Source of the DNA: a virus
Reading direction: 5' to 3' (one strand)
DNA length: 64,000 nt
Virus record (IMG/VR): IMGVR_UViG_3300045999_008055
Part shown: positions 1-64,000 of the stretch, piece by piece
Layout of the letters: each line of letters opens with the position of its first letter
Position numbering within the stretch: position 1 is the first letter of the stretch
Notes under the pieces: model-generated
Told to the model about the DNA's origin: nothing
Databases searched by the model: none
What the model saw: only the letters and a program-made list of their open reading frames with translations
Program-made: the position numbers and the translations under genes

Positions 1-87
1 TTCATTTTTTATTTTATATAAATTTCCATATTTGGGATAAAGTTGTTCGCTTTTATCTAAAAAATTTAATATCTTTTTAAAAATCAT
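1..87 (-). CDS. Hypothetical protein, partial (runs off the window edge)
   Basis: ATG at 87 overlaps the stop of the upstream ORF; the frame is open to position 1 (MIFKKILNFLDKSEQLYPKYGNLYKIKNE...). Confidence 0.45.
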   Translation of the reverse strand, partial: MIFKKILNFLDKSEQLYPKYGNLYKIKNE

Positions 88-287
88 AGGATGCCAAAAA
101 CCTTAAGTAATACCAAAGAAGATACTGTCGCACCAATTAGACTACTGCAAGTTCTAATTATTTCTAGTTTATGATTATGATGATCTACCCAAATTTCAAA
201 AGGATCTCTTAGTTTGCCTTTGGCCAAAAGTTTTTTTCTTTGTTTTTTACTAAGTTTTAGATTTGATATATCTTTTAATGTTATCAT
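84..287 (-). CDS. Small basic protein with a C-terminal hydrophobic helix
   Basis: 67-aa ORF with ATGA overlaps at both ends; C-terminal SSLIGATVSSLVLLKVFGIL. Confidence 0.65.
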   Translation of the reverse strand: MITLKDISNLKLSKKQRKKLLAKGKLRDPFEIWVDHHNHKLEIIRTCSSLIGATVSSLVLLKVFGIL

Positions 288-463
288 TTTCTTCTTTTTC
301 TATTTTTGACAGGTTTCCATATTTTATGTTCAACATCTAAATTAACGCTTAAATTCATTACCTTTTGATATATGCTATAACCAAGTCCATTAAACCATTG
401 CATTGTTGTTCTGCTAATAATATCTCCAATAAAGTATAATAAATAAGATAAAATAAACTTCAT
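284..463 (-). CDS. Small hypothetical protein (59 aa)
   Basis: Manual translation MKFILSYLLYFIGDII...KNRKRRK; its stop overlaps the next ATG. Confidence 0.6.
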   Translation of the reverse strand: MKFILSYLLYFIGDIISRTTMQWFNGLGYSIYQKVMNLSVNLDVEHKIWKPVKNRKRRK

Positions 464-467
464 TATT

Positions 468-635
468 TTATTTCCATTTTATTTTCTCATAGTTTTCTTG
501 GTATTTTTTTAAAGAAATACTCTTTGGAGGACTTTCTTTTAAATATGTACCAGGAATTTTAGTTGATAATGTCACATCTATAAGATCAGGATTTTCCTTA
601 TTTCGTTTTTCTATTTGTTTAGTTTTATATTTCAT
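468..635 (-). CDS. Small hypothetical protein (55 aa)
   Basis: Manual translation MKYKTKQIEKRNKENPDL...YQENYEKIKWK; tightly packed with its neighbours. Confidence 0.55.
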   Translation of the reverse strand: MKYKTKQIEKRNKENPDLIDVTLSTKIPGTYLKESPPKSISLKKYQENYEKIKWK

Positions 636-784
636 TTTATCTTAATATATAAGTTTTTATTTTTTAATTTTTCATTTATATATTTTTGAGCATTAGATTT
701 GCCTTCTTTTGTAAAAGGAAAGACTCCATATAGAAAATTATCATTTTTAGAATATATTCCGTAAAATTTTTTTTTATTCTTCAT
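632..784 (-). CDS. Small hypothetical protein (50 aa)
   Basis: Manual translation MKNKKKFYGIYSKNDNFLYGVFPFTKEGK...; ATGA overlap with the next ORF. Confidence 0.6.
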   Translation of the reverse strand: MKNKKKFYGIYSKNDNFLYGVFPFTKEGKSNAQKYINEKLKNKNLYIKIK

Positions 785-932
785 TTTCTGTTATTAGATC
801 TTTTAAAAGTTTTAAATGATGAGTATTCCAATCTAAACCCGTTTCTTCCTTCTCTTTATTTAATTGATCTTTCAAATAATTATATTCAATTATTTGATTT
901 AGTAGGGTAATGACAGTTTTATAATTCTTCAT
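774..932 (-). CDS. Small hypothetical protein (52 aa)
   Basis: Manual translation MKNYKTVITLLNQIIEYN...DWNTHHLKLLKDLITENEE; first gene of a packed minus-strand string. Confidence 0.6.
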   Translation of the reverse strand: MKNYKTVITLLNQIIEYNYLKDQLNKEKEETGLDWNTHHLKLLKDLITENEE

Positions 933-958
933 CTATAATATATTATATAATATCTAGT

Positions 959-964
959 GTGTAA
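959..964 (+). promoter_or_regulatory. GTGTAA element (putative phage late promoter), one of about 14 copies
   Basis: GTGTAA/GTGTAT lies mostly 14-20 nt before start codons at 959, 12249, 12490, 14975, 15749, 17154, 23162, 24570, 25542, 26652 and 49708 (+), and at 15686 and 26111 (-). A copy at 13971 precedes the tmRNA. Confidence 0.6.
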
Positions 965-978
965 TATATAATATATTT

Positions 979-1593
979 ATGGCTAATTATTTTGCTGCAG
1001 GATGTACATATACATTTAATATATTTTATACAAGAGCACCTTCAATAAATTGGAAGCCTGCATATAAACAATTTTTTAGCGATCCAGCTAGAACTTGCAG
1101 TAATATTTTTACATGTAGGGATTATTATGGAACAATTACAAATAGCGAACTTTGTACTATTGGGGCTACTAATAATCTTAATCCATCTACTCCAACATTT
1201 CGAACCTTTAATACAACAAACCGAACCCTTTCAAATGGATTTATAGTAAATGCTGGATTTTATATTATGGTTAGCTTTAGTAGAGCAAATCTTCTATCTT
1301 CATCTGCCATTGTAAATGGTGCATTTAGATATACTGGGGCTAGGATAAGAAATGAGGTTACTGGAACAGATTTAATTTTAAGTGCATCGATAATATCTCC
1401 TGTAGAAATAGGTGGATATCCACAAAGGGGATTTAATTTAGGAACTGGTCCTAGCGCTTCATATAATGAGTATGGAGACTTATGTTATATATATGATGTA
1501 ATTTTATCTAATTCTTATATAACAAATGGAAATGGATTTTTTCCAAGTAATTTAAGAGAAATTTTAACTTACGGTTGTCAGCCATGTCTTTAA
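979..1593 (+). CDS. Hypothetical protein, probably virion-associated (N/T/G/S/Y-rich)
   Basis: 204-aa ORF with beta-rich, low-charge composition; preceded by a GTGTAA element. Confidence 0.6.
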   Translation: MANYFAAGCTYTFNIFYTRAPSINWKPAYKQFFSDPARTCSNIFTCRDYYGTITNSELCTIGATNNLNPSTPTFRTFNTTNRTLSNGFIVNAGFYIMVSFSRANLLSSSAIVNGAFRYTGARIRNEVTGTDLILSASIISPVEIGGYPQRGFNLGTGPSASYNEYGDLCYIYDVILSNSYITNGNGFFPSNLREILTYGCQPCL

Positions 1594-1630
1594 TTTTAGA
1601 AATAAGGTTTATATAAAAGTATTATCCAAT

Positions 1631-2077
1631 ATGAGATCTATAGTACGCAAATATTACGAACTTCTTTGTTACGATGATATAATCTACAATAAATTAAAAA
1701 ATAAATATCCAGAACTAAAAGATCATCTTGATGATATAAGAAAAAATATTATTTCTGAAAAAAAAGAAAATATTATAAATTATTTAGAAATCAAAATAAA
1801 TTTAGAGAAAGATAATGAATATATAGAAAATATGTTTCTAGACGAAAGACTAACCGAAACCAGAAAACGTATAGATCATAATTGGGAAATCGCCGACAAA
1901 GAAGAAATAAAGAATGAAACAATGTCTTTTGAGATACTAGATTCCAATAAAGTTTATAAGATAAAAAAAGGAGATAAATATTGGTCTGAGTTTAAGCAAA
2001 ATATTGCGTCAAAAATATTTTTTCAAAATTTTTCAATTTTAGAAAAGAAAAATCATTTAGAAGTTTATTTTATTTAA
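1631..2077 (+). CDS. Hypothetical protein
   Basis: 148-aa ORF; no recognised motif. Confidence 0.6.
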   Translation: MRSIVRKYYELLCYDDIIYNKLKNKYPELKDHLDDIRKNIISEKKENIINYLEIKINLEKDNEYIENMFLDERLTETRKRIDHNWEIADKEEIKNETMSFEILDSNKVYKIKKGDKYWSEFKQNIASKIFFQNFSILEKKNHLEVYFI

Positions 2078-3066
2078 ATTAAATTTTTGTTTCCAGAGAA
2101 AGTTATCTCAATAAATTCATCTAAAGTATGATTTAATTGAGACTTAATGAAGGATTGCATAGCCTGTAAAGTATTGAATTTATAAAGATTATTATTTTGA
2201 AATATCTTATAGATATGTATCTTTTCAAGAATATCACATTTATTTATAATAAGTTTATTAACTCCAGAAATCTTAATTGAGTCAATTAGTTTATTTAGAT
2301 TCAACCAATTAACAATTCTTTTTCTTCCAGTTGTAGAACCATACTCTTGACCAGCTTCTATAAGCATATTTAATTCTGGATCTTCCCAAAGACTTTCTGG
2401 AAATAATGGGTCTACTCCACTCTTGGTGTCGTAAATCTTTGCAACTCCAATGATATCTCTAATTTTTTTAGGAGAAAAACCTAAAGAACAAGCTGAATAA
2501 GGTAAAGTTTCGCTACTTGTAACATATGGATAATCTCCATAATTTATATCAAGCCAAAAACTCTGTGCGCCTTCGCAGAGGATATTGCCATAAAGTTCAC
2601 TATCCCAAAGATATTTTTTGTCAATATAATCTCTAGCTAGTTTACCTACTCTCAACATTTTATCTCCATATGCAGGAGCAATGCCTTGACCAGTTGTTCC
2701 AAGTTTAGGTTTTAAAAATTGAAGATCATATTTAATATGTCTTTCAGTAATTATATGAGCTTTTGGACTAATTTTAATTAAAGATGTATCAAATCCTTCT
2801 TTCTGCAAATATTCTATTTCATCAAAAAATTTATCAACATTGACAACGCAGTTTGGGCCAATGACGCTAAGTTTATTTTGGAAAATTCCGCAAGGAATAA
2901 TATGGGTTTTATATTTTTTATCATTAAGGTAAACTGTATGACCAGCATTTGGACCACCATTCCAGCGACAGACTATGTCGTAATTTTTAGCTATAGCATT
3001 ACTGATCTTACCTTTGCCTTCATCTCCCCAAGCTAAACCAAATATTATATCAACTGCTTTTATCAT
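2074..3066 (-). CDS. purA: Adenylosuccinate synthetase (short form)
   Basis: WGDEGKGK P-loop, GGPNAGHT, GTTGQGIAPAY, EGAQ, YPYVTSS and EYGSTTGRKR motifs. Confidence 0.95.
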   Translation of the reverse strand: MIKAVDIIFGLAWGDEGKGKISNAIAKNYDIVCRWNGGPNAGHTVYLNDKKYKTHIIPCGIFQNKLSVIGPNCVVNVDKFFDEIEYLQKEGFDTSLIKISPKAHIITERHIKYDLQFLKPKLGTTGQGIAPAYGDKMLRVGKLARDYIDKKYLWDSELYGNILCEGAQSFWLDINYGDYPYVTSSETLPYSACSLGFSPKKIRDIIGVAKIYDTKSGVDPLFPESLWEDPELNMLIEAGQEYGSTTGRKRIVNWLNLNKLIDSIKISGVNKLIINKCDILEKIHIYKIFQNNNLYKFNTLQAMQSFIKSQLNHTLDEFIEITFSGNKNLI

Positions 3067-3289
3067 CTGGTTTTTGTCTTAATTCATTAATATAATTTTC
3101 TAAATTCTCTTTTGCTTTTGTGCAGAAATCTTGTCCAGAAGCGCCACAGCAATTTTTAAATTTTTTATTTGTCAATGGACACAATGCATTTCTGGAAATC
3201 TTTGGCAAAACTCTAACCACTGGAGAGAATGGGGTAGCTCTTGCGTATGGATTATTATTTAATGTTATTTTTTCTATTTGATCACTCAT
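3050..3289 (-). CDS. Small SEC-C-motif protein (variant)
   Basis: ISRNALCPLTNKKFKNCCG resembles the SEC-C consensus GRNxxCPCGSGKKxKxCC. Confidence 0.65.
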   Translation of the reverse strand: MSDQIEKITLNNNPYARATPFSPVVRVLPKISRNALCPLTNKKFKNCCGASGQDFCTKAKENLENYINELRQKPDDKSS

Positions 3290-3683
3290 TATTTTTTAAT
3301 GTTGGTTTAAGTGCATTATAATTTGCATTGTATCTATTTACATCTCCTATTTTATTAGCATCCATAAGCATGAAGGCTTTTTGATTTAATCTAAAATTTT
3401 CAGATTGTTTTGCGGAAATTACTCCCTGTATTCTTGATCTTGATATTGATTCATCTTTTCTTAAGACTGAGTAATTGCTTTTTTCTGAGTTTAGCATTTT
3501 AATCATCTTTCTATTAGATTCTATTTGAGATTTTGCGATATGATATTCTGCGCCTCTGGTAACATTATCATATTTCTGATATGTCGTTTGACCATGAGAG
3601 CAACTAATCAATATATATATAAATATAATTGATAGTAGAATCTGCTTAATATAATTTTTATTTTCCATGAGCAAATCCCTCAT
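3282..3683 (-). CDS. Putative lipoprotein or secreted protein (start may be 3668)
   Basis: Hydrophobic ILLSIIFIYIL followed by a lipobox-like LISC. Confidence 0.55.
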   Translation of the reverse strand: MRDLLMENKNYIKQILLSIIFIYILISCSHGQTTYQKYDNVTRGAEYHIAKSQIESNRKMIKMLNSEKSNYSVLRKDESISRSRIQGVISAKQSENFRLNQKAFMLMDANKIGDVNRYNANYNALKPTLKNNE

Positions 3684-4758
3684 ATAAAGAATTACTTGTT
3701 ACTTTAATTGCTTTTATCTTGTCTGTCCATAAGCCGCCTCTCATATCTTCCATTGATCTAAACCCAAGATAACTCATAGCACTTCTTAAACCATTAGCAA
3801 AATCATAAACTACATCTTCGATAGTTTTATCTTCAATAAGAGGTATCAAAGTATTATCTCCTTCTACGAATAAATTTCTCTTCGTTCCATCGGATAGTTC
3901 ATATTCTTCAACAACATCCTTACTAGCCATTCCTCTATATCTTGCATATCTTTTACCATTATTTTCTACAATGTTTTCTTCATCAACTACGTCAGCTAAC
4001 CCAGCGAATATCCTGCCGCAAATTACTGCGTCTGCACCGCTCGCAATAGCCTTTACTAAATCTTTTGGATATCTAATACCGCCATCTGCTAGTATACTAG
4101 GACGATTCTCTTCTTTAGGATTTTCATGTCTAAAATAATCTAGATTTGCTAATTGAAAATTTCTAACAGCTTTCCAAGCATAATATAAACCTGTAACGCT
4201 TGGGCATCCTATACCTGTTTTCATTTGAGTTAAGCACATACTTCCAGGACCAATCAGATGTCTAAATCCATCTGCCTTAAGATTAGCAAGTCTATATACA
4301 CTTTGCTTTGTAAGCGTATTTCCTACGATAATATCCTGTTTATAATTTGACTGCTTGTAATCAATAAGAAAATTCTCGACTTGTATAGATAAACCATTTG
4401 CAGTATCTAGAAAAAATATGTCAGTATATGGAGACAATTCTTTTATTCTGTCTTTGGAATCTTTAAGGCCAATGGCATTTATAGAAAAATTACTTTCATC
4501 TTTAATTTTTTTACTTTTTGCTACCTGTTCTTCTATTGACATAAATCTATGCAAAACTCCAGCTGCGCCAATTTTATTTATCTTAATACAGGATTTAACA
4601 GAAGAAACTGTATCCATTGGAGAAAGTATAATTGGAATCTCTACATATTTATTCTTAGAGATCTTAGTTCTAGTAGAAATCTCTTTTCTAGAGACAATAT
4701 CAGAAAAATTTGGTAGTAAAGTTATGTCATCATAACTTAAACTTTCTTTGAATTCCAT
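3658..4758 (-). CDS. IMP dehydrogenase / GMP reductase family enzyme, no CBS domain; probably GMP reductase
   Basis: SPMDTV, catalytic loop IGPGSMCLT, ADGGIRYPKD and YRGMAS; the flap lacks the IMPDH Arg-Tyr dyad. Confidence 0.9.
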   Translation of the reverse strand: MEFKESLSYDDITLLPNFSDIVSRKEISTRTKISKNKYVEIPIILSPMDTVSSVKSCIKINKIGAAGVLHRFMSIEEQVAKSKKIKDESNFSINAIGLKDSKDRIKELSPYTDIFFLDTANGLSIQVENFLIDYKQSNYKQDIIVGNTLTKQSVYRLANLKADGFRHLIGPGSMCLTQMKTGIGCPSVTGLYYAWKAVRNFQLANLDYFRHENPKEENRPSILADGGIRYPKDLVKAIASGADAVICGRIFAGLADVVDEENIVENNGKRYARYRGMASKDVVEEYELSDGTKRNLFVEGDNTLIPLIEDKTIEDVVYDFANGLRSAMSYLGFRSMEDMRGGLWTDKIKAIKVTSNSLYEGFAHGK

Positions 4759-4764
4759 ATTTAA

Positions 4765-4793
4765 AATATACTACAAATTATTATCTATGTCAA
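4765..4793 (-). promoter_or_regulatory. Sigma70-like promoter of the IMPDH/GMPR-purA operon
   Basis: TTGACA-17 nt-TATATT; the -10 box ends 6 nt before ATG 4758. Confidence 0.65.
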
Positions 4794-5087
4794 TCAAACT
4801 TCTAAAAAAATATTTCCGTCTAATGATCTAAAATAGATTTTATTTACATTTAATATAACTTTAAGTCTTTCAAAATCTTCTTTTGGTTGATTCATTATCT
4901 TTGCTACAAAATAATTTTGAGCGTTGACTTCCCTGTTTTTCTTCGAACAATTACATCCACCAATGGTACTGTTGTACATTGTGACTACATCTCTCCAAAT
5001 ATCTAAGTCCTTATTCTTGTTATTATTTAAAAGTTCGGCGAATGAACTTAACTCTAAATTTATACTATTCATTATATCTTTTTCCAA
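4794..5087 (-). CDS. Hypothetical protein (GGCNC motif)
   Basis: 97-aa ORF in a packed operon. Confidence 0.6.
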   Translation of the reverse strand: MEKDIMNSINLELSSFAELLNNNKNKDLDIWRDVVTMYNSTIGGCNCSKKNREVNAQNYFVAKIMNQPKEDFERLKVILNVNKIYFRSLDGNIFLEV

Positions 5088-5418
5088 AATAAATTAATAC
5101 ATAATATATTACAATAGAAAGCACATAATTTACAAAAAAGAAATATTTATTAATTAGCAAGCAGACAGTAGTTAAATTAATCCAAAATAGTGAACAATAT
5201 ATACAAGACACCAATCTTGTTAAAAAATTATTATAATATACTTGAAGATATACTGGGTATGTTAAATTGCCACCTTTAAACTGATAATCCTTAAATTCTT
5301 TAATCTTTAATAGATTTCTTACCTTTGGTATATACTTAAAATACTCTATAAATGCTTCTGTATTAAACCAGATAAATAACCAAAATACATTATAAAAACT
5401 AAAAATAATATCTATCAT
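5065..5418 (-). CDS. Membrane protein with a CxxC motif (DUF1360-like)
   Basis: Several hydrophobic segments; LVSCIYCSLFW. Confidence 0.55.
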   Translation of the reverse strand: MIDIIFSFYNVFWLFIWFNTEAFIEYFKYIPKVRNLLKIKEFKDYQFKGGNLTYPVYLQVYYNNFLTRLVSCIYCSLFWINLTTVCLLINKYFFFVNYVLSIVIYYVLIYFGKRYNE

Positions 5419-5831
5419 TTGACAGTATATTTTATCAAATTTATATTATAAAAATCAAATATTTCTTTAGCTAATTCATCTTTAGCGTACTCTTCAACAT
5501 AAATAACTTCTTTTATTCCATGAGAAGCTATATTTATTGCACAACTTGAGCAAGGAAGTAGGGTGGAAGCTAATATGTAAGGACTTTCATATCTTGTAAT
5601 ACAGGATAAGGCATTTGTTTCTGCGTGAATTACGTATTTTCTTCTTTCATCTCTATCTTCCCAAAAATTATCATTTACCTTATGCTTTGGAGATAGTCCG
5701 TTGTATCCTATGCTTAGAACTCTACCTTCGCTATTCAATATGCAACATCCAACTTTCTTATGAGGATCTTCTGATCTCAAAGAAGCATCTAACGCAAATC
5801 TTATCGCCATTTCATTAAAAGAAATTCTCAT
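5415..5831 (-). CDS. dCMP deaminase
   Basis: RSEDPHKKVGC, GYNG, HAETNA and PCSSC zinc motifs. Confidence 0.93.
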   Translation of the reverse strand: MRISFNEMAIRFALDASLRSEDPHKKVGCCILNSEGRVLSIGYNGLSPKHKVNDNFWEDRDERRKYVIHAETNALSCITRYESPYILASTLLPCSSCAINIASHGIKEVIYVEEYAKDELAKEIFDFYNINLIKYTVK

Positions 5832-5837
5832 AGCTAT

Positions 5838-5866
5838 ATGATATATATATTTTAAAAAAAAGTCAA
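5838..5866 (-). promoter_or_regulatory. Sigma70-like promoter of dCMP deaminase
   Basis: TTGACT-17 nt-TATCAT; the -10 box ends 6 nt before ATG 5831. Confidence 0.65.
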
Positions 5867-5910
5867 ATTGATACTTTACTTTTAATTAAACTTGTAATAT
5901 AATACCTTTT

Positions 5911-6492
5911 ATGATTGGCATAACTGGTGTCGCAAGATCTGGAAAAGATACTTTCTATTCTATATTAAATAAATATCTAAAAGAGAAAAATCTAGAATCA
6001 CAGAGAATAGCTTTAGCAGATGAGTTAAAGAAAGAGCTTGGTGATTTTGTAGAAAAGAAATTTAAAATAGATTTAAATAAATGTGATGGTTCTGATAAAG
6101 AATTAATTAGACCTCTTATGGTCGCTTATGGAAAATGTAGAAGAGTACAGACTCAAGGAAAATATTGGACATCTATTGTAGATCAAAAAGTTAAAGAACT
6201 AAAGAAGGACAATATTGTTCCGATAATAACTGATATTAGATATATAGAATACAAAGAAGATGAGTATGCGTGGTTGAAATCGTATAATGGTATTTTAATT
6301 CATTTATCTAGAAAATTAGACGATGGATCTTTTGTTCCTCCCGCTAATATGGAAGAAAAATCAAATGACAATAAATTGAAAGCAGTAGCAGATTTCTCAA
6401 TATGCTGGGAAACTTGTCAAGATACAAATTTTCTATATGAGTTAATGCAAAAGAATTTAAGGAATATATATGACAGACTTACAATTAATTAA
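5911..6492 (+). CDS. Phage deoxynucleoside monophosphate kinase (P-loop)
   Basis: IGITGVARSGKDT, ALADELK and ITDIRY motifs. Confidence 0.8.
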   Translation: MIGITGVARSGKDTFYSILNKYLKEKNLESQRIALADELKKELGDFVEKKFKIDLNKCDGSDKELIRPLMVAYGKCRRVQTQGKYWTSIVDQKVKELKKDNIVPIITDIRYIEYKEDEYAWLKSYNGILIHLSRKLDDGSFVPPANMEEKSNDNKLKAVADFSICWETCQDTNFLYELMQKNLRNIYDRLTIN

Positions 6493-7060
6493 TAACATTA
6501 AAAAACATGATTGCGAAAAAAGTTTATTAGAACTCGCTGAAAAACATACTGGAATCTGTAATAAAATGATACAGAAATATTGCAGAGTGTGTTCTGATAT
6601 AGGAGTTTCTATAGATAATTTAAATACAGATAAATTATTGGTAGTATATAGATCTGCTAAAAATTTTAATCCAGATAAGAAAATAAAGTTTTCTACATGG
6701 CTTGGTAATCAAATGAGATATCATTGCTTAAATACTTTAAATAAAACAAGTAAAGATGTATCTATGGAGAATGAAAGCATAAAATTTATTGCTGAAAAAA
6801 ATCAAAGTCTTTTTCTTGATAAAGAAAATTCTACGCAAGATAAGATTGATTTTATTAATGATATATTGAATCAAATGGGTGATTCTAGAATTAAAAAGAT
6901 CTTTAACCTAAGATATTTTTCCGATTCTAAGATTAATTCTTGGTATAAAATAGGCAAGAAAATGAAGATAAGCACTCAGACAGCTATAAATATACATAAT
7001 AAAGCGATTAGTTTTTTGAATAAAAAGATGTCTAGTAATTTTTTATTTGACAAAATATAA
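6470..7060 (+). CDS. Phage-encoded sigma70-family RNA polymerase sigma factor
   Basis: Region 2-like SAKNFNPDKKIKFSTWL and a region 4 HTH (IFNLRYF...KIGKKMKISTQTAINIHNKAI). Confidence 0.8.
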   Translation: MTDLQLINNIKKHDCEKSLLELAEKHTGICNKMIQKYCRVCSDIGVSIDNLNTDKLLVVYRSAKNFNPDKKIKFSTWLGNQMRYHCLNTLNKTSKDVSMENESIKFIAEKNQSLFLDKENSTQDKIDFINDILNQMGDSRIKKIFNLRYFSDSKINSWYKIGKKMKISTQTAINIHNKAISFLNKKMSSNFLFDKI

Positions 7061-7075
7061 TATATATTATATAAT
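7047..7075 (+). promoter_or_regulatory. Consensus sigma70 promoter
   Basis: Perfect TTGACA-17 nt-TATAAT, ending 8 nt before ATG 7084. Confidence 0.85.
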
Positions 7076-7083
7076 TTTAAAAT

Positions 7084-7374
7084 ATGAATACAAAATCTAA
7101 CAATAATAATAACAAAAATCAAAATGAGCTGGGCGCTCTTTGGAAAAAGAAAAGTAAAACTGGTCTGTCATTTCTATCTGGTTACATTAATGATCATGAT
7201 GGTCAAAGAATTGATGTAGTAGTTTTTGCTAATAGCAATAAGAAGAATGAGAAAGCTCCAGATTATAGACTATATGTTTCCAAGCCTTTAGAAAATAAGG
7301 ATACACCAAAGGTTGAACCCAAAAAGGTAGTAAAGAAAACTGAGGTAGTTGATTCAGAAGAAGAATTATTCTAA
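7084..7374 (+). CDS. DUF736-like putative ssDNA-binding protein with an acidic tail
   Basis: ELGALWKKKSKTG..FLSG and KKNEKAPDYRLY motifs; C-terminal DSEEELF. Confidence 0.65.
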   Translation: MNTKSNNNNNKNQNELGALWKKKSKTGLSFLSGYINDHDGQRIDVVVFANSNKKNEKAPDYRLYVSKPLENKDTPKVEPKKVVKKTEVVDSEEELF

Positions 7375-7395
7375 TTCTCAATCTATTTAATATAG

Positions 7396-8484
7396 ATGAG
7401 TTTTATTTTAAATGTTCCAGTAAATAGTGTTAGTTTTGGTCAAGTATCAACTCTAATCGTAAGAGAACTATTTAAATTAAATAAAGAATTCATTCTTTAC
7501 CCTATCGGGAATAACGCTGATTTATCATCTCAGGATATAGATGAAAATTTCTATAATTACATAAAAAATTCTTCTGATAATTACCTATCAAGATCTAAGA
7601 GAGAATTTCCAGCGTTTAAACTTTGGCATTTAAATGGTTCTATAGAATCTATTTCTAACAAAAGATTCTTATTATCATTCTACGAACTAGATAATCCAAC
7701 AAAAGAAGAAATTAATATAGTAAAAAATCAAGATAAGGTTTATTTCTCATCTAACTATACAGTTGATCTATTTAAAAGTTTTGGCTGTAATAATGTTGAA
7801 TATCTGCCTCTAGCTTTTGATAAATACAATTTTAATACATTAAATAAGAAATATTTTAATGATGATAGAGTTGTATTTAATCTAGTTGGTAAACTAGAGA
7901 AAAGAAAGCATCACAAGAAAGTAATACAATCTTGGATTAAAAAGTACGGAAATAAGCATGGATATCATTTACAATGTGCTATCTATAATCCTTTCCTTAA
8001 AGAAGAAGATAATAAAGCTTTGCTAAATTCTATACTAGAAGGTAAAAATTATTTTAATATTTCATTTTTGGGTCAAATGCAGAAAAATTCATTGTACAAT
8101 GATTTCTTGAATAGCGGAGATATTATAATTGGTATGAGTGGCGGAGAAGGATGGGGTTTACCAGAGTTTCAATCGGTCTCAATAGGAAAACACGCTATTA
8201 TTCTGAATGCTCATGCATATAAAGAGTGGGCTAATGAAGAAAATTCTGTTCTAGTTGAACCAAATGGCAAGATAGAAGCTTATGATGGAATGTTTTTCCA
8301 AAAAGGTTCTCAATATAATCAAGGAAATATTTTCGATTTTAATCAAGACGATTTCTTAAGCGCATGTGATAAAGCTGTAGATAGAGTAAAATTAAATAGA
8401 TCAAATGCTAAAGGTCTAGAATTACAAGCTAAGTTTAGCTCAGAAAAATTGGCGCAAAACGTACTAAACATAATCAATAAATAA
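7396..8484 (+). CDS. GT-B fold glycosyltransferase (GT4-like)
   Basis: VGKLEKRK and SGGEGWGLPEFQS (EGxGLP) motifs. Confidence 0.8.
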   Translation: MSFILNVPVNSVSFGQVSTLIVRELFKLNKEFILYPIGNNADLSSQDIDENFYNYIKNSSDNYLSRSKREFPAFKLWHLNGSIESISNKRFLLSFYELDNPTKEEINIVKNQDKVYFSSNYTVDLFKSFGCNNVEYLPLAFDKYNFNTLNKKYFNDDRVVFNLVGKLEKRKHHKKVIQSWIKKYGNKHGYHLQCAIYNPFLKEEDNKALLNSILEGKNYFNISFLGQMQKNSLYNDFLNSGDIIIGMSGGEGWGLPEFQSVSIGKHAIILNAHAYKEWANEENSVLVEPNGKIEAYDGMFFQKGSQYNQGNIFDFNQDDFLSACDKAVDRVKLNRSNAKGLELQAKFSSEKLAQNVLNIINK

Positions 8485-8485
8485 T

Positions 8486-8836
8486 ATGCCAATATATCTC
8501 TATCAACATCCAAAGACAAAACAAATAAAAGAGATCATACAAAGTGTTCATGATAAACATGAATATATTGAAAATGGAGTTAAATGGGATAGAATTTTTA
8601 CTGCTCCAGAATTAAATACTCATGATAAACTTGGCGCAGAATCATCTTCGCAAAAGTTTGCAGAATTAACTGGTAAACAAAAAGGTACAATGGGAGATCT
8701 TTGGGATCGTAGCAAAGAACTTTCTGAGAAAAGAAAGAAGCTCTATGGTGGAGAAGATCCTGTAAAAAAGAATTATTATAAAGACTGGTCTAAGAAACGA
8801 AAAGGAAAAGTACACCCAAAAAGTCAATCCGAGTAA
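8486..8836 (+). CDS. FmdB-like phage protein with a degenerate zinc ribbon
   Basis: N-terminal MPIYLYQHPKT resembles MPxYeYxC but lacks the Cys. Confidence 0.55.
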   Translation: MPIYLYQHPKTKQIKEIIQSVHDKHEYIENGVKWDRIFTAPELNTHDKLGAESSSQKFAELTGKQKGTMGDLWDRSKELSEKRKKLYGGEDPVKKNYYKDWSKKRKGKVHPKSQSE

Positions 8837-8903
8837 ATTGTTAGTAAGTTTTTTGTTTTTTCTTTTCTTAACCTTAAAATCAATGTAATATAAGATTCAC
8901 AGC

Positions 8904-11168
8904 TTGAGTCTTATGAATATAAAAGTAAAAAAAAGAAATGGCGTTACAGAAAAATTTGATATAGAAAAAATTCATAAAGTAATAAGTTGGGCTATAAAAG
9001 ATTTAGCTGGTGTTAGTTTGACTGATGTAGAGATTAATGCTAAAATAAATATACATGAAGGTATTTCTACAAAAGAAATACATAAACTTTTAATTGAATC
9101 TGCGGCAAACATGATTAGTGTTGAGAAACCAAACTATCAATATGTAGCTGGAAGATTATTAAATTATCAACTAAGAAAAGATGTTTGGAAAGGTAAGCAT
9201 GCTCCAAGATTATTAGAATTCTTAAATCAAGGATTAAAAAATAAAATCTATGATCCAATTATATTGCAAAAATATGATGAAGATGAGTTGAATAAAATGG
9301 GAGAGTTTATTGATCATGAAAGAGATTATAATTTTACTTATGCAGGAGTAAAACAACTGTGCGATAAATACCTAATAAAAGATCGGGTTACAGGAAAAAT
9401 ATATGAAACTCCTCAATTTGCTTATTTATTGATATCTGCATATGCTTTTATAAATTACCCTAAAGAAACACGATTAAATTATGTTAGAAAATTTTATGAT
9501 GCTATAAGTAAACATAAGATTAACTTACCAACTCCAGTAATGGCTGGAGTAAGAACTCCAAGTAAAAATTATGCAAGTTGTTGCTTAATTGGTGTTGATG
9601 ATAGCAAGGATAGTATTACTGCTAGTGCAACTGCCGTAAGTATGGCTACAGCTAGTAGATGCGGAATAGGTATAGATGTATCAAAGATAAGAGCTATTGG
9701 ATCACCTATTAAAAATGGAGAAGTAGTTCATACTGGACTAATTCCATTTCTTAAGATTTACGAAAGTAGTGTTAAGGCATGGCAACAAAATGGTCTTCGT
9801 GGTGGAAGCGCTACTTGCAATATTCAATGGTGGCATTACGAAATCGAAGATATTGTAGTATTAAAAAATAATGCAGGAACAGACGACAATCGTGTTCGTA
9901 AATTAGATTATACAGTTGGTATGAGCAAATTATTCTACGATAGAGTCTTAAAAGATGAAGAGATTACTTTATTTAACACCGCTGAAGTTCCAGAGTTATA
10001 TGAAGCTTGGGGAACGAAAGATTTTGATAAGGTCTATAAAGAATGCGAAGCTAAAAAACTAAAAATAAAAAAGAAAGTATCTGCTCGTAAATTATTCTCT
10101 CTAATCATTAAAGAAAGAGTTGAAACTGGTAGAATCTATATCCTTAATGTAGATCACGCTAATAATCATGGAGCTTGGTTAGATAAAGTTACGATGAGTA
10201 ATCTTTGTACAGAAGTTATCCACCCTACTATCCCATTGAATGATTATCATGATAAAAATGGTGAAATTGGTATGTGTATTCTTTCGGCAGTAAATATGCT
10301 AGAAATAAAAAACTGGCAAGATCTTGAAAAGACTTGCGATCTTATCGTAAGATTTCTTGATGAAATCATTGAAATTCAAGATTACTTTAATATTGCTGCT
10401 GAAAATTTTGCAAAAAAACGCCGTAGTCTTGGAATAGGAATAACTAATTTAGCAGCATATTTTGCTAAAAATGAATTAAAATATACATCTGATAAAACAA
10501 TTCCAGTTCTTGATGAATGGATGGAGCATTTCCAATACTATCTCCTTAAATCAAGTTTAGAACTTGCTAAAGAAAAAGGAAAATGTGAAAAGTTTGATAG
10601 AACAAAATACTCTAAAGGAATTCTTCCTATTGATACTTACAAAGATAAGATCGATGAATTTTGTAAAAGAAAGCTATCTCTTGATTGGGAAAAATTAAGA
10701 AAAGAGATTAAAGAATTTGGATTAAGACATTCTACATTATCATCTTGTATGCCATGTGAAAGTAGTTCTGTAATTCAATCATCAACAAATGGCGTAGAAC
10801 CTATTCGCAGTTTAATTACTTATAAGATGAGTAAAATGGGTAAATTACCAGTACTAGTTCCTGGGGTTGGCAAATATGATGATAACTATGAACTAGCATA
10901 TGACTTCAAGGATAATTCTGGTTTACTAAAAATAAATGCCGTTATTCAAAAATACATTGACATGGCAATATCAACTAATGTATACTACAATTATTCTCAT
11001 TATGAAAATAATGTTCTTCCAGACGCTAAGGTAATGAAAGAGATCATGCAAGCGTACTCTCTAGGTTTAATTAGTCTTTATTATAATAATACAGACGATG
11101 GAGATAAGGAGCAGCTAATGAATCAGAAAGAAGATCGTGATTGTTCCTCTGGAGCGTGTAAATTATAA
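8904..11168 (+). CDS. nrdA: Class Ia ribonucleotide reductase alpha subunit with ATP cone
   Basis: VKKRNG ATP cone, PTPVMAG, ASCC, SNLCTE, MCILS and C-terminal CSSGACKL. Confidence 0.97.
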   Translation: MSLMNIKVKKRNGVTEKFDIEKIHKVISWAIKDLAGVSLTDVEINAKINIHEGISTKEIHKLLIESAANMISVEKPNYQYVAGRLLNYQLRKDVWKGKHAPRLLEFLNQGLKNKIYDPIILQKYDEDELNKMGEFIDHERDYNFTYAGVKQLCDKYLIKDRVTGKIYETPQFAYLLISAYAFINYPKETRLNYVRKFYDAISKHKINLPTPVMAGVRTPSKNYASCCLIGVDDSKDSITASATAVSMATASRCGIGIDVSKIRAIGSPIKNGEVVHTGLIPFLKIYESSVKAWQQNGLRGGSATCNIQWWHYEIEDIVVLKNNAGTDDNRVRKLDYTVGMSKLFYDRVLKDEEITLFNTAEVPELYEAWGTKDFDKVYKECEAKKLKIKKKVSARKLFSLIIKERVETGRIYILNVDHANNHGAWLDKVTMSNLCTEVIHPTIPLNDYHDKNGEIGMCILSAVNMLEIKNWQDLEKTCDLIVRFLDEIIEIQDYFNIAAENFAKKRRSLGIGITNLAAYFAKNELKYTSDKTIPVLDEWMEHFQYYLLKSSLELAKEKGKCEKFDRTKYSKGILPIDTYKDKIDEFCKRKLSLDWEKLRKEIKEFGLRHSTLSSCMPCESSSVIQSSTNGVEPIRSLITYKMSKMGKLPVLVPGVGKYDDNYELAYDFKDNSGLLKINAVIQKYIDMAISTNVYYNYSHYENNVLPDAKVMKEIMQAYSLGLISLYYNNTDDGDKEQLMNQKEDRDCSSGACKL

Positions 11169-11171
11169 TCT

Positions 11172-12236
11172 ATGAAAAGTGTTTTAAATTTAAAAAATAT
11201 AGATCATACAAAACAACCATTGTTTTTTGGAGAAGATCTTAATCTTCAAAGATATGATCGTTTTAAATATCCTATATTCTTTGAATTATTTAAAAAACAA
11301 GAAGAGTTCTTTTGGTGGCCACATGAAATAGCATTAAATAAAGATCGTAGCGATTATAAAGATCTAGCTGGACAGGAAAGGTTCGTATTTGATACTAACT
11401 TAAAATTTCAAACTCTTGGAGACAGTATGCTTTCAAGAAGTATTCATTCTTTAAAAGATTATGTAAGTAATCCAGAGCTTGAAATATGCATGAATACTTG
11501 GCAAAGATTTGAAGGTATTCATAGTTATTCTTATTCATATCTTCTTAATAATGTTCATCCAGATGCAAGTAAATTTTTTGATAGCATTATGGAAGATAAA
11601 GAAATCGTATCTCGCGCAGAGCTTATTAGAAATAATTTTGATAAAATCCTTGGTGATGATGATAAGAAAGACTTAAAACAAAAAATATTTGATTGTATCC
11701 TTTCTGTTAATGTAATGGAAGGTCTTGTATTCTATGTTTCGTTTGCTTGTTCTTTTTATTTTGGATATCGTGGTAAAATGGAAGGTAATGCTAAGATTAT
11801 TAAATTTATTCAAAGAGATGAAGCTTTACATTTTGCTACAACTCAAAACTTAATCAAGATTCTTAAAGAAGAAGATAAAGAAGGTTTTACTTCTATTGTA
11901 AAGAAGAGTGAAGATAAAGTTTATGCCTTCTATGAACAAGCTGCAAAAAATGAAATTGAATGGGCAGAGTACCTTTTTAGTAAAGGTTCTTTATTGGGTT
12001 TAAATGCAGAAGTTCTAGCTGGTTATTCTAAATGGCTTTGTGATGCTCGTTTACGATCATTAGGATATAAGAAAATTTTTAATCAAAAAGACAATCCTAT
12101 TGCTGGCTGGTTAGATAGTTATCTTGACAGTAGTAAGGTGCAAGTAGCTCCACAAGAAACAGAAATATCTACTTATAAGATTGGTGCAAGAAAAACTGAT
12201 ATATCTGATGATGATTTTGGAGATATGAAGCTATAA
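11172..12236 (+). CDS. nrdB: Class Ia ribonucleotide reductase beta subunit
   Basis: FFWWPHE, EGIHSYSY, EGLVFYVSF, RDEALH and VAPQETEISTY motifs. Confidence 0.97.
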   Translation: MKSVLNLKNIDHTKQPLFFGEDLNLQRYDRFKYPIFFELFKKQEEFFWWPHEIALNKDRSDYKDLAGQERFVFDTNLKFQTLGDSMLSRSIHSLKDYVSNPELEICMNTWQRFEGIHSYSYSYLLNNVHPDASKFFDSIMEDKEIVSRAELIRNNFDKILGDDDKKDLKQKIFDCILSVNVMEGLVFYVSFACSFYFGYRGKMEGNAKIIKFIQRDEALHFATTQNLIKILKEEDKEGFTSIVKKSEDKVYAFYEQAAKNEIEWAEYLFSKGSLLGLNAEVLAGYSKWLCDARLRSLGYKKIFNQKDNPIAGWLDSYLDSSKVQVAPQETEISTYKIGARKTDISDDDFGDMKL

Positions 12237-12262
12237 TATAATACAAAAGTGTATTATATAGT

Positions 12263-12463
12263 GTGAGCGAAATTAAAAAGAAAAAGAAAGTAAATCAACT
12301 TACAATTAAAGAGTGCGAAGCTATCCTAAATAGACTAGCTGGACAAATAGAATGTAAGTATTATCAGCATGTTTTAAATCACTATAGAAAGCTATTACCT
12401 TCTCATGGTGCAGCTATTGAACTATCTAATGTCCCAAGCGATAATAATGCTACTTTGCCTTAA
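12263..12463 (+). CDS. Small hypothetical protein
   Basis: 66-aa ORF with a GTG start 14 nt after GTGTAT. Confidence 0.6.
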   Translation: MSEIKKKKKVNQLTIKECEAILNRLAGQIECKYYQHVLNHYRKLLPSHGAAIELSNVPSDNNATLP

Positions 12464-12503
12464 TTTTAATTAAAAATAATCATCCTTAAGTGTAAATATA
12501 TGT

Positions 12504-12836
12504 GTGAATTTAGATATCACAACAGTATTTAATCTTGTTATAGGAGCCTTATCATTTCTTGGTGGATGGCTATTTACTAGAGTATTTTCTATATCTGATC
12601 GTCAAGAGAAATTAATTAAAGATTTAAATGACAAAACATTTAGTGACTTCATAGCTTTAAGAAAAGAAGTAGAAATAGAAAGTAGAAAACATCAACAAGA
12701 AATAGCAGACTTAGCTTTAAAGGTTAGTACTACTTATGTTACGAAAGAATCCTTTGAAGCTTATTTTGATAGAATAGAAGCTAAACTTGATCGTAATTTC
12801 GAGACAATTCAACAATATTTGATGAACAAAAAATAA
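12504..12836 (+). CDS. Single-pass membrane protein with a coiled-coil tail (holin-like)
   Basis: N-terminal TM segment (VFNLVIGALSFLGGWLF) and YVTKESF...RIEAKLDR tail typical of small phage membrane proteins. Confidence 0.55.
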   Translation: MNLDITTVFNLVIGALSFLGGWLFTRVFSISDRQEKLIKDLNDKTFSDFIALRKEVEIESRKHQQEIADLALKVSTTYVTKESFEAYFDRIEAKLDRNFETIQQYLMNKK

Positions 12837-12857
12837 AAATTAACTGTAATAGTTAAT

Positions 12858-13373
12858 GTGACTCTTTCGGAAAGAGATATTGATTTTTTTGCAAAGAAAT
12901 TAAGTTTATCGCCAGAAAAGACTTTTCTACTCTTGCAAGATCCAGATTGTTTGCCAGAAATTCTAAATAAAGTAGCAGAAGATAATATAGATGGAATTGT
13001 AGATATTAGTTTTCCTGTTTTTGCAGAGCTAACGATTATAAAATATAGTAAAGATTTAAACTATTCTTTTGAAGAAAAAGAGTATGTGTCAGAAACAGTT
13101 GGAACAAAATTTTATGATCTAATAGAATATCCGCTACAAAATAAATACTTTTTTACATTAGAGCAAAATGAAGATACTGCTAAATCTGTATTAGTATTTC
13201 TAGGATTCTTTTATAAAAGTTTACAGAAAACTAGAAGATGTTATCCATCAGAAAATGTTTATTATAATATAGCAAAAAATGGTTTTGAAAATTCAGAAAA
13301 ACAAGAAATATCTTATCATCTTAAAGATTGGATTAAAGTACTAAGAATCATACATAATGAAGTTTGGTATTAA
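12858..13373 (+). CDS. Hypothetical protein
   Basis: 171-aa ORF. Confidence 0.65.
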   Translation: MTLSERDIDFFAKKLSLSPEKTFLLLQDPDCLPEILNKVAEDNIDGIVDISFPVFAELTIIKYSKDLNYSFEEKEYVSETVGTKFYDLIEYPLQNKYFFTLEQNEDTAKSVLVFLGFFYKSLQKTRRCYPSENVYYNIAKNGFENSEKQEISYHLKDWIKVLRIIHNEVWY

Positions 13374-13384
13374 TACGATATCCT

Positions 13385-13702
13385 TAATTATTTAACTTTT
13401 CTTTGATATCCAAAAGGGCTTTACCTCCAAATTTTATATATCTGAAGTTAAGTATTATCAATCCAACTTTTCTTTTGACTCCAAATTTATCACGATCTCA
13501 GCGATAAACGGGCCATCGCACTTATGGGTCAGAGGTAGCTTCGACCACTACATTCTGCGATGCCTATAGCTACATTCCCTTCAAAAGCCATATTATGTAC
13601 AAAAGAAGGTTTTAATAGTTGTCAGCCCTTTAGACATTGCTATCTCAAGGATTGATAGTTGATTTTTTGACATCAACAAACTGCTCTAATTGGAAGCTAT
13701 GT
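13385..13702 (-). ncRNA. Unassigned structured non-coding RNA (~320 nt; boundaries approximate)
   Basis: ORF-free gap that is more GC-rich than its flanks, with its own minus-strand promoter, several hairpins and long-range complementary segments, two of which cross. Confidence 0.6.
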
Positions 13703-13708
13703 TAAATT

Positions 13709-13737
13709 ATATTAGAATAGATTTGTCTTTTTGTCAA
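13709..13737 (-). promoter_or_regulatory. Sigma70-like promoter pointing into the putative ncRNA
   Basis: TTGACA (13737-13732)-17 nt-TAATAT (13714-13709); no substantial ORF downstream. Confidence 0.6.
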
Positions 13738-13759
13738 AGTTTTTTTATAATATATAAAA

Positions 13760-13969
13760 ATGGAAATAATCAAAAATAAGGCTAAATGGTCAGTTTACTC
13801 TCAAAAATGCATTAAGCATTATAATATAGATAATGATAATATTTATGATGAACCTAGCGAATATCCTTGTATTGCAATACCACAATTAATTTCGGACATA
13901 AATGGCGCAAGAGTTAAATTTAATTTTGTTTATAAAAAAGATTGCCAAAAACTTTTAAAAGCTTTATAA
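13760..13969 (+). CDS. Small hypothetical protein
   Basis: 69-aa ORF; TTGTCT-17 nt-TATAAT ends 8 nt upstream. Confidence 0.65.
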   Translation: MEIIKNKAKWSVYSQKCIKHYNIDNDNIYDEPSEYPCIAIPQLISDINGARVKFNFVYKKDCQKLLKAL

Positions 13970-13999
13970 TGTGTAAAATAATATAAGTTCTTTCTCATT

Positions 14000-14386
14000 G
14001 GGCCAGATTTGGTTTCGATTTTAGGAATCGGAATTAGAATGCAAGTAGAGGTTTAGGTGGGTCTCTTTAAAAAGCCTTAAAAGTATTAACTGCCAAAACA
14101 GCTAAATACAAAGGTCATATCTCTGCTAGAGTTTCTCTAGTCGAGGAGACCGCTTCTGTAGCTTAAGTTCTACAGCGTGATTACCATGACACATCTAATG
14201 GATAATTGCGTATTTAGATGTCTTTATTTATAAAGTTTTTTTATTCTTTATAGGTTTAGTATTCAAAATAAAATCGCTGAGTATGTTTGTTTTTTCTCTA
14301 TACAAAGCTAAAAACAAAAAGAACTAAACTTGTAGTATTTTAATTTAAATTCACTAAAAGAAGCGGTTCGACTCCGCACTGGTCCA
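14000..14386 (+). ncRNA. ssrA: tmRNA (CCA not encoded)
   Basis: Acceptor stem GGGCCAG (14000-14006) / CTGGTCC (14379-14385) with a G3-U70 pair and discriminator A; 5' GGTTTCGA; T-arm GCGG-TTCGACT-CCGC; resume context TTAACT-GCC; tag frame 14092-14166. Confidence 0.93.
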
Positions 14387-14432
14387 AGTTTATTATTGAG
14401 AATATTTATAATTATATTATACTTAAATATTA

Positions 14433-14984
14433 ATGATTAAAAAAACAAAGATAATTTGTGCCACTTGCAATAAAGAGCATGAAATAAGACTAAGTGATTA
14501 TAAGAGAAAAATTAAAAATGGACAGGATAAATTTTACTGTAGTTTAAAATGTTCTGGAAAAGCTGATTATAAAAATAATCCTCAAAAACTTGAAAAAAAT
14601 AAAGGCAACATATCTTTATTAAAAGGATATGAGGCAAATAGATTAGATGAATATAGTCCATTCAAATATTCATTAAATAAAGCTAAATCCAGAAGTAAAG
14701 AAAGAGGAGAGGAGACAGATTTAACTTTAGAATATTTAAAAGAAATTTATGATAAACAAAAAGGTTTATGTGCATATACTAATATAAAGATGGAAATTCC
14801 TAGATCTTCTCAAGATGAAGATATTAAAAAAAGCCCAACAAAATTAAGCTTAGATAGAATTCATTCTCATACTGGTTATTTTAAAGGAAATGTAGAATTT
14901 GTGTGTTATTGTATTAATGTTATGAAAAATGATTTTACAAAAGAAGAGATGATAAAATTTATAAATCAAATAAAGTGTAAATAA
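14433..14984 (+). CDS. His-Me finger (HNH-like) endonuclease with N-terminal zinc ribbon; putative homing endonuclease
   Basis: CATC...FYCSLKC, GLCAYT and SLDRIHSHTGYFKGNVEFVCYCINVMK. Confidence 0.8.
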   Translation: MIKKTKIICATCNKEHEIRLSDYKRKIKNGQDKFYCSLKCSGKADYKNNPQKLEKNKGNISLLKGYEANRLDEYSPFKYSLNKAKSRSKERGEETDLTLEYLKEIYDKQKGLCAYTNIKMEIPRSSQDEDIKKSPTKLSLDRIHSHTGYFKGNVEFVCYCINVMKNDFTKEEMIKFINQIKCK

Positions 14985-14989
14985 AATAA

Positions 14990-15073
14990 ATGAAAGATGG
15001 CGCAGAATATATTTATACTTTAATTATTGGGCTTATTATATTTGGTTTAGCCAAATTCTTATTAAGCCTATGA
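14990..15073 (+). CDS. 27-aa membrane micropeptide
   Basis: MKDGAEYIYTLIIGLIIFGLAKFLLSL; GTGTAA lies 15 nt upstream and the stop overlaps the next ATG. Confidence 0.55.
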   Translation: MKDGAEYIYTLIIGLIIFGLAKFLLSL

Positions 15074-15267
15074 GCAATCCTAGATACAAGGTTGGCGACA
15101 AAGTAAAATATAAATGTGTTTATAACAATGAAATAGTAGTTGGCGAAATACTTAGCATAAGACAAGCAAATTTAAATTGGGATTATAGTATTAGATATGA
15201 AGTATTTGTTAATTTAGTTTATGTTCAATGGGTCAAAGAACAAGATATACTTGAGAGAGTAAAATAA
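15070..15267 (+). CDS. Small SH3/KOW-like phage protein
   Basis: YKVGDKVKY...VGEILSI pattern. Confidence 0.6.
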   Translation: MSNPRYKVGDKVKYKCVYNNEIVVGEILSIRQANLNWDYSIRYEVFVNLVYVQWVKEQDILERVK

Positions 15268-15270
15268 TAA

Positions 15271-15672
15271 TTATCTTACTTCTTTTCTTCCCTTACCTTT
15301 ATTTAAATTTCTATGAGAATCAGTTAGTGAGTGGCAATTTGGACATAAAACTTCTAAATTGTTTATATTATTATTTTTAAAATCTCCATCTTTATGATGA
15401 ATTTCTAATGTGCTTTTGCCTGTTGTTGAATTTCTTTTATTCCAACCGCAGATTTCGCATGAGTAGTTCTTTTTGTTTATTAAATAATTTCTAATAAAAG
15501 GTCTAATTTGCCCATTTGTTGTATACCCTCTATTGTTTCCATTTAACCAGTTTTGTATTTTAACATTGTTTTGATATTTAAACTGGCATGTATTATTACA
15601 ATAATATTTTATAGGTTTATCACATTCTTTGTTACAATTTTTGCATTTTCTTCTTGGCTTTCTAATATTCAT
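15271..15672 (-). CDS. HNH endonuclease
   Basis: CKNC..YCNNTC, CEICG and LEIHHKDGD..NN...NLEVLCPNCH; ATG 15672 chosen because GTGTAA lies 14 nt upstream. Confidence 0.9.
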   Translation of the reverse strand: MNIRKPRRKCKNCNKECDKPIKYYCNNTCQFKYQNNVKIQNWLNGNNRGYTTNGQIRPFIRNYLINKKNYSCEICGWNKRNSTTGKSTLEIHHKDGDFKNNNINNLEVLCPNCHSLTDSHRNLNKGKGRKEVR

Positions 15673-15764
15673 ATAAAATATTACACTCAAAAATAGACCA
15701 TTTAATAAATAATATTAGGTCTAATATAATAATTTTGTATATTATTTAGTGTAATTAATCCGCA

Positions 15765-17126
15765 ATGGCCGATAATTTTTTTACATCTCCAGATCATTCC
15801 GAAAAAAGAATCGGGTTAGTTTACAATAGCGATAGTGGTTATTATCAACCAATAGATTTTAGTAAAATAGATGATATTGAATCTCTTTTAAGGAATTCTT
15901 CAAGTCCAACTAATATTGATGCATTTGGTCGCCAAAGAATATCAAATCCATTTACTCTTGCAGATTATTCTCACGTTTACGGAGAAGAAACAGAATTATT
16001 AACTAAAACTAGTGGTACAAATTCTAATACAACATTTAATATTAATCAAGCAAAAGCAGTGCTCCAAGTTGGAACTGGAGCTAATGATTTTACAATTCAC
16101 CAAAGCAGAATGTATCATCACTACATGCCAGGAAAAAGTCAATTGACTTTTCAAAGTTTTAATTTTACAGGATATAGAGCTGGCACAAATAAAAGAATTG
16201 GTCTTTTTGATGATTATAATGGTATATTTTTTGAACAAAGTGGAGATGGAACACTAGCTCTTGTTTTAAGAAACGATGTTTCAGGATTTGTATCAGAAGA
16301 AAGAATAACCCAAAACAATTGGAATATAGATAAATGTAATGGAAGTGGAATTTCTCAATTTAATATAGATATAACAAAAACACAATTATTCACTGCAGAT
16401 TTTCAATGGTTAGGAGTAGGAAGACTACGAGCTGGATTTGTACATGATGGTCAATCAATAATTGCTCATGAATTTTATAATAGCAATAACAAACTAACCG
16501 TTTATTGGAGTAACCCAAATCTTCCAGTTAGATGTGAAATTAGAAATTACGCTGTAGCAGTTGGAACAGATACTATGGATCAAATTTGCGCTACAGTAAT
16601 GAGTGAAGGTGGATACAGTGAAGCAGGAGTAGATTTTGCAGCAAGAAATCTTACAGCAAGATCAGTAGCCACAACTAGCCAACTTCCACTAATCGCAATA
16701 GCACTAAAGACTGGATATTATGGTAAACCAAACCGAAGCGTTGTTAGACCAAACATGGCTAATATTTATACAGCTGTAGATGCAGTAACTTATGAACTTT
16801 GGAGAATTCCAAGTACTGGTCAAATAGTTGGCGGAACTTGGGTAAGCGTAAACGATGAAAGCGTTGTTCAATATAATACTAGTGCAACAAGTGTTAATTT
16901 TGCCAGTGGTATGTTAATAGATGCTGGATATTGTATTGCTGGAGGTCAGGGAGCAGGAAAATTTAGTTCTCAATCTCAAATACAAACTTTATCAAGCGCA
17001 AAAAGAGGTTATATTAGTCAAAATATTGATAGCACAAATAGTAATGTTTTTGTTATAGTTGGATCTGGAATTGGCGCTGCATCAAGCAATACTTTTGCAA
17101 GCTTACAATGGCGAGAAACTAGATAA
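15765..17126 (+). CDS. Probable virion structural or fibre-associated protein
   Basis: 453 aa with DAFGRQRIS, YMPGKSQL, DFQWLGVG and NLPVRCEI motifs that I recognise from phage structural-region proteins; its N-terminus is shared with the next ORF. Confidence 0.6.
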   Translation: MADNFFTSPDHSEKRIGLVYNSDSGYYQPIDFSKIDDIESLLRNSSSPTNIDAFGRQRISNPFTLADYSHVYGEETELLTKTSGTNSNTTFNINQAKAVLQVGTGANDFTIHQSRMYHHYMPGKSQLTFQSFNFTGYRAGTNKRIGLFDDYNGIFFEQSGDGTLALVLRNDVSGFVSEERITQNNWNIDKCNGSGISQFNIDITKTQLFTADFQWLGVGRLRAGFVHDGQSIIAHEFYNSNNKLTVYWSNPNLPVRCEIRNYAVAVGTDTMDQICATVMSEGGYSEAGVDFAARNLTARSVATTSQLPLIAIALKTGYYGKPNRSVVRPNMANIYTAVDAVTYELWRIPSTGQIVGGTWVSVNDESVVQYNTSATSVNFASGMLIDAGYCIAGGQGAGKFSSQSQIQTLSSAKRGYISQNIDSTNSNVFVIVGSGIGAASSNTFASLQWRETR

Positions 17127-17170
17127 TTTATAATATCAATTTTTATATTTAATGTGTAATATAAAATACT

Positions 17171-17668
17171 ATGGCAAATTTTACAACAAAAGATCCATCC
17201 GAAAAACGCATTTCTTTAGTATATAATAGTGATATCACAGGATACCAACCAATTGATTTCAGTAAAATTGATGGAATCGAAGGTTTACTATCTAATATTT
17301 TTGTAACAGGAGCAAATATTCCTTCTGGAATAACAGTTTATCAAGCTAATTTAGATAAAAATCTTGATAATGTTTCAACTTCTCCTATTCAAAGTTCTTC
17401 AGTATCTAACGCTACCGCAAGTGGATCAAATGGTACAATTTTAGCCGCTAATGAAAATCGCTTAGAATTGTTTGTTCAAAATCTTGCAACTGGTCAATTA
17501 TATGTAAAATACGGAACTTCTGCTGCTTCTAATTCATTTAATTTTGTTTTAGCTGGTAATAGTTTTGCTAATGCTGGTGATGGCGGAAGTCTTTCTGACC
17601 AAGCTTATACTGGCGTAGTTAGTGTTTCTGGCGCAACCCCAAACTATATTAGCTGGGAAAGAAGTTAA
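17171..17668 (+). CDS. Probable virion decoration protein
   Basis: ILAANENRLELFVQN...LYVKYG beta-sandwich pattern; shared N-terminal module. Confidence 0.55.
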   Translation: MANFTTKDPSEKRISLVYNSDITGYQPIDFSKIDGIEGLLSNIFVTGANIPSGITVYQANLDKNLDNVSTSPIQSSSVSNATASGSNGTILAANENRLELFVQNLATGQLYVKYGTSAASNSFNFVLAGNSFANAGDGGSLSDQAYTGVVSVSGATPNYISWERS

Positions 17669-17680
17669 TGGAGCCAGAAC

Positions 17681-20119
17681 ATGGCTCGCGCTAGTAAAAG
17701 ATCGTTTGTTAGTAGAATAGTTTCAAAAGTAACTGAAATTAAAAATATTCTTGCGGAAGTTGCTGCTTTAACAGCAGAAAAAACTAATTTACAATCAGAC
17801 CCAGTAACTAACGCTCAAGTCATAACAGAAAAAACGCAGAGAATAGAATTAAAAACAAAAAAAATAGAAAATAAAGTTAAAAGATCAGAAGAAAAAGTAA
17901 ATGTTATTGTTGTAAAAAAAATTGAAGAAAAAATTACAGCTTCTTTAATTGCGCCTTCAGATGAAGATTATGAACCAGTAAGTTCATTAGACAATAAACA
18001 AATTTCTTTTAATAATTCAATATATTATAATTTTGATGAGAATATAGATAGTATGTCTTACTTTTTTGGTCCTAATGTTGTTAATAGTTATTTTAATAAT
18101 AGATTTATAATTTTCAAAGGACAAAATGCTATAGATTATTTAAGAATCTCAAGTCAATTAGAAAATACCACAGATTCAAGAGGATATTATAAAACCTATA
18201 CTTCTAATGGAATTACAATTGGTGGAGAATATAGAAAAAATTATATTAAATATAAAAGAAATGATATTTGGATTTTATATGATAATCTTAATGATATAGT
18301 CTATTACAATAATTATACTGGTAATAATTTCCCAACAAAAAAATGGTATCGTCCAGATATTTTATATAAGACATCAATAGAATTAAAAGTAAAAACAATT
18401 GAAAACAGTGGCGGTTCTGGCGGTTCTGGCGATAGTGGAGGTTCTGGAAGCGTATCTAATAGCAGTTCTAGAAGTGGTTCTGGAAGTGGTTCTGGTAGCG
18501 GTTCTGGAAGTGGTACTTTAGCAGTAGGAATGGGATCACTAAATAATGCTATTGATGCAACAAGAAGAGTTGCTGTTTCTTATAATAATGATGCTGGCTT
18601 AGGATCATTATTAGAAATGATTTATGGCGATTATACAAGAAACGCAAGTAAACGAGCAATAGATATTGGTCATTTATTTGTTACCAGAAATAATGATGTA
18701 GTAGCAATTAACAGCAAACCAAGATCATTAGGCGGCGGAATCGGTTATGCTGGCGCTATATCTTTTTATAAAAATAACGACGGACTAGTTCCTGCCGCGG
18801 CGATATCTTATTCTCTTGAGCAAGCTTCTCTTTTTGCTAATATATCAGTTGCAAGCATTACAAATAATTATGGTGCAGGAGCAGGTTATGATATTTATCT
18901 TGTTAAAAATTCGCAACAGGTTTTGACTTCTCGTGGGCCTTCAATAGGTAGAAATTCATTAAAAATCTTAAATGATAATACATCTACACAAACTAATGCT
19001 TTTTTTGAAGTATTTAGTAATGGTAAGGTTTTTAGATCAAAGATAACTAATTCAGATGATTATGGATGGCACTATGGAAATTCTGATATTGATATCACAC
19101 ATGAGACAAGAAGGGTTTTGTATGCTGAAAATGTTCATAATGGTTTATTTTTCGCAGAAGGTCCAATAGCTTGTTATGTAGAAAATGTAAACGATTTACC
19201 AGTTATAAATGTTATAGATCCTTCTAGACTATCTTTAAAGAAAATTACAATGCCAGCAGACCTTCTTATATATATAACAATAAATAATATTAAAAAAATT
19301 ATTATTAAAAATTTAGATGGCGGGATATATGATATAGCCGTATCTATTGCACAAGAAGAAGGACAACCAAATCTATTTTATGGAAGGTTAGATTTAAATT
19401 CTAATGGCGAGCAACAAACAATAGCTTTTACTAGTTATAGTGTAACTGCTGCAAATGATATAACATATAATTTTTCTGCAAATAATATTTACGCAGTTAC
19501 AAAAAATTATCAAGTTTTCGCTGTTCGAGTAAATATTGGCCAACAACCAGTTGCATCAAATGTGAAATTGATTGCAAATAGTATAGGTATTAAATACATA
19601 CCAAGCGAAGACAGCTCTGGATCAGGCTCTGGATCAGGCTCTGGATCATATGGAATCTCTATTGGAGAAAGTTTATTAGATGAATTTTTATTAGGACCAT
19701 TATTTGGACCTCTAGATATTACAAATTCAATCAAAAGTGTTCAAACAGTGAATGAAAATATAATACTATACGTTAACCAAGGACATGGAGCACCAATCTT
19801 ACTAATTAATAAAACCTTAGAAAAATATATAATTGATCCACAATTTAATAGCATTCAATCTGCGGGAGAAAATGTTTATACCAAACAAATCGATTATAAT
19901 AGTTATAATTTACCAATAACTGGATGGCTTGATGCTCAAAATAATCCTGTAGAATTTTTACTAACAGCAACTCCAGTAGAAGAATGGATAGTTATGTTTG
20001 GCACAGCTAATGGTTGGTATAATAATGCTTATTGGATAACTAATATTAAAACAACATTAGATCAAAATGGTAATGGAAGTTGGAATGGAAATAATTATAG
20101 TAATGGATTAATTGTATAA
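17681..20119 (+). CDS. Large multidomain fibre/adhesin-like protein with Gly-Ser linkers
   Basis: 812 aa; coiled-coil N-terminus, two GS-repeat linkers and Asn-rich beta domains. Confidence 0.6.
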   Translation: MARASKRSFVSRIVSKVTEIKNILAEVAALTAEKTNLQSDPVTNAQVITEKTQRIELKTKKIENKVKRSEEKVNVIVVKKIEEKITASLIAPSDEDYEPVSSLDNKQISFNNSIYYNFDENIDSMSYFFGPNVVNSYFNNRFIIFKGQNAIDYLRISSQLENTTDSRGYYKTYTSNGITIGGEYRKNYIKYKRNDIWILYDNLNDIVYYNNYTGNNFPTKKWYRPDILYKTSIELKVKTIENSGGSGGSGDSGGSGSVSNSSSRSGSGSGSGSGSGSGTLAVGMGSLNNAIDATRRVAVSYNNDAGLGSLLEMIYGDYTRNASKRAIDIGHLFVTRNNDVVAINSKPRSLGGGIGYAGAISFYKNNDGLVPAAAISYSLEQASLFANISVASITNNYGAGAGYDIYLVKNSQQVLTSRGPSIGRNSLKILNDNTSTQTNAFFEVFSNGKVFRSKITNSDDYGWHYGNSDIDITHETRRVLYAENVHNGLFFAEGPIACYVENVNDLPVINVIDPSRLSLKKITMPADLLIYITINNIKKIIIKNLDGGIYDIAVSIAQEEGQPNLFYGRLDLNSNGEQQTIAFTSYSVTAANDITYNFSANNIYAVTKNYQVFAVRVNIGQQPVASNVKLIANSIGIKYIPSEDSSGSGSGSGSGSYGISIGESLLDEFLLGPLFGPLDITNSIKSVQTVNENIILYVNQGHGAPILLINKTLEKYIIDPQFNSIQSAGENVYTKQIDYNSYNLPITGWLDAQNNPVEFLLTATPVEEWIVMFGTANGWYNNAYWITNIKTTLDQNGNGSWNGNNYSNGLIV
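18407..18514 (+). repeat. Degenerate GGTTCT/GGAAGT repeats encoding a Gly-Ser linker
   Basis: Translates as SGGSGGSGDSGGSGS...SGSGSGSGSGSGSG. Confidence 0.85.
19614..19648 (+). repeat. 12-bp tandem repeat (GCTCTGGATCAG, about 3 copies) encoding a Gly-Ser linker
   Basis: gctctggatcag gctctggatcag gctctggatca. Confidence 0.85.
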
Positions 20120-20127
20120 CAATTAAA

Positions 20128-20907
20128 ATGAAACCCTACATGAGTTATTGGTCTGGTGGATATAGAAAAATCCCAGATCAATTTACAATAAATCTTCATA
20201 AACTATCTGCATATTATCTTAAAAAAAATTTTGGTGAAGTACATTTAATAACAGATAAAAATGGCGCAGTTTCATTAAAAGATATTCCATGGGACTCTGT
20301 TTCTTTAGATTTACAAAATTTAGATACAAATTATTCTTCAATTTGGTCTGTTAGTAAATTATTAGCATATAAAGTTATTTCGGAAAAAAAAGATCCATTT
20401 ATACACGTAGATTATGATTGCATTTTATGGGAAGGGATAGAAGAACGATTAAAAAAATCTCCTATATTTGCTCAAAATTCAGAAAAAGATTCTCATATAT
20501 GGTACAGAACAAATGAGATTAAATCTTTTTTAAAAGAAGACGATTTTTTCTCTAAAATCCCAAAAAATTTAGACGCAATTAATGTAGGAGTTTTTGGCGG
20601 AAATAATTTAAAAGCAATTAATGATTATGCAAATGGCGCTTTAGATTTTGTTTTTAATAAAAAATATAGTTTTTTTTGGAATAATTTTATCTTCGAAGAG
20701 TTTAATTCGCATAGAGCTTGCATAGCTGAACAATTGTATCTGTCTGCGTTTGCTTTTAATAATAATTTAAAAATAGAATTTATTTTTGATGGTTTTCCTT
20801 CCGAAGACATAGCCAGAGAAAAAAAATATACTCATTTAATGACTGGTAAAAATAAAGAAGAAAATCGCATACGCGTGGAAAAACTAGTAAAAAAATTAAA
20901 TTTATGA
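20128..20907 (+). CDS. Putative GT-A glycosyltransferase (DUF6734-like); paralog of 22307-23098
   Basis: WSVSKLLAY, PFIHVDYD (DxD), NVGVFGG and EQ motifs. Confidence 0.65.
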   Translation: MKPYMSYWSGGYRKIPDQFTINLHKLSAYYLKKNFGEVHLITDKNGAVSLKDIPWDSVSLDLQNLDTNYSSIWSVSKLLAYKVISEKKDPFIHVDYDCILWEGIEERLKKSPIFAQNSEKDSHIWYRTNEIKSFLKEDDFFSKIPKNLDAINVGVFGGNNLKAINDYANGALDFVFNKKYSFFWNNFIFEEFNSHRACIAEQLYLSAFAFNNNLKIEFIFDGFPSEDIAREKKYTHLMTGKNKEENRIRVEKLVKKLNL

Positions 20908-21464
20908 AAAAAATAAAAATATTTGGCCTTCCAAGATCTGGAACAAGTCTTACTCAAATACTAGTGCCTTTAAATTTTAAAATCTCTACATGCTTAAAGA
21001 AAGATTTCAATGACTACCTTGGATGGAAGCATGGAAAGCCTCATTCAATAGAAAATTATAATAAAATATCTGAAATAACAAAAGAAGAATTTTTATTTTT
21101 ATTTTGCGTAAGAGAAAAAGAAAATTGGAAAAAAGCATATTTAAATAAACATAAAGGATCTTTTGAGATGCCTTGGGAATGGTCAGATCAAAAAGATTGT
21201 TTTATATTTAATACTCCGCATGGGCCAGAAATTTATAAAAATATAGATGAATTTTATAATGATAGAGTAAATTCTTATAAAAGCTTTACAGATATAAATC
21301 CAGAGAAATCTTATATTGTCCGATATGAGGACTTATTCAATGATCAGATTGGCGTTCTAAAAATAATAAAAGATAAATTTAAATTAGAACTAGCGCAAGA
21401 AAATTTTATAAAAATAAATAAAAAAATAAATTGGCATGGAGAAATTGCAGGAGATCTTATATAA
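20904..21464 (+). CDS. Sulfotransferase-family protein
   Basis: PAPS-binding GLPRSGT, GWKHG and VRYEDL. Confidence 0.7.
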   Translation: MKKIKIFGLPRSGTSLTQILVPLNFKISTCLKKDFNDYLGWKHGKPHSIENYNKISEITKEEFLFLFCVREKENWKKAYLNKHKGSFEMPWEWSDQKDCFIFNTPHGPEIYKNIDEFYNDRVNSYKSFTDINPEKSYIVRYEDLFNDQIGVLKIIKDKFKLELAQENFIKINKKINWHGEIAGDLI

Positions 21465-22310
21465 ATGCAAAAATTATCAGTAGGAGCAATTTTTTATAAT
21501 GAAGCGCCATATTTGAAAGAATGGTTAGATCATTATATTAATCGTAATGTAGATCATTTTTATCTTATAAATGATAATAGTAATGATAACTTTGAAGAAA
21601 TAATAGAGCCATATATACAAAAAAAGTATATAACATTATTTAATATTTCTAACGAATTTAAGTATGAATACGGAAGACAAGAAAAAATTTATAATCATTT
21701 CTTTCTTGGCTTAAAAAAAGAAACAGATTGGTTGCTGATCTGTGACATTGACGAATATGTTTGGTCACCAAAAGATATAAATTTTAAAAATTTATTAAAT
21801 CTAATGGAAGAAGAAAATGTATTTTATTATTCAATTCCAATGATCCTTTTTGGTAGCAACGGACACAGAAAACAACCAGAAGGTATAGTAAAATCTTTTA
21901 CTAAAAGACAACTAATAGATGATAAATACATTAAGTTTAAAAATAAATATGCTCAAAATAAAATTCTTTCAAAGATAGAAAAAATTAAAAAATTTTACGT
22001 TCATTCTCATGAATCAGATTATAAACAATTTAATCCCTTTTTTGTAGATCCAAATGAATGCCTGTTTAGACTTAACCATTATCGTCTTCAATCCGAGGAG
22101 AAATGGAAAAAAAATCTGGAAAAAAGAGATGTAAATAATTATAAACCAAAATATCCTATGAATTTTTCTCCAAATCTTAAAATAAAAAAATATCAAAGCA
22201 TTCACGATAGAAATTACCGAAGTATGAATATTTTTTACGATGCAGATAGCGAGCAAAATTTAATAGAAGATTTAGGATTAGTAAATCAAAATATAAAATA
22301 TAATTTATGA
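21465..22310 (+). CDS. Glycosyltransferase (GT92/GT2-like)
   Basis: NEAPYLKEWLDHY, NDNSND, DIDEY and LNHYRLQS. Confidence 0.8.
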   Translation: MQKLSVGAIFYNEAPYLKEWLDHYINRNVDHFYLINDNSNDNFEEIIEPYIQKKYITLFNISNEFKYEYGRQEKIYNHFFLGLKKETDWLLICDIDEYVWSPKDINFKNLLNLMEEENVFYYSIPMILFGSNGHRKQPEGIVKSFTKRQLIDDKYIKFKNKYAQNKILSKIEKIKKFYVHSHESDYKQFNPFFVDPNECLFRLNHYRLQSEEKWKKNLEKRDVNNYKPKYPMNFSPNLKIKKYQSIHDRNYRSMNIFYDADSEQNLIEDLGLVNQNIKYNL

Positions 22311-23098
22311 AACCTTATTTATCTTTTTGGAACTATGGCTACTACGAAGATAATGACCCTTTAGTTTTTGATATGTATCATCTTTCAGCGTTTTTACTTA
22401 AGAATATTTATGGCGAAGTACATTTAATAACAGATTTAAAAGGAAAAGAAAAATTAAGCAAGATAAAATCATTTTCATCAATTGATACTTCACTAGAAAT
22501 ATTACCAAAAGATTTAAGAATAGTATGGTCTTTAGGAAAAATTTACTCATATAAATTAATAGCAGAAAAAGACGAGCCTTTTATTCATATAGATAATGAT
22601 GTTTTTTTATTTAAAGAACTACCAGACGATATTATATTAAATGATTTAATCGTTCAGCATTCAGAAGAAGATGCTTATGATTTTTATGAAGTTGAAGATT
22701 TTACAAAAAGAATACCTAATCCATTTTATCTAGAAAAACATAAGATTCATTACGGAGCAAATATGTCTATTTTTGGTGGATATAATATAGAATTTATTAA
22801 ATTTTACGCGGAGGAAGCTTTAAAATTAGCTGTAGATAAAGATAATCAAGAATTTCTTAAGAACTCTTTCTTTAATAAAAATTTCATACCTGCTTGTATA
22901 GTAGAACAATATTACATGAGTTTATTAGCAAATATACATGATGTAGAGGTAAAATATATGTTTAATGGCTGGGAAGATTTTGGAGACAAAGCTGAACGCC
23001 TTGGCTTTTGCCATCTCTGGGGAGCGAAAAACAAACAAAGAGAAGAGATTCACAATAAAATAAAGTATTTGAAATATCAATACAATTTAGGTTTTTAA
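22307..23098 (+). CDS. Putative GT-A glycosyltransferase (DUF6734-like); paralog of 20128-20907
   Basis: MKPYLSFW, WSLGKIYSY, PFIHIDND and ACIVEQY. Confidence 0.65.
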   Translation: MKPYLSFWNYGYYEDNDPLVFDMYHLSAFLLKNIYGEVHLITDLKGKEKLSKIKSFSSIDTSLEILPKDLRIVWSLGKIYSYKLIAEKDEPFIHIDNDVFLFKELPDDIILNDLIVQHSEEDAYDFYEVEDFTKRIPNPFYLEKHKIHYGANMSIFGGYNIEFIKFYAEEALKLAVDKDNQEFLKNSFFNKNFIPACIVEQYYMSLLANIHDVEVKYMFNGWEDFGDKAERLGFCHLWGAKNKQREEIHNKIKYLKYQYNLGF

Positions 23099-23170
23099 TA
23101 TTTAAATTAATTTAAAATATGAATGCATATGAATAACAAAAGTCAAATAATAGATTTTAAGGTGTAATAT

Positions 23171-24550
23171 ATGGCAAATATGGAAATAGACTTTACAGAG
23201 CAATTAAAAGCAGCCAAAAAAGGCAAAGCCCCACTTAACAAACCATTCCGCCTTCCCAAAGGAAGCAAAAAGAAGTTTGGCGTTTATGTAAAAAATGATA
23301 AGGGTAATATAGTAATGGTCAAATTTGGTGATCCAAATATGGAGATTCGACGCGATGATCCTGCAAGACGTAAAGCTTATAGGTCAAGACATGGATGTGA
23401 TACTTCCCGCAAGGGTCCAAAATGGAAAGCAAATTTTTGGTCATGTAAAATGTGGAGTGCAAAACCAGTTAGTAACATTACTGGAAGTGAAGAAGAGATT
23501 ACTTTAGAAGCAGAGATCCAAGCGAAAGGAAAGGGACTTTGGTATAATATTCAACAAAAGAAAAAAAGAATGGGCAAAAACTATCGTCCAGCACCAGAAG
23601 GCTCTAAAGATCGTCCAACTCAAGAAGCTCTTAAAAAAGCTCAAGCTAGTGATTATTTAAACGAAGAATACGAATGGGATGGCGAAACAGAATTTGATCA
23701 AATTATATTTCTAGAAGATAAAACATTGGCCCAAGTCGAGGAAGTAGAAGATGTTGAAGATGAATTCGAAGATTATAAAGAAGATTTTTATGGAATGATA
23801 GTTGGTTCAATTAATTCTATATACCAACATTCAAAAAATGTAATAGAAAAACTAAATGACCCAATGGTTAAAGAGAATCTTACCGAACCATTCTTACAAC
23901 AAATGGCAATTCTCGCAGAAGATTATATGGTTACAATTCATAATTTTGTAATGTTTAATAAAGAGAACGAGATGGAAACAGAGGCTCAAATGCACGGGCC
24001 AATTGGTGATTATGTCTCAAAAGATTCTGGATTCTCTGGACCAATTAATGAATATGAAAATGCGAATACAATTTTTAAAGTAGGTGACAAAGTTAAAAAT
24101 ATTAACGCACAATGCAAGCATTATGGTAGCGAAGGAATCGTAAAAGAAATTCGCGAACTTCCAGAAGATATGGGGTATGCAGTTATTTATGAAGCCACAA
24201 ATGATGGCGCTACTTGGAAAAAAGGCGACATGATAGGTAAAACAGAAATTCAATTAGAGAAGATTGAAGCAAAATGGAGTATGAAGTATAAAAGAAGCAT
24301 AGATTGTAATAATCCAAAAGGTTTCAGTCAAAAACAACATTGTAAAAGTAAAGCATCTGAAGATGAAATGGAAGACGAAGAAGAGGATAAAGAAGAATAT
24401 GACATGGAAGAAGATGAAGAATATAAAAATATGATGGTAACAGAAGGTCAAAAATTTAATGAGTTTCTAAAGCAATGTATTCCAACAAAGCAAGGTGACG
24501 ATAAAAGTAAGTTTAAATCTTGCCTTCAGGATTATAGAAATAAAAAATAA
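23171..24550 (+). CDS. Modular phage protein, probable internal head protein (start may be 23180)
   Basis: Concatenated small basic modules (LNKPFR...KFGDPNM...RHGC...FWSCKMW; GLWYNIQQKKKR; VGDKVKNINAQCKHYGSEG; KWSMKYKRSIDCNNPKGFSQKQHC) separated by acidic spacers. Confidence 0.6.
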   Translation: MANMEIDFTEQLKAAKKGKAPLNKPFRLPKGSKKKFGVYVKNDKGNIVMVKFGDPNMEIRRDDPARRKAYRSRHGCDTSRKGPKWKANFWSCKMWSAKPVSNITGSEEEITLEAEIQAKGKGLWYNIQQKKKRMGKNYRPAPEGSKDRPTQEALKKAQASDYLNEEYEWDGETEFDQIIFLEDKTLAQVEEVEDVEDEFEDYKEDFYGMIVGSINSIYQHSKNVIEKLNDPMVKENLTEPFLQQMAILAEDYMVTIHNFVMFNKENEMETEAQMHGPIGDYVSKDSGFSGPINEYENANTIFKVGDKVKNINAQCKHYGSEGIVKEIRELPEDMGYAVIYEATNDGATWKKGDMIGKTEIQLEKIEAKWSMKYKRSIDCNNPKGFSQKQHCKSKASEDEMEDEEEDKEEYDMEEDEEYKNMMVTEGQKFNEFLKQCIPTKQGDDKSKFKSCLQDYRNKK

Positions 24551-24588
24551 ATTGAACAATATCTCCTAGGTGTAATCTATAGGAGAAG

Positions 24589-25119
24589 GTGAATATTAAA
24601 AGATTCTTCGCTTGGTTTGGATGGAAAAGTAAACTAACATTAGTACTTTTAATAAATGGGGCGATAGCTTATTACTCTCTTAATATAGGATTTAACTTAG
24701 CAAAAAATCATAGCATATCAAAATTGCCTAATTCTTGTTTTGTTGATTCTGTGGTCTTTGCTTCTAACGCTAACTATCTATTATCTCAAGAAAATACATG
24801 GGCGCAGATTTTTGCTTTTCAATTTCATTATACAGATGAATTAAATAATGTTTCAGTTATTTTTGATAAGACTTTAATAGAGTATAAAGTATCTATACCT
24901 CAGCATAGAGGACATGCAATTTGCGTTTTTGAACATAAAGGTATGCTTTGGGTTTATGATAGTAATTATGGCACAATGCCAGTTGGTCTTGCTGGTAATA
25001 GAGCAGAGTATCAAATAAGAATCACCAAATGGATAGAAGAAAAATATAAAGCTATAGTTTTCAATAGCATATTAATAGATGATGATGCAGAAAGAACTAA
25101 AGCATGGATAAGAGAGTAA
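24589..25119 (+). CDS. Membrane-anchored putative cysteine peptidase / transglutaminase-like protein
   Basis: N-terminal TM segment; candidate triad NSC...GHA...YDS. Confidence 0.5.
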   Translation: MNIKRFFAWFGWKSKLTLVLLINGAIAYYSLNIGFNLAKNHSISKLPNSCFVDSVVFASNANYLLSQENTWAQIFAFQFHYTDELNNVSVIFDKTLIEYKVSIPQHRGHAICVFEHKGMLWVYDSNYGTMPVGLAGNRAEYQIRITKWIEEKYKAIVFNSILIDDDAERTKAWIRE

Positions 25120-25289
25120 ATAAATTAATAAGAGATGTCAAATTAATAGCGCCATCTTGTAATAATACTGAACAATTTATAGCTGAATTTTGGAAGTACC
25201 ATAAAAGACAAAATAAGAAAAGAAATATCTTCTGGTTTTCGGTTCTTGCTGTAATCTTCTTTGTATGTTGGATACTATCAAAAAATTAA
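25104..25289 (+). CDS. Small membrane protein
   Basis: C-terminal TM segment IFWFSVLAVIFFVCWIL. Confidence 0.6.
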   Translation: MDKRVNKLIRDVKLIAPSCNNTEQFIAEFWKYHKRQNKKRNIFWFSVLAVIFFVCWILSKN

Positions 25290-25540
25290 AGGATTGGTGG
25301 AAAGATCTTGAGCATTACGAGAAGTTCTTTTTTATTGTTTTTATTCCAGCTATTTTGTTTACAATTTACGGACTCAGCGATCTTTACCTTAATCATTTTG
25401 ATCTTCTTACTAAAGAGCACCATTTGGGATTTTTTCTTAGGATCTTTTTTCCGATCTCTTTAGCTCTTTATGTTACCGCTTTAGAGCGCAGAAAAAGAAG
25501 ACAATTAATAAAAGACATTAAAGATTATCTTGATAAATAA
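25265..25540 (+). CDS. Two-TM membrane protein
   Basis: Two hydrophobic helices and a basic C-terminus. Confidence 0.65.
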   Translation: MLDTIKKLKDWWKDLEHYEKFFFIVFIPAILFTIYGLSDLYLNHFDLLTKEHHLGFFLRIFFPISLALYVTALERRKRRQLIKDIKDYLDK

Positions 25541-25556
25541 GGTGTAAATATTCTAT

Positions 25557-26018
25557 ATGGCAACATGTAATCAAACTACTGTTATAGTAGCTGGAGCAGG
25601 ACTCGCCAGTGCGAATGGTACATATGTGTCTGCTGGTACTGAAACAGTAAATGGCGTGCTATTTACAAGATTTACCAAAGATGGAAATATGAATTCCCAG
25701 CCCTATATAGGCGTGGCAAACAACTATAATCCTCCGGGTATTGCTGCGGCTTGGGTAATAGTAGATAACATACCTTTTTTTGGTATACAACAAATATATC
25801 AAACAGATATTACAGCTACAAGTTCACTACCAGATTGCCCTATTGGATTAATTTTCTCTACGGTAAATGGCCCTTGGGGTGGTTCTACTTATTTACCTGC
25901 GCCAACTGTATCATCTGGAGGATCACCAACTCCTAGTATATCTCCACAGCAACGCAGGATTATTAATCTAAGAAAACAATTAAAACTTGGCGATAGAAAA
26001 AATATTACCTTAAAATAA
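25557..26018 (+). CDS. Probable virion protein
   Basis: VAGAG...NGTY; G/T/P-rich with a basic C-terminal tail; GTGTAA lies 15 nt upstream. Confidence 0.55.
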   Translation: MATCNQTTVIVAGAGLASANGTYVSAGTETVNGVLFTRFTKDGNMNSQPYIGVANNYNPPGIAAAWVIVDNIPFFGIQQIYQTDITATSSLPDCPIGLIFSTVNGPWGGSTYLPAPTVSSGGSPTPSISPQQRRIINLRKQLKLGDRKNITLK

Positions 26019-26021
26019 TTT

Positions 26022-26096
26022 CTATTTAATTCTCTCTTTTAAATAAAGAATATAAATTAAAACCGCACCACAGATTAACCAAGAAGCAATACTCAT
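26022..26096 (-). CDS. 24-aa membrane micropeptide
   Basis: MSIASWLICGAVLIYILYLKERIK; GTGTAA lies 15 nt upstream. Confidence 0.45.
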   Translation of the reverse strand: MSIASWLICGAVLIYILYLKERIK

Positions 26097-26110
26097 ATAA
26101 AAGTATTACA

Positions 26111-26141
26111 CTTAGCGCCAAGGATTGAACTTGACGCTAAG
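26111..26141 (-). other. 12-bp hairpin with a T-loop-like UUCAAUC loop at the 3' end of hsp20
   Basis: Minus strand CTTAGCGTCAAG-TTCAATC-CTTGGCGCTAAG, with one G-U pair that forms only on this strand. Confidence 0.65.
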
Positions 26142-26148
26142 ATTATTA

Positions 26149-26505
26149 TTAGTCTATTTTGATTTTATTTTGTAGTTTTTTATTTTCTTTGCCAAAGGTA
26201 ATTGAGAGCAAACCATCTTCATGTTTTGCCTTTACTTCGGAAAGATCTACTTTTCTTGGCAAGTAAAAAGACTTTTCATATTTTACTTTGCCCTCTTTTC
26301 TTGTAGCCCTAACTGTTAGATATTCTTGATTTGTAGTAACATCAATATTTTCTTTCTTAAATCCTGCAAGAGGAACTTCAAGAGAATACTGATCATTTTC
26401 TAAAGCAAAGTCAGAATATTCTTTATCATAATTAAATATAGAATCATTGAATATATTTTCAAATATATCTAATGGTCTATGTCCATTTCTTAGTGTTAAT
26501 AGCAT
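26149..26505 (-). CDS. Small heat shock protein (Hsp20/alpha-crystallin)
   Basis: LAGFKKENIDV, YEKSFYLP and AKHEDGLLSI; AGGAGG ribosome-binding site at 26520-26515. Confidence 0.92.
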   Translation of the reverse strand: MLLTLRNGHRPLDIFENIFNDSIFNYDKEYSDFALENDQYSLEVPLAGFKKENIDVTTNQEYLTVRATRKEGKVKYEKSFYLPRKVDLSEVKAKHEDGLLSITFGKENKKLQNKIKID

Positions 26506-26534
26506 AGTTTTATGCCTCCTTTGTACTATTTATA

Positions 26535-26550
26535 TGCAAGATCTATGCCA
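26535..26550 (-). promoter_or_regulatory. Sigma54 (-24/-12) promoter of hsp20
   Basis: TGGCATAGATCTTGCA matches TGGCAY-N5-TTGCW with exact GG-N10-GC spacing. Confidence 0.75.
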
Positions 26551-26667
26551 ACTTTCTACAGAGATAAAAATATTAAATAGAGACAAAATGACATAATATT
26601 ATCATTTATAGCATTGACAAGATGGCTCACTTCTACTTATAAATATTTTATGTGTATATTATTATAT

Positions 26668-27372
26668 ATGCCTATCCCAAACCCTAAGAAGGATGAGAAA
26701 CAAAACGATTACATGGGTCGTTGTATGGAGTTTATGAAAGATGAAAAATACCCACAAAAACAAAAGGTTGCAATTTGTTTAAATACTTATAATGGGCCTC
26801 AAAAAAAAGCTAAAGCAGAAATAGAGATAGATTTTTCACAAGATATTAAAAATATGAATAAAAAAGAAGAAATTAAAACAGAAGAAGCTCCAAAAATTGA
26901 AGCTAAAGTTGAGGAACCAAGAAATACAGCAGTAACCGCCCCAGCAACAGAAGTCAAAGCAGAAGAAATCGTAAAAACAGAAACTAATGCAGAAGTAAAT
27001 GGTAAGGGTGAAATGATTCAAACAACAATGCTTCAAATGCAAAACCAATATAAAATTTTCCATTGGCAAACAATGTCATATTCACAACATAATTCATTTG
27101 GTGGAGTTTATGATTCTTTATCAGATAAAATTGATGAATTTATTGAAACCTATATGGGTAAGTATGGCAGAGTAATTTCCGCAAATACATTTAATCTTTC
27201 ACTTTCAAATTATGCAAGCACAGATTTTGTAAAAGTAACAGATAGTTATATTGAATTTCTTATTGGTTTAAGCAGTCAATTAGACAGTTCCAAGGATTCG
27301 GATCTTTTAAATATTAGAGATGAAATCCTTGGTAGTTTAAATAAATTAAAATATCTTTTAACATTGGTTTAA
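26668..27372 (+). CDS. Fusion of a small phage module with a ferritin/Dps-like (DUF5856-like) domain
   Basis: MPIPNPKKDEKQNDYMGRCM...AICLNTY module, then YKIFHWQT..YSQH...DEFIETYMGKYGR...DLLNIRDEIL; ATG 26668 lies 16 nt after GTGTAT. Confidence 0.7.
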   Translation: MPIPNPKKDEKQNDYMGRCMEFMKDEKYPQKQKVAICLNTYNGPQKKAKAEIEIDFSQDIKNMNKKEEIKTEEAPKIEAKVEEPRNTAVTAPATEVKAEEIVKTETNAEVNGKGEMIQTTMLQMQNQYKIFHWQTMSYSQHNSFGGVYDSLSDKIDEFIETYMGKYGRVISANTFNLSLSNYASTDFVKVTDSYIEFLIGLSSQLDSSKDSDLLNIRDEILGSLNKLKYLLTLV

Positions 27373-27376
27373 AATT

Positions 27377-27670
27377 ATGAGAAAAAAATTAGTTCTGGAA
27401 TTAGATATTACAGAAACAGACGCTTATCAAAAAATATATAAGGGCAAAAAAAGAAGCGAATTAAAAGATAGCGATTTCCTTTTTCCAGAAGATAGATCTT
27501 TTCCTATAACCACGACTCAAGACGTAAGAGACGCAATCAATAACTTTGGCCGTATGAAAAAAGCCATGAGTTATGAAACATTTATTAAAAAACTTTGGAA
27601 TAAAGCTAAATCTAAAGGTTTGCAAGCTGGGATTCCAAAAAGCACAGTAGAAAAATATAATCTTTCTTAA
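27377..27670 (+). CDS. Small basic phage protein (DUF6582-like)
   Basis: RSELKDSDFLFPEDRSFPI...VRDAINNFGR. Confidence 0.6.
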   Translation: MRKKLVLELDITETDAYQKIYKGKKRSELKDSDFLFPEDRSFPITTTQDVRDAINNFGRMKKAMSYETFIKKLWNKAKSKGLQAGIPKSTVEKYNLS

Positions 27671-27699
27671 TTGACATTATTATAATAATCCATTAACAT
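27671..27699 (+). promoter_or_regulatory. Sigma70-like promoter of the glycan cluster
   Basis: TTGACA-17 nt-TAACAT, ending 6 nt before GTG 27706. Confidence 0.7.
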
Positions 27700-27705
27700 A
27701 TACAT

Positions 27706-28614
27706 GTGGATTATAATCTTTTAAATATTGGTGGACATGGTTTAGGTGACTGTATTTTATCTTTACAAATATCTTATCTTTTAAATCAGCAACACATTAA
27801 ACATAAGACTTTAATTTCAACAAGAAATGAAGTCTATAAACCTTTATGGTATATATTTGGAAATGTTTTAGATGTTGAACAGATTAACGAAAATATTGCC
27901 CACGAAAACAGAATTATTACAGATAAAAGTCTTCAAAGCGAATTAAAGTCTAAATATAACGCTTTAAATATTACATATAATGTACCAGATCTTCTTTTTA
28001 GAAGCCCCTTGGCTCTGGACTATAAACAATATGGTTTAAATCCTCAATTAATTAAAAAAACAAGAATACTTAATGGACATTTTGCTAAAAAAGAAAAGAT
28101 TATATATTGCGGATTAACAACCACGACAAAAGGATATACTTATGAGAATATCCCAATTCTTCTCAGATCTTTAGCCGAACATTTGCCCGATTATACTATA
28201 TACTTTCCAAAAGTTAAAAGATGGGACAAAGAAATTAATTATGATAATTTTAATATATCTTTTCCTAAAAATGTTTTTATTCACGATGATCCAACTTTTG
28301 AAGAATCATTAGATTGGTTAGTTAAAAGTGAATATGGTATATTCACATGTAATGGTCCAAGCCATATTGCTTATCAATTAGGAATTCCAAGATTAATTCT
28401 TGATCCTCAATTTAATAGAATACCTTGGATGAGTAGATGGAAAGAAGACTACGAAGAGTGCGTTCCAATTAATACAAACTATAGTGATGTAGTCAAATTA
28501 GTAGATGCAAATATAAAATACCCACAAACGACTTTGATAGATAGAAAATATTTACTTAATCTAATTCAAAATAATCAAACTACTTGGAAAGATATATTTT
28601 TCTTTAAATATTAA
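27706..28614 (+). CDS. GT9-like (heptosyltransferase-family) glycosyltransferase
   Basis: GLGDCIL and TCNGPSHIAYQLGIP. Confidence 0.7.
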   Translation: MDYNLLNIGGHGLGDCILSLQISYLLNQQHIKHKTLISTRNEVYKPLWYIFGNVLDVEQINENIAHENRIITDKSLQSELKSKYNALNITYNVPDLLFRSPLALDYKQYGLNPQLIKKTRILNGHFAKKEKIIYCGLTTTTKGYTYENIPILLRSLAEHLPDYTIYFPKVKRWDKEINYDNFNISFPKNVFIHDDPTFEESLDWLVKSEYGIFTCNGPSHIAYQLGIPRLILDPQFNRIPWMSRWKEDYEECVPINTNYSDVVKLVDANIKYPQTTLIDRKYLLNLIQNNQTTWKDIFFFKY

Positions 28615-28615
28615 A

Positions 28616-29623
28616 ATGAGAGTTTCAGATTATATTGCCAAAAGATTAGTTGAATTAGGAGTAAAGTATGTTTATGGAATAATGGGCGGTGGAGCAGGTG
28701 GTCTTAATGATGGTTTTATAAAAAATAATGATATACAATATATTTGTTTTCATCATGAGCAAGGCGCGGGTCATGCAGCCATAGGAGAAAGTAAAGTAAC
28801 AAAAAAATTATCTGTAGTTAACCCAACTACTGGATGCGGAGGAACAAATTGTTTGACCTCTCTTCTAGATGCATGGCAAGATAGTATTCCTATATTATTT
28901 ATATCTGGAAATGTTAAATTAAATCAAACTAGTTTTTTTATCAATAAGAATAAAAATATATCTATAAGAAAATATGGTGTTCAAGAACATGACATAATCT
29001 CTACAGTTAAATCTATGACAAAATATGCAAAAATTATAGAGTCAGTAGATGAAGTTGCTTATGAATTAGATTGTGCTATTAATGAAGCTTTATCTGGCAG
29101 AATGGGACCAGTTTGGCTTGATATACCAAGTGATATTCAACATGCTCAAATGCCAGAGAATTATAAAGAATTTGAATCTAAAAATATTAATATAAAAAAT
29201 AATGAACTCTCGAATGTTTTAAATATAATCAAACAGTACAATCGTCCTTTAGTTTTAGGTGGTTATGGAGTAGTTTTAAGTAAAACAAATAAAGATTTTA
29301 AAAATTTTATAGAACAAAATAATTTGCCATTTGTCACAACATATTTAGGCATAGAAATCTTAGGATACGAGCATCCTCTTAACATAGGAACAATTGGCAT
29401 CAAGGGAAGTAGATCTGGAAATTTTGCTATTCAAAATTGTGATCTATTACTGATATTAGGCTGTTCTTTAAATTGTTCTCATACAGGATATGATGAAAAC
29501 TTATTTTCACCTAAATCTTATAAAATTATGGTAGATATAGATAAGAATGAATATAATAAATTTAACGATAATAAAATAGATAAATTTATTCAAATGGACT
29601 TGAAGGATTTTTTTAATGAATAA
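28616..29623 (+). CDS. ThDP-dependent acetolactate-synthase-like (YerE-like) enzyme, N-terminal and central domains
   Basis: MRVSDYI, GGG, HHEQGAGHAA, TTGCGGTN, AWQDSIP, SGRMGPVWLDIPSDIQ and NFAIQNCDLLLILG. Confidence 0.9.
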   Translation: MRVSDYIAKRLVELGVKYVYGIMGGGAGGLNDGFIKNNDIQYICFHHEQGAGHAAIGESKVTKKLSVVNPTTGCGGTNCLTSLLDAWQDSIPILFISGNVKLNQTSFFINKNKNISIRKYGVQEHDIISTVKSMTKYAKIIESVDEVAYELDCAINEALSGRMGPVWLDIPSDIQHAQMPENYKEFESKNINIKNNELSNVLNIIKQYNRPLVLGGYGVVLSKTNKDFKNFIEQNNLPFVTTYLGIEILGYEHPLNIGTIGIKGSRSGNFAIQNCDLLLILGCSLNCSHTGYDENLFSPKSYKIMVDIDKNEYNKFNDNKIDKFIQMDLKDFFNE

Positions 29624-30368
29624 AGAAGAATGGATAGAAAAATGTAAATATTGGAAAAATAAATGGCCAATATTTATAGATGAGTTTAAAAATGATGAGA
29701 ATGGCGTTAATCTATATTCTTTTATAGAGATTCTTAATAAAAATATGACAGAAAAAGAGATCATAGTTTGCGATGCAGGTTCGGCAATCTATGTTCCATG
29801 TCAAAACCTTAAATTAAAATTAAACCAAATATTTGTTTTGTCTGGCGCGCAAGCAGATATGGGCTTTGCTTTACCAGCTGGTATAGGAGCCTATTTTGGA
29901 GATTCAACCAAGAATATCTTGGTAATTACAGGGGATGGAAGCTTTAATTCTAATCTACAAGAATTAGCAACAATAAAAAATTTTAATATACCAATCAAGA
30001 TTTTTATATGGAACAATAAAGGCTATTTAAGTATTAAAAATACACAAAATAAATTCTATGAAAAAAGAGTCTACGGAACTAGCGCAGGAAAAGGATTGTG
30101 GTTTCCAGACCTAAAAAAAGTAGCAGAAACATATGAATTAGATTATATTAAAATATCTAGTAACCAAGGATTAGAAGATAATATTAAAGAAATTATCAAT
30201 CAAAAGAAACCAATTTTATGCGAAGTCTCTTGTAAAGAAGATCAAGAGGTTATTCCAACTGTTTCTTTTAAAAAAGATCAAAGTACAGGTAAAAATATTC
30301 AATGTGGACTAGATGATATGTATCCATTCTTAGACGACCAAGAAAGAGAAAGGGAGATGATAAAATGA
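29616..30368 (+). CDS. ThDP-dependent enzyme, C-terminal ThDP-binding domain
   Basis: MGFALPAGIGA and the GDGSFNSNLQEL...WNNKGYLSI ThDP motif. Confidence 0.9.
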   Translation: MNKEEWIEKCKYWKNKWPIFIDEFKNDENGVNLYSFIEILNKNMTEKEIIVCDAGSAIYVPCQNLKLKLNQIFVLSGAQADMGFALPAGIGAYFGDSTKNILVITGDGSFNSNLQELATIKNFNIPIKIFIWNNKGYLSIKNTQNKFYEKRVYGTSAGKGLWFPDLKKVAETYELDYIKISSNQGLEDNIKEIINQKKPILCEVSCKEDQEVIPTVSFKKDQSTGKNIQCGLDDMYPFLDDQEREREMIK

Positions 30369-31294
30369 AAAAAAATATTGTTACTTTCAATAAAATGAAA
30401 GATCTAAATGAAAAAATCACTTGGATAACTGCTTATAATTATCCAATCGCATTTGCAGCAGAAAAAGCTGGAATTGATATGATTTTAGTTGGAGACTCTG
30501 GAGGAATGGTTGAATTAGGATATGAAACTACAAATCCCGTGACGATGGATGAAATGATAAGTTTTGCTAAAGCCGCAAGAAGAGGAGCACCAAATACATT
30601 TATAGTTGGTGATATGCCTCAAGGATCATATGAAGTATCCGAGGAAGAAGCTGTAAAAAATGCTCTTAGATTTGTTAAAGAAGCAGGATGTGATGCTATT
30701 AAGTTGGAAGGCGGTAAAAGAGTCGAAGATAAAATCAAAGCAATTGTTAATGCTGGTATTTTAGTCGTTGGACATCTCGGATTAACTCCTCAAAGTGCTG
30801 TTAGTTTTGGAGGATATAGAGTGCAAGGGAAAACTCAGGAAAGTTTTGAAGAAATGCTTGACGATGCAAAAGCAATAGAATACGCGGGATGTTCTATGAT
30901 CCTATTAGAAGCAGTACCCGCGAAAGTTGCGGAACAGATATCTATACAATTAAAAATTCCAATTATGGGAATTGGAGCAGGAGATTTAGTAGATGGACAA
31001 TTGATAATTGCCCATGATCTTTTGGGCTTACATCCAAATTTTAGACCTTGGTTTGCAAAATGTTATATTTCAGAAATTGTAGATAATTATTCAGATACTA
31101 TTAAATCTCAAGAGAATATTAAAAAATACGGAATTGATACAAGACAAGATGGAATATTAAATATAACAACACTAGCAATTAGAAAATATATAGAAGAAGT
31201 AAAACAAAATAAATATCCATGCAAAGATTATATCTACCCAATTAAAGAAGAAGAGCTACAGAATGTGATGAATTCTAAAAGTTGGAAATCTTAA
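30365..31294 (+). CDS. panB: Ketopantoate hydroxymethyltransferase family protein
   Basis: ITAY, ILVGDS, VTMDEM, VGDMP, AIKLEGG, GHLGLTPQ and MGIGAG...DGQ. Confidence 0.92.
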   Translation: MKKNIVTFNKMKDLNEKITWITAYNYPIAFAAEKAGIDMILVGDSGGMVELGYETTNPVTMDEMISFAKAARRGAPNTFIVGDMPQGSYEVSEEEAVKNALRFVKEAGCDAIKLEGGKRVEDKIKAIVNAGILVVGHLGLTPQSAVSFGGYRVQGKTQESFEEMLDDAKAIEYAGCSMILLEAVPAKVAEQISIQLKIPIMGIGAGDLVDGQLIIAHDLLGLHPNFRPWFAKCYISEIVDNYSDTIKSQENIKKYGIDTRQDGILNITTLAIRKYIEEVKQNKYPCKDYIYPIKEEELQNVMNSKSWKS

Positions 31295-31295
31295 A

Positions 31296-32078
31296 ATGTT
31301 AAAGATATTAATCACAGGAGGAAATGGATATATAGGAAGATCTTTATATTCTGTATTTAATAGAAAATATAATTGTAAATCTATTTCGATTTTAGATTTC
31401 GATCTTTCAAATCCACATCAAACAAAAAGATGGTTTGAAGAAAATGAATACTATGATATAGTTATTCATACAGCAATTAAAGGCGGTATGAGACTAGTTA
31501 AAGATACTGCAAATGTCATGGATGTAAACCTTAAAATGTATTACAATTTACTTGAAAATAAAGATCATTTTAATAAACTCATATCCTTCGGTTCAGGCGC
31601 AGAGATATTCCAACCAGAAACACCATACGGTTTAAGTAAAAAAATAATAGCAGAATCAATCAAAGAAATTGATAATTTTTATAATATAAGAATTTTTGCA
31701 GTTTTTGACAAGAATGAATTAAACACAAGATTTATTAAATGTAATTTATTTAAATACATAAACAAAGAGCCGATTGATATATTTACTAATAAAGTTATGG
31801 ATTTTTTCTATATGCAAGATTTGATTAATCTTGTTGATTATTATATTTTAAATGATAAACTAGATAAAGAAATTAATTGTTCTTATAAACAAAAACATAC
31901 ATTAGAAGACATAAGCGAATTCATTAATAATCTAGGAGAACATAAAGTAAAAGTCAATCTACAAAATAATAAAGATTTGCAATTCTATTGTGGACAAAGC
32001 AATCTGCCAATAACTACAATAGGTTTGGAAAAAGGCATACAAAATACTTATAGACAACTATTATTATCTACGTTATAA
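31296..32078 (+). CDS. NAD-dependent epimerase/reductase (extended SDR)
   Basis: ITGGNGYIG, FGSGAE and YGLSK. Confidence 0.85.
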   Translation: MLKILITGGNGYIGRSLYSVFNRKYNCKSISILDFDLSNPHQTKRWFEENEYYDIVIHTAIKGGMRLVKDTANVMDVNLKMYYNLLENKDHFNKLISFGSGAEIFQPETPYGLSKKIIAESIKEIDNFYNIRIFAVFDKNELNTRFIKCNLFKYINKEPIDIFTNKVMDFFYMQDLINLVDYYILNDKLDKEINCSYKQKHTLEDISEFINNLGEHKVKVNLQNNKDLQFYCGQSNLPITTIGLEKGIQNTYRQLLLSTL

Positions 32079-32084
32079 TTTAAT

Positions 32085-32954
32085 ATGCTAAAAGAAGGAA
32101 AAAATTTAAAAATAATAGGTTTAAGACCTAGCAAAGGCGGCGACTTAATTACATCTCTACCTATTTTGAATCTTTTAGAAAAGAAATATCCAAATTCATA
32201 TAAAACTGTATCGGTAGCAAAGAAAAACGCTGTATTTGCTCAATTGTTATACAATCAACCATTAATTGACAGGATTCATATTAATGAGATCTTAGAAAAT
32301 CCGAATGAAGCAGATATAGCTTTTTTTAAATCACATGACATTATTATTCCTCCAGATCTTCAACATCCAGATCCATTTTGGTATAATAAATATCATATGG
32401 TAGAAGAAAATTTTATAATGATGGGATTAAATTGGAATGATTTAGATCCAGAATTAAGAACACCAAAATTAATCAAATGGTTTGATATAGAATATAATCC
32501 TAAGACAATAGCTGTTTGGCCGATGGCTGGTAATGGATTAGATATAAAAAGAAGTCCAACAAAAGAATGGTATAAAAAACTTGTATTAAGAATACTTCAA
32601 GAAACTGATTTTAAAATAATACAATTTGGTCACCCAAACGATTTTAATATTTTAAATACAACCGAAGAGGCAAAAGGAAGATTCTTTATTGCTAAACATT
32701 TAGATTTTCTTGATCAAATTAGAACAACTTTGGGATGTTCTTTTATGATTGGAACAGATGCTGGAAGTAGTTTAGTAATGGGCGCGTATGAATTCCCACA
32801 GATTACGTTGTTGACAGATTGGATGACTAATCACATCTCAAATTTTGAAGCACTAGCACCAATGAATAAAAATAATATATCTATATTTGAGAAGGGTGGA
32901 TGTGATAATATAAAAGACGATCAAGTAATAAATGCTATCAATTTATTAAAATGA
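32085..32954 (+). CDS. GT9-like glycosyltransferase
   Basis: GGDLITSLP...KKYPN and IGTDAG. Confidence 0.7.
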   Translation: MLKEGKNLKIIGLRPSKGGDLITSLPILNLLEKKYPNSYKTVSVAKKNAVFAQLLYNQPLIDRIHINEILENPNEADIAFFKSHDIIIPPDLQHPDPFWYNKYHMVEENFIMMGLNWNDLDPELRTPKLIKWFDIEYNPKTIAVWPMAGNGLDIKRSPTKEWYKKLVLRILQETDFKIIQFGHPNDFNILNTTEEAKGRFFIAKHLDFLDQIRTTLGCSFMIGTDAGSSLVMGAYEFPQITLLTDWMTNHISNFEALAPMNKNNISIFEKGGCDNIKDDQVINAINLLK

Positions 32955-33643
32955 ATAGAAAGATAGAACTAATTACAGTATGTAAAAAATATTCTGATTT
33001 TCTGAAGATTACTTTACCGATCAATAAAAAATATTTTGATAATGTCATCGTTATTACTGATCAGGAAGATATTGAAACTCAAGAGTTATGTAAAAAAGAA
33101 AATGTTAATTTTGTCATTTACGATGGATTCAATAAGATGAATGCAAAGTTTAATTTCGGTGGAGCAAGAAATTTTGGAATACAGAATTTAAAATATTGTG
33201 ATTGGGTCATCTTTCTTGATTCAGACATAATTATCGAAGATCAAAATTTCAGAAGAATTATAGATATTGATAACATAGATATTAATAAATTTTATGGCTC
33301 ATACAGAAGATTTATTCCAACATACAAAGATTATCTATTATATAGAAATGGATTAAAGACAAAAGATGATTTTGAAGCTATAGAAGGAAGTGGTTGTGGA
33401 TTCTTTCAATGCATAAACTTAAATAGTGATGTAGCTAGATATTATGGACTAGCTAATTTATATAAAGACAGCTATTCTTCAATAGAAGTAGATATTAATT
33501 TCCTTAAATTATGGTGTCCAAGAATTGATCCAGAGAATCATCCTAGATTGGTAAAAACAAATATAGAATTATTACATCTTGGTACATCAGATGGAAGGCA
33601 TCATTATGGACGAGATGAAAAAGACCCTTTCTTTAGAGAATAA
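32951..33643 (+). CDS. GT2-like glycosyltransferase
   Basis: FNFGGARN, FLDSD and GFFQ. Confidence 0.7.
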   Translation: MNRKIELITVCKKYSDFLKITLPINKKYFDNVIVITDQEDIETQELCKKENVNFVIYDGFNKMNAKFNFGGARNFGIQNLKYCDWVIFLDSDIIIEDQNFRRIIDIDNIDINKFYGSYRRFIPTYKDYLLYRNGLKTKDDFEAIEGSGCGFFQCINLNSDVARYYGLANLYKDSYSSIEVDINFLKLWCPRIDPENHPRLVKTNIELLHLGTSDGRHHYGRDEKDPFFRE

Positions 33644-33646
33644 AAA

Positions 33647-34507
33647 ATGAAAACTATTGCCGTTATAATTGCAGACGATAATACATCAGCTTGGAGAATG
33701 AAGGCTATAAATTCTTTTAAATTTTTCCATCCAGATATTAATTTAATTCATTATTCAAATGAAGAAATAAAAAATATAATTGAGAAATATAACTTAGAAA
33801 AAGTTGAAATAAATCTTAGATTTGTTGGCCCATTAATATTAAAAGAAGTATGGGAAAAGGAAAATCCAGATCTATTAATTAAAATAGGTAATGATACTTT
33901 GACTTTAGGTAGATTTGATGAGATATTAAATAATAAATATGATGTTGCCGCTGGAAGAAATGATACAAATTTAATAAATAATAAAGACGAAAGAATTAAT
34001 AGACCAGATGAAATAAAAGAAATACCAAATAACGAATGGGTAAACGCAGATCTTATAGCTATAAGGAATAAAAATTTTTTAGATGAATATGTTAATTTAA
34101 CTTTAGACTATGCTTTTGGAAGAAAAATGGCGATCAATTCTTTTGGTAAAACTTACAATGGAGATTGCCAAATGTCATTAAATGTCATCTTTAGAAATCG
34201 AGGTTATAATAGTTTAATTTTAGATAAAGATACTTCTGGAGTTATATATAATGCTTCTGGTAATTGGACCGGTGGAGAAGATAAAAGACCAGCGTGTTTA
34301 CAATGGCATCCAAATAATTGGACGAGTTGGAAATATATTTATTTTGATGAACAAAAATGTATAATGCCAGATTTAGGAATAGGTTGTGGAGATAGAGTAG
34401 TTAAATGTCTTCATCATTGTGGTGGAGATTTAAAATATAAGCTTTCTTGGGATTTTTTTAATGAAGATTTCTTACCTTATTTAAGAAAAATTACTGGAGT
34501 TAATTAA
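33647..34507 (+). CDS. Putative glycosyltransferase (GT-A / GT8-like)
   Basis: NSFKFFHPDI, WVNAD, QMSLN and LHHCGG; cluster context. Confidence 0.5.
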   Translation: MKTIAVIIADDNTSAWRMKAINSFKFFHPDINLIHYSNEEIKNIIEKYNLEKVEINLRFVGPLILKEVWEKENPDLLIKIGNDTLTLGRFDEILNNKYDVAAGRNDTNLINNKDERINRPDEIKEIPNNEWVNADLIAIRNKNFLDEYVNLTLDYAFGRKMAINSFGKTYNGDCQMSLNVIFRNRGYNSLILDKDTSGVIYNASGNWTGGEDKRPACLQWHPNNWTSWKYIYFDEQKCIMPDLGIGCGDRVVKCLHHCGGDLKYKLSWDFFNEDFLPYLRKITGVN

Positions 34508-34508
34508 T

Positions 34509-34865
34509 ATGATTAAAATTTCTGTAGATTATGGATATGCATTTGATGTTCTAGCTATTGTAGAAGTAAAAAATAAAATTGTTGGTAAAAAAGGCGAAAA
34601 TTATTATAGACTTTATAAAGATATCGAAGAGCAAATTGGACGAGAAAAGATGGATGAAGTTATAAATAGTAACGAATATATAAAATTAATAGACACAAAT
34701 CAAAAGGTATTTGATTTAGTTGATCAAGCTCAAAAAGATAATGGATTAGCTAAACAAGTAGACTCTGCAAATTATGAGAGATACATAGTTAAAACTAATT
34801 TACAAAAAAAATTCTTTAACGAAAATATCACAGAAATTAAACTAGGATATAATAATGAAAGTTAA
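34509..34865 (+). CDS. DUF6165-like protein
   Basis: ISVDYGYAFDVLAIVEVK...NYERYIVKTNL...EIK. Confidence 0.55.
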   Translation: MIKISVDYGYAFDVLAIVEVKNKIVGKKGENYYRLYKDIEEQIGREKMDEVINSNEYIKLIDTNQKVFDLVDQAQKDNGLAKQVDSANYERYIVKTNLQKKFFNENITEIKLGYNNES

Positions 34866-35727
34866 AATTTTTGGTTGGAGAAATATAAACTTAGATCAAA
34901 TCTCAAGAATTGAAGAAGGTCTAAGATTCTTAGGGCAAGAAATTGTAGAAAATGATCCAGAGATAATATATTCCCACGATTTTACTGAGATAGATAAAGC
35001 TTATGAATATAAATTAAAATATCCAAATGCAAAATATTTACAAAAAGTATTAGATCTACCGATACATTTATTTAACACTCAATTTTTTGATCTTAATAAA
35101 ACTAAAGAAAAATTACTTAGAGCAGATATTATATTAAGTAATAGCCAAACAGTTAAAAATAATATTAAGAAATATTTAGGGCTAGATAGCTTTGTTGTTT
35201 ATGATGCAATTAAAGACGTTGAAAATATTAATTTAGATAAAGATATTCCATTTCTTTATATAGGTAGAGCAAATGATCCAAATAAAAGATTTAATTTAAT
35301 TCGACAGACATTTAAGCTATTAAATTTATCTGAAGAGAAAATAACTATTATTGGTCCAGATAATCCTAATTTTGGCAATTATAAAGGGGTAGTTAATGAT
35401 ATAGATCTAAATTCATATTATAATAGATCTAAATATATTATATTTCCTAGTTATATAGAAGGAATTGGATTACCACCTATAGAAGGTATTATATGTAATT
35501 CAATACCAATACTTTGTAGCGATAATGAAACAAGTTATGAATTCTTAGACCAAAAATTAATCTGTGATCCAAATCCTTATTCTATCGCAGGTAAGCTTAT
35601 TGATATAGAGAATAATTATAAATTATATTTAAATTTAATTAATTTATATTCACCAAAATATAAGAACTTTTTTAATAAAAATACTATAGCTCAAAACATT
35701 ATTAATGCTTTCAACAGTATTAAATAA
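34855..35727 (+). CDS. GT4-like glycosyltransferase
   Basis: YIGRAND.NK and FPSYIEGIGLPPIEG. Confidence 0.85.
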   Translation: MKVKIFGWRNINLDQISRIEEGLRFLGQEIVENDPEIIYSHDFTEIDKAYEYKLKYPNAKYLQKVLDLPIHLFNTQFFDLNKTKEKLLRADIILSNSQTVKNNIKKYLGLDSFVVYDAIKDVENINLDKDIPFLYIGRANDPNKRFNLIRQTFKLLNLSEEKITIIGPDNPNFGNYKGVVNDIDLNSYYNRSKYIIFPSYIEGIGLPPIEGIICNSIPILCSDNETSYEFLDQKLICDPNPYSIAGKLIDIENNYKLYLNLINLYSPKYKNFFNKNTIAQNIINAFNSIK

Positions 35728-35765
35728 TCTCTTGATTTGATTTTAAATATATAGTAAAATTGACT

Positions 35766-36701
35766 ATGGTTAAGCCCTGGCTTCTTACAATGACGCAAGA
35801 GCGTCGAGAGCATATATCTTTAATGTTGAGAAATATATATCCTACATTTAAAGGAGTCATATCTTTAGTTAATTTACCATCAAATGATGGGACAATCGAA
35901 CTACTAGAACAAAACAAAGGCGAGGGTAGAGTTATTACTCAAAATTGGACTCAGAACCATGCATTTTTAATGAATCATCTTTTATATTATGGAAATATAA
36001 AAAATGGAGAATATTGTTTATATTTAGATTCTCCAGAATCATTAACAGATTATTTTGTAGAACAATTACCAAGTCTTTTAGAAGATTTTGAAAAAAATAA
36101 TGTTGGCGCATTATTTTGGGATCAAAGACCATATATATTTAAATATAATCCATATATGGAATTCTTTGGGGCAGTTCATTGGGGTTTAAGTAATATATAT
36201 GGTAAAATTATAACTTTACCAGAAAAAGAAAAATATATTATAAATAGAAGAAAAGATACACCAAAATTTTTTGGATCAATTAATGGAACAAAATATTATG
36301 TATGTTACTTTCTTGGTAATGATACTCAACTAGTATATGGAAAATATGGACAAAATATAGTAAATCATCATGAAAATCTAAGAAGACAATTCCAAATGTA
36401 TTGTATGGAAAAACTTAAATTAAATATTAATACATTAGATGACATGATTAATTATATGAAAAAAATTAAAAATAAAGAAATCTCTCCAGAGAATTATTTT
36501 ATTGAGATGGTTGAATTAGAGTTTAGACTAAGTGAGTTATTTCAGATAGAAGTTTTAAACCAAGATTTTATAAATGATGTTGTTCCAAGGAGATATAAGT
36601 TTTCTTTTAAAGATTATTTAAATGGTGGATCTGGATATCCAGAAGAATACCTTGGGACTATATTAAAATATAATAGACAATTCAATATACAAGATGATTA
36701 A
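35766..36701 (+). CDS. Putative GT-A glycosyltransferase
   Basis: SNDGTIELL, YLDSPE and GAVH; TTGATT-17 nt-TAAAAT directly upstream of ATG 35766. Confidence 0.55.
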   Translation: MVKPWLLTMTQERREHISLMLRNIYPTFKGVISLVNLPSNDGTIELLEQNKGEGRVITQNWTQNHAFLMNHLLYYGNIKNGEYCLYLDSPESLTDYFVEQLPSLLEDFEKNNVGALFWDQRPYIFKYNPYMEFFGAVHWGLSNIYGKIITLPEKEKYIINRRKDTPKFFGSINGTKYYVCYFLGNDTQLVYGKYGQNIVNHHENLRRQFQMYCMEKLKLNINTLDDMINYMKKIKNKEISPENYFIEMVELEFRLSELFQIEVLNQDFINDVVPRRYKFSFKDYLNGGSGYPEEYLGTILKYNRQFNIQDD

Positions 36702-37461
36702 ACCCAAAATAGGCATTTTATATTGCGCTTATAATTGCAAAACTTATTTAAAAGAAAGTTTAGATAATTTTTTTAAGGCCAAAAAGGATGGATTAATACA
36801 TGAGATCTGCGCGGTTTCGTTACCATTTCTTGAATATTATGATATAAACAATACTGACGACGGAACCACGGAAGAGATTGTAAATTTATATAAAGAAGGA
36901 AGCATAGATTACGCCTTTACTAACCCTAAATATATAAAAGAACATTTAGCAAGAGATCTTTGTCTGCAATATTTAAAATTCAAAGAATGTGATCTATTTT
37001 GGTTAGTTGATGGAGATGAATTCTATTCACTAGAAGATATTAAGAACATAATTTCATTCGTAGAATCAAATCAAGAATATTGTTGGTATACTATAAATTT
37101 TAAAAATTATATATTCGATGGCAAGCAGTGGATTGATGGTTTTTGTCCATCTAGAATTTTTAGAAAAAACTTTAATGATTTTAAAATACAGTCTTTCTAT
37201 TGGGATAACGATATAGGTTATGAGAAAGATAATAAGATTTATAATTATAAAGACCTACCTAAACTAGAGGTTCCAAAAGATATAGCCCATATAAAGCATC
37301 TTACTTGGCTTCATCTGAATGGTAAAGATAAATATGAATATCAAATGAAACATTTTGGATATTGTGGATATATATGGAACTATGAGTTGAATCAATTAGA
37401 ATTTAATAAACAATTTTATTTGAAAACCAATCAACAATTACCTACGATATATTATGAATAA
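36694..37461 (+). CDS. GT2-like glycosyltransferase
   Basis: AYNC, TDDGT and VDGDEFY. Confidence 0.75.
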   Translation: MIKPKIGILYCAYNCKTYLKESLDNFFKAKKDGLIHEICAVSLPFLEYYDINNTDDGTTEEIVNLYKEGSIDYAFTNPKYIKEHLARDLCLQYLKFKECDLFWLVDGDEFYSLEDIKNIISFVESNQEYCWYTINFKNYIFDGKQWIDGFCPSRIFRKNFNDFKIQSFYWDNDIGYEKDNKIYNYKDLPKLEVPKDIAHIKHLTWLHLNGKDKYEYQMKHFGYCGYIWNYELNQLEFNKQFYLKTNQQLPTIYYE

Positions 37462-38617
37462 TTTTAAATGGCCCCTAAATAATTCTAGTTTTAATCTATT
37501 AGATAGAATTAAAATATCAAGATTTATATTAAATAAGGCTAATTTTTGGACTCAAGGGAAATATGTAAAACAATTCGAAGATAAATTCAAGCGCTTTGTA
37601 GGCTCAAAGTATTCTGTATTTGTATCTAGTGGATCTACTGCAAATACCTTAATGGCTATGTTCTTAAAAGATAAGGTTTATACTAAAAATAAGAATATTG
37701 TAATATTTCCCTCAACAACTTGGACGACTTCAATATCTCCTTTTATAAGAGAGGGTTTTACGCCAAAATTTATAGACATTTCTTTAGAAGATTTTTGTTT
37801 AGATTTGAATCTAACAGAAAAATATCTTAAGAAAAATTACAAAAAGGTCGCAGCAATTGTTTGTGTGTCTTTAATTGGTCAGGTTCCAGATATTAAAAAA
37901 TTAAAAGAGTTAGAAGCAAAATATAAGGTTAAAATATTTTTAGATAACTGCGAAAATACACTTGGTAAATATAAAGATAAAAATATATCCTCATATTTTA
38001 CAAGCAGTACAAGTACATACTTCGGACATCAAGTACAAAGTGTAGAGGGTGGGTTTATTTTTACTAATTCTCAAGAAGAATATGAATATTTTATAATGAA
38101 TAGAAATCATGGTATGACTAGAGGATTGAAATTATATGGTTTAGACGATAAGAAATATTCAAATCAAGATGTTGATGAATCATTTGATTTTTGCACTTTA
38201 GGTAATAATTTTAGAAACACAGATATTAATGCTTTTATTGGTCTATTAGATTTTAATAGGATTGAAAATTATCTAAACAAAAGAGTTGAAATATTCAATA
38301 AAATTAAAAATACTTTATCATTAAAAGATATTATTCTTCCTCAAGAATATTCAGATAGAATGTCCGCACCTTTTTGTTTCCCGATTATTTCTAAAGATAG
38401 ATCTGTAGTAGATATGTTTAAACAATTCTGTAAAGATAATAAAATAGAAATTAGACCAATAATATCTGGCAATCTTCTTAGACAGACTTGTTATAAACAA
38501 TATGCAAATTTTAAAGATTTTAAAAATAGCGAATTTTTGCATACAAATGGTTTTTATTTTGGAATATATCCAACTATAACAGATAAACAAATAGAAATAT
38601 TAAAAAAATATGAATAA
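37454..38617 (+). CDS. PLP-dependent DegT family protein, ColD-like NDP-4-keto-6-deoxysugar 3-dehydratase
   Basis: VSSGSTAN, DNCE; His in place of the catalytic Lys (TYFGHQVQSVEGG); no Fe-S Cys cluster. Confidence 0.75.
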   Translation: MNNFKWPLNNSSFNLLDRIKISRFILNKANFWTQGKYVKQFEDKFKRFVGSKYSVFVSSGSTANTLMAMFLKDKVYTKNKNIVIFPSTTWTTSISPFIREGFTPKFIDISLEDFCLDLNLTEKYLKKNYKKVAAIVCVSLIGQVPDIKKLKELEAKYKVKIFLDNCENTLGKYKDKNISSYFTSSTSTYFGHQVQSVEGGFIFTNSQEEYEYFIMNRNHGMTRGLKLYGLDDKKYSNQDVDESFDFCTLGNNFRNTDINAFIGLLDFNRIENYLNKRVEIFNKIKNTLSLKDIILPQEYSDRMSAPFCFPIISKDRSVVDMFKQFCKDNKIEIRPIISGNLLRQTCYKQYANFKDFKNSEFLHTNGFYFGIYPTITDKQIEILKKYE

Positions 38618-39416
38618 ATATAATACAAAAATTACAAAAATTGAAAATGTACAAGAGGTAACCCATCTAGAGGAATTTGATTTCTTATTCAACTCTGAAA
38701 ATTATAAAATTAAATATTTACATAACGTTCCTCATAGATCAACCGAAGATATAGAAAATGATCCATACGCAAAGTCATTTGGAGAATTTGTTGATAAAAT
38801 GAAAGATTTTATTCCAAATAATTCAGAAGTTATTGATGTTGGAGCTTACGATGGCGATACATCCTTATCTTTAGCTTTAATGGCTGGAAAGAATGGAAGA
38901 TGTATAAATTTTGAATGTGGACCAGCATGGCAAAGACTTCAGATTAATTCCGCTTTAAATAAAGAACTTAATTTAGAGAATTATAACTATGCCGCTTCTA
39001 ATGTTTACGGAGTTGATAAATTTAATTATAATAACGATGTAGGTGGTAGCCAGCATAAAACTTCTTATATTGGAGAATATCCTTTAAAGAGATTTGTCAG
39101 AACAATAGATATAGATAATTTTTTAAATAATTTAAATATATCTAATCTAAGTTTAATTAAATTGGATACAGAAGGATTTGATGTCCAAATATTAAATTTT
39201 ATGGATAAGTATATAGATAAATTTCGTCCGCTTGTTCATATAGAATGGTTTCCATCTACTGAAAATGAACTATATAATTTCTTGATAAATAAGAACTATA
39301 ATAGCGTGGACTTCTATACATTAAAGCTATTTGACATACTTCCGAATTATTGGGCGCAAGATTTAATTCTAATACCAAAAGAAAAAGTAAATAATTTTAA
39401 AACTTTAGTTAGATGA
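38610..39416 (+). CDS. FkbM-family methyltransferase
   Basis: IDVGAYDG and IKLDTEGFD. Confidence 0.85.
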   Translation: MNKYNTKITKIENVQEVTHLEEFDFLFNSENYKIKYLHNVPHRSTEDIENDPYAKSFGEFVDKMKDFIPNNSEVIDVGAYDGDTSLSLALMAGKNGRCINFECGPAWQRLQINSALNKELNLENYNYAASNVYGVDKFNYNNDVGGSQHKTSYIGEYPLKRFVRTIDIDNFLNNLNISNLSLIKLDTEGFDVQILNFMDKYIDKFRPLVHIEWFPSTENELYNFLINKNYNSVDFYTLKLFDILPNYWAQDLILIPKEKVNNFKTLVR

Positions 39417-40252
39417 ATTTTATATCAAAAAACAGAACTCAAGAAGATTTTGAGTTACTTGGTAAAATATGCTATGATACTTTAATTCAAAATATAGATA
39501 TAAGACAACAATCCGATGAATTTTGCGGTATATATTTCGAAGGTAGAGATAGAGAATTAAATTATTTAGAGGATTTTGCGGTAATTCATAGTTTTAAAAT
39601 ATTTTCTGAATATAACTATCCTATATTTATTTTTAGTCCTAATTCAAATAATATTTTAAATAATGATATAAGATATAAAAATGCAAGGATCGAACATATA
39701 AAAATACCAATACAAGATTCTCATGATAAGTATTCATCATTTATGCTTAATGATATCTGGAAGTATTTACCAAAACAATTTGAAAATCTACTATTTTTTC
39801 ATCCAGATGGTTTTTTAATAAAAGAAGGATGGGAACAGTTTGTAATAAACAATAAATTAAAATATATAGGCTCTGCTTGGTGTCACGCTCCAAGTATTGA
39901 TATATATGAAAATAATCAATGGTATAATTTAGGTTTTCCTAGAATACAATGTGGAAATGGAGGTTTTAGCTTCCGATCAAGAAAAGCTTGTGAAAATATT
40001 AGTTCAATTTATAGCAAATGTATTTTAAGAGAATCTGGCACAGATGGCACAAGAGTTCCAGAAGATTTATTCTATAGTCATCTTATTAATGGGACCGAAG
40101 GAGGAGTTGGTACTTTATCTCAATGTATGAAATTTTCACTTGACCCAATAACATTAAATGAGTATAATAATAAATTAAGTTATGGTTTCCATTATCCTAA
40201 AAAAATTAACGAATATCAAAGACACAGAGATTATTTTCTAAATGAATTTTAA
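39413..40252 (+). CDS. DUF5672-like putative glycosyltransferase
   Basis: HPDG, YIGSAW, GNGGFSFRS and PEDLFYS. Confidence 0.75.
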   Translation: MNFISKNRTQEDFELLGKICYDTLIQNIDIRQQSDEFCGIYFEGRDRELNYLEDFAVIHSFKIFSEYNYPIFIFSPNSNNILNNDIRYKNARIEHIKIPIQDSHDKYSSFMLNDIWKYLPKQFENLLFFHPDGFLIKEGWEQFVINNKLKYIGSAWCHAPSIDIYENNQWYNLGFPRIQCGNGGFSFRSRKACENISSIYSKCILRESGTDGTRVPEDLFYSHLINGTEGGVGTLSQCMKFSLDPITLNEYNNKLSYGFHYPKKINEYQRHRDYFLNEF

Positions 40253-40931
40253 ACTACATAATATAAATAATGAAACTATTTTACCCATAGTTTTATTTGG
40301 AAATAATCGGGATTCAGAAATAACAAATTACCATAGACAAGTTATGGTGGAGTATTTTAATATACCATTTAATTATGTCTCTTGTCCATTTCCATATGTT
40401 TCGCACGGATTATGCATGGATGAAGTAATAAATTTAACTATAGATTCTTTAAAACCTGATTATTATTGGTTTTGTGATAATGACGCTATAATTCTAAAGA
40501 AAGAATGCGTAGATATAATGTATGATATGGTAAAAAATAAAATGACTTTAGCAGGTCAGATTTGGCAAAGCAATCATAAAAAGGGGCCAAATGGTATGAT
40601 TCCTCATCCTTATATAAGTCAAGCTTTTATGTGGTTATCTAGAGATCTTTATAATAATCTAGGAAGACCTACTTGCGATGACAAAACAGAAAGATCTGAT
40701 ACTGCTGAAGAAATAACTTATCTAGCAAAAGAAAAAGGCTATTTTGTAGCAGGATGCTATCCTTCTCATTCAGTTTTAAGAAATGTAGATCTTGATAATG
40801 GATTTAAATATGGATTAAGCAATACATATGGCCCAAATCTAATGTATCACGCAAGTCAACAAGATAATCCAAAAAGTAAAGATTTATTTATTGAAAAATG
40901 TAAAGAGGTTCTAAATGGAAAATTCTTATAA
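40242..40931 (+). CDS. Putative GT-A glycosyltransferase
   Basis: FCDNDA (DxD) and RSDTAEE; cluster context. Confidence 0.55.
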   Translation: MNFKLHNINNETILPIVLFGNNRDSEITNYHRQVMVEYFNIPFNYVSCPFPYVSHGLCMDEVINLTIDSLKPDYYWFCDNDAIILKKECVDIMYDMVKNKMTLAGQIWQSNHKKGPNGMIPHPYISQAFMWLSRDLYNNLGRPTCDDKTERSDTAEEITYLAKEKGYFVAGCYPSHSVLRNVDLDNGFKYGLSNTYGPNLMYHASQQDNPKSKDLFIEKCKEVLNGKFL

Positions 40932-42231
40932 AGAAGATATAAAATTATTTATCCAACAACTCACAAAGAAGTATGGATTCTTACCAAAGTTTGCTCACAA
41001 TTTAAATCCAGATTTAAAAAATAAAGTTTATTATTCTGGCGCATATTTTGATGAAAATGAAATCTCTGCAGCAATAGAGACTCTTTTATTTGGCAAATGG
41101 AGTTCTAGCGGAGAAGTTTGTGCGAAATTCGAGAAAGAATTTAGCAAAAAAATAAATCAAAAATACTCTTTCTTCACAAATTCTGGCTCTTCTGCTAATT
41201 TACTATTAGTAGCAGCTTGTAAGGAATATTTTAATTGGCAAGATAATGATGAAGTGATTGTGTCTGCGGTAGGTTTTCCTACAACTACATCTCCACTTAT
41301 TCACAATAATTTAAAGCCAGTATTTATTGATATTGAATGGGACACATTAAATTTTGATCTATCTAAAATAGAAGAAAAAATAACAGATAAAACTGTAGCA
41401 ATCTTTTTATCTCCAGTATTAGGTAATCCACCAGACATGGATAAATTAATCAATCTATTAAATAAATATCCAAAGATTAAACTTCTTTTAGATAATTGTG
41501 ATTCTTTGGGTTCAAAATGGAATGATAAGTATTTAAATGAATACGCAGTCGTATCGTCTTGTTCCTTTTATCCCGCTCATGAAATCACAACTCTAGAAGG
41601 TGGAATGGTATCCTCTAATATTGAAGAAATAATAAAACTAGCTCGAAGTTATGCAACTTGGGGAAGAGATTGCTGGTGCATTGGTACTGCAAATCTATTA
41701 TGCCAAGGATCTTGTAATAAAAGATTCTCTAACTGGCTCCAAGATTTTCCAGAGACAATTATAGATCATAAGTATGTATTCAATAGAATTGGATATAACT
41801 TAAAACCTTTAGATTTACAAGCTGCAATAGGAATTGAGCAACTTAAAAAGCTTGATTTTATCTGCCAAAAAAGAAAATCGAATCTTGATAAAATACTCTC
41901 TATATTTCAGAAAAATCTAAATTCATTAAGAAGTGTCAATGTATTTGATAAAACTCATTGGGTTCCATTTGGCGTTCCTCTTATATGTAAATCAAAAGAA
42001 GAAAAGATGAAACTTGTAAATTATTTAGAAAATAATGGAATCCAAACCAGAAATTATTTTGCAGGTAATCTTTTAATGCATAAAGGTTATAAATATTTAG
42101 ATAATTATAAAAATTATCCAGAATCAAATAAAGTTCTAGATCTAGTATTCTTTATTGGCTGTTCTCCAACTATTGACGAAGAAAATATATCTTACATAGA
42201 ACAAAAGATAAAAGAATATGAACAAAATTAG
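40915..42231 (+). CDS. rfbH: NDP-4-keto-6-deoxyglucose 3-dehydrase (E1/DdhC/RfbH)
   Basis: NSGSSAN, DNCDSLGS, SFYPAH (His), WGRDCWC...C..RF Fe-S motif and DHKYVF..IGYNLK. Confidence 0.88.
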   Translation: MENSYKEDIKLFIQQLTKKYGFLPKFAHNLNPDLKNKVYYSGAYFDENEISAAIETLLFGKWSSSGEVCAKFEKEFSKKINQKYSFFTNSGSSANLLLVAACKEYFNWQDNDEVIVSAVGFPTTTSPLIHNNLKPVFIDIEWDTLNFDLSKIEEKITDKTVAIFLSPVLGNPPDMDKLINLLNKYPKIKLLLDNCDSLGSKWNDKYLNEYAVVSSCSFYPAHEITTLEGGMVSSNIEEIIKLARSYATWGRDCWCIGTANLLCQGSCNKRFSNWLQDFPETIIDHKYVFNRIGYNLKPLDLQAAIGIEQLKKLDFICQKRKSNLDKILSIFQKNLNSLRSVNVFDKTHWVPFGVPLICKSKEEKMKLVNYLENNGIQTRNYFAGNLLMHKGYKYLDNYKNYPESNKVLDLVFFIGCSPTIDEENISYIEQKIKEYEQN

Positions 42232-43033
42232 CGTTTTTGGCTCTACAGGTTTTATTGGTAAAAAATGGATGGAGTTATATCCAATAGAATCTTTTGCCGA
42301 GGACAGATCTTCAATTATATCAAAAAATAAAGACATTCTATATTTCAGAGGAACAAATTCAAATTATTCCGTTTTCAAAGATCCAACATTAGAAATAAAA
42401 ACAAATTTATTATTATTAACAGAAATGTTTTCTAATTTAAATAAAGATAATACTTTCAATCTTATATCTTCCTGGTTTGTATATGGCAAAAACAATCTTA
42501 TTACAAATTCAGAGAATGATTATTGTAATCCAAAGGGTTTTTATTCTATTGCAAAATATGCCCAAGAACAATTTTTAGAATCTTACTGTAAAACTTTTGG
42601 TATAAATTATAGGATATTAAGATTATGTAATATTATCGGAAAAGATGCTGGCGCTAATTCACAAAAGAATGCGACAGAATATCTAATTGAAAGATTGAAA
42701 AGGAATGAAGAGGTCAACGTATATAAAGGAGATAATTATAGAAACTTTCTTTTTGTAGAAGATGTTTGTCGAGCTATAAAATTAGTTTTAGATAAAGGCG
42801 AAAAAGATCAAATTTATAATATTGGTAATACAGAAAGCGTAAAACTAATAGACATTATTTATTATTGTAAAAAAATATTAAATTCTGAAAGTAAAATCAA
42901 CTTCATAGATCCTCCGCTTTTTCACCAACAAGTTCAAGCGAAAGATTTCCACATGAATATAAATAAATTATATAGTTTAGGATTTAAACCTAAATATTCT
43001 CTAGAGGACACATTAAAAATATTGTGCAAATAA
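42218..43033 (+). CDS. NAD-dependent epimerase/reductase (extended SDR)
   Basis: GSTGFIG, SSWFVYG and YSIAK. Confidence 0.85.
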   Translation: MNKISVFGSTGFIGKKWMELYPIESFAEDRSSIISKNKDILYFRGTNSNYSVFKDPTLEIKTNLLLLTEMFSNLNKDNTFNLISSWFVYGKNNLITNSENDYCNPKGFYSIAKYAQEQFLESYCKTFGINYRILRLCNIIGKDAGANSQKNATEYLIERLKRNEEVNVYKGDNYRNFLFVEDVCRAIKLVLDKGEKDQIYNIGNTESVKLIDIIYYCKKILNSESKINFIDPPLFHQQVQAKDFHMNINKLYSLGFKPKYSLEDTLKILCK

Positions 43034-43034
43034 A

Positions 43035-43664
43035 ATGGCTAATGGAATTTATAAGATAACAGAAGAATTTGAACAAGCTTTATCAAAATATACAGGCGCA
43101 CCTTATGTCGTAACTGTAGATAATGCTAGTAATGCTTTATTTTTATCTTTAGTCTATGAAAATGTAAAAGGACAAGTAATAGATATCCCAGCTAGAACTT
43201 ATCCATCTGTTCCTTGTGAAATTATACATGCTGGAGGAAAAGTTAATTTTATACCAGTAAATAGTAATAAAATAAAAGGTGCATACCAATTAAAACCTAC
43301 AAAAATTTGGGATAGTGCTTTAAGATTTACTTCAAATATGTATCTACCTAATAGCCATATGTGCATCTCTTTTACCGGTCCATATAAACACTTTAAACTT
43401 AGTAAAGGAGGAGCAATTTTAACTGATGATTATAAAGCTTATCTTTGGTTTAAAAGAGCTAGATATAGTGGTAGAAGAGAATGTTCGTATCATGACGATA
43501 ATTTTGATATGCTTGGTTGGAATTTTTATATGATGCCAGAACTAGCGGCTAGAGGATTACTTCTAATGAATCAATTTTATAATACAGATGGAACGCCTAA
43601 ACATAATGAAGATTTAGAATTACCTTATCCAGATCTATCAAAATTTGAGATATATAAAAAATAA
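43035..43664 (+). CDS. Short DegT/DnrJ-family aminotransferase
   Basis: FEQAL..YTGAPY.VTVD and SFTGPYKH (Lys retained); only 209 aa. Confidence 0.75.
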   Translation: MANGIYKITEEFEQALSKYTGAPYVVTVDNASNALFLSLVYENVKGQVIDIPARTYPSVPCEIIHAGGKVNFIPVNSNKIKGAYQLKPTKIWDSALRFTSNMYLPNSHMCISFTGPYKHFKLSKGGAILTDDYKAYLWFKRARYSGRRECSYHDDNFDMLGWNFYMMPELAARGLLLMNQFYNTDGTPKHNEDLELPYPDLSKFEIYKK

Positions 43665-43670
43665 TTTAAA

Positions 43671-44276
43671 ATGCAAAATACAATTTTAATTTTTGGCACA
43701 GGAGGATTGTGCAAGCAAATATTAAATAATCCTATTATTATAAAAGAAGATTTTTATTTGTATAATGATAATAATATATATGAAGAATTTTTTAAAAATT
43801 TTAAAATAGCTGATGAAATTTCTGAAAAATTTACTCATTTTATCTTAGCCGTATCTGGACCAAAAAATAGAAAAGATATAAGTAAAAAGTTATACGAAAA
43901 GGGTTTGGGAGATTATCAATATATTGATTCATTCTTATCAAAAGATGTTGATCTCGGAAATAATATTATTATATTAAAAAATGTTTTCATTGAACCAATG
44001 GTCAAGATTGGATCTGGTTCACTAATTAATGTAGGAGTACAACTTCATCACGATGTAAAAATTGGAGAATATTGTGAGATTAGTCCTATGTGTTGTTTAT
44101 TAGGCAATGTAAATATTGGTAATAATACTTTTGTAGGAGCAAATACTACGATTTTACCAAAAATAAAAATTGGTAATAATTGTTTAATTGGCGCTGGTAG
44201 TGTTGTTACAGAAGATATACCCGATAATCAAGTTTGGTTTGGAAATCCAGCTAGGTTTAAATATAATAATCTATGA
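43671..44276 (+). CDS. NeuD/PglD-like sugar acetyltransferase (hexapeptide repeats)
   Basis: HHDVKIG, IGAGSVVTEDIP and GNPAR. Confidence 0.88.
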   Translation: MQNTILIFGTGGLCKQILNNPIIIKEDFYLYNDNNIYEEFFKNFKIADEISEKFTHFILAVSGPKNRKDISKKLYEKGLGDYQYIDSFLSKDVDLGNNIIILKNVFIEPMVKIGSGSLINVGVQLHHDVKIGEYCEISPMCCLLGNVNIGNNTFVGANTTILPKIKIGNNCLIGAGSVVTEDIPDNQVWFGNPARFKYNNL

Positions 44277-45019
44277 TACATATATTCTATCGAGCTACAA
44301 GTTATCCAGAGGTAGGAAATAAATGTAGACCAAATTATTTTTCATTAGAGAAATGTTTTAAGAATTTTTTAGATACGCTAAATTTTAATAAAGCGAAATT
44401 AACAGTAGTTTTTGATGGGCCTATTAAAAATAGTTTTATTTTAAAATATAAAGACAAATATAAATTTGATATTCATTTAATTAATGCTGGAACAGATTTT
44501 AAGTCAAATACTATGACTTTTCAATATATTAAAGAACAAAAATTAGCAGATAATGATATAATTTATGTCTTGGAACAAGATTACCTTCATTTGCCTTGGG
44601 TTGACGCAGTTGAATTCTTATATCAAACAAATCCAAATTATAATATAAATAATTCTTATATATCCTTATATGATCACGGCGATAAATATACAAGAAATAA
44701 TCCAGATATGAAGAATACAGAATGGGGCATGTACCATGATTTAAAATCACAAATCTATTTTACTCCTTATAGATATCTTAGAACTGTACCTAACACTTGC
44801 GGTTCCTTTATATTAAGCAAACAACTCTTCGACAAAGATTATGAAATTCATATTTCTGGTAAAGCGGATAACACAAGATTTCATATTTTAACCCAAGAAC
44901 CTTATAATCGAATAGTTTTAAGTTTTATGCCTGGATTTTCTACTCATATGCACACGCATTTTCTATCACCATTTGCAGATTGGGAAGAAGTAAACAAACA
45001 AACAATTTTATTACCATGA
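44273..45019 (+). CDS. Putative GT-A glycosyltransferase
   Basis: YVLEQDYLH, SLYDHGDKY and PGFSTH. Confidence 0.6.
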   Translation: MIHIFYRATSYPEVGNKCRPNYFSLEKCFKNFLDTLNFNKAKLTVVFDGPIKNSFILKYKDKYKFDIHLINAGTDFKSNTMTFQYIKEQKLADNDIIYVLEQDYLHLPWVDAVEFLYQTNPNYNINNSYISLYDHGDKYTRNNPDMKNTEWGMYHDLKSQIYFTPYRYLRTVPNTCGSFILSKQLFDKDYEIHISGKADNTRFHILTQEPYNRIVLSFMPGFSTHMHTHFLSPFADWEEVNKQTILLP

Positions 45020-45987
45020 ATATTTTAGTTACAGGAGGTTTAGGATTTATAGGATCTAATTTTATTAGAACTATAATTAATAAGGATTCCATATCTTCTA
45101 TAGTAAATATAGATTGTCCAAGTAAATTAAGCGCAGCTGCAAATATAAATAATGCAAAAGATTTTAAAGACAATCCAAAATATCATTTTTATGATTTTTG
45201 GTTAGATCATCTAGAAGATCCTCAGACCTTTAAGAAATTTATTCAAGTGTTAAAAGATCATAAGATATCACATATAATACATTTCGCCGCAGAGACTCAT
45301 GTTGACAATTCTATATCAAATCCTAGAGACTTTTTGAGATCTAATATAATTGGAACATTTAATCTTTTAGAATTATGTAAACAAGAAAACTTAAGAATTC
45401 ATTTAATTTCTACAGATGAAGTATACGGCAGTTTAGGACACGAAGGAAAATTTTCAGAAACTTCTTGCTATGCACCAAATTCTCCTTATTCCGCTTCTAA
45501 AGCTTCAGCCGATATGCTCGCTAGAGCTTATTATCATACATTTAAAGTTCCTATAACAATATCTAATTGTTCTAATAATTATGGCCCATATCAACATAAT
45601 GAAAAATTTATACCTGTAGTTATAAATTCAATATTAAATAATCAAAAAATACCTGTTTATGGTACAGGAAAAAATATTAGAGACTGGATTTATGTAATAG
45701 ATCATTGCGAAGCTGTATTTGAGATTGTTAAAAATGGAAAGATTGGCGAGACATATAATATTGGTGGAGATTGCGAAAAAACTAATTTAGAAATTATATC
45801 TAACATCTGTAAAATATTACAAGTTAATCCAGAAGACTACATTAAATTTGTAGAAGATAGGAAAGGTCATGATTTTAGATACGCTATAGATAATACGAAG
45901 ATTAATAAAGAATTGAATTGGTATCCTAGAACTGATTTTTTACATGGTTTAGAAAAAACTATAGAATTTTATAAAAATAAATATTAG
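44980..45987 (+). CDS. rmlB: dTDP-glucose 4,6-dehydratase (start probably 45016)
   Basis: TGGLGFIGSN, FAAETHVDNSI, STDEVYG, PYSASK, SNNYGP and DRKGHDFRYA. Confidence 0.95.
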   Translation: MGRSKQTNNFITMNILVTGGLGFIGSNFIRTIINKDSISSIVNIDCPSKLSAAANINNAKDFKDNPKYHFYDFWLDHLEDPQTFKKFIQVLKDHKISHIIHFAAETHVDNSISNPRDFLRSNIIGTFNLLELCKQENLRIHLISTDEVYGSLGHEGKFSETSCYAPNSPYSASKASADMLARAYYHTFKVPITISNCSNNYGPYQHNEKFIPVVINSILNNQKIPVYGTGKNIRDWIYVIDHCEAVFEIVKNGKIGETYNIGGDCEKTNLEIISNICKILQVNPEDYIKFVEDRKGHDFRYAIDNTKINKELNWYPRTDFLHGLEKTIEFYKNKY

Positions 45988-45996
45988 TATTATATA

Positions 45997-47049
45997 ATGA
46001 AAAAAGTTATTATTACCGGCGTTACAGGTCAAGATGGATCTTATATGGTAGATTATATATTAAATAACACAAATTATTTTGTTTATGGTGTTAGAAGAAG
46101 AAGTTCTAATCCCAATCTAGAGAATATACAACATAACTTAAATAATGAAAGATTTAAATTTATAATAGGAGATTTATCTGATAGTAATTCTATAGATGAA
46201 ATTGTAAAAGACATAAAGCCAGATTATTTTATTAATTTTGCGGCACAATCTTTCGTTGGTAGTAGCTGGCAAATTCCCTTACAGACTTTTGATGCAACCG
46301 CACTTGGTGTGCTTAGATGTTTAGAAGCTATAAGAAAATATGCTCCTAATTGTAGATTTTATTCAGCGGGTTCTAGTGAAGAAATGGGCGATGTTTTATA
46401 TAGCCCTCAAGACTTAAAACATCCAATTCGTCCTCGTAGCCCATATGGTGCAGCTAAAGCAGCCGCAAGACATATTACAAAGGTTTACAGAGATTCTTAT
46501 AATCTTTTTGCAATACATTCTATTCTTTATAATCACGAAAGCGAAAGACGAGGGGAAGAATTTGTCACCAGAAAAATTACAAAAGGTGTTGCTAGAATAT
46601 ATAATGCATTAAAAAATAATATAGATTTTGCTCCAATTGAACTAGGTAACTTAGATGCAAAAAGAGATTGGAGTCATGCTGAAGATTTTATTAATGGTAT
46701 ATGGTTAATGTTGAATCAAGATAAACCAAAAGAATATATCCTTTCCTCAGATGAAACGCATAGTATTAGAGAATTTGTTGAAAAAGCTTTTTTAGCTATT
46801 GATATAAAAGGATCATGGATCTATAATGGAGATGGAAGAGATGAAGATGAAGCATTTTATTTTAAAGATAATCAAGGAAATTACAAACAGTTAGTAAAAA
46901 TTAACCCTAAATTCTTTCGTCCTGCTGAAGTAGATCTCTTATTGGGTAATTCATCAGAGGCAAGAAATGAACTAAATTGGAAACCAAAAGTATCTTTTAA
47001 TGAACTAGTTGAAAGAATGGTCAAATCAGATATACAGAACTATAAGTGA
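45997..47049 (+). CDS. gmd: GDP-mannose 4,6-dehydratase
   Basis: ITGVTGQDGSY, AAQSFV, PRSPYGAAK, NHES.RRG..FVTRKIT, LGNLDAKRDW and RPAEVDLLLG. Confidence 0.95.
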   Translation: MKKVIITGVTGQDGSYMVDYILNNTNYFVYGVRRRSSNPNLENIQHNLNNERFKFIIGDLSDSNSIDEIVKDIKPDYFINFAAQSFVGSSWQIPLQTFDATALGVLRCLEAIRKYAPNCRFYSAGSSEEMGDVLYSPQDLKHPIRPRSPYGAAKAAARHITKVYRDSYNLFAIHSILYNHESERRGEEFVTRKITKGVARIYNALKNNIDFAPIELGNLDAKRDWSHAEDFINGIWLMLNQDKPKEYILSSDETHSIREFVEKAFLAIDIKGSWIYNGDGRDEDEAFYFKDNQGNYKQLVKINPKFFRPAEVDLLLGNSSEARNELNWKPKVSFNELVERMVKSDIQNYK

Positions 47050-47777
47050 AAAATATATTAATTTCTACAATTATTAGAAATAGAAAAAATTTTTTACATA
47101 ATTGGTACGAACAGATAAAAAGTATTGTAGCGCTTGATAAGCAAAACAATTATTATCTTTCTGTATACGAAAATGATTCAACAGACGGAACACAAGATAT
47201 ATTAAAAAACTTAGATTTTTCTTTCTTTTCAGATTTTAATATAAAATTAGAAATATTAAATACTCCTTCTTTTGGTAGCGTAGTTAATGAAGAAAGAGTA
47301 AAACTTTTATCGGAAGCAAGAAATCAAACAATTTATAATAATAAATTACTAGAGAAATGTTCTCATATATTAGTTGTAGAACCAGACGTAAAATATGAAC
47401 CTAAAACATTAATAGATAATATTATAAATAATGGAGACTACGATATAATTTCCCCTAGAAGCGTAGAGATTAATGATGACAAACATCATTATCTTTATGA
47501 CGATTGGGGGACAAGACAGAATCCAGATTCTAGATCTTGGCATATTTTTAATCCTATTATTCTGAGAAATTTAGGTTTAATAAATGTTTGGACAACATTT
47601 AACTGCTTCTGCTTCTATAAATCGGAACCTTTTAAAAGATTTTTGACGTTTGGATATTTCAATGAGAGATTTAATACATTTGATTGTGATACGGCAGTAG
47701 TTTGTGAAAACTTTAGAAAATATGGTTATTCAAATATTGTCTTAAATTCTTCAGTCGAAGTATATCATTCTAGATGA
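47046..47777 (+). CDS. GT-A glycosyltransferase
   Basis: YENDSTDGT, LSEARN and YDDWGTR. Confidence 0.7.
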   Translation: MKNILISTIIRNRKNFLHNWYEQIKSIVALDKQNNYYLSVYENDSTDGTQDILKNLDFSFFSDFNIKLEILNTPSFGSVVNEERVKLLSEARNQTIYNNKLLEKCSHILVVEPDVKYEPKTLIDNIINNGDYDIISPRSVEINDDKHHYLYDDWGTRQNPDSRSWHIFNPIILRNLGLINVWTTFNCFCFYKSEPFKRFLTFGYFNERFNTFDCDTAVVCENFRKYGYSNIVLNSSVEVYHSR

Positions 47778-47820
47778 TTTACTTGACAAATTATTAAAAA
47801 TAATATAATTTATATATATA

Positions 47821-48165
47821 TTGAATAAGACAAACCATAAACTTTGCCAATTTATAGTAAAAAAATTTGTTAAAGGAAATATTAATTGGCCAAGAGAAAT
47901 CAAAATAGCTCAAAAATTAATAAAGAAATTTAATTCATTTAATTTTTGGGACAATCTTCAAGATCTAAAAGCACCACCACCTTCACTTGCTTGGTTTCTA
48001 AAATCAGAAGGTAAAGCTTTCCTCTTAAAGGAATACGAAGCATTTAATTTAAATTTAAATAAAAATATTATTAAATTACAAGAAAATAAAGCTCAAGATG
48101 ATAAAAACATTTGCAAAAAACCTAAAACCTTGCTAGAATTTATAAGATATGGGAAGAAAACCTAA
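47821..48165 (+). CDS. Hypothetical protein
   Basis: 114-aa ORF behind TTGACA at 47783; overlaps recA. Confidence 0.65.
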   Translation: MNKTNHKLCQFIVKKFVKGNINWPREIKIAQKLIKKFNSFNFWDNLQDLKAPPPSLAWFLKSEGKAFLLKEYEAFNLNLNKNIIKLQENKAQDDKNICKKPKTLLEFIRYGKKT

Positions 48166-49291
48166 AGAAGAAATCGTTGAATCATCTGGTCCAAGTGCAT
48201 CAGATAGACTATTATCATTTCTAAAAGATAATAAAGAAGATCATTATAATTTTGAAGATGAAGTTTATTATAAAGTTTCTACTGGTAGTCTAAATTTAGA
48301 TATTGCTACTGGAGGTGGACTTTGCCCAGGACTTCATAGATTCATTGGAATGAATGAAGGTGGTAAAACATCAGAAGCACTAGAAGTAACAAAGAACTTT
48401 CTCAAAACAGTAGAAAATTCCAGAGCTTTACTTTTTAAAGCCGAAGGAAGATTAAGTAAAGAAATTAAAGAGCGATCTGGGATTAAGTTTGTAACAGATC
48501 CTAAAGAATGGGTTGATGGAACTTGTTTTGTATTTGAATGTAATATCTTTGAAACAGTTTCAGAATTAATGAAAGATCTTATTCAATCTAATGATGAAGA
48601 TAAAAGGTATATGTTTATTCTCGATTCAGTTGATGGGTTGATGACTAAAGGTGATGCTCAAAAAAGCATGACAGAAGCAACAAAAGTTGCTGGAGGAGCA
48701 GTTATCTCGTCAATGTTAATGAAAAAGATTTCTCTTGCACTTTCTAAGCGTGGACATATGGCTATTTTTATAAGTCAAGTACGATCTGATATTAAACTTG
48801 ATCCTTATGCCGCAAATAAAGATATTCGTCAAACTACTGCTACTGGCGGAAATGCATTATTGCATTTTGCTAATTGGATTCTCGAATTTGAACCAAAGTT
48901 TAATAAAGATTTAATTTTAGAAAAACCAAATGATAAATATGATCCAATTAAAAATAAAATTATTGGTCATAATGTTAAGATCGTAATTAAAAAATCCACT
49001 AATGAATCAACAAACTCTAAAGTTCAATATCCAATTAAATATGGCCGTAAAGATGGATCTTCTGTTTGGAGAGAATACGAAGTCATTGACCAAATCCTTT
49101 CTTGGGAATTCGCAACTGCAAAAGGCGCATGGGTTACTTTCTCAGATGAGATTATCGAAGAACTTAAGAACGCTAATTTAGAATTAAAGAAGCAACACCA
49201 AGGCATTGATAATCTAAGATCTTATCTAGAAGAAAATAAACCAATCGTAGATTATTTTTATAATAAATTTATTAAAACTCTTGCGTCATGA
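48149..49291 (+). CDS. recA: RecA/UvsX-like recombinase
   Basis: STGSLNLDIATGGG, Walker A GMNEGGKTS, ILDSV, FISQVR, TGGNALLHFA and KGAW. Confidence 0.9.
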   Translation: MGRKPKEEIVESSGPSASDRLLSFLKDNKEDHYNFEDEVYYKVSTGSLNLDIATGGGLCPGLHRFIGMNEGGKTSEALEVTKNFLKTVENSRALLFKAEGRLSKEIKERSGIKFVTDPKEWVDGTCFVFECNIFETVSELMKDLIQSNDEDKRYMFILDSVDGLMTKGDAQKSMTEATKVAGGAVISSMLMKKISLALSKRGHMAIFISQVRSDIKLDPYAANKDIRQTTATGGNALLHFANWILEFEPKFNKDLILEKPNDKYDPIKNKIIGHNVKIVIKKSTNESTNSKVQYPIKYGRKDGSSVWREYEVIDQILSWEFATAKGAWVTFSDEIIEELKNANLELKKQHQGIDNLRSYLEENKPIVDYFYNKFIKTLAS

Positions 49292-49707
49292 GATTATTAA
49301 ATATTAACGGCAAACTCGTTAATAAGAACGTAAGAGATTATCTTGTAGATTGGGATGGAAAATGCAGAAGTAAATTGCAGTTTAAATTTAAGCAATTCTT
49401 TTATCCTTATTGGAAAAATCATATTGTTTATGAAGAATTTCCAGTTTATGGAACTATGCTTAAGGTTGATATATTAAATGCAACAAAAAAGATTGCCGTT
49501 GAGATCCAAGGAGATCAACATGAATCATTTAATAAATTTTTCCATAACAACTCTAGATTAAAATATTTAAATAGCATAAAAAGAGATGTAAAAAAAGAAA
49601 AATGGCTTGAATTAAATGGATTTAAATTCTTGGAATTGTATGAAAATGATTTAAAAAATTTATCACCACAATATATAGAAGAAAAATGCGGAATTCTTAT
49701 TATTTAA
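49288..49707 (+). CDS. Vsr/DUF559-like PD-(D/E)XK endonuclease
   Basis: EEFPV, VDI, AVEIQGDQH and RDVKKEKWLELNG. Confidence 0.8.
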   Translation: MRLLNINGKLVNKNVRDYLVDWDGKCRSKLQFKFKQFFYPYWKNHIVYEEFPVYGTMLKVDILNATKKIAVEIQGDQHESFNKFFHNNSRLKYLNSIKRDVKKEKWLELNGFKFLELYENDLKNLSPQYIEEKCGILII

Positions 49708-49716
49708 GTGTAAAAA

Positions 49717-49998
49717 ATGGTAGTGACTAATAAGAAAAAATTTAAAGTACCAGATTCTCTTTTAAAGCAAATTGATGAATGCAGTTTTGGCGGGTACATA
49801 ATGTTTAATTTTTCAAATAAAGGTGAACCACAGGTTTTCACAAAGTTTGATAATCAAATAAATGCTATGGCACTTTTATATTATGTTAATACTTGGAGTC
49901 AAAGTATTGATCAATTAAACCTAGAAGCAACAACAGATTTAATAGCAAGAAAAAATTTAGATGACGATGATTTAGATTCTCCAGAAGAAGAAAATTAA
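49717..49998 (+). CDS. Hypothetical protein with an acidic tail
   Basis: 93-aa ORF with GTGTAA upstream. Confidence 0.65.
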   Translation: MVVTNKKKFKVPDSLLKQIDECSFGGYIMFNFSNKGEPQVFTKFDNQINAMALLYYVNTWSQSIDQLNLEATTDLIARKNLDDDDLDSPEEEN

Positions 49999-50003
49999 AA
50001 CAC

Positions 50004-50032
50004 TTGACTTTTAATTTTTACTTTGGTATCAT
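50004..50032 (+). promoter_or_regulatory. Sigma70-like promoter of the dnaB-thyX-primase operon
   Basis: TTGACT-17 nt-TATCAT with an extended TGn. Confidence 0.7.
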
Positions 50033-50042
50033 CTATAATTGA

Positions 50043-51527
50043 ATGATATATTCGTTACAAGTAGAAAGACATGTATTAAGCGGACTTTTAAAGCATCAAG
50101 ATCTCTTTGCAGATATTGATGTTTTTCTAACCGAGAATGATTTTTATAATGATGTTCATGCATCAATATATACTGTCTTTAAAAATATAAAACATAGAGG
50201 CGAAAATGTAGATAAAGTATTATTAGCCGAAAAGATTAAAAATTTAGGTATTACATTTAAAGATGAAATAAATATATTTGATTATATTGATAATTTAAGC
50301 TTCTCTCAAATAACCGAAGAAGCCACAATGAATGCGTGTAAGGAGTTGATTAAATTAAGAATTCGTAGAGAGATATCTCAAACCGCAGACAAATTAAAAG
50401 AATATGTAAATAAGAATTCCGAAGATTCAGTAGATCAAATTATAGGTAAGATAGATCATATTTATAATAAAAAGATTTCAGCATACTCAGAAAATGATAT
50501 GCCTATTAATATTTTTGCAGAAGTCGAAGACCTTGTAGAAGAAATTGGTAATACTCCAAAAGATGATACTGGATTAATAACTCCATATTCAGAATTTAAT
50601 AGAATGTATGGCGGTTTAAAGAACGGTAATATTTACGCTATTGCAAGTAGGCCAGGTCAAGGTAAATCTACTTGGCTTAATGACATTTGTTTTAAAACTT
50701 CAATTAACCCTAAAAATAAAACTAAAACATTAATTCTTGATACAGAAATGCAAACAGTGGATATTCAATTAAGAATGGTCGCATCATTAACAGATGTTCC
50801 AGTTTGGTATCTTGAAACTGGAAATTGGCGTAAGAATGAAGAGATGACCAAGAAAGTTAGAGCTGCTTGGGCAAAAGTAAAAACCTATGAATATTTTCAT
50901 TACCATGTAGGCAATAAGAATATTGATCAAGTATGTTCTATTATTCGTAGATGGTATCTTTCTAAAGTTGGGCGTGGAAATCAAGCGATGATTGCGTATG
51001 ATTATATTAAATTAACTGGCGAAAAAGTCAGCCAAAATTGGGCAGAGCATCAAGCCATTGGCGAAAAGATTGATAAACTAAAAAGAATATCAGAAGAAAT
51101 ACATTGCCCAATAATAACTGCTATGCAATTAAATAGGACTGGAGAAAATTTCAATCGTAATTCAAATAACGTTGTTGATGATAGTTCTGTAATTTCTCTA
51201 TCAGACAGACTTCAATGGTTTGCATCATTCGTGGCTATCTTTAGGAGAAAAACTCTTGACGAGGTAACTCTCGATGGTCAAGCATTTGGAACACATAAAT
51301 TAATTCCAACAAAAACTAGATTTCAAGGTAAAGACGCAGCTGGACATCAAGATTTAGTCAGGAGACTAGATTCTGCTGGTAAAGAAATTTGGGCACAAAA
51401 TTATCTTAATTATCAAGTAACTAATTTTAATATAGAAGAACGAGGTTCTTTAAGAGATGTAGCAGAGAGACAAAGAGAACAATATGAACTCACCGACCAA
51501 AATGCAAATGATGGAGAATTATTATGA
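50043..51527 (+). CDS. dnaB: Replicative DNA helicase
   Basis: ERHVLSGLL, ASRPGQGKST, DTEM, YDYIKL and TAMQLNR. Confidence 0.92.
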   Translation: MIYSLQVERHVLSGLLKHQDLFADIDVFLTENDFYNDVHASIYTVFKNIKHRGENVDKVLLAEKIKNLGITFKDEINIFDYIDNLSFSQITEEATMNACKELIKLRIRREISQTADKLKEYVNKNSEDSVDQIIGKIDHIYNKKISAYSENDMPINIFAEVEDLVEEIGNTPKDDTGLITPYSEFNRMYGGLKNGNIYAIASRPGQGKSTWLNDICFKTSINPKNKTKTLILDTEMQTVDIQLRMVASLTDVPVWYLETGNWRKNEEMTKKVRAAWAKVKTYEYFHYHVGNKNIDQVCSIIRRWYLSKVGRGNQAMIAYDYIKLTGEKVSQNWAEHQAIGEKIDKLKRISEEIHCPIITAMQLNRTGENFNRNSNNVVDDSSVISLSDRLQWFASFVAIFRRKTLDEVTLDGQAFGTHKLIPTKTRFQGKDAAGHQDLVRRLDSAGKEIWAQNYLNYQVTNFNIEERGSLRDVAERQREQYELTDQNANDGELL

Positions 51528-52180
51528 ACGTAGAATTAATATCAATAACAAAACCAGAAATTAAAGGAATTAAAAACGCGGAAGATCTTGTTGCGTTCTG
51601 CGCCAGAGTTAGTAATCCATCTAATCAGATGAATACAGAGACTGCTCCAAAACTTTTAAAGTTTCTAATAAAACATAAACATTGGAGTCCATTTGAATTA
51701 GTTGATATGTGTGTCGAAATTAAGACTAGTCGTGGTATTGCTGCTCAAATTCTTAGACATAGATCATTTAGCTTTCAAGAATTTAGTCAAAGATATAGCG
51801 TCGCCAATGAATTCGAAGATATTGAACTTCGTCTACAGGGAGATAAAAATAGACAAGTTGGTGAAAAATTAATGCCAATAGAGACGGACGCTTATGATAA
51901 GGTCAATGAATTACTAGTAGAATCATTATCTTTATCTCAACATTGTTATGAAACTATGATAGAAAATGGCGTTGCAAAGGAAGTCGCCAGAATGATATTA
52001 CCCTTAACAACACAAACGACTATGTACATGAAAGGTTCATTAAGAAGTTGGATTCATTATATTGAATTAAGAACCGAACAAAATACTCAGAAAGAACATA
52101 GACAGATCGCTGAAAGATGTAAAAAAATATTTGTTAAGGAATTTCCTACAATAAGCGAGGCCCTAGAATGGACGAAGTAA
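51524..52180 (+). CDS. thyX: Flavin-dependent thymidylate synthase
   Basis: HWSPFE, RHRSFSFQEFSQRY and EVARMILP. Confidence 0.95.
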   Translation: MNVELISITKPEIKGIKNAEDLVAFCARVSNPSNQMNTETAPKLLKFLIKHKHWSPFELVDMCVEIKTSRGIAAQILRHRSFSFQEFSQRYSVANEFEDIELRLQGDKNRQVGEKLMPIETDAYDKVNELLVESLSLSQHCYETMIENGVAKEVARMILPLTTQTTMYMKGSLRSWIHYIELRTEQNTQKEHRQIAERCKKIFVKEFPTISEALEWTK

Positions 52181-53073
52181 ATGTATATCAAATCCTAACT
52201 GATCTAGGATATAAATTAAAAGACTATGGTAAAGAGTACAGAACTAAACCTTTGTATAGAGAGAGCGATAACGATACTGTTTTAAAGATATATAAAGATT
52301 CTGGACATTGGTTTGATTTTAAAGAAAATATTAGTGGTGATTTTAATTCTTTAGTCAGCATGACCCTTAAATTAGAAAGTCCATCTAAAGCGAAAGAATG
52401 GTTAAAAGATAAAAATTTTTCTTTCTCTCGATCATTTGAACCAACAAAACCTTTATTGAAATCTACAAAAAAATTTGATATAGAGATTCTTCAAAACCTT
52501 GAACTAAATCATCAATATTGGAATAAAAGAAATATCATGGATGAAACTTTAAGTCAATTTAAAGGTGGCGTTGCTAAAGCTGGTAAGATGAAAAATAGAT
52601 ATGTTTTTCCGATATTTGATATCAATAATAATATTATTGGTTTTTCTGGCCGCGACATAACAAACCTATCAAAAATAAAATGGAAACATCTAGGAGAAAA
52701 GAATGATTTTCTCTATCCATTATTTTTAAATTCAAGTCAAATAGAAGCCCAAAAAGAAATAATCCTTGTTGAAAGTATTGGTGATATGCTAAGTTTATAC
52801 CAAGCTGGAATTAAAAATGTTTTAGTTACATTTGGCACAAATCTTAGTTTATCAATTTTAAATTATTGTTTAAAGATTGATATGAAAAAAATCTATATAA
52901 GTTTGAACAATGATTCTAACAAAAACAATGCAGGAAATATTGCGGCGGAAAAAACTCACGCCAGACTAAAAAGATATTTTGACGATAAGCAACTAAAAAT
53001 ATCATTGCCAACAAAAAAAGACTTTGGAGAAATGACTAAAGAAGAAATTTTACAATGGAAAACAAATCTTTAA
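52168..53073 (+). CDS. dnaG: DnaG-type DNA primase with a Cys-free zinc-binding-like domain
   Basis: NRYVFPI...IGFSGR, TOPRIM LVESIGD and KKDFGE. Confidence 0.85.
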   Translation: MDEVNVYQILTDLGYKLKDYGKEYRTKPLYRESDNDTVLKIYKDSGHWFDFKENISGDFNSLVSMTLKLESPSKAKEWLKDKNFSFSRSFEPTKPLLKSTKKFDIEILQNLELNHQYWNKRNIMDETLSQFKGGVAKAGKMKNRYVFPIFDINNNIIGFSGRDITNLSKIKWKHLGEKNDFLYPLFLNSSQIEAQKEIILVESIGDMLSLYQAGIKNVLVTFGTNLSLSILNYCLKIDMKKIYISLNNDSNKNNAGNIAAEKTHARLKRYFDDKQLKISLPTKKDFGEMTKEEILQWKTNL

Positions 53074-53999
53074 AAGTATTATCAGCATCTAGAATAAAAA
53101 CTCTTGAGACTTGCTCTTGGGTCTATTGGAATAACTACCATACTAAAGTTCCACAATCTCAAAATGATGGAGCATTAAGGGGTACAATCTGTCATACAAT
53201 CTTCGAACTTCTTTTAAACCCAAAACATAAGGCACATTACGATAAAATTATAAAGAAAAACTCTGTTAAAGGTAGTAAAGCAATTGCGCGACTAATAAAA
53301 AAATTAAAAGCTAAAGTTGGCCTAGATGAATCAAATTTTGAAATTTTAGATCAAATGATTATGGTTGGATTAAAGCATGACTTCTTTGGTGAAAAAGATG
53401 GCGAAATTGTATCTCCAGAGTATGCTTTTGAAATTAAAAATGATAGCCCAAAATATCATATTAAGGGCTTTATTGATAAGCCTATTAAATCAAAGAATAA
53501 AATGGTTATAATTGACTACAAAAGCTCCAAGGCTAAATTTAGAGGAGATGACCTTGAAGCAAATATTCAAGCAATGATGTATAGTTTAGCTAGTAAAAAA
53601 TTATGGCCTAAACTTAAACCCATAGTAAGGTTTCTTTTTTTAAGATTCCCTAAACAGCCAATTCAAGAACTTCAATTTACAGAAGATCAGATAAAGGGAT
53701 TTGAATATTATTTAGAACATATTAATGATTATATTAATAAATTTGATGAAAATTCTGCTAAAGCAAATTTTGCAATAGATAGCGATAAGAGTAAATGGAT
53801 GTGTGGTATTGGTAATTGGAGATGTCCATATAGAGATCCTTATGAATATTATGTTAAATTAAATACTAATAATGATATTATTGAAACTAGTATTGATGGT
53901 AAATTTAAAGATATAACAGGATTTAAGGTAGAAAAAAGAAAATATACAGGATGCCCTAAATTTAATCTACAAAAAACAAATGACGAATTTTTAGATTGA
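53055..53999 (+). CDS. Cas4/RecB-like PD-(D/E)XK exonuclease
   Basis: LSASRIKTLETC, GTICH, GFIDK, IDYKSS, QAMMY and C-terminal Cys residues. Confidence 0.85.
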   Translation: MENKSLKVLSASRIKTLETCSWVYWNNYHTKVPQSQNDGALRGTICHTIFELLLNPKHKAHYDKIIKKNSVKGSKAIARLIKKLKAKVGLDESNFEILDQMIMVGLKHDFFGEKDGEIVSPEYAFEIKNDSPKYHIKGFIDKPIKSKNKMVIIDYKSSKAKFRGDDLEANIQAMMYSLASKKLWPKLKPIVRFLFLRFPKQPIQELQFTEDQIKGFEYYLEHINDYINKFDENSAKANFAIDSDKSKWMCGIGNWRCPYRDPYEYYVKLNTNNDIIETSIDGKFKDITGFKVEKRKYTGCPKFNLQKTNDEFLD

Positions 54000-54024
54000 T
54001 TATTATTAATATCTTTGTTATACT
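53996..54024 (+). promoter_or_regulatory. Sigma70-like promoter of the polymerase operon
   Basis: TTGATT-17 nt-TATACT with TGn, ending 8 nt before ATG 54033. Confidence 0.65.
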
Positions 54025-54032
54025 AAAATAAA

Positions 54033-54779
54033 ATGATACCACTATTTAAGTCTCATTATTCTCTTGGCCGTTCTATATTAACTTTAGAAAATAAAGATGA
54101 AGCAGACGACTATCCAGATTCAATTATTCAAATTGCAAAACAAAATAATTTGAAAGAGATATTTTTAATTGAGGATAATATGTCTTCATTCCTTGAGGCT
54201 TATACAAATACAAAATTAAATAATATTAAATTAAATTATGGTCTAAGAGTTTCAATTACTGAGTCTATAAATGATAAAAGTGACGAATCTAGACAGAAAA
54301 CTTCTAAAATCATTATATTCTTTAAGAATAAAAAAGGTCACGAGTTATTAACAAAATTATTTAGTATTGCAGCGAAAACAGGTTTTTATTACGAACCAAG
54401 GCTTGATTACGAAACTTTAAATAAAAATTGGACCGATGACTTAATATTAGCTATACCATTTTATGATTCATTTATATTTAATAATACATTAAGAAATTCA
54501 ATCTGTATTCCTCAATTTAATTTTACTAAACCAATAGTATTTATTGAAAATAATGATTTACCATTTGACATAATTGTGAAAGATAAGATGGAAAGATACG
54601 CTAAAGAAAATGATCTTGAATTATATAAAGTTAAAAGCGTATACTATAATAAGAGGAAGGATTTTAAAACATATCTTACTTTTAGATGCATTAATAATAG
54701 AAGTATTTTAAATAAACCAGAATTAGAACATATGTCTAGTAATGAATTTTGTTTTGAAAGTTATCTAGGTGCAAAATAA
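54033..54779 (+). CDS. Stand-alone PHP domain of DNA polymerase III alpha (degenerate metal site)
   Basis: FKSHYSLGRS, NIKLNYG and KNKKGHELLTKLFS...GFYYEPRLD match the DnaE PHP domain. Confidence 0.85.
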   Translation: MIPLFKSHYSLGRSILTLENKDEADDYPDSIIQIAKQNNLKEIFLIEDNMSSFLEAYTNTKLNNIKLNYGLRVSITESINDKSDESRQKTSKIIIFFKNKKGHELLTKLFSIAAKTGFYYEPRLDYETLNKNWTDDLILAIPFYDSFIFNNTLRNSICIPQFNFTKPIVFIENNDLPFDIIVKDKMERYAKENDLELYKVKSVYYNKRKDFKTYLTFRCINNRSILNKPELEHMSSNEFCFESYLGAK

Positions 54780-55417
54780 TGGACGAACATTTATTAAGAT
54801 ATAATAAGAATAAAACATTAGTCTTTATAGACTGTGAAACTTTTAATCTTTGTTTAAATTTTTGTCATAATTTACCTTGGCAAATCGCAATGATTAAAGT
54901 CCAAGGAGATAAAAAGATTGATGAAAAGAATTTTTATATTAAGTGGCAAACAGATTTAAAAATAAGTCAAGATGCCGCTAGAATCACTAGATACGATCAT
55001 AAAAAAGTACAGAAGGAAGGGCAAGATCCAAAAGAGTTATTCCCAACAATTAAAGATTGGTTAGATCATGCAGACTATATTATTGGTCATAACACTTTGG
55101 GGTTTGACATTTACCTTATAAAAGAATATTATAAATACATGGGTTGTAATTGGCATCATTTAGTAAATAAATTCATTGATACAAATGCCGTCGCCCGTGG
55201 AATTAAATATGGAATACAATATAGTCCAAAAGAAAGCTTAATAGAATATCAATATAAAATATATCATACAAGGAAGAAAAATGTAAAAAGCTCATTGACA
55301 GTATTAGGCAAAGAAAATGGAATTGAACATGATTACGATAAATTGCATGATGCAATTAATGATCTTGACTTAAATTTAAAAGTATGGAATAAATTGAAAT
55401 GGCAAATAGAGGTATAA
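54779..55417 (+). CDS. DEDDh 3'-5' exonuclease (DnaQ/epsilon-like)
   Basis: FIDCET, GHNTLGFD and LHDAINDL. Confidence 0.88.
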   Translation: MDEHLLRYNKNKTLVFIDCETFNLCLNFCHNLPWQIAMIKVQGDKKIDEKNFYIKWQTDLKISQDAARITRYDHKKVQKEGQDPKELFPTIKDWLDHADYIIGHNTLGFDIYLIKEYYKYMGCNWHHLVNKFIDTNAVARGIKYGIQYSPKESLIEYQYKIYHTRKKNVKSSLTVLGKENGIEHDYDKLHDAINDLDLNLKVWNKLKWQIEV

Positions 55418-55418
55418 T

Positions 55419-55634
55419 ATGGCATCATTAGATGATATTTATGACATGATTCAGAAATTAGATGATTCAAATATAGAATATCTCTTGATTACTATTCAAA
55501 AAGGAAAGAAAAATGGGAAAGCTGATGTGTTCTATTCTCTAAAAGATAAAAATTCAATGAAGATTTTAACTCAAGGATTAAATGAATTTACAAAAGAGGT
55601 TGATAGATTAGATGATGAAGGAAAATTTGAATAA
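55419..55634 (+). CDS. Small hypothetical protein in the polymerase operon
   Basis: 71-aa ORF between the exonuclease and the polymerase core. Confidence 0.65.
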   Translation: MASLDDIYDMIQKLDDSNIEYLLITIQKGKKNGKADVFYSLKDKNSMKILTQGLNEFTKEVDRLDDEGKFE

Positions 55635-58221
55635 CCTTCGCGCTGATAAAGATCTATCTTCAAAATTTGAAGATCTAGATTTAGGCTTACATGGAGTAAG
55701 ACTTCCAGAGTTTAATATTGAATCTTCAGCGAAAAGGCATCTTAATCTTAGTGAGGATGTTTTAAATTATGATTTTCTTAGAGCATTAGCCTTAAATGGA
55801 TTTAAAGATCTAAAGATAGATAAAAGTCTGCCAGAATATAAAAAATATGTAGATCGCGCTAAATACGAATTAGATACATTAAAAGAACTTGGATTTATTG
55901 ATTATATTTTATTAGTTTGGGATGTTATTAACTTTTGTAAAACTAATAATATTCCTGTTGGTTTAGGTAGAGGTTCTGCCGCAGGGTCTCTAATTCTTTA
56001 TCTTATAGGGGTGACAAGAATAGATCCAGTTAAATATAACCTTTATTTTGAAAGATTTATATCCAAGATTCGAGCTAAAAAGCAGGTTGTTGATGGGGTA
56101 ACGTACTTAGATGGTAGTTTAATGTGCGACGTAGATCTTGACATTTGTTACTATAATCGTCATAAAGTATTGGAGTATCTTGAGAATAAATTTAAAGGCA
56201 AAACAAGTAAGATTTTAACTCTTAATACCCTTAGCGGAAAATTACTCATAAAGGAATGTGGTAAAATTGTAGGCGAGAAAACTGAAGAGGAAATGACTAC
56301 GATATCTTCTTTGATCCCAAAAGTATTCGGTCAAGTTAAAGACATAACAACTGCCTATAAAGAAGTATCTAAATTTCAAGAATGGTGCGATGAGAATAAA
56401 GAAGTATACGAAATAGCACTAAAACTAAGAGATTTAATTAAAAATAAAGGCGTACATCCATCTGGCGTGTTGCTTTCTTACGATGATTTAGAAAAAGTAT
56501 GTCCAACAGAATTTTCTTCTGATAAAGAACCTGTTTCAAGTTTTGATATGAATTGGGTAAGTTTATTTAATATTAAACTAGATATTTTAGGTTTAAGAAG
56601 CGTATCTGTAGTTCATGATGTATGCAAAAATATAGGAATAAAAGTTGAAGATATCAATCTAAATGACGAATCAATTTATAGAAATCTTCAAGACCTAAGA
56701 AGTCCACATGGATTATTCCAAATTGAGGCAGATACAAATTTTAAAGTTTGCCAAAAAGTAAAACCAAAAAATCTAGAAGAACTTAGTGGGGTTCTTGCGT
56801 TAGCTAGACCTGGAGCGCTTCAATTTGTTGATAAGTATGCAAAATATACAAATACAGAAGATTATGAGAGCATTCACCCATTCTTTGATGAGATTCTAAA
56901 ACAAACTGGTGGAGTTGCACTTTATCAAGAGCAATTGATGCAAATGGCCCACAAGATTGGATTTACGCTCGATGAAGCAGAAATCTTAAGAAGAATCGTG
57001 GGTAAGAAGAAGATCGAAGAGATTAAAGCATGGCAAAAGAAAATTGATGCAAAAATAAAACAAAATAAATTACCAAAAGAGGTCGGAGATATCTTATGGA
57101 AGATCATGGAAGACTCTGCAAATTATTCATTTAATAAATCTCATTCACTTGCATATGCAGCTTTGGCCGCGGTTACAATTTATCTTAAATTTAATTATCC
57201 ACAACAATTTTTCTTATCCTTATTAAAGATGAGCAGAAATGAACCAGACCCAATTGGTGAAATATCTAAAATTCAAAAAGAAATGCATGAATTTAAAATT
57301 GAATTATTACCACCCCACATCATTAAATCTGATATGGATTTTTCTATTGAAGATAGAGATATTAGATTTGGCTTACTTTCTATCAAGGGAATATCAGATA
57401 AATCAATTGAGAAACTAAATAGTTTTAGGAATAAATATTCTAATAAATTTGAAATTTTTCAAGCGGCAGAAGAAGCAGATCTAAACATTGGAGTTTTATC
57501 TGCCTTAATTCAAGCTGGAGCATTAAGTGGATTTAAACAATCAAGATCTAAAATAGTTTTAGAAGCTCAATTATGGAACATTTTAACCTCTAAAGAAAAG
57601 AAATATGCTATTTCATTTGCAGAGAAATTTGATTATGATCTAATTAAAATCATTAAACATTTAAATAAATTTACAGATGAAAAAAATCATATAGTCGTTA
57701 AAGATAATAGACTTAAAACAATAAAAAATAAATATGATCCATATTTAAAGATATACAATCAAAATAGTAAGAGTGAAAGTTTTGCAAATTGGTATTATGA
57801 AAAGAGATTATTAGGTTATACTTATAATAAGAATCTAAAAGAAATATTTTCAGAGAAAAGAGAGAATCTAATACATATATCCGATATATCTGATATACCT
57901 TTAAATACAAAAATTGCATTTGTTGGTCAAATTGACGATGTATTCTCTGGAGTTTCAAAAAATGAAAAGAAAACTAGATATGTTCGACTTAAGATTTCTG
58001 ATGAAACTGGATATATTAATACGTTAATATTTAACGATAATATTGAAAATAATAAATTATTAAATAATAGGAATTTTGAAGAAGGAAATATTGTTATAGT
58101 TAAAGGATTAAAGAAAGATGATTGTATATTTGGCGATCTTGTCGCGATCCAAGACCAAGAAATATATATGAAATTAAATGATCTAAAGAAAATAGTTGAC
58201 AATACTAATAATAAAGAGTAA
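55612..58221 (+). CDS. dnaE: DNA polymerase III alpha catalytic core lacking the PHP domain
   Basis: GRGSAAGSL, FERF, DVDLD, HPSG, KLDILGL, GLFQIE, RPG, YQEQ, YSFNKSH, IRFGLLSIKG and a C-terminal OB fold. Confidence 0.95.
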   Translation: MMKENLNNLRADKDLSSKFEDLDLGLHGVRLPEFNIESSAKRHLNLSEDVLNYDFLRALALNGFKDLKIDKSLPEYKKYVDRAKYELDTLKELGFIDYILLVWDVINFCKTNNIPVGLGRGSAAGSLILYLIGVTRIDPVKYNLYFERFISKIRAKKQVVDGVTYLDGSLMCDVDLDICYYNRHKVLEYLENKFKGKTSKILTLNTLSGKLLIKECGKIVGEKTEEEMTTISSLIPKVFGQVKDITTAYKEVSKFQEWCDENKEVYEIALKLRDLIKNKGVHPSGVLLSYDDLEKVCPTEFSSDKEPVSSFDMNWVSLFNIKLDILGLRSVSVVHDVCKNIGIKVEDINLNDESIYRNLQDLRSPHGLFQIEADTNFKVCQKVKPKNLEELSGVLALARPGALQFVDKYAKYTNTEDYESIHPFFDEILKQTGGVALYQEQLMQMAHKIGFTLDEAEILRRIVGKKKIEEIKAWQKKIDAKIKQNKLPKEVGDILWKIMEDSANYSFNKSHSLAYAALAAVTIYLKFNYPQQFFLSLLKMSRNEPDPIGEISKIQKEMHEFKIELLPPHIIKSDMDFSIEDRDIRFGLLSIKGISDKSIEKLNSFRNKYSNKFEIFQAAEEADLNIGVLSALIQAGALSGFKQSRSKIVLEAQLWNILTSKEKKYAISFAEKFDYDLIKIIKHLNKFTDEKNHIVVKDNRLKTIKNKYDPYLKIYNQNSKSESFANWYYEKRLLGYTYNKNLKEIFSEKRENLIHISDISDIPLNTKIAFVGQIDDVFSGVSKNEKKTRYVRLKISDETGYINTLIFNDNIENNKLLNNRNFEEGNIVIVKGLKKDDCIFGDLVAIQDQEIYMKLNDLKKIVDNTNNKE

Positions 58222-58224
58222 TAT
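58196..58224 (+). promoter_or_regulatory. Sigma70-like promoter
   Basis: TTGACA-17 nt-TAATAT, ending 7 nt before ATG 58232. Confidence 0.7.
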
Positions 58225-58231
58225 ATTTATT

Positions 58232-58774
58232 ATGATATCATTTTATAAACCAAATAGTAAAAATACAGGTACGGCTTGTAGTTTTAGCGTAAATTCAAAA
58301 GAAGGCTCAATCTGGAGTTCTTTAATTAAACAGAGTTCTTGGAATGAAGCCACGAAAACTGGTTCGTTCTCTGATAATAGAGATAATCCTCAAAAAAGTG
58401 CTAGAGTTAAATTCTCTCAAACAGAGGTCGCTGGCTTACTTGAAGCTCTTGATAAAAATGTAGAATTTTCTGCTTATCATTCTTCTGATAAACAAATTAC
58501 AAAAATTAAATTTTCACCTTATATTAAAGATAATAAACAAGTCGGCTTCTCTTATAGTGTTAATAAGGAAAGTAAAGAAAATATAGAGAATAAACAATCA
58601 TTTTTGCTTGGCTTCTATTTTAGCGAAGCTAGACTACTAAGAGAGTTCTTGGTTCATTCTTTACATTCAATATTTAAAGCTCAAGAAGTTGAAGCAATTA
58701 AAAAATTTAAAAACTCAAAATCATCTCAAGAATCAAATAAATCTAACGCCGAAGAAGATGGCGAACTTTGGTAA
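58232..58774 (+). CDS. Putative ssDNA-binding protein (Whirly/PC4-like pattern) with an acidic tail
   Basis: Duplicated beta-beta-beta-alpha pattern (VKFSQTEVAGL; FYFSEARLLREF); C-terminal EEDGELW; replication context. Confidence 0.4.
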   Translation: MISFYKPNSKNTGTACSFSVNSKEGSIWSSLIKQSSWNEATKTGSFSDNRDNPQKSARVKFSQTEVAGLLEALDKNVEFSAYHSSDKQITKIKFSPYIKDNKQVGFSYSVNKESKENIENKQSFLLGFYFSEARLLREFLVHSLHSIFKAQEVEAIKKFKNSKSSQESNKSNAEEDGELW

Positions 58775-60705
58775 TTGTGTCTCGCAAGAAGAAAATAGTC
58801 TATCAATCTGATTTCTCTCTTGCCAAAACTGGTTTTGGTAGAGCAGCAAAAGCTCTTTTAACTTTCTTATATAAAACTGGAAAGTATGATATAGTACATT
58901 ATTGTTGCGGATTGCAATATTCAAATCCAGAACTTAAAAAGACTCCTTGGAAGTCCATAGGTTCATTGCCAGATAATCCACAAGAAATAGAACAATTAAA
59001 TAAAGATCCAAATATAGCTAGACTAGCAAGTTATGGCTCGCATTATCTGGATAGAGTTATTCAAGAAGAGAAGCCTGATGTTTATATAGCTGTTCAAGAT
59101 ATTTGGGGTATAGATTTTGCTATTGATAAAAAATGGTTTAATAAGATTTCTTCGGTATTATGGACTACTTTAGATTCTTTACCGATTCTTCCTTCTGCGG
59201 TTGAAAAAGCTCCAAAAATCAAAAATTATTGGATATGGAGTGATTTCGCTACAAAAGCATTACATGAACTTGGGCATAAACATGTAAAAACTTTACATGG
59301 ACCTCTTGATGTTTCTAATTTTTACAGATTAGAAAATTACAGAAGAGAAGAGATTAGGAAAAAATATAATATCCCCTTAGATTCTTTTATTATAGGATTT
59401 GTATTTAGAAACCAACTTAGAAAAAGTGTCCCCAATCTTTTAGAAGGATATTCCTTATGGAAAAGATCTAACCCTCAAATTAAAAATACTTTTTTACTTT
59501 TACATACTCATTGGAGTGAGGGATGGAACATACCTAAATTATCAAAAGAATATGGAATTGATCCAAGAGAAATCTTAACAACCTATATTTGTAAAAAATG
59601 TGGCGAGTATGAAATTAAAAATTTTCATGGACAAGATGTAGACTGTAGATTTTGTAAGAGTGAAAAAAGTCAAGTAACTACTAATGTAGGGATAGGAGTA
59701 ACAGAAGAACAATTAAATGAGGTCTACAATCTAATGGATGTATATTGTCATCCATTTACAAGTGGAGGTCAAGAGATACCAATTCAAGAAGCAAAACTCA
59801 CAGAGTTAATTACATTGGTAACAAATTATTCTTGCGGAGAGGAAATGTGTCAAGAATCAGCTGGGTCTTTTGAATTAGAATGGAGTGAATATAGAGAGCA
59901 TGGAACAGAATTTATAAAAGCTTCTACCAAACCTAATTCTATAGCTAAACAAATAAATAAAGTCTATAATATGTCCATTCTAAAAAGAAGAGAAATGGGA
60001 ATAAAAGCTAGAGAATGGACTATACAAAATTATGCAGTTGAAAACATAGCAAAAGAGATTGAAAAGTTTATAGATCAATCAGAATACACAACTTACGACT
60101 TCTCTCTCAAGGAAGAAGATAAAGATCCATTTCATCAAATTCCAGAGATAAAAAATGATAGTGAATGGATAACTTATATGTATCATAATCTTTTAAAGAT
60201 GAAAGATATTAATGGAGATGATGATGGACATAAATATTGGATGACAGAGATTTCAAAAGGAGCAAAAAGACAAGACATAGAAAATTATTTTAGAAATGTT
60301 GCCGCACAAGAGAATCAAAAGAATAAAAAAATAGATTTTTCAGATCTTTTAGATAAAGATGACGAAGGAAGAAGGATTATATATGTAATGCCCGAGAGTA
60401 TTGGAGATATATATATTTCAACTTCTTTGTTTGAAAATATTAAAAAACAATATCCTAATCATAATCTATATGTAGCAACAAAGCCCGAATATTTTGAAAT
60501 ACTCGAAGGAAATCCTCACATACATAAATTATTACAATTTATACCTCAGATGAATCAACTGCTATGGCTAGAAGGAGCTGGAGAACATAAAGGATACTTT
60601 GAAGTCGCCTTTCTTCCTCATGCAGGAACACAATTATTTTTAGATTATATACATAATGGTAAGACTAATATACAATTCAATATAAAGGATGAAATATGCA
60701 CTTAA
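58768..60705 (+). CDS. Multidomain glycosyltransferase: GT4 with zinc-ribbon insert plus the N-terminal half of a GT9
   Basis: TGFGR, RNQLRK, CKKC..CRFC and SGGQEIPIQEA; tail ESIGDIYISTSL..IKKQYP...LEGNPHI. Confidence 0.8.
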   Translation: MVIVSRKKKIVYQSDFSLAKTGFGRAAKALLTFLYKTGKYDIVHYCCGLQYSNPELKKTPWKSIGSLPDNPQEIEQLNKDPNIARLASYGSHYLDRVIQEEKPDVYIAVQDIWGIDFAIDKKWFNKISSVLWTTLDSLPILPSAVEKAPKIKNYWIWSDFATKALHELGHKHVKTLHGPLDVSNFYRLENYRREEIRKKYNIPLDSFIIGFVFRNQLRKSVPNLLEGYSLWKRSNPQIKNTFLLLHTHWSEGWNIPKLSKEYGIDPREILTTYICKKCGEYEIKNFHGQDVDCRFCKSEKSQVTTNVGIGVTEEQLNEVYNLMDVYCHPFTSGGQEIPIQEAKLTELITLVTNYSCGEEMCQESAGSFELEWSEYREHGTEFIKASTKPNSIAKQINKVYNMSILKRREMGIKAREWTIQNYAVENIAKEIEKFIDQSEYTTYDFSLKEEDKDPFHQIPEIKNDSEWITYMYHNLLKMKDINGDDDGHKYWMTEISKGAKRQDIENYFRNVAAQENQKNKKIDFSDLLDKDDEGRRIIYVMPESIGDIYISTSLFENIKKQYPNHNLYVATKPEYFEILEGNPHIHKLLQFIPQMNQLLWLEGAGEHKGYFEVAFLPHAGTQLFLDYIHNGKTNIQFNIKDEICT

Positions 60706-61835
60706 TTGAAAGATATGCAACTTCTTGCGGAGTAAAGATAGGAAAGCCCTATATTTACGAAACATTTTTCCCTATACCTGTTGAAAAATACATATCTTTT
60801 CAACCTTTTAGTAAATATCAATCAAAAAATTATGATTATTGGGATGAAGTCATCGCAATGATTTCTCCGTATTTAAATGAACAAAATATAAAAATTATAC
60901 AAATTGGCGCAAAAGACGATAAACATATTAATGGAACAATTAATCTATCTGGACAAACAAAGATATCTCAAGCCGCTTATATAGTTAATAACTCAATTTT
61001 GCATTTGGGCGCAGATAGTTTTGCGGCTCATATTGCTTCAGGCTTTAATAAGAAGATAGTATGCATCTATTCAAATAATAATATTAATAATGTAAAACCT
61101 TATTGGTCAAAATCACAGGACTTAGTATTATTAAAACCAAATACAGATAAGAAACCTCAATACTCTGCTAATGAATTCCCAAAAAGTATAAATAATATTA
61201 AACCAGAAGAAATAGCCAAAGGAGTTTTAGACTTACTAAATATAACATATAAAAAGACTCCCAAGACTATCTATATTGGAGATGATTACAAATCAAAAAC
61301 ATTTGAAATTATTCCAGATAAACCAATTAATATTTCTTCAATTAATATAGAGACATTTATTATTAGAATGGATTATCATTTTGATGAACAAGTTTTGGAA
61401 TATTACTTACAGAATAGAAAATGTATTATTATTACGAATAAACCTATTAATGAGAATCTCTTAAAACAATATAAGAATAATATAGTACAATTCGTTTATT
61501 TGGTTGAGAATGATAACGATTCAAAATTTATTAAGATTCTAAAGAATAACACTATAAATACAGTTTATATGTCATATCTTAATGAGGATGAATTAAATCA
61601 ATTTAAATTAGACTATATGGATTATGGTTTAATTATAAGAAGAGATTATCCTAAAGATCATATAAATTTTGCAGATAATATTTATTTCAAATCTTCTAGA
61701 ATTATTTTATCTTCAGAAGGGCAATTTAATACTAAATATCAATGGTTAACCAAAGACTTATCAAATAAATATATAGAGAATAAAGAACTACAAAAAGAAT
61801 TAAATAATCTTTATATCTTTTCTCTTGACCAGTAA
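60696..61835 (+). CDS. GT9-like C-terminal domain protein
   Basis: KNYDYW, IIQIG, NLSGQT and HLGADSFAAHIAS. Confidence 0.75.
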   Translation: MHLIERYATSCGVKIGKPYIYETFFPIPVEKYISFQPFSKYQSKNYDYWDEVIAMISPYLNEQNIKIIQIGAKDDKHINGTINLSGQTKISQAAYIVNNSILHLGADSFAAHIASGFNKKIVCIYSNNNINNVKPYWSKSQDLVLLKPNTDKKPQYSANEFPKSINNIKPEEIAKGVLDLLNITYKKTPKTIYIGDDYKSKTFEIIPDKPINISSINIETFIIRMDYHFDEQVLEYYLQNRKCIIITNKPINENLLKQYKNNIVQFVYLVENDNDSKFIKILKNNTINTVYMSYLNEDELNQFKLDYMDYGLIIRRDYPKDHINFADNIYFKSSRIILSSEGQFNTKYQWLTKDLSNKYIENKELQKELNNLYIFSLDQ

Positions 61836-61853
61836 TAAAAATTACAGTATCAT
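61825..61853 (+). promoter_or_regulatory. Sigma70-like promoter
   Basis: TTGACC-17 nt-TATCAT, ending 7 nt before ATG 61861. Confidence 0.65.
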
Positions 61854-61860
61854 TATTAAA

Positions 61861-62664
61861 ATGAGCCCAAAAATTAAAGAAAATCAAGAGACTATTACGA
61901 TAGGTAGTTCAGAGTTAAATAACATTGATATACTAAGTGAGCCAAGTAAAGCTATAGAAGAGGTTCAGATTCCACCAAAAATAATTACCAGAAATAAATA
62001 TGGTTTGTTAGAGAATAAAAATATAAATTATATCTATAATGAAGATGGTTCTATTAATTGGCGTAAGATGGTAAAGACAGAGTATCTTGTTCCAAATCGT
62101 CAAAAGACACAAGAAACAGATGTATCAAAATTAGAAGATAAAGACCTATTAATTCTATTAGGTGGTATTAAAGAATTAGCTCAAATTAGAGGTTATTCAA
62201 AGGTTGAATACAAAGTAGTTACCGCTTCTGAGAATTATTTTGCCACAAGCTGTAGAATTACTTGGATGCCAAACTATGAAACCGATGGCAGAGAAATTAT
62301 CTTCGAGGCTCTGGCTGATGCGACATCTAGTAATACAAAATCTTTCGCTCGCTTCTTTCTTGCAGCAATAGCTGAGAACAGAGCTTTTGTTCGTTGTGTA
62401 CGTAACTTCTTAAAAATTAATATCGTTTCTCAAGAGGAACTAGGAGACGCTAAACTCCTTGATGAATCTCCCTCCGTACAGGAGAATCCAACTTCTCCTC
62501 ATGTTTTACTAGAGAAAGTCATGAAAGAAAAAGGAATTTCTTTTGACCAATTAAAAAAGAAATTAATTAAAGAAAAATTTGAAAATGCAGAAAATATTAA
62601 TAATATATCAGATATATCGAAGAGCAAAATCTTTGAACTTATTGAAAGGATAAAGAATGTATGA
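61861..62664 (+). CDS. Putative single-strand annealing protein (Rad52/RecT/Erf superfamily)
   Basis: LGGIKELAQIRG and AIAENRAFVRCVRNFL..VSQEEL resemble the conserved annealase helix. Confidence 0.55.
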   Translation: MSPKIKENQETITIGSSELNNIDILSEPSKAIEEVQIPPKIITRNKYGLLENKNINYIYNEDGSINWRKMVKTEYLVPNRQKTQETDVSKLEDKDLLILLGGIKELAQIRGYSKVEYKVVTASENYFATSCRITWMPNYETDGREIIFEALADATSSNTKSFARFFLAAIAENRAFVRCVRNFLKINIVSQEELGDAKLLDESPSVQENPTSPHVLLEKVMKEKGISFDQLKKKLIKEKFENAENINNISDISKSKIFELIERIKNV

Positions 62665-62819
62665 ATAAAGAAGATCAAGAATCAAGTTACACTTTCTCTT
62701 TAACTCTAAAAGAAGTAGAGGCTCTATTTAAATATCTATCTCGTACAGAGTTAAAAGGAGTTGAAGTACCAGAATTTAATAATATCTTGAATATCTTTAA
62801 GATAAAGAAAGATGATTAA
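62661..62819 (+). CDS. Small hypothetical protein (52 aa)
   Basis: MNKEDQESSYTFSLTLKEVEALF...; overlaps both neighbours. Confidence 0.6.
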   Translation: MNKEDQESSYTFSLTLKEVEALFKYLSRTELKGVEVPEFNNILNIFKIKKDD

Positions 62820-63660
62820 TAAAATTTTATCTTTTTTTAAAAAAGATGATCCAGAGATAGAATTCTATTCTATAATTCCTGGCTTAGAAGAAGTAAGTCA
62901 ACCAATTAAAGCCTTTCACGACGAGAATCCTTCTTGGCTAAAGAATAGATTAGAAAAAACCAAGATCTATATTGACGATTTTCACGATAACAAGAATTTA
63001 AATCCAAAAGGTAATACTTTCTTTGTTGAAAAATGTCCTGGCATTAGATCTATAATGAACGAGGGAATTCATTTAAAAACTTGGCAAGATATAAGAGTTA
63101 CCTTAATATCAAATGATGATGATGGTAAATTTCTTATAGAAACTCCTACTCCAGCTGGAAATCTTAAAAATGGACAATTTATAAATCCAGAAGTTCAATC
63201 TCATAATGGTAATCAATTTCCAGAATTTGCGAGAAGTAGAGAAGATACATGGCCGCATTTATTAAAAATTATGTCTAATTGGAGAGTGAATATGAATAAA
63301 GATTGGCAATTAATGTTATTACCAGTATATTATTCTAATACTTCTAATTTATTCTCAGCTGTTCCAGGAATATTTAATCCAGAATTTGGAAGTCATCTTA
63401 ATATAAATATACAAATTCATAGAAAAGCTCCGTTCTCCTTCTTAATTCCGGCTGGAACATCTATAGTTAAAATGATTCCTATAAAGAAAAATAATAATTT
63501 TAATTTTAATGTAAGGAAAGTAACAGATAACGATATTTTTAAAGAAGAGGCGACTTTGGCTTTATTAAAGAAGAGATATATATCTTCTAGGAAAGATCAA
63601 ATAAACGATCTAAATAAATTAAGAAGTTCCATATCAAAATGTCCATTCTTTCATAAATGA
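62812..63660 (+). CDS. Phage hypothetical protein
   Basis: 282 aa; KCPGI...G..L..W.D and VPGI...IPAGT pattern. Confidence 0.6.
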   Translation: MINKILSFFKKDDPEIEFYSIIPGLEEVSQPIKAFHDENPSWLKNRLEKTKIYIDDFHDNKNLNPKGNTFFVEKCPGIRSIMNEGIHLKTWQDIRVTLISNDDDGKFLIETPTPAGNLKNGQFINPEVQSHNGNQFPEFARSREDTWPHLLKIMSNWRVNMNKDWQLMLLPVYYSNTSNLFSAVPGIFNPEFGSHLNINIQIHRKAPFSFLIPAGTSIVKMIPIKKNNNFNFNVRKVTDNDIFKEEATLALLKKRYISSRKDQINDLNKLRSSISKCPFFHK

Positions 63661-64000
63661 AAACGGCAATAGTAACTTATTATTGGTTCGAGCCTTCATA
63701 TAAAGAAGCTTTTGAAAAAGTTGTTGTGCCACGTTTGAATTTTTTAGCTAACAAATGGAATGCAGAATTAATTATTGAAAATAGAATAGATAAAAATTTA
63801 AAAAATGAAGATTGGCCAGAAAATTACGAATTAAATCAATATAATAAGTCCTTAATACTAAAAAATATAATAGGAAAATTTGATAAAACTTTATGTATAG
63901 ATGCTGATATGGTAGTGTCCAGAAAAATTCCTAATATTTTTGAGATATATGAAGATGGATATTTCTATGCGGTTTTAGACGGAGCAGCTGGAGATGAATA
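63657..64000 (+). CDS. GT-A glycosyltransferase (GT8-like), partial
   Basis: Manual translation MKTAIVTYYW...FDKTLCIDADMVV...PNIFE; open to the window edge. Confidence 0.7.
   Translation, partial: MKTAIVTYYWFEPSYKEAFEKVVVPRLNFLANKWNAELIIENRIDKNLKNEDWPENYELNQYNKSLILKNIIGKFDKTLCIDADMVVSRKIPNIFEIYEDGYFYAVLDGAAGDE

What the first reader, a model, noticed from the sequence alone, without database searches (positions are those of the whole stretch)
13385..13737. Unassigned ~320-nt pseudoknotted RNA with its own promoter, divergent from tmRNA
Seen: this is the largest ORF-free gap apart from the tmRNA, more GC-rich than its flanks, and preceded by a minus-strand TTGACA-17-TAATAT. Exact complementary pairs are 13413-13420/13624-13631 (8 bp), 13456-13464/13649-13657 (9 bp; crosses the first, so a pseudoknot or alternative fold), 13470-13477/13600-13607 (8 bp) and 13514-13520/13556-13562 (7 bp, enclosing an inner GTAG/CTAC hairpin). 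Local hairpins lie at 13486-13508 (with a G-U pair only on the minus strand) and 13658-13677. I see no RNase P, SRP, tRNA or group I intron signatures. Inference: a large structured phage ncRNA in an RNA-gene neighbourhood, possibly a new class.
Basis: partly seen in the sequence, partly recalled or inferred. Interest (0 to 1): 0.8.

Follow-up and report, generated by a model that had tools for sequence, protein, structure and literature searches.

The report
New knotted phage RNA, twin motifs
A ~310-base gene in an uncultured T4-like water phage makes a separately transcribed, intricately folded non-coding RNA of no known family. It carries two single-stranded segments that evolution keeps letter-for-letter identical, which is a testable clue to a job that is still unknown.

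Summary
Window 13385-13702 (minus strand) is a real gene for a ~310-nt structured RNA with its own sigma70-type promoter (13737-13709). I collected 74 distinct homologues in four clades of related uncultured myophages; the closest cultured relatives are the pelagimyophages.

Covariation supports 12 helices, including two pseudoknots and a long-range closing helix. In clades 1-3, 94% of cells are paired against 31-52% in slid controls. In clade 4, 98.5% are paired against 29-47%. One long-range pair and the inner GTAG/CTAC hairpin are not.

No Rfam family matches. There is no homologue in 185,579 bacterial and archaeal species genomes or in cultured phages. The gene sits either back to back with the tmRNA gene, as here, or just upstream of nrdA, so it is a portable, trans-acting unit.

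New here: two single-stranded 17-18-nt elements (13465-13482 and 13394-13411) change during evolution but always stay identical to each other (142 of 143 cells; at least 21 parallel changes). No complementary partner exists in the RNA or in the phage genomes.

Function is unknown. My best guess is a rigid scaffold that presents two copies of one recognition element to a common outside partner. The scan had already found this family on other DNA.

The parts
13709..13737 (-). Promoter: -35 TTGACA (13737-13732), 17-nt spacer, -10 TAATAT (13714-13709). The likely start is the A at 13702.
   Evidence: Found by the consensus scan. The -35 is invariant and the -10 is TAnnAT in all homologues, while the spacer varies.
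13385..13702 (-). RNA gene. Conservation starts at ACAUAG (13702) and fades after about 13388.
   Evidence: 88-98% nt identity in 35 related loci, where the flanks are about 80%. There are 74 distinct homologues. G-U pairs occur only on this strand.
13683..13697 (-). H1 hairpin (4 bp; loop CCAAUUA).
   Evidence: 3 of 4 pairs change on both sides; 100% of cells paired. CCGC/GCGG in clade 4.
13658..13677 (-). H2 hairpin.
Evidence: Compensatory changes.
13649..13657 (-). H10, 5' strand (long-range closing helix).
   Evidence: Pairs with 13456-13464. Each clade has a different 9-19-bp duplex here. In clade 4, 9 of 14 pairs covary.
13615..13643 (-). H3a/H3b hairpin. Its loop (13624-13630) is the 5' strand of pseudoknot PK1.
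   Evidence: Covariation in H3a and H3b.
13578..13609 (-). H4 hairpin. It is peripheral: long in clades 1-2 and short in clade 4.
   Evidence: 4 of 5 pairs covary; 3 of 6 in clade 4.
13568..13573 (-). PK2, 5' strand.
   Evidence: Pairs with 13535-13540 in the loop of H6. 98% of cells paired and 2 pairs covary.
13511..13564 (-). H5 (13557-64/13511-19), enclosing H6 (13543-46/13527-30) and the PK2 3' strand (13535-40).
   Evidence: H5: 3 pairs covary, 97.5% paired. H6: 3 of 4 pairs covary. The same helices are found in clade 4.
13486..13508 (-). H7 hairpin (GNRA loop in clades 2 and 4).
   Evidence: 6 of 8 pairs covary.
13465..13482 (-). Internal copy of the twin motif (GGAGUCAAAAGAAAAGUU). It is single-stranded and lies between H7 and the 3' strand of H10.
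   Evidence: Invariant in clades 1-3. It changes in concert with the tail copy.
13456..13464 (-). H10, 3' strand.
13424..13447 (-). H9 hairpin. Its 3' strand is GGAGG and is followed by UAA.
   Evidence: 98% paired, mostly through G-C/G-U changes. The length varies between clades.
13414..13420 (-). PK1, 3' strand.
   Evidence: Pairs with 13624-13630. 4 of 7 pairs covary and 99.4% of cells are paired. In clade 4, 3 of 7 pairs covary.
13394..13411 (-). Tail copy of the twin motif (GGAUAUCAAAGAAAAGUU), at the 3' end after PK1.
   Evidence: Same as for the internal copy: 142 of 143 comparable cells are identical between the copies across 13 haplotype pairs.

Best explanation
SHOWN
- 13385-13702 (minus strand) is a free-standing gene for a ~310-nt non-coding RNA of a family not catalogued anywhere I could search.
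- It carries a host-type (sigma70) promoter that is conserved in all four clades. I read this as an early phage promoter.
- The RNA folds into a compact core. A long-range helix (H10) closes a multi-helix junction that holds H3, H4, H5/H6 and H7.
- Two pseudoknots lock the core. PK1 ties the loop of H3 to the 3' region behind H9. PK2 ties the strand before H5 to the loop of H6.
- The gene moves as a unit between two genomic places, so it acts in trans rather than on a neighbouring gene.

INFERRED
- The fold is a rigid scaffold whose working parts are two single-stranded 17-18-nt elements. One enters the core next to H10. The other is the 3' tail behind PK1.
- Both copies are held identical through many sequence changes. 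Nothing complementary exists in the RNA or in the phage genome.
- I therefore think both copies are read by the same outside partner. That could be two subunits of one protein, or two copies or visits of one host nucleic acid. The RNA would then work as a bivalent binder: a sponge, decoy or guide in a ribonucleoprotein during early infection.
- The nature of the partner is unknown.
For: Gene and strand:
- The promoter is conserved while its spacer varies freely.
- The RNA is more conserved than the flanking genes.
- G-U pairs are allowed only on the minus strand.
- There is no ORF of 30 aa or more on the minus strand. One-nucleotide indels among homologues fall inside the short + strand ORFs.

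Fold:
- A1 (51 sequences): 68 pairs, 94.1% paired against 31-52% when partners are slid; 38 pairs with changes on both sides against 8-15.
- A2 (22 clade-4 sequences): 66 pairs, 98.5% paired against 29-47%; 27 pairs with changes on both sides against 2-4.
- H10 is a different duplex in each clade.

Trans action:
- In 46 of 51 distinct sequences of clades 1-3, no gene lies downstream on the RNA's strand. The RNA is convergent with the 171-aa gene.
- In clades 3 and 4 it sits 110-130 nt upstream of nrdA.
- The neighbouring genes are variable cargo.

Twin motif:
- 13 haplotype pairs, with 142 of 143 cells identical. None of 10,000 shuffles reaches this (mean 99.8).
- On a tree built without the motifs, there are at least 21 changes in each copy, and they are the same in both.
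- The only column that fully tracks the informative motif positions is the other copy.
- No complement was found inside the RNA or in genomes that are 50-87% complete.
Against: - There are no expression data.
- No terminator follows the tail, so the 3' end is inferred from where conservation stops.
- No partner was identified.
- If a protein reads the motifs, its specificity would have had to toggle repeatedly. The first motif position switches G/A at least 4 times. That is awkward for a protein and fits a nucleic-acid partner, or a need for identity as such, better.
- The phage records are 50-87% complete, so a phage-encoded complementary strand is not fully excluded.
- Short-patch gene conversion between the two copies could mimic selection for identity.
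Confidence: 0.4

Rival explanations
1. Identity is needed for its own sake. The two copies bound a 66-75-nt unit (H10 3' strand, H9, PK1 3' strand). A polymerase copies this unit and jumps from the end of one copy to the other. This could be rolling-circle or strand-transfer copying, as with the ACA-1/ACA-2 repeats of DRT2 ncRNA or retroviral R regions. Alternatively, the purine-rich copies act as primer tracts.
For: The two copies are identical and no third covarying element exists. A template jump is one of the few mechanisms that selects for identity of two direct repeats. DRT2 loses defence when the homology of its two ACA motifs is broken (paper 10.1101/2024.05.08.593200, read).
Against: - No reverse transcriptase (PF00078) was found in five records that are 70-87% complete.
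- The unit length varies from 66 to 75 nt, is not a multiple of three, and all concatemer frames carry stops. A DRT2-like endless ORF is therefore excluded.
- The unit is an integral part of the fold (H10, PK1).
- 17-18 nt is far more than a jump needs.
Confidence: 0.13
2. It is a ribozyme, and the two identical segments are its two substrate or processing sites. Examples would be self-processing into a two-piece RNA held together by H10 and PK1, or an RNase P-like processing enzyme for the phage tmRNA and tRNAs.
For: - The RNA has size, two pseudoknots and many invariant unpaired nucleotides, as large ribozymes do.
- The stretch H9-GGUAAAG-PK1 resembles P3-J3/4-P4 of RNase P RNA. That is a comparison from memory with the E. 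coli sequence.
- The gene is linked to the tmRNA gene in clades 1 and 2.
Against: - No RNase P, intron or small-ribozyme model matches, even at E<=10 and in six diverse members.
- The order of the P4-like strands is the reverse of RNase P. The region between them does not fit a circular permutation.
- No internal guide complementary to the motifs exists.
- In clades 3 and 4 the gene is far from the tmRNA gene.
Confidence: 0.12
3. It is a cis-acting leader (riboswitch-like) of the nrdAB operon.
For: In clades 3 and 4, 33 of the 80 nrdA loci fetched have the RNA 110-130 nt upstream of nrdA on the same strand, with no terminator between. In clades 1 and 2 it stays at the 3' end of the same operon in antisense orientation.
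Against: - In the window and most homologues, no gene lies downstream of the RNA.
- nrdA has its own promoter-like region, with NrdR-box-like palindromes between it and the RNA.
- The RNA keeps its own invariant promoter wherever it sits.
Confidence: 0.07
4. The twin motifs work at the DNA level, overlaid on an RNA gene. They would be two operator or iteron sites for a co-evolving phage DNA-binding protein, or part of a replication origin primed by this transcript. Alternatively, their identity is kept by gene conversion alone.
For: Operators of phage regulators change in concert with their protein (general knowledge). Direct repeats lie behind a strong promoter. A regulator-like 116-aa ORF lies upstream of nrdA.
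Against: - The motifs are invariant over clades 1-3, where the rest of the RNA diverges by about 30%.
- Copy-specific differences persist in all clades: one extra nucleotide, one A fewer, and G versus A at one position. Conversion would erase these.
- The spacing of 66-75 bp is not in helical phase.
Confidence: 0.08
5. It is not a functional RNA but a decayed gene, a small-protein gene or a chance structure.
For: Short ORFs exist on the + strand (34 and 31 aa). Read in one frame, the two motif copies would give similar 7-9-residue peptides (my reading).
Against: - There is massive compensatory covariation.
- Frames are broken by indels among homologues.
- The tail copy in clade 4, and the variants whose motif starts with A, have no in-frame start codon.
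- Conservation is higher than in the neighbouring genes.
Confidence: 0.02

Closest known systems
ROOL and GOLLD RNAs (Rfam; large 'ornate' RNAs of phages and prophages)
   Same: Large, intricately folded non-coding RNAs carried by phages, often beside tRNA-type genes, with no assigned biochemical function. Each is a free-standing gene.
   Different: There is no sequence or structure match in Rfam. This RNA is about 310 nt rather than about 580-800 nt. It has a different architecture. The twin identical single strands have no counterpart that I know of.
RNase P RNA (bacterial type A/B)
   Same: A hairpin followed by GGNAAAG and a long-range helix, which resembles P3-J3/4-P4. Similar size and pseudoknotted core. 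Sits next to an RNase P substrate gene (tmRNA) in clades 1-2.
   Different: All RNase P models fail. The two P4-like strands are in the opposite order. No S-domain or L15-type elements are seen. The resemblance is about 11 nt and was judged from memory.
DRT2 defence ncRNA (template with ACA-1/ACA-2 repeats)
   Same: A pseudoknotted ~280-nt scaffold in which two identical short segments bound a unit, and in which that identity is functionally required (10.1101/2024.05.08.593200).
   Different: There is no reverse transcriptase next to the gene or elsewhere in the phage. The repeats are 17-18 nt rather than 3 nt. The unit is part of the fold and gives no open concatemer frame. This is a phage gene, not a host defence gene.
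Protein-sponge RNAs (CsrB/RsmZ type; 6S RNA as another protein-binding RNA)
   Same: A trans-acting RNA that presents repeated single-stranded sites on a folded scaffold to titrate a dimeric partner.
   Different: The motifs of those RNAs are short and constant (GGA) and sit in hairpin loops. Here there are two long sites that change in concert. There is no Rfam match.
T4 stable RNAs C and D (tRNA-region RNAs of unknown function; from my own knowledge)
   Same: Small stable RNAs of a T4-type phage, encoded beside tRNA-type genes, with function unknown.
   Different: They are much shorter (about 120-140 nt). I have no evidence of homology and did not test it here.

Membership tests
RNase P RNA | Match to the covariance models of bacterial, archaeal or minimal RNase P (P1-P4 core, CR-I to CR-V). 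| tested here: not met
   No hit at gathering score or at E<=10 in the window, and none at E<=5 in six diverse homologues.
RNase P RNA | The 5' strand of P4 (after P3) lies upstream of the 3' strand of P4. | tested here: not met
   The P4-like 3' strand (13624-30) precedes the GGUAAAG strand (13414-20). The region between them does not fit a simple circular permutation.
tmRNA (one-piece or permuted two-piece) | tRNA-like domain plus a tag reading frame; match to the Rfam tmRNA models or to ARAGORN. | tested here: not met
   Only 14000-14387 is found. Nothing is found in 13200-13950 at E<=10.
Group I / group II intron | Interrupts a host gene; match to the intron models. | tested here: not met
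   The RNA has its own promoter and lies in an intergenic place with no split ORF around it. There is no Rfam hit.
ROOL / GOLLD / HEARO / OLE / raiA (large orphan RNAs in Rfam) | Match to the family's covariance model. | tested here: not met
Riboswitch or cis-regulatory leader | Lies in the 5' UTR of the regulated gene in all members. | tested here: not met
   No gene lies downstream in clades 1-2 (46 of 51 distinct sequences of clades 1-3). The RNA is upstream of nrdA only in clades 3-4.
DRT2-type template ncRNA | A reverse transcriptase gene is adjacent; the repeat unit gives a stop-free concatemer frame. | tested here: not met
   PF00078 is absent from 5 phage records. The period is 66-75 nt and every frame has stops.
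Type III antitoxin RNA (ToxI-like) | Tandem array of about 36-nt repeats next to a ToxN-type toxin gene. | tested here: not met
   Only two 17-18-nt copies exist, embedded in a unique fold. The neighbours are RNR genes, glycosyltransferases and endonuclease VII-like genes.
New family defined here | TTGACAAA promoter; helices H1, H2, H10, H3+PK1, PK2+H5/H6, H7 and H9; twin single-stranded motif. | tested here: met
   All of these features are present in the window copy and in 74 distinct homologues.

The most novel reading that the evidence does not exclude
The letter-for-letter co-evolution of two single strands, with no complementary partner anywhere in the phage, marks a mechanism that needs sequence identity as such. 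One possibility is a programmed polymerase jump or strand transfer on a phage RNA. Another is a bivalent guide that pairs twice with one fast-evolving host nucleic acid. Either would be a new way for a lytic phage to use a structured RNA.
Probability: 0.2. Interest if true: 0.9.

Novelty: categorically new. Interest (0 to 1): 0.78.

Why it matters
Large RNAs with conserved pseudoknotted folds are rare. Nearly every one whose function was solved turned out to be a ribozyme, a riboswitch, a guide or the core of a ribonucleoprotein. This one appears in every related phage contig that covered either of its two genomic places, within a widespread group of T4-like aquatic phages. It is better conserved than the neighbouring protein genes, and it moves as a self-contained promoter-plus-gene unit.

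The twin-motif signature turns "function unknown" into concrete experiments: change one copy, change both copies, and fish for what binds them. It is also a pattern that standard covariation tools do not look for, because it is identity covariation rather than complementarity. Scanning other orphan RNAs for it could be rewarding.

Tried and rejected
- Pairing with the phage tmRNA: duplex energies are no better for cognate than for swapped motif/tmRNA pairs, and the registers differ. A whole-molecule duplex run was uninformative.
- Partner inside the RNA: the best duplexes fall at different places in different homologues and do not covary. The H1-loop match to the clade-4 motif is absent in clades 1-3 and is not compensated in L218.
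- Alternative hairpin between the tail copy and the PK1 3' strand: it fits L191 and L195 but not L219 or L257.
- Complement elsewhere in the phage genomes: I found only the gene itself, chance hits, or same-sense hits inside ORFs.
- Dimerisation through a palindrome in the tail (GAUAUC, GAGCUC): not kept in L219, L261 or L194.
- Mini-ORFs in the motifs: no start codon in many members.
- Endless-ORF concatemer: excluded.
- Homologues in bacterial genomes: two collection scans gave only chance motif hits.
- Cultured phages: no blastn match, and nothing in the nrd region of Pelagibacter phage HTVC008M.
- A covariance model of the whole RNA was not built, because its length exceeds the practical calibration limit. 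nhmmer profiles were used instead.

Full report
**What is there.** The window is a ~27% GC phage-like contig with ribonucleotide reductase genes (nrdA 8904-11168, nrdB 11172-12236), HNH-type genes and a one-piece tmRNA gene at 14000-14387. By RNR large subunit, the closest cultured phages are the T4-like pelagimyophages HTVC008M and Mosig, at 53% identity. Related IMG/VR contigs reach 118-136 kb. With ORFs of 50 aa or more, 13374-13759 is the second largest ORF-free gap in the window, after the tmRNA gap. It has a GC peak of 0.38-0.41, against about 0.25 around it, and the minus strand is the G-rich one. A TTGACA-17-TAATAT promoter lies at 13737-13709 on the minus strand.

**Relatives.** I fetched loci through the two flanking proteins, an invariant 17-mer and nrdA. 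These were screened with nhmmer profiles.
- The search gave 74 distinct homologues: 51 in clades 1-3 (alignment A1) and 23 in a divergent clade 4. Twenty-two of the clade-4 sequences are in alignment A2. L208 is the outlier.
- Clade 4 first appeared as a 16.5-bit full-length hit in L185.
- In 35 close loci the RNA is 88-98% identical, where the surrounding 2.5 kb is about 80-91% identical.
- TTGACAAA is invariant and the -10 is TAnnAT, while the 17-nt spacer varies freely. Conservation begins 7 nt after the -10, at ACAUAG.
- No Rfam family matches the window region or six diverse members.
- Two scans of 185,579 species genomes gave only chance motif hits.
- Cultured phages have nothing similar.

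**Fold.** I read the helices from the alignments and then counted pairs.
- On A1: 68 pairs in 12 helices; 94.1% of cells form standard pairs against 31-52% when the partner is slid by 1-3 columns; 38 pairs change on both sides against 8-15 in the slid controls.
- On A2, an independent clade: 66 pairs; 98.5% against 29-47%; 27 pairs against 2-4.
- Order of elements, 5' to 3' (window coordinates in the parts list): H1, H2, H10 5' strand, H3a/H3b with the PK1 strand in its loop, H4, PK2 5' strand, H5 enclosing H6 whose loop holds the PK2 3' strand, H7, a single strand, H10 3' strand, H9, three unpaired nucleotides, PK1 3' strand, and a single-stranded tail.
- H10 is a different 9-19-bp duplex in each clade.
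- G-U pairs occur on the minus strand only (for example 22 U-G cells in H1 and 37 in H9). This fixes the strand.
- H4 shrinks in clade 4 and H9 varies in length, so both look peripheral.
The pair 13470-77/13600-07 and the inner GTAG/CTAC hairpin are not supported.

**Genomic place.**
- In clades 1-2 the gene lies after the nrd operon. It is convergent with the 171-aa gene and back to back with the tmRNA gene. The gap to the tmRNA gene is 110-310 nt in nearly all such loci, 776-898 nt in two, and usually holds a 69-aa ORF.
- In clades 3-4 it lies 110-130 nt upstream of nrdA on the same strand, 6-20 kb from the tmRNA gene. NrdR-box-like palindromes lie between the RNA and nrdA.
- Several contigs that seemed to lack the RNA beside the tmRNA gene carry the clade-4 type upstream of nrdA. 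For example, the contigs of L009, L010 and L012 carry it in L194, L193 and L195.
- The genes next to it are variable cargo, such as glycosyltransferases and a methyltransferase-like ORF.
- A promoter-plus-gene unit that is relocated and inverted, with no gene downstream in most members, argues for a trans-acting RNA and against a leader.

**The twin motif.** Two single-stranded elements are invariant in clades 1-3: 13465-13482 (internal, just before the H10 3' strand) and 13394-13411 (tail, after PK1). They are near-copies of each other.
- In clade 4 both are different, and again they match each other.
- Within clade 4 they vary further, always together.
- Over all 74 sequences there are 13 haplotype pairs. 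Nine positions vary, each fully concordant, and 142 of 143 comparable cells are identical. Ten thousand shuffles of the tails among haplotypes average 99.8 (sd 6.1) and never reach 142.
- On a tree built from the rest of the RNA, the concordant positions need at least 21 changes in each copy.
- Copy-specific differences persist in all clades: the tail copy has one extra nucleotide after the first three, one A fewer later on, and A versus G at one position in type I. The flanks are not homogenised. Plain gene conversion is therefore unlikely.
- For the two most variable positions, the only alignment column that fully tracks them is the other copy.
- Nothing complementary exists inside the RNA, in this window, or in eight related records that are 50-87% complete. 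Apparent hits were chance, or were same-sense sequences inside ORFs.

**How it may work.** The gene, the strand and the fold are shown. The function is inferred. Identity of two strands without a complementary strand in the phage leaves three kinds of explanation.
- A common outside partner that reads both copies, such as a dimeric protein or a host nucleic acid bound twice.
- A process that needs identity as such, such as a template jump or strand transfer. DRT2 ncRNA does this with its ACA-1/ACA-2 repeats (10.1101/2024.05.08.593200).
- A parallel homoduplex. I consider this unlikely for a mixed sequence with two register shifts.

Against a phage-driven copying mechanism: no reverse transcriptase is found in five records that are 70-87% complete. 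The unit between the copies is 66-75 nt, is part of the fold, and gives no open concatemer frame. I therefore favour a rigid scaffold that presents two copies of one recognition element to a common partner, with about 35% confidence for that step. The repeated G/A toggling of some positions sits uneasily with a protein reader, and the partner is unknown.

A ribozyme reading stays open. The stretch from H9 through GGUAAAG to PK1 resembles P3-J3/4-P4 of RNase P RNA. But the models do not match and the strand order is reversed.

**Relation to earlier notes of this scan.** The same family was already noted on other DNA.
- Two follow-up reports (e1-5660572, e1-5660577) reached the same verdict: a new pseudoknotted phage RNA, function unknown, closest to ROOL/GOLLD.
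- Three first-reader notes (e1-5737881, e1-5737889, e1-5730116) describe look-alikes beside tmRNA genes.
- This report adds the fourth clade, the second genomic place (upstream of nrdA), independent covariation statistics for two clade sets, and the identity covariation of the twin motif.

**Limits.**
- There are no expression data.
- The 3' end is inferred from where conservation stops, and no terminator is seen.
- The phage records are incomplete.
- The host is unknown.
- The RNase P resemblance and the T4 RNA C/D comparison rest on my own knowledge, not on a test.

Noticed in passing
window 14000-14387 (+): One-piece tmRNA (Rfam 90.5 bits) with an unusually long tag, AKTAKYKGHISARVSLVEETASVA. 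The acceptor 3' strand is followed by the discriminator A with no encoded CCA. Marine relatives (Melnitz, pelagimyophages) are reported to carry two-piece tmRNAs (PMC9004378).
   Followed up: partly
L185:1515-1630; also L084, L070, L083, L101, L121 downstream of the RNA: Between the RNA and nrdA in clades 3-4 lie two NrdR-box-like palindromes (ACACTTGATTATGT and ACATAAATATATCTGT) and a conserved T-rich block. This suggests that a host-type NrdR repressor controls the phage nrdAB genes.
   Followed up: no
L008:4521-5907, L045:150-809, L156:7050-7868, L185:508-1146: Different cargo genes are inserted right next to the RNA gene in different phages: a methyltransferase-like ORF, glycosyltransferases and unknowns. 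The borders of the RNA gene look like an insertion hot spot.
   Followed up: partly
window 14433-14984 (+): The 183-aa ORF just after the tmRNA gene matches endonuclease VII / HNH-type PHROGs (phrog_3322, E 7e-24). In some relatives only its C-terminal two thirds is present (L058-L061, L064).
   Followed up: no
window 13760-13969 (+): A 69-aa ORF with no family match lies between the RNA promoter and the tmRNA gene. It is missing in L058, L062 and L063, where the RNA and tmRNA genes are only about 110 nt apart.
   Followed up: no
window 8486-8836 (+): A 116-aa ORF directly upstream of nrdA has a weak match to a phage transcriptional-regulator PHROG (phrog_385, E 6e-6). It occupies the place where clades 3-4 carry the RNA gene.
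   Followed up: no

Follow-up and report, generated by a model that had tools for sequence, protein, structure and literature searches.

This locus raises the question of why a large tailed phage would carry a homologue of PanB, an enzyme of vitamin B5 synthesis, inside a glycan cluster. In the 64,000-nucleotide stretch analyzed here (the window; IMG/VR record IMGVR_UViG_3300045999_008055), positions 28616-32078 encode a ThDP enzyme as two overlapping genes, then the PanB homologue, then a short SDR. This four-gene module sits within a glycan cluster of about 27 kb. An earlier note on this DNA described acetolactate synthase-like halves, panB and an SDR as consecutive and overlapping or abutting, and the layout is as described: the ThDP halves share 8 nt (junction …AATGAATAA…), the second half overlaps the PanB gene by 4 nt, and 1 nt separates PanB from the SDR. 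The arrangement is not due to chance, because the same adjacency is found in 40 other fetched loci. The relevant features are:

27706..28614, + strand: protein outside known families, 302 aa; upstream flank
28616..29623, + strand: putative split YerE-like ThDP carboligase, N-terminal part with PYR and middle domains (TPP_enzyme_N + TPP_enzyme_M), 335 aa
29616..30368, + strand: the same putative carboligase, C-terminal part with PP domain (TPP_enzyme_C), 250 aa
30365..31294, + strand: PanB-like hydroxymethyltransferase of a paralogue clade, 309 aa (PF02548 Pantoate_transf, TIGR00222); proposed maker of the side-chain donor
31296..32078, + strand: short extended SDR of NAD-dependent epimerase/dehydratase type, 260 aa (Pfam Epimerase); candidate branch-ketone reductase
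32085..32954, + strand: possible GT-B/GT9-like glycosyltransferase, 289 aa (sub-threshold matches); downstream flank
37454..38617, + strand: ColD-like 3-dehydratase, 387 aa (best solved relatives ColD/WbdK, 2GMS)
40915..42231, + strand: E1/RfbH-type PMP-dependent 3-dehydrase, 438 aa (RfbH model, 3BCX/3BB8); proposed source of the 4-keto-3,6-dideoxy acceptor
42218..43033, + strand: second short SDR, 271 aa (Epimerase), overlapping the 3' end of the 3-dehydrase gene; alternative reductase
44980..45987, + strand: NDP-glucose 4,6-dehydratase, 335 aa (TIGR01181); first committed step to the proposed acceptor
45997..47049, + strand: GDP-mannose 4,6-dehydratase-like protein, 350 aa (TIGR01472 gmd, GDP_Man_Dehyd)

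The module had also been placed between two GT9-like genes, which has weak support for one flank and none for the other. The 289-aa downstream protein matches Glyco_transf_9 (E = 0.013) and heptosyltransferase II (E = 0.004), both below threshold, and its gene directly follows PanB in the two closest relatives (L109 and L110). The 302-aa upstream protein has zero Pfam or NCBIfam matches even at E <= 5, so the GT9-like label is unsupported; its gene occupies the equivalent position in L109 and L110. Similarity between the two flanking proteins is faint. Elsewhere, the cluster encodes sugar aminotransferase-family proteins and a NeuD/VioB-type N-acetyltransferase.

The split ThDP enzyme

Across its two polypeptides, the ThDP enzyme has the PYR, middle and PP three-domain architecture and the GDG-X(24-27)-NN motif of YerE-like carboligases, which belong to the decarboxylase superfamily. 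The N-terminal half matches TPP_enzyme_N (104 bits) and TPP_enzyme_M (95 bits), with the catalytic Glu in an HHEQG motif. The C-terminal half matches TPP_enzyme_C (107 bits) and has an intact ThDP/Mg motif (GDGSF…WNN). Among solved structures, to which the YerE-like assignment refers, the best relatives of the N-terminal half are PpYerE (5AHK, 164 bits) and JanthE (8RPH, 157 bits), with the best acetolactate synthase at 130 bits. For the C-terminal half, JanthE scores 126 bits and the top acetolactate synthase 80 bits. Many acetolactate synthase models also match the halves, all far below their cut-offs (<=196 bits versus 538-1084). By these scores the enzyme is YerE-like, as the earlier note had supposed, and not a plain acetolactate synthase; carboligation is its predicted activity.

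A fused single ThDP gene is found in 29 of the 40 loci, so the two reading frames could mark a decaying pseudogene and a module that is non-functional in this phage. We consider this extremely unlikely. Ten related loci keep the identical split, located at the domain boundary where the two genes overlap by their stop and start, in halves that have diverged to 64-70% identity with those of the window and show no further breaks. The catalytic motifs are intact in both halves, and the junction looks like translational coupling. ThDP active sites form where the PYR domain of one chain meets the PP domain of another, which makes a two-piece enzyme feasible.

The PanB paralogue

The PanB homologue scores 319 bits to PF02548, 278 bits to TIGR00222 (cut-off 207.55) and 313 bits to NF001452 (cut-off 272). 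It belongs to the same fold family as canonical PanB (E. coli 1M3U, M. tuberculosis 1OY0) and retains the catalytic and metal residues: the window protein has D45, S46, D84, K112, E114, H136 and E181 (E. coli numbering), none of which varies among 96 aligned sequences. It nevertheless differs from the canonical enzymes. In the tree, it falls in a clade of 13 rows, all ThDP-linked, with 98% support. Members of the paralogue clade are 55-72% identical to each other and 42-49% identical to canonical PanB. They invariably carry F87Q, Leu212 and Ile214, together with an insertion of about 28 aa. The window protein has 309 aa with a longer C-terminus, compared to about 265-285 aa for canonical PanB.

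Genomic context also separates the paralogue from pantothenate synthesis. It never adjoins panC in the loci examined. In three Acidobacteria genomes, a canonical panB (323-343 bits) abuts panC and the paralogue (250-266 bits) lies elsewhere. Two genomes carrying the PanB-ThDP pair yielded no panC and no second panB, and panC was not found in three CheckV-complete phage records carrying the pair. The paralogue thus lacks the profile of a pantothenate-pathway gene, namely linkage to panC or panE and status as the sole panB. We read it as a catalytically intact-looking paralogue, untied to panC and distinct from the housekeeping copy, which agrees with the earlier suggestion that PanB has been repurposed.

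The ThDP enzyme and PanB might still serve ordinary metabolism, as an acetolactate synthase and a PanB that raise host valine, pantothenate or CoA, with the position in a glycan cluster incidental and panC and panE coming from the host. PanB does exceed the NCBIfam equivalog cut-off for panB, and the acetolactate synthase matches of the ThDP halves are numerous. Yet those matches fall well short of cut-off, with YerE-like structures the best solved relatives, and genomes with a panBC operon hold the paralogue separately. The earlier note saw no panC, panE, ilvC or ilvD in the window, and this holds among scanned window ORFs of at least 250 aa; none of the four was found in complete related phage records either, nor was an acetolactate synthase regulatory small subunit found in the window or in those records. 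Adjacency to 3-dehydrases is also kept across domains of life. Overall, we regard an ordinary metabolic role as very unlikely. The earlier note had named a similar outcome, ketopantoate synthesis with panC and panE elsewhere plus a plain acetolactate synthase, as one that would undo its proposal; the distinct paralogue and the YerE-like scores point the other way.

Engineering of the E. coli enzyme (KPHMT) identified I202, I212 and V214 as pocket residues (PMC7610986). The window has I, L and I at these positions, versus I, I/V and V in canonical enzymes, and Q in place of F87. These differences are suggestive of an altered pocket, but since the changes at the pocket residues are only conservative, the normal product ketopantoate may still be made. 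Clade members bearing the same diagnostic residues are also encoded in 29 loci that lack a nearby ThDP gene, so at least one further role exists for this clade.

Conserved neighbors and acceptor supply

A survey of gene neighborhoods found that panB recurs beside yerE-like genes. The ThDP gene adjoins PanB in 40 fetched loci, including 23 of 23 IMG/VR loci; 30 have the order ThDP>PanB, nine PanB>ThDP and one has the genes on opposite strands. Carriers include Bacteroidota, Bdellovibrionota, Saccharibacteria, Verrucomicrobiota, Acidobacteriota, DPANN archaea and phages. Across the 40 loci, identity is 48-72% for PanB and 27-70% for the ThDP partner. A His-type 3-dehydrase lies within 9 kb in 28 of the 40 loci, 18 of these with the full E1 Fe-S signature, and just a Lys-type aminotransferase in only two. 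Because the pairing recurs in so many bacteria, archaea and phages, the module most likely builds a carbon-branched deoxysugar not described before, rather than vitamin B5.

The window encodes enzymes for the acceptor that such branching would need, NDP-4-keto-3,6-dideoxyhexose. The rfbH-like and colD-like genes reported earlier are both present in the cluster. The rfbH-like product matches the RfbH model over its full length at 342 bits, below the cut-off of 423, and its best solved relative is the Yersinia E1 (3BCX/3BB8, 227 bits). Aligned to 3BCX, the window protein has counterparts of H220 and of all four Fe-S ligands (C193, C251, C253 and C261). These residues, a His at the site of the PLP lysine and the Cys set expected to bind a [2Fe-2S] cluster, mark the dehydrase as E1-type. 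The 4,6-dehydratase scores 402 bits to TIGR01181 (cut-off 365) and 97 bits to the CDP-glucose dehydratase model. Characterized E1 acts on a CDP-sugar, and this mismatch with a dTDP-type score counts against the pathway proposed below. The window yielded neither an E3-type reductase nor a sugar-1-phosphate nucleotidyltransferase; part of the acceptor pathway would therefore depend on the host. The ColD-like protein (2GMS, 151 bits full length; His at the aminotransferase Lys site) and the Gmd-like protein (GDP_Man_Dehyd, 368 bits; TIGR01472, 360 bits with a cut-off of 415) are proposed to run a second 3,6-dideoxy route alongside, or to provide the acceptor in another way.

The SDR that follows PanB matches Epimerase at 50 bits, has a TGGNGYIG Rossmann motif and a YGLSK (YxxxK) motif, and shows distant similarity to dTDP-4-dehydrorhamnose reductase as well as GDP-fucose synthase. 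It is a candidate YerF-like branch-ketone reductase. Homologues follow PanB in 18 loci, but the gene is missing beside PanB in L109 and L110, whose PanB is 95% identical, so its place in the module is not fixed, which amends the earlier note. The second SDR is complete (Epimerase, 95 bits; GSTGFIG and YSIAK motifs), and in L109 and L110 an SDR of homologous size (272-276 aa) likewise adjoins the dehydrase.

The product could instead be a free small molecule, for example a hydroxy acid or acyloin that is later used to O- or N-acylate an amino sugar, or a metabolite with no link to the glycan. The aminotransferase-family and N-acetyltransferase genes of the cluster would suit such a role, the PanB clade is also found outside sugar clusters, and in vitro, YerE-like enzymes carry out carboligation promiscuously (PMC12247030). 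Against this, the DegT-family neighbor in the 28 loci is the His-type 3-dehydrase, which makes the very acceptor of YerE and ErwE, and not a Lys-type aminotransferase; the SDR resembles NDP-sugar ketoreductases; and no acyl-activating enzyme or acyl carrier is seen in the module. We consider a free small-molecule product improbable.

Proposed pathway and known systems

We think it somewhat better than an even bet that the four genes form the branching module of a nucleotide-sugar pathway encoded by the phage: PanB would supply a 4-hydroxy-2-oxo acid for the YerE-like enzyme to attach at C4 of the sugar, and the SDR would reduce the branch ketone. The order of steps, donor, nucleotide carrier, product and glycan acceptor below are those we infer. 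Using 5,10-methylene-tetrahydrofolate and Mg2+, the PanB paralogue would hydroxymethylate a small free 2-oxo acid. Pyruvate would yield 4-hydroxy-2-oxobutanoate, 2-oxobutanoate the 3-methyl form of that acid, and 2-oxoisovalerate ketopantoate, each a candidate donor. The two-piece YerE-like enzyme would decarboxylate the hydroxy-2-oxo acid and add the acyl unit to C4 of the NDP-4-keto-3,6-dideoxyhexose made by the 4,6-dehydratase and E1-type 3-dehydrase of the cluster. The short SDR would then reduce the branch ketone, and the soluble glycosyltransferases of the cluster would pass the branched sugar on to an acceptor, probably a cytoplasmic one such as virion proteins.

The earlier note knew of no described pathway like this. 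Our literature search, of incomplete coverage, found no published account of a PanB and YerE-like ThDP pairing, but the 'unifying scheme' for acyl-branched sugars is a precedent: in it, the YerE-like enzyme receives a 4-hydroxy-2-oxo acid made by an aldolase (PMC9306805). This donor-making aldolase is encoded next to the YerE-like enzyme in the clusters for erwiniose, caryophyllose and gastriose, and ErwE refuses pyruvate and takes 4-hydroxy-2-oxobutanoate (PMC9306805). Our best reading is that the window pathway is a variant of this scheme with PanB replacing the aldolase. Of the two options offered earlier, the ErwE-type precedent favors PanB making the donor over PanB extending the branch.

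In the second option, the YerE-like enzyme would add an acetyl (or propionyl) unit from pyruvate, PanB would hydroxymethylate the sugar-bound acyl group or the carbon beside the ring 4-ketone, and the SDR would reduce the product. The tight gene overlaps are compatible with either sequence of steps. A 4-C-acyl-4-hydroxy group could chelate Mg2+ like a 2-oxo acid, and the clade-invariant F87Q and the insertion might adapt the site to a bulkier substrate. However, we know of no PanB that acts on a substrate without the 2-oxo-acid carboxylate. The aldol step also comes first in the one tested precedent, the clade exists in loci with no ThDP gene nearby, and PanB is far more conserved than the ThDP partners and the E1-type and ColD-type dehydrases, as expected for one small common substrate. 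These three lines are evidence for PanB acting first on the free acid, and we judge the reverse order unlikely.

A bolder extension, which we offer as a long shot, is that the PanB clade of bacteria, DPANN archaea and jumbo phages defines a new class of C-branched 3,6-dideoxysugars, whose hydroxymethyl-extended branch has three to five carbons, placed here on virion proteins by soluble glycosyltransferases. In its boldest form, PanB would hydroxymethylate the NDP-sugar-bound acyl group directly, which, if true, would be a reaction type unknown for the PanB family.

Every in silico point that we tested supports the interpretation of the earlier note, with activity, donor and product being predictions. 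Among characterized relatives, JanthE and PpYerE are the closest solved relatives of the window halves. Each is a single polypeptide, with pyruvate or no established compound as its physiological substrate, whereas the window enzyme is in two pieces, and JanthE has a CDG motif where the window has the canonical GDG. JanthE accepts longer and functionalized 2-oxo acid donors (PMC12188165).

The yersiniose A pathway of Yersinia pseudotuberculosis (E1/E3, YerE, YerF) shares with the window an E1-type His dehydrase with four Fe-S cysteines, a ThDP enzyme most like the solved YerE-like structures and an SDR after it. An E3 reductase and a cytidylyltransferase, by contrast, were not found in the window. 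YerE uses pyruvate directly, with no donor-forming enzyme, whereas the window type of ThDP enzyme always has the PanB paralogue attached.

The closest parallels are the erwiniose, caryophyllose and gastriose clusters: ErwI/ErwJ, ErwE and ErwF of Pectobacterium atrosepticum, MMAR_2331/2332, and MygI/MyGE/MygF (Steitz et al., 2022, PMC9306805). In these clusters, as predicted for the window, a C-C bond-forming enzyme for a 4-hydroxy-2-oxo acid has as neighbors an NAD(P)H reductase and a ThDP enzyme of the YerE-like kind, and the 4-keto-3,6-dideoxyhexose is made by the same cluster. The predicted logic is also shared: donor synthesis, ThDP branching at C4, then ketoreduction. The window differs in its split ThDP enzyme, its 4,6-dehydratase of dTDP type by score and its tailed-phage carrier. 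Its predicted donor-forming enzyme is a tetrahydrofolate-dependent PanB-family hydroxymethyltransferase, where those clusters use a pyruvate aldolase and an aldehyde dehydrogenase, so the branch would be extended by one hydroxymethyl carbon.

Module genes and phage setting

The four genes of the module lie where the earlier note had placed them, as Pfam and NCBIfam profiles confirm, and in the overlapping or abutting arrangement it described. The sequence at the junction of the two ThDP halves is AATGAATAA.

Genes of the module.
28616-29623, ThDP enzyme, N-terminal and middle domains
29616-30368, ThDP enzyme, C-terminal domain
30365-31294, PanB (passes in Pfam; NCBIfam panB equivalog 278 bits against a cut-off of 207.55)
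31296-32078, extended SDR, 260 aa

The rfbH-like and colD-like genes reported from the same cluster are both real. The description of the flanking genes as GT9-like is weaker: one has only a sub-threshold match and the other has none.

The window (28% G+C, nearly all genes on one strand) comes from a large tailed phage and not from a bacterial chromosome. Both ribonucleotide reductase subunits are encoded, as are a virion structural protein and a UvsX-like recombinase; further genes specify a DnaB-like helicase, primase, exonuclease and DnaE-like polymerase. The last, a C-family replicative polymerase (55612-58221, + strand), shares only about 30% identity with the DnaE-like polymerases of phages of Streptomyces, Bacillus and Moorella. 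A full-length tmRNA at 14000-14387 (+ strand) has the ARAGORN tag peptide AKTAKYKGHISARVSLVEETASVA and scores 90.5 bits with Rfam RF00023 (gathering score 47).

Among the cultured phages of the GenBank collection we found no close relative of the window, and no isolate with a close homologue of the module. Near-identical relatives are metagenomic contigs of 130-158 kb, with PanB 95-97% identical. Three of five related viral records tested carry a phage terminase, and these three are tailed phages; an NCLDV capsid model matched none of the five, nor did it match the control.

Three genes of nucleotide metabolism lie near the start of the window.

Nucleotide-metabolism genes.
2074-3066, - strand, adenylosuccinate-synthetase-like protein, short at 330 aa (261 bits against a PurA cut-off of 402)
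3658-4758, - strand, GMP-reductase/IMPDH-like protein
5415-5831, - strand, dCMP deaminase

A Z-genome claim was dropped because the first of these proteins, at most a candidate PurZ-type enzyme, reaches 99 bits where the PurZ model asks for 300.

Glycan genes take up a very large share of the window (about 20100-47800 and 58200-62700). They encode two DUF6734 proteins, GT2/GT92-like, GT4-like, GT9-like and CAP59/Anp1-like transferases, an FkbM methyltransferase, DUF5672, a NeuD/VioB acetyltransferase, and Gmd and ColD-like proteins. Several of the glycosyltransferases are soluble. No membrane-spanning segment was predicted in the 41 ORFs of at least 118 aa scored at 17.7-48.2 kb, 58.2-63.7 kb and 7396-8484, so flippases, polymerases and polyprenyl-phosphate transferases are all missing among them. 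The one ORF that shows such segments, two of them, is 91 aa long (25265-25540). Soluble enzymes alone fit cytoplasmic glycosylation, for example of virion proteins, and a roughly 27-kb cluster of this kind suggests that virions or other targets in the cytoplasm are elaborately glycosylated. A related phage contig has a gene called as DruA (Druantia defence) family just downstream of its own glycan cluster (L002:15785-16519, - strand).

A split YerE-like enzyme and a PanB paralogue

The ThDP enzyme is YerE-like rather than a plain acetolactate synthase. Both halves match acetolactate synthase models only far below cut-offs, and two YerE-like enzymes are the top solved-structure matches. With the N-terminal half, PpYerE (5AHK) reaches 164 bits and JanthE (8RPH) 157, where the best acetolactate synthase has 130; with the C-terminal half the figures are 126 for JanthE and 80 for the best such synthase. 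Neither the catalytic Glu nor the GDG…NN motif has been lost. The two genes part at the domain boundary, just before the PP domain. This split is found again in 10 related loci, whose halves share only 64-70% identity with those of the window, and 29 other loci have a fused gene; sequence comparison therefore identifies the split as a maintained feature of the lineage and not as an assembly error or decay.

The window PanB belongs to a large clade of proteins of about 309 aa, to whose members it is 55-72% identical, against 42-49% for canonical PanBs. The phylogeny and active-site comparison put forward in the earlier note give a distinct clade with catalytic residues kept and pocket positions altered. 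The tree groups the protein, with good support, in a clade of 13 rows, every one ThDP-linked. The Mg2+ and catalytic residues of E. coli PanB (D45, S46, D84, K112, E114, H136 and E181) are all present and are invariant over 96 aligned sequences. Changes from canonical PanB that are invariant in the clade are F87 to Gln, Leu at position 212, Ile at position 214 and an insertion of about 28 aa. Positions 212 and 214 are substrate-pocket positions in the engineering of E. coli KPHMT (PMC7610986).

The window-type PanB is a paralogue, not the housekeeping enzyme. In three Acidobacteria genomes a canonical panB lies directly beside panC and the clade form lies elsewhere; its remaining neighbours in Acidobacteria are unrelated to one another. 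Orphan status was assessed on relatives only: panC and any other panB are absent from two genomes with the PanB-ThDP pair, and panC is absent from three CheckV-complete related phage records.

Directly beside the paralogue, Spirochaetota, Elusimicrobiota and Oligoflexia encode a conserved ~420-aa protein that belongs to no known family.

Genes for the ~420-aa protein, in loci fetched around relatives of the window PanB.
L010:2767-4029
L012:4948-6210
L013:8654-9925
L016:3729-4994
L034:8595-9851
L011:11096-12184

It has no match in Pfam or Atlas. The predicted fold is confident (pLDDT 80) and TIM-barrel-like, with only weak Foldseek matches (E >= 0.004) and no clear solved relative. The protein was uninformative as a clue to the PanB product. 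It may mark a second use of that product. The panB of ‘Microcystis phage MaAM05’ (L111, MW495066.1, 256369-271070) was set aside, since panB, panC and sufBCD stand in a row in what looks like bacterial chromosomal DNA.

Conserved neighbourhood and acceptor supply

We fetched 108 loci around relatives of the window PanB and located homologues of window genes in them. This survey, suggested earlier for panB beside yerE-like genes, shows that the pair recurs: PanB adjoins a ThDP enzyme in 40 loci, with the ThDP gene first in 30, PanB first in 9 and opposite strands in 1. These include all 23 IMG/VR loci and others from Bacteroidota, Bdellovibrionota, Saccharibacteria, Verrucomicrobiota, Acidobacteriota and Pacearchaeota.

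A DegT-family gene whose product has His where aminotransferases have Lys encodes a 3-dehydrase. Such a gene lies within 9 kb in 28 of the 40 loci, 18 of them with the full E1 iron-sulfur signature; only 2 of the 40 have just a Lys-type aminotransferase. An Algoriphagus locus has the textbook arrangement, in order a nucleotidyltransferase, a 4,6-dehydratase, a 446-aa DegT-family protein that the signature survey assigns to the E1 type, a fused ThDP enzyme, PanB and an SDR. The window dehydrase can be aligned from end to end with Yersinia E1 and retains H220, C193, C251, C253 and C261. The nucleotide carrier of the sugar is uncertain because the window 4,6-dehydratase scores as dTDP-type. Neither a nucleotidyltransferase nor an E3 reductase was found in the window.

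The identity of the branch reductase is also uncertain. The SDR beside PanB has homologues in 18 loci and is absent from the closest relatives. A second short SDR adjoins the dehydrase (42218-43033); its motifs are complete, which rules out a fragment. A 209-aa ORF (43035-43664, + strand) matches DegT-type aminotransferases over only their N-terminal 75 or so residues; it could be what is left of a gene, or a short protein of a new kind.

In the closest relatives (L109 and L110, 10001-12000, compared with window 31296-34507) PanB is 95% identical, the SDR at 31296-32078 is missing, and the GT2-like (32951-33643) and 286-aa (33647-34507) genes also appear to be missing. These differences indicate from sequence that the glycan cluster is mosaic even between near-identical phages.

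A proposed route to the branch donor

PanB chemistry gives 4-hydroxy-2-oxo acids, the product class of the aldolase step in known branching pathways, so in the simplest reading PanB would take the aldolase's place as donor maker. The ‘unifying scheme’ for erwiniose, caryophyllose and gastriose begins with an aldolase, encoded next to a YerE-like enzyme, that forms a 4-hydroxy-2-oxo acid; the ThDP enzyme then joins this acid to CDP-4-keto-3,6-dideoxyglucose, and a reductase completes the branch (PMC9306805). ErwE rejects pyruvate and accepts 4-hydroxy-2-oxobutanoate (PMC9306805).

We favour PanB acting first, on the free acid, because this clade, signature residues included, also turns up in 29 loci without a ThDP gene nearby, and because PanB is far more conserved than its ThDP partners. 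The donor may be 4-hydroxy-2-oxobutanoate, its 3-methyl form or ketopantoate; slightly bulkier pocket residues weakly hint at a substrate smaller than 2-oxoisovalerate.

If this reading is true, genes that are routinely annotated as ‘acetolactate synthase’ and ‘PanB’ in phages, CPR, DPANN and many bacteria would belong to a sugar pathway and not to amino-acid or vitamin synthesis, which would change metabolic reconstructions and readings of viral auxiliary metabolic genes. It predicts a widespread and so far undescribed surface sugar. For biocatalysis, the pair would provide new enzymes for making tertiary alcohols, one of them a YerE-like enzyme that occurs naturally in two pieces. The idea is directly testable with four recombinant proteins.

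We found no paper linking PanB with YerE-like enzymes, and prior mention is possible in surveys of YerE-like clusters; Krug et al. 2024 reportedly list more than 200. What the present analysis adds is the tailed-phage setting, the two-piece ThDP enzyme with its conservation, the test of panBC against the paralogue and the dehydrase signature survey. The systems of the unifying scheme obtain their donor from an aldolase, whereas here it would come from the folate-dependent PanB, adding a one-carbon route beside the known aldolase routes to side-chain donors.
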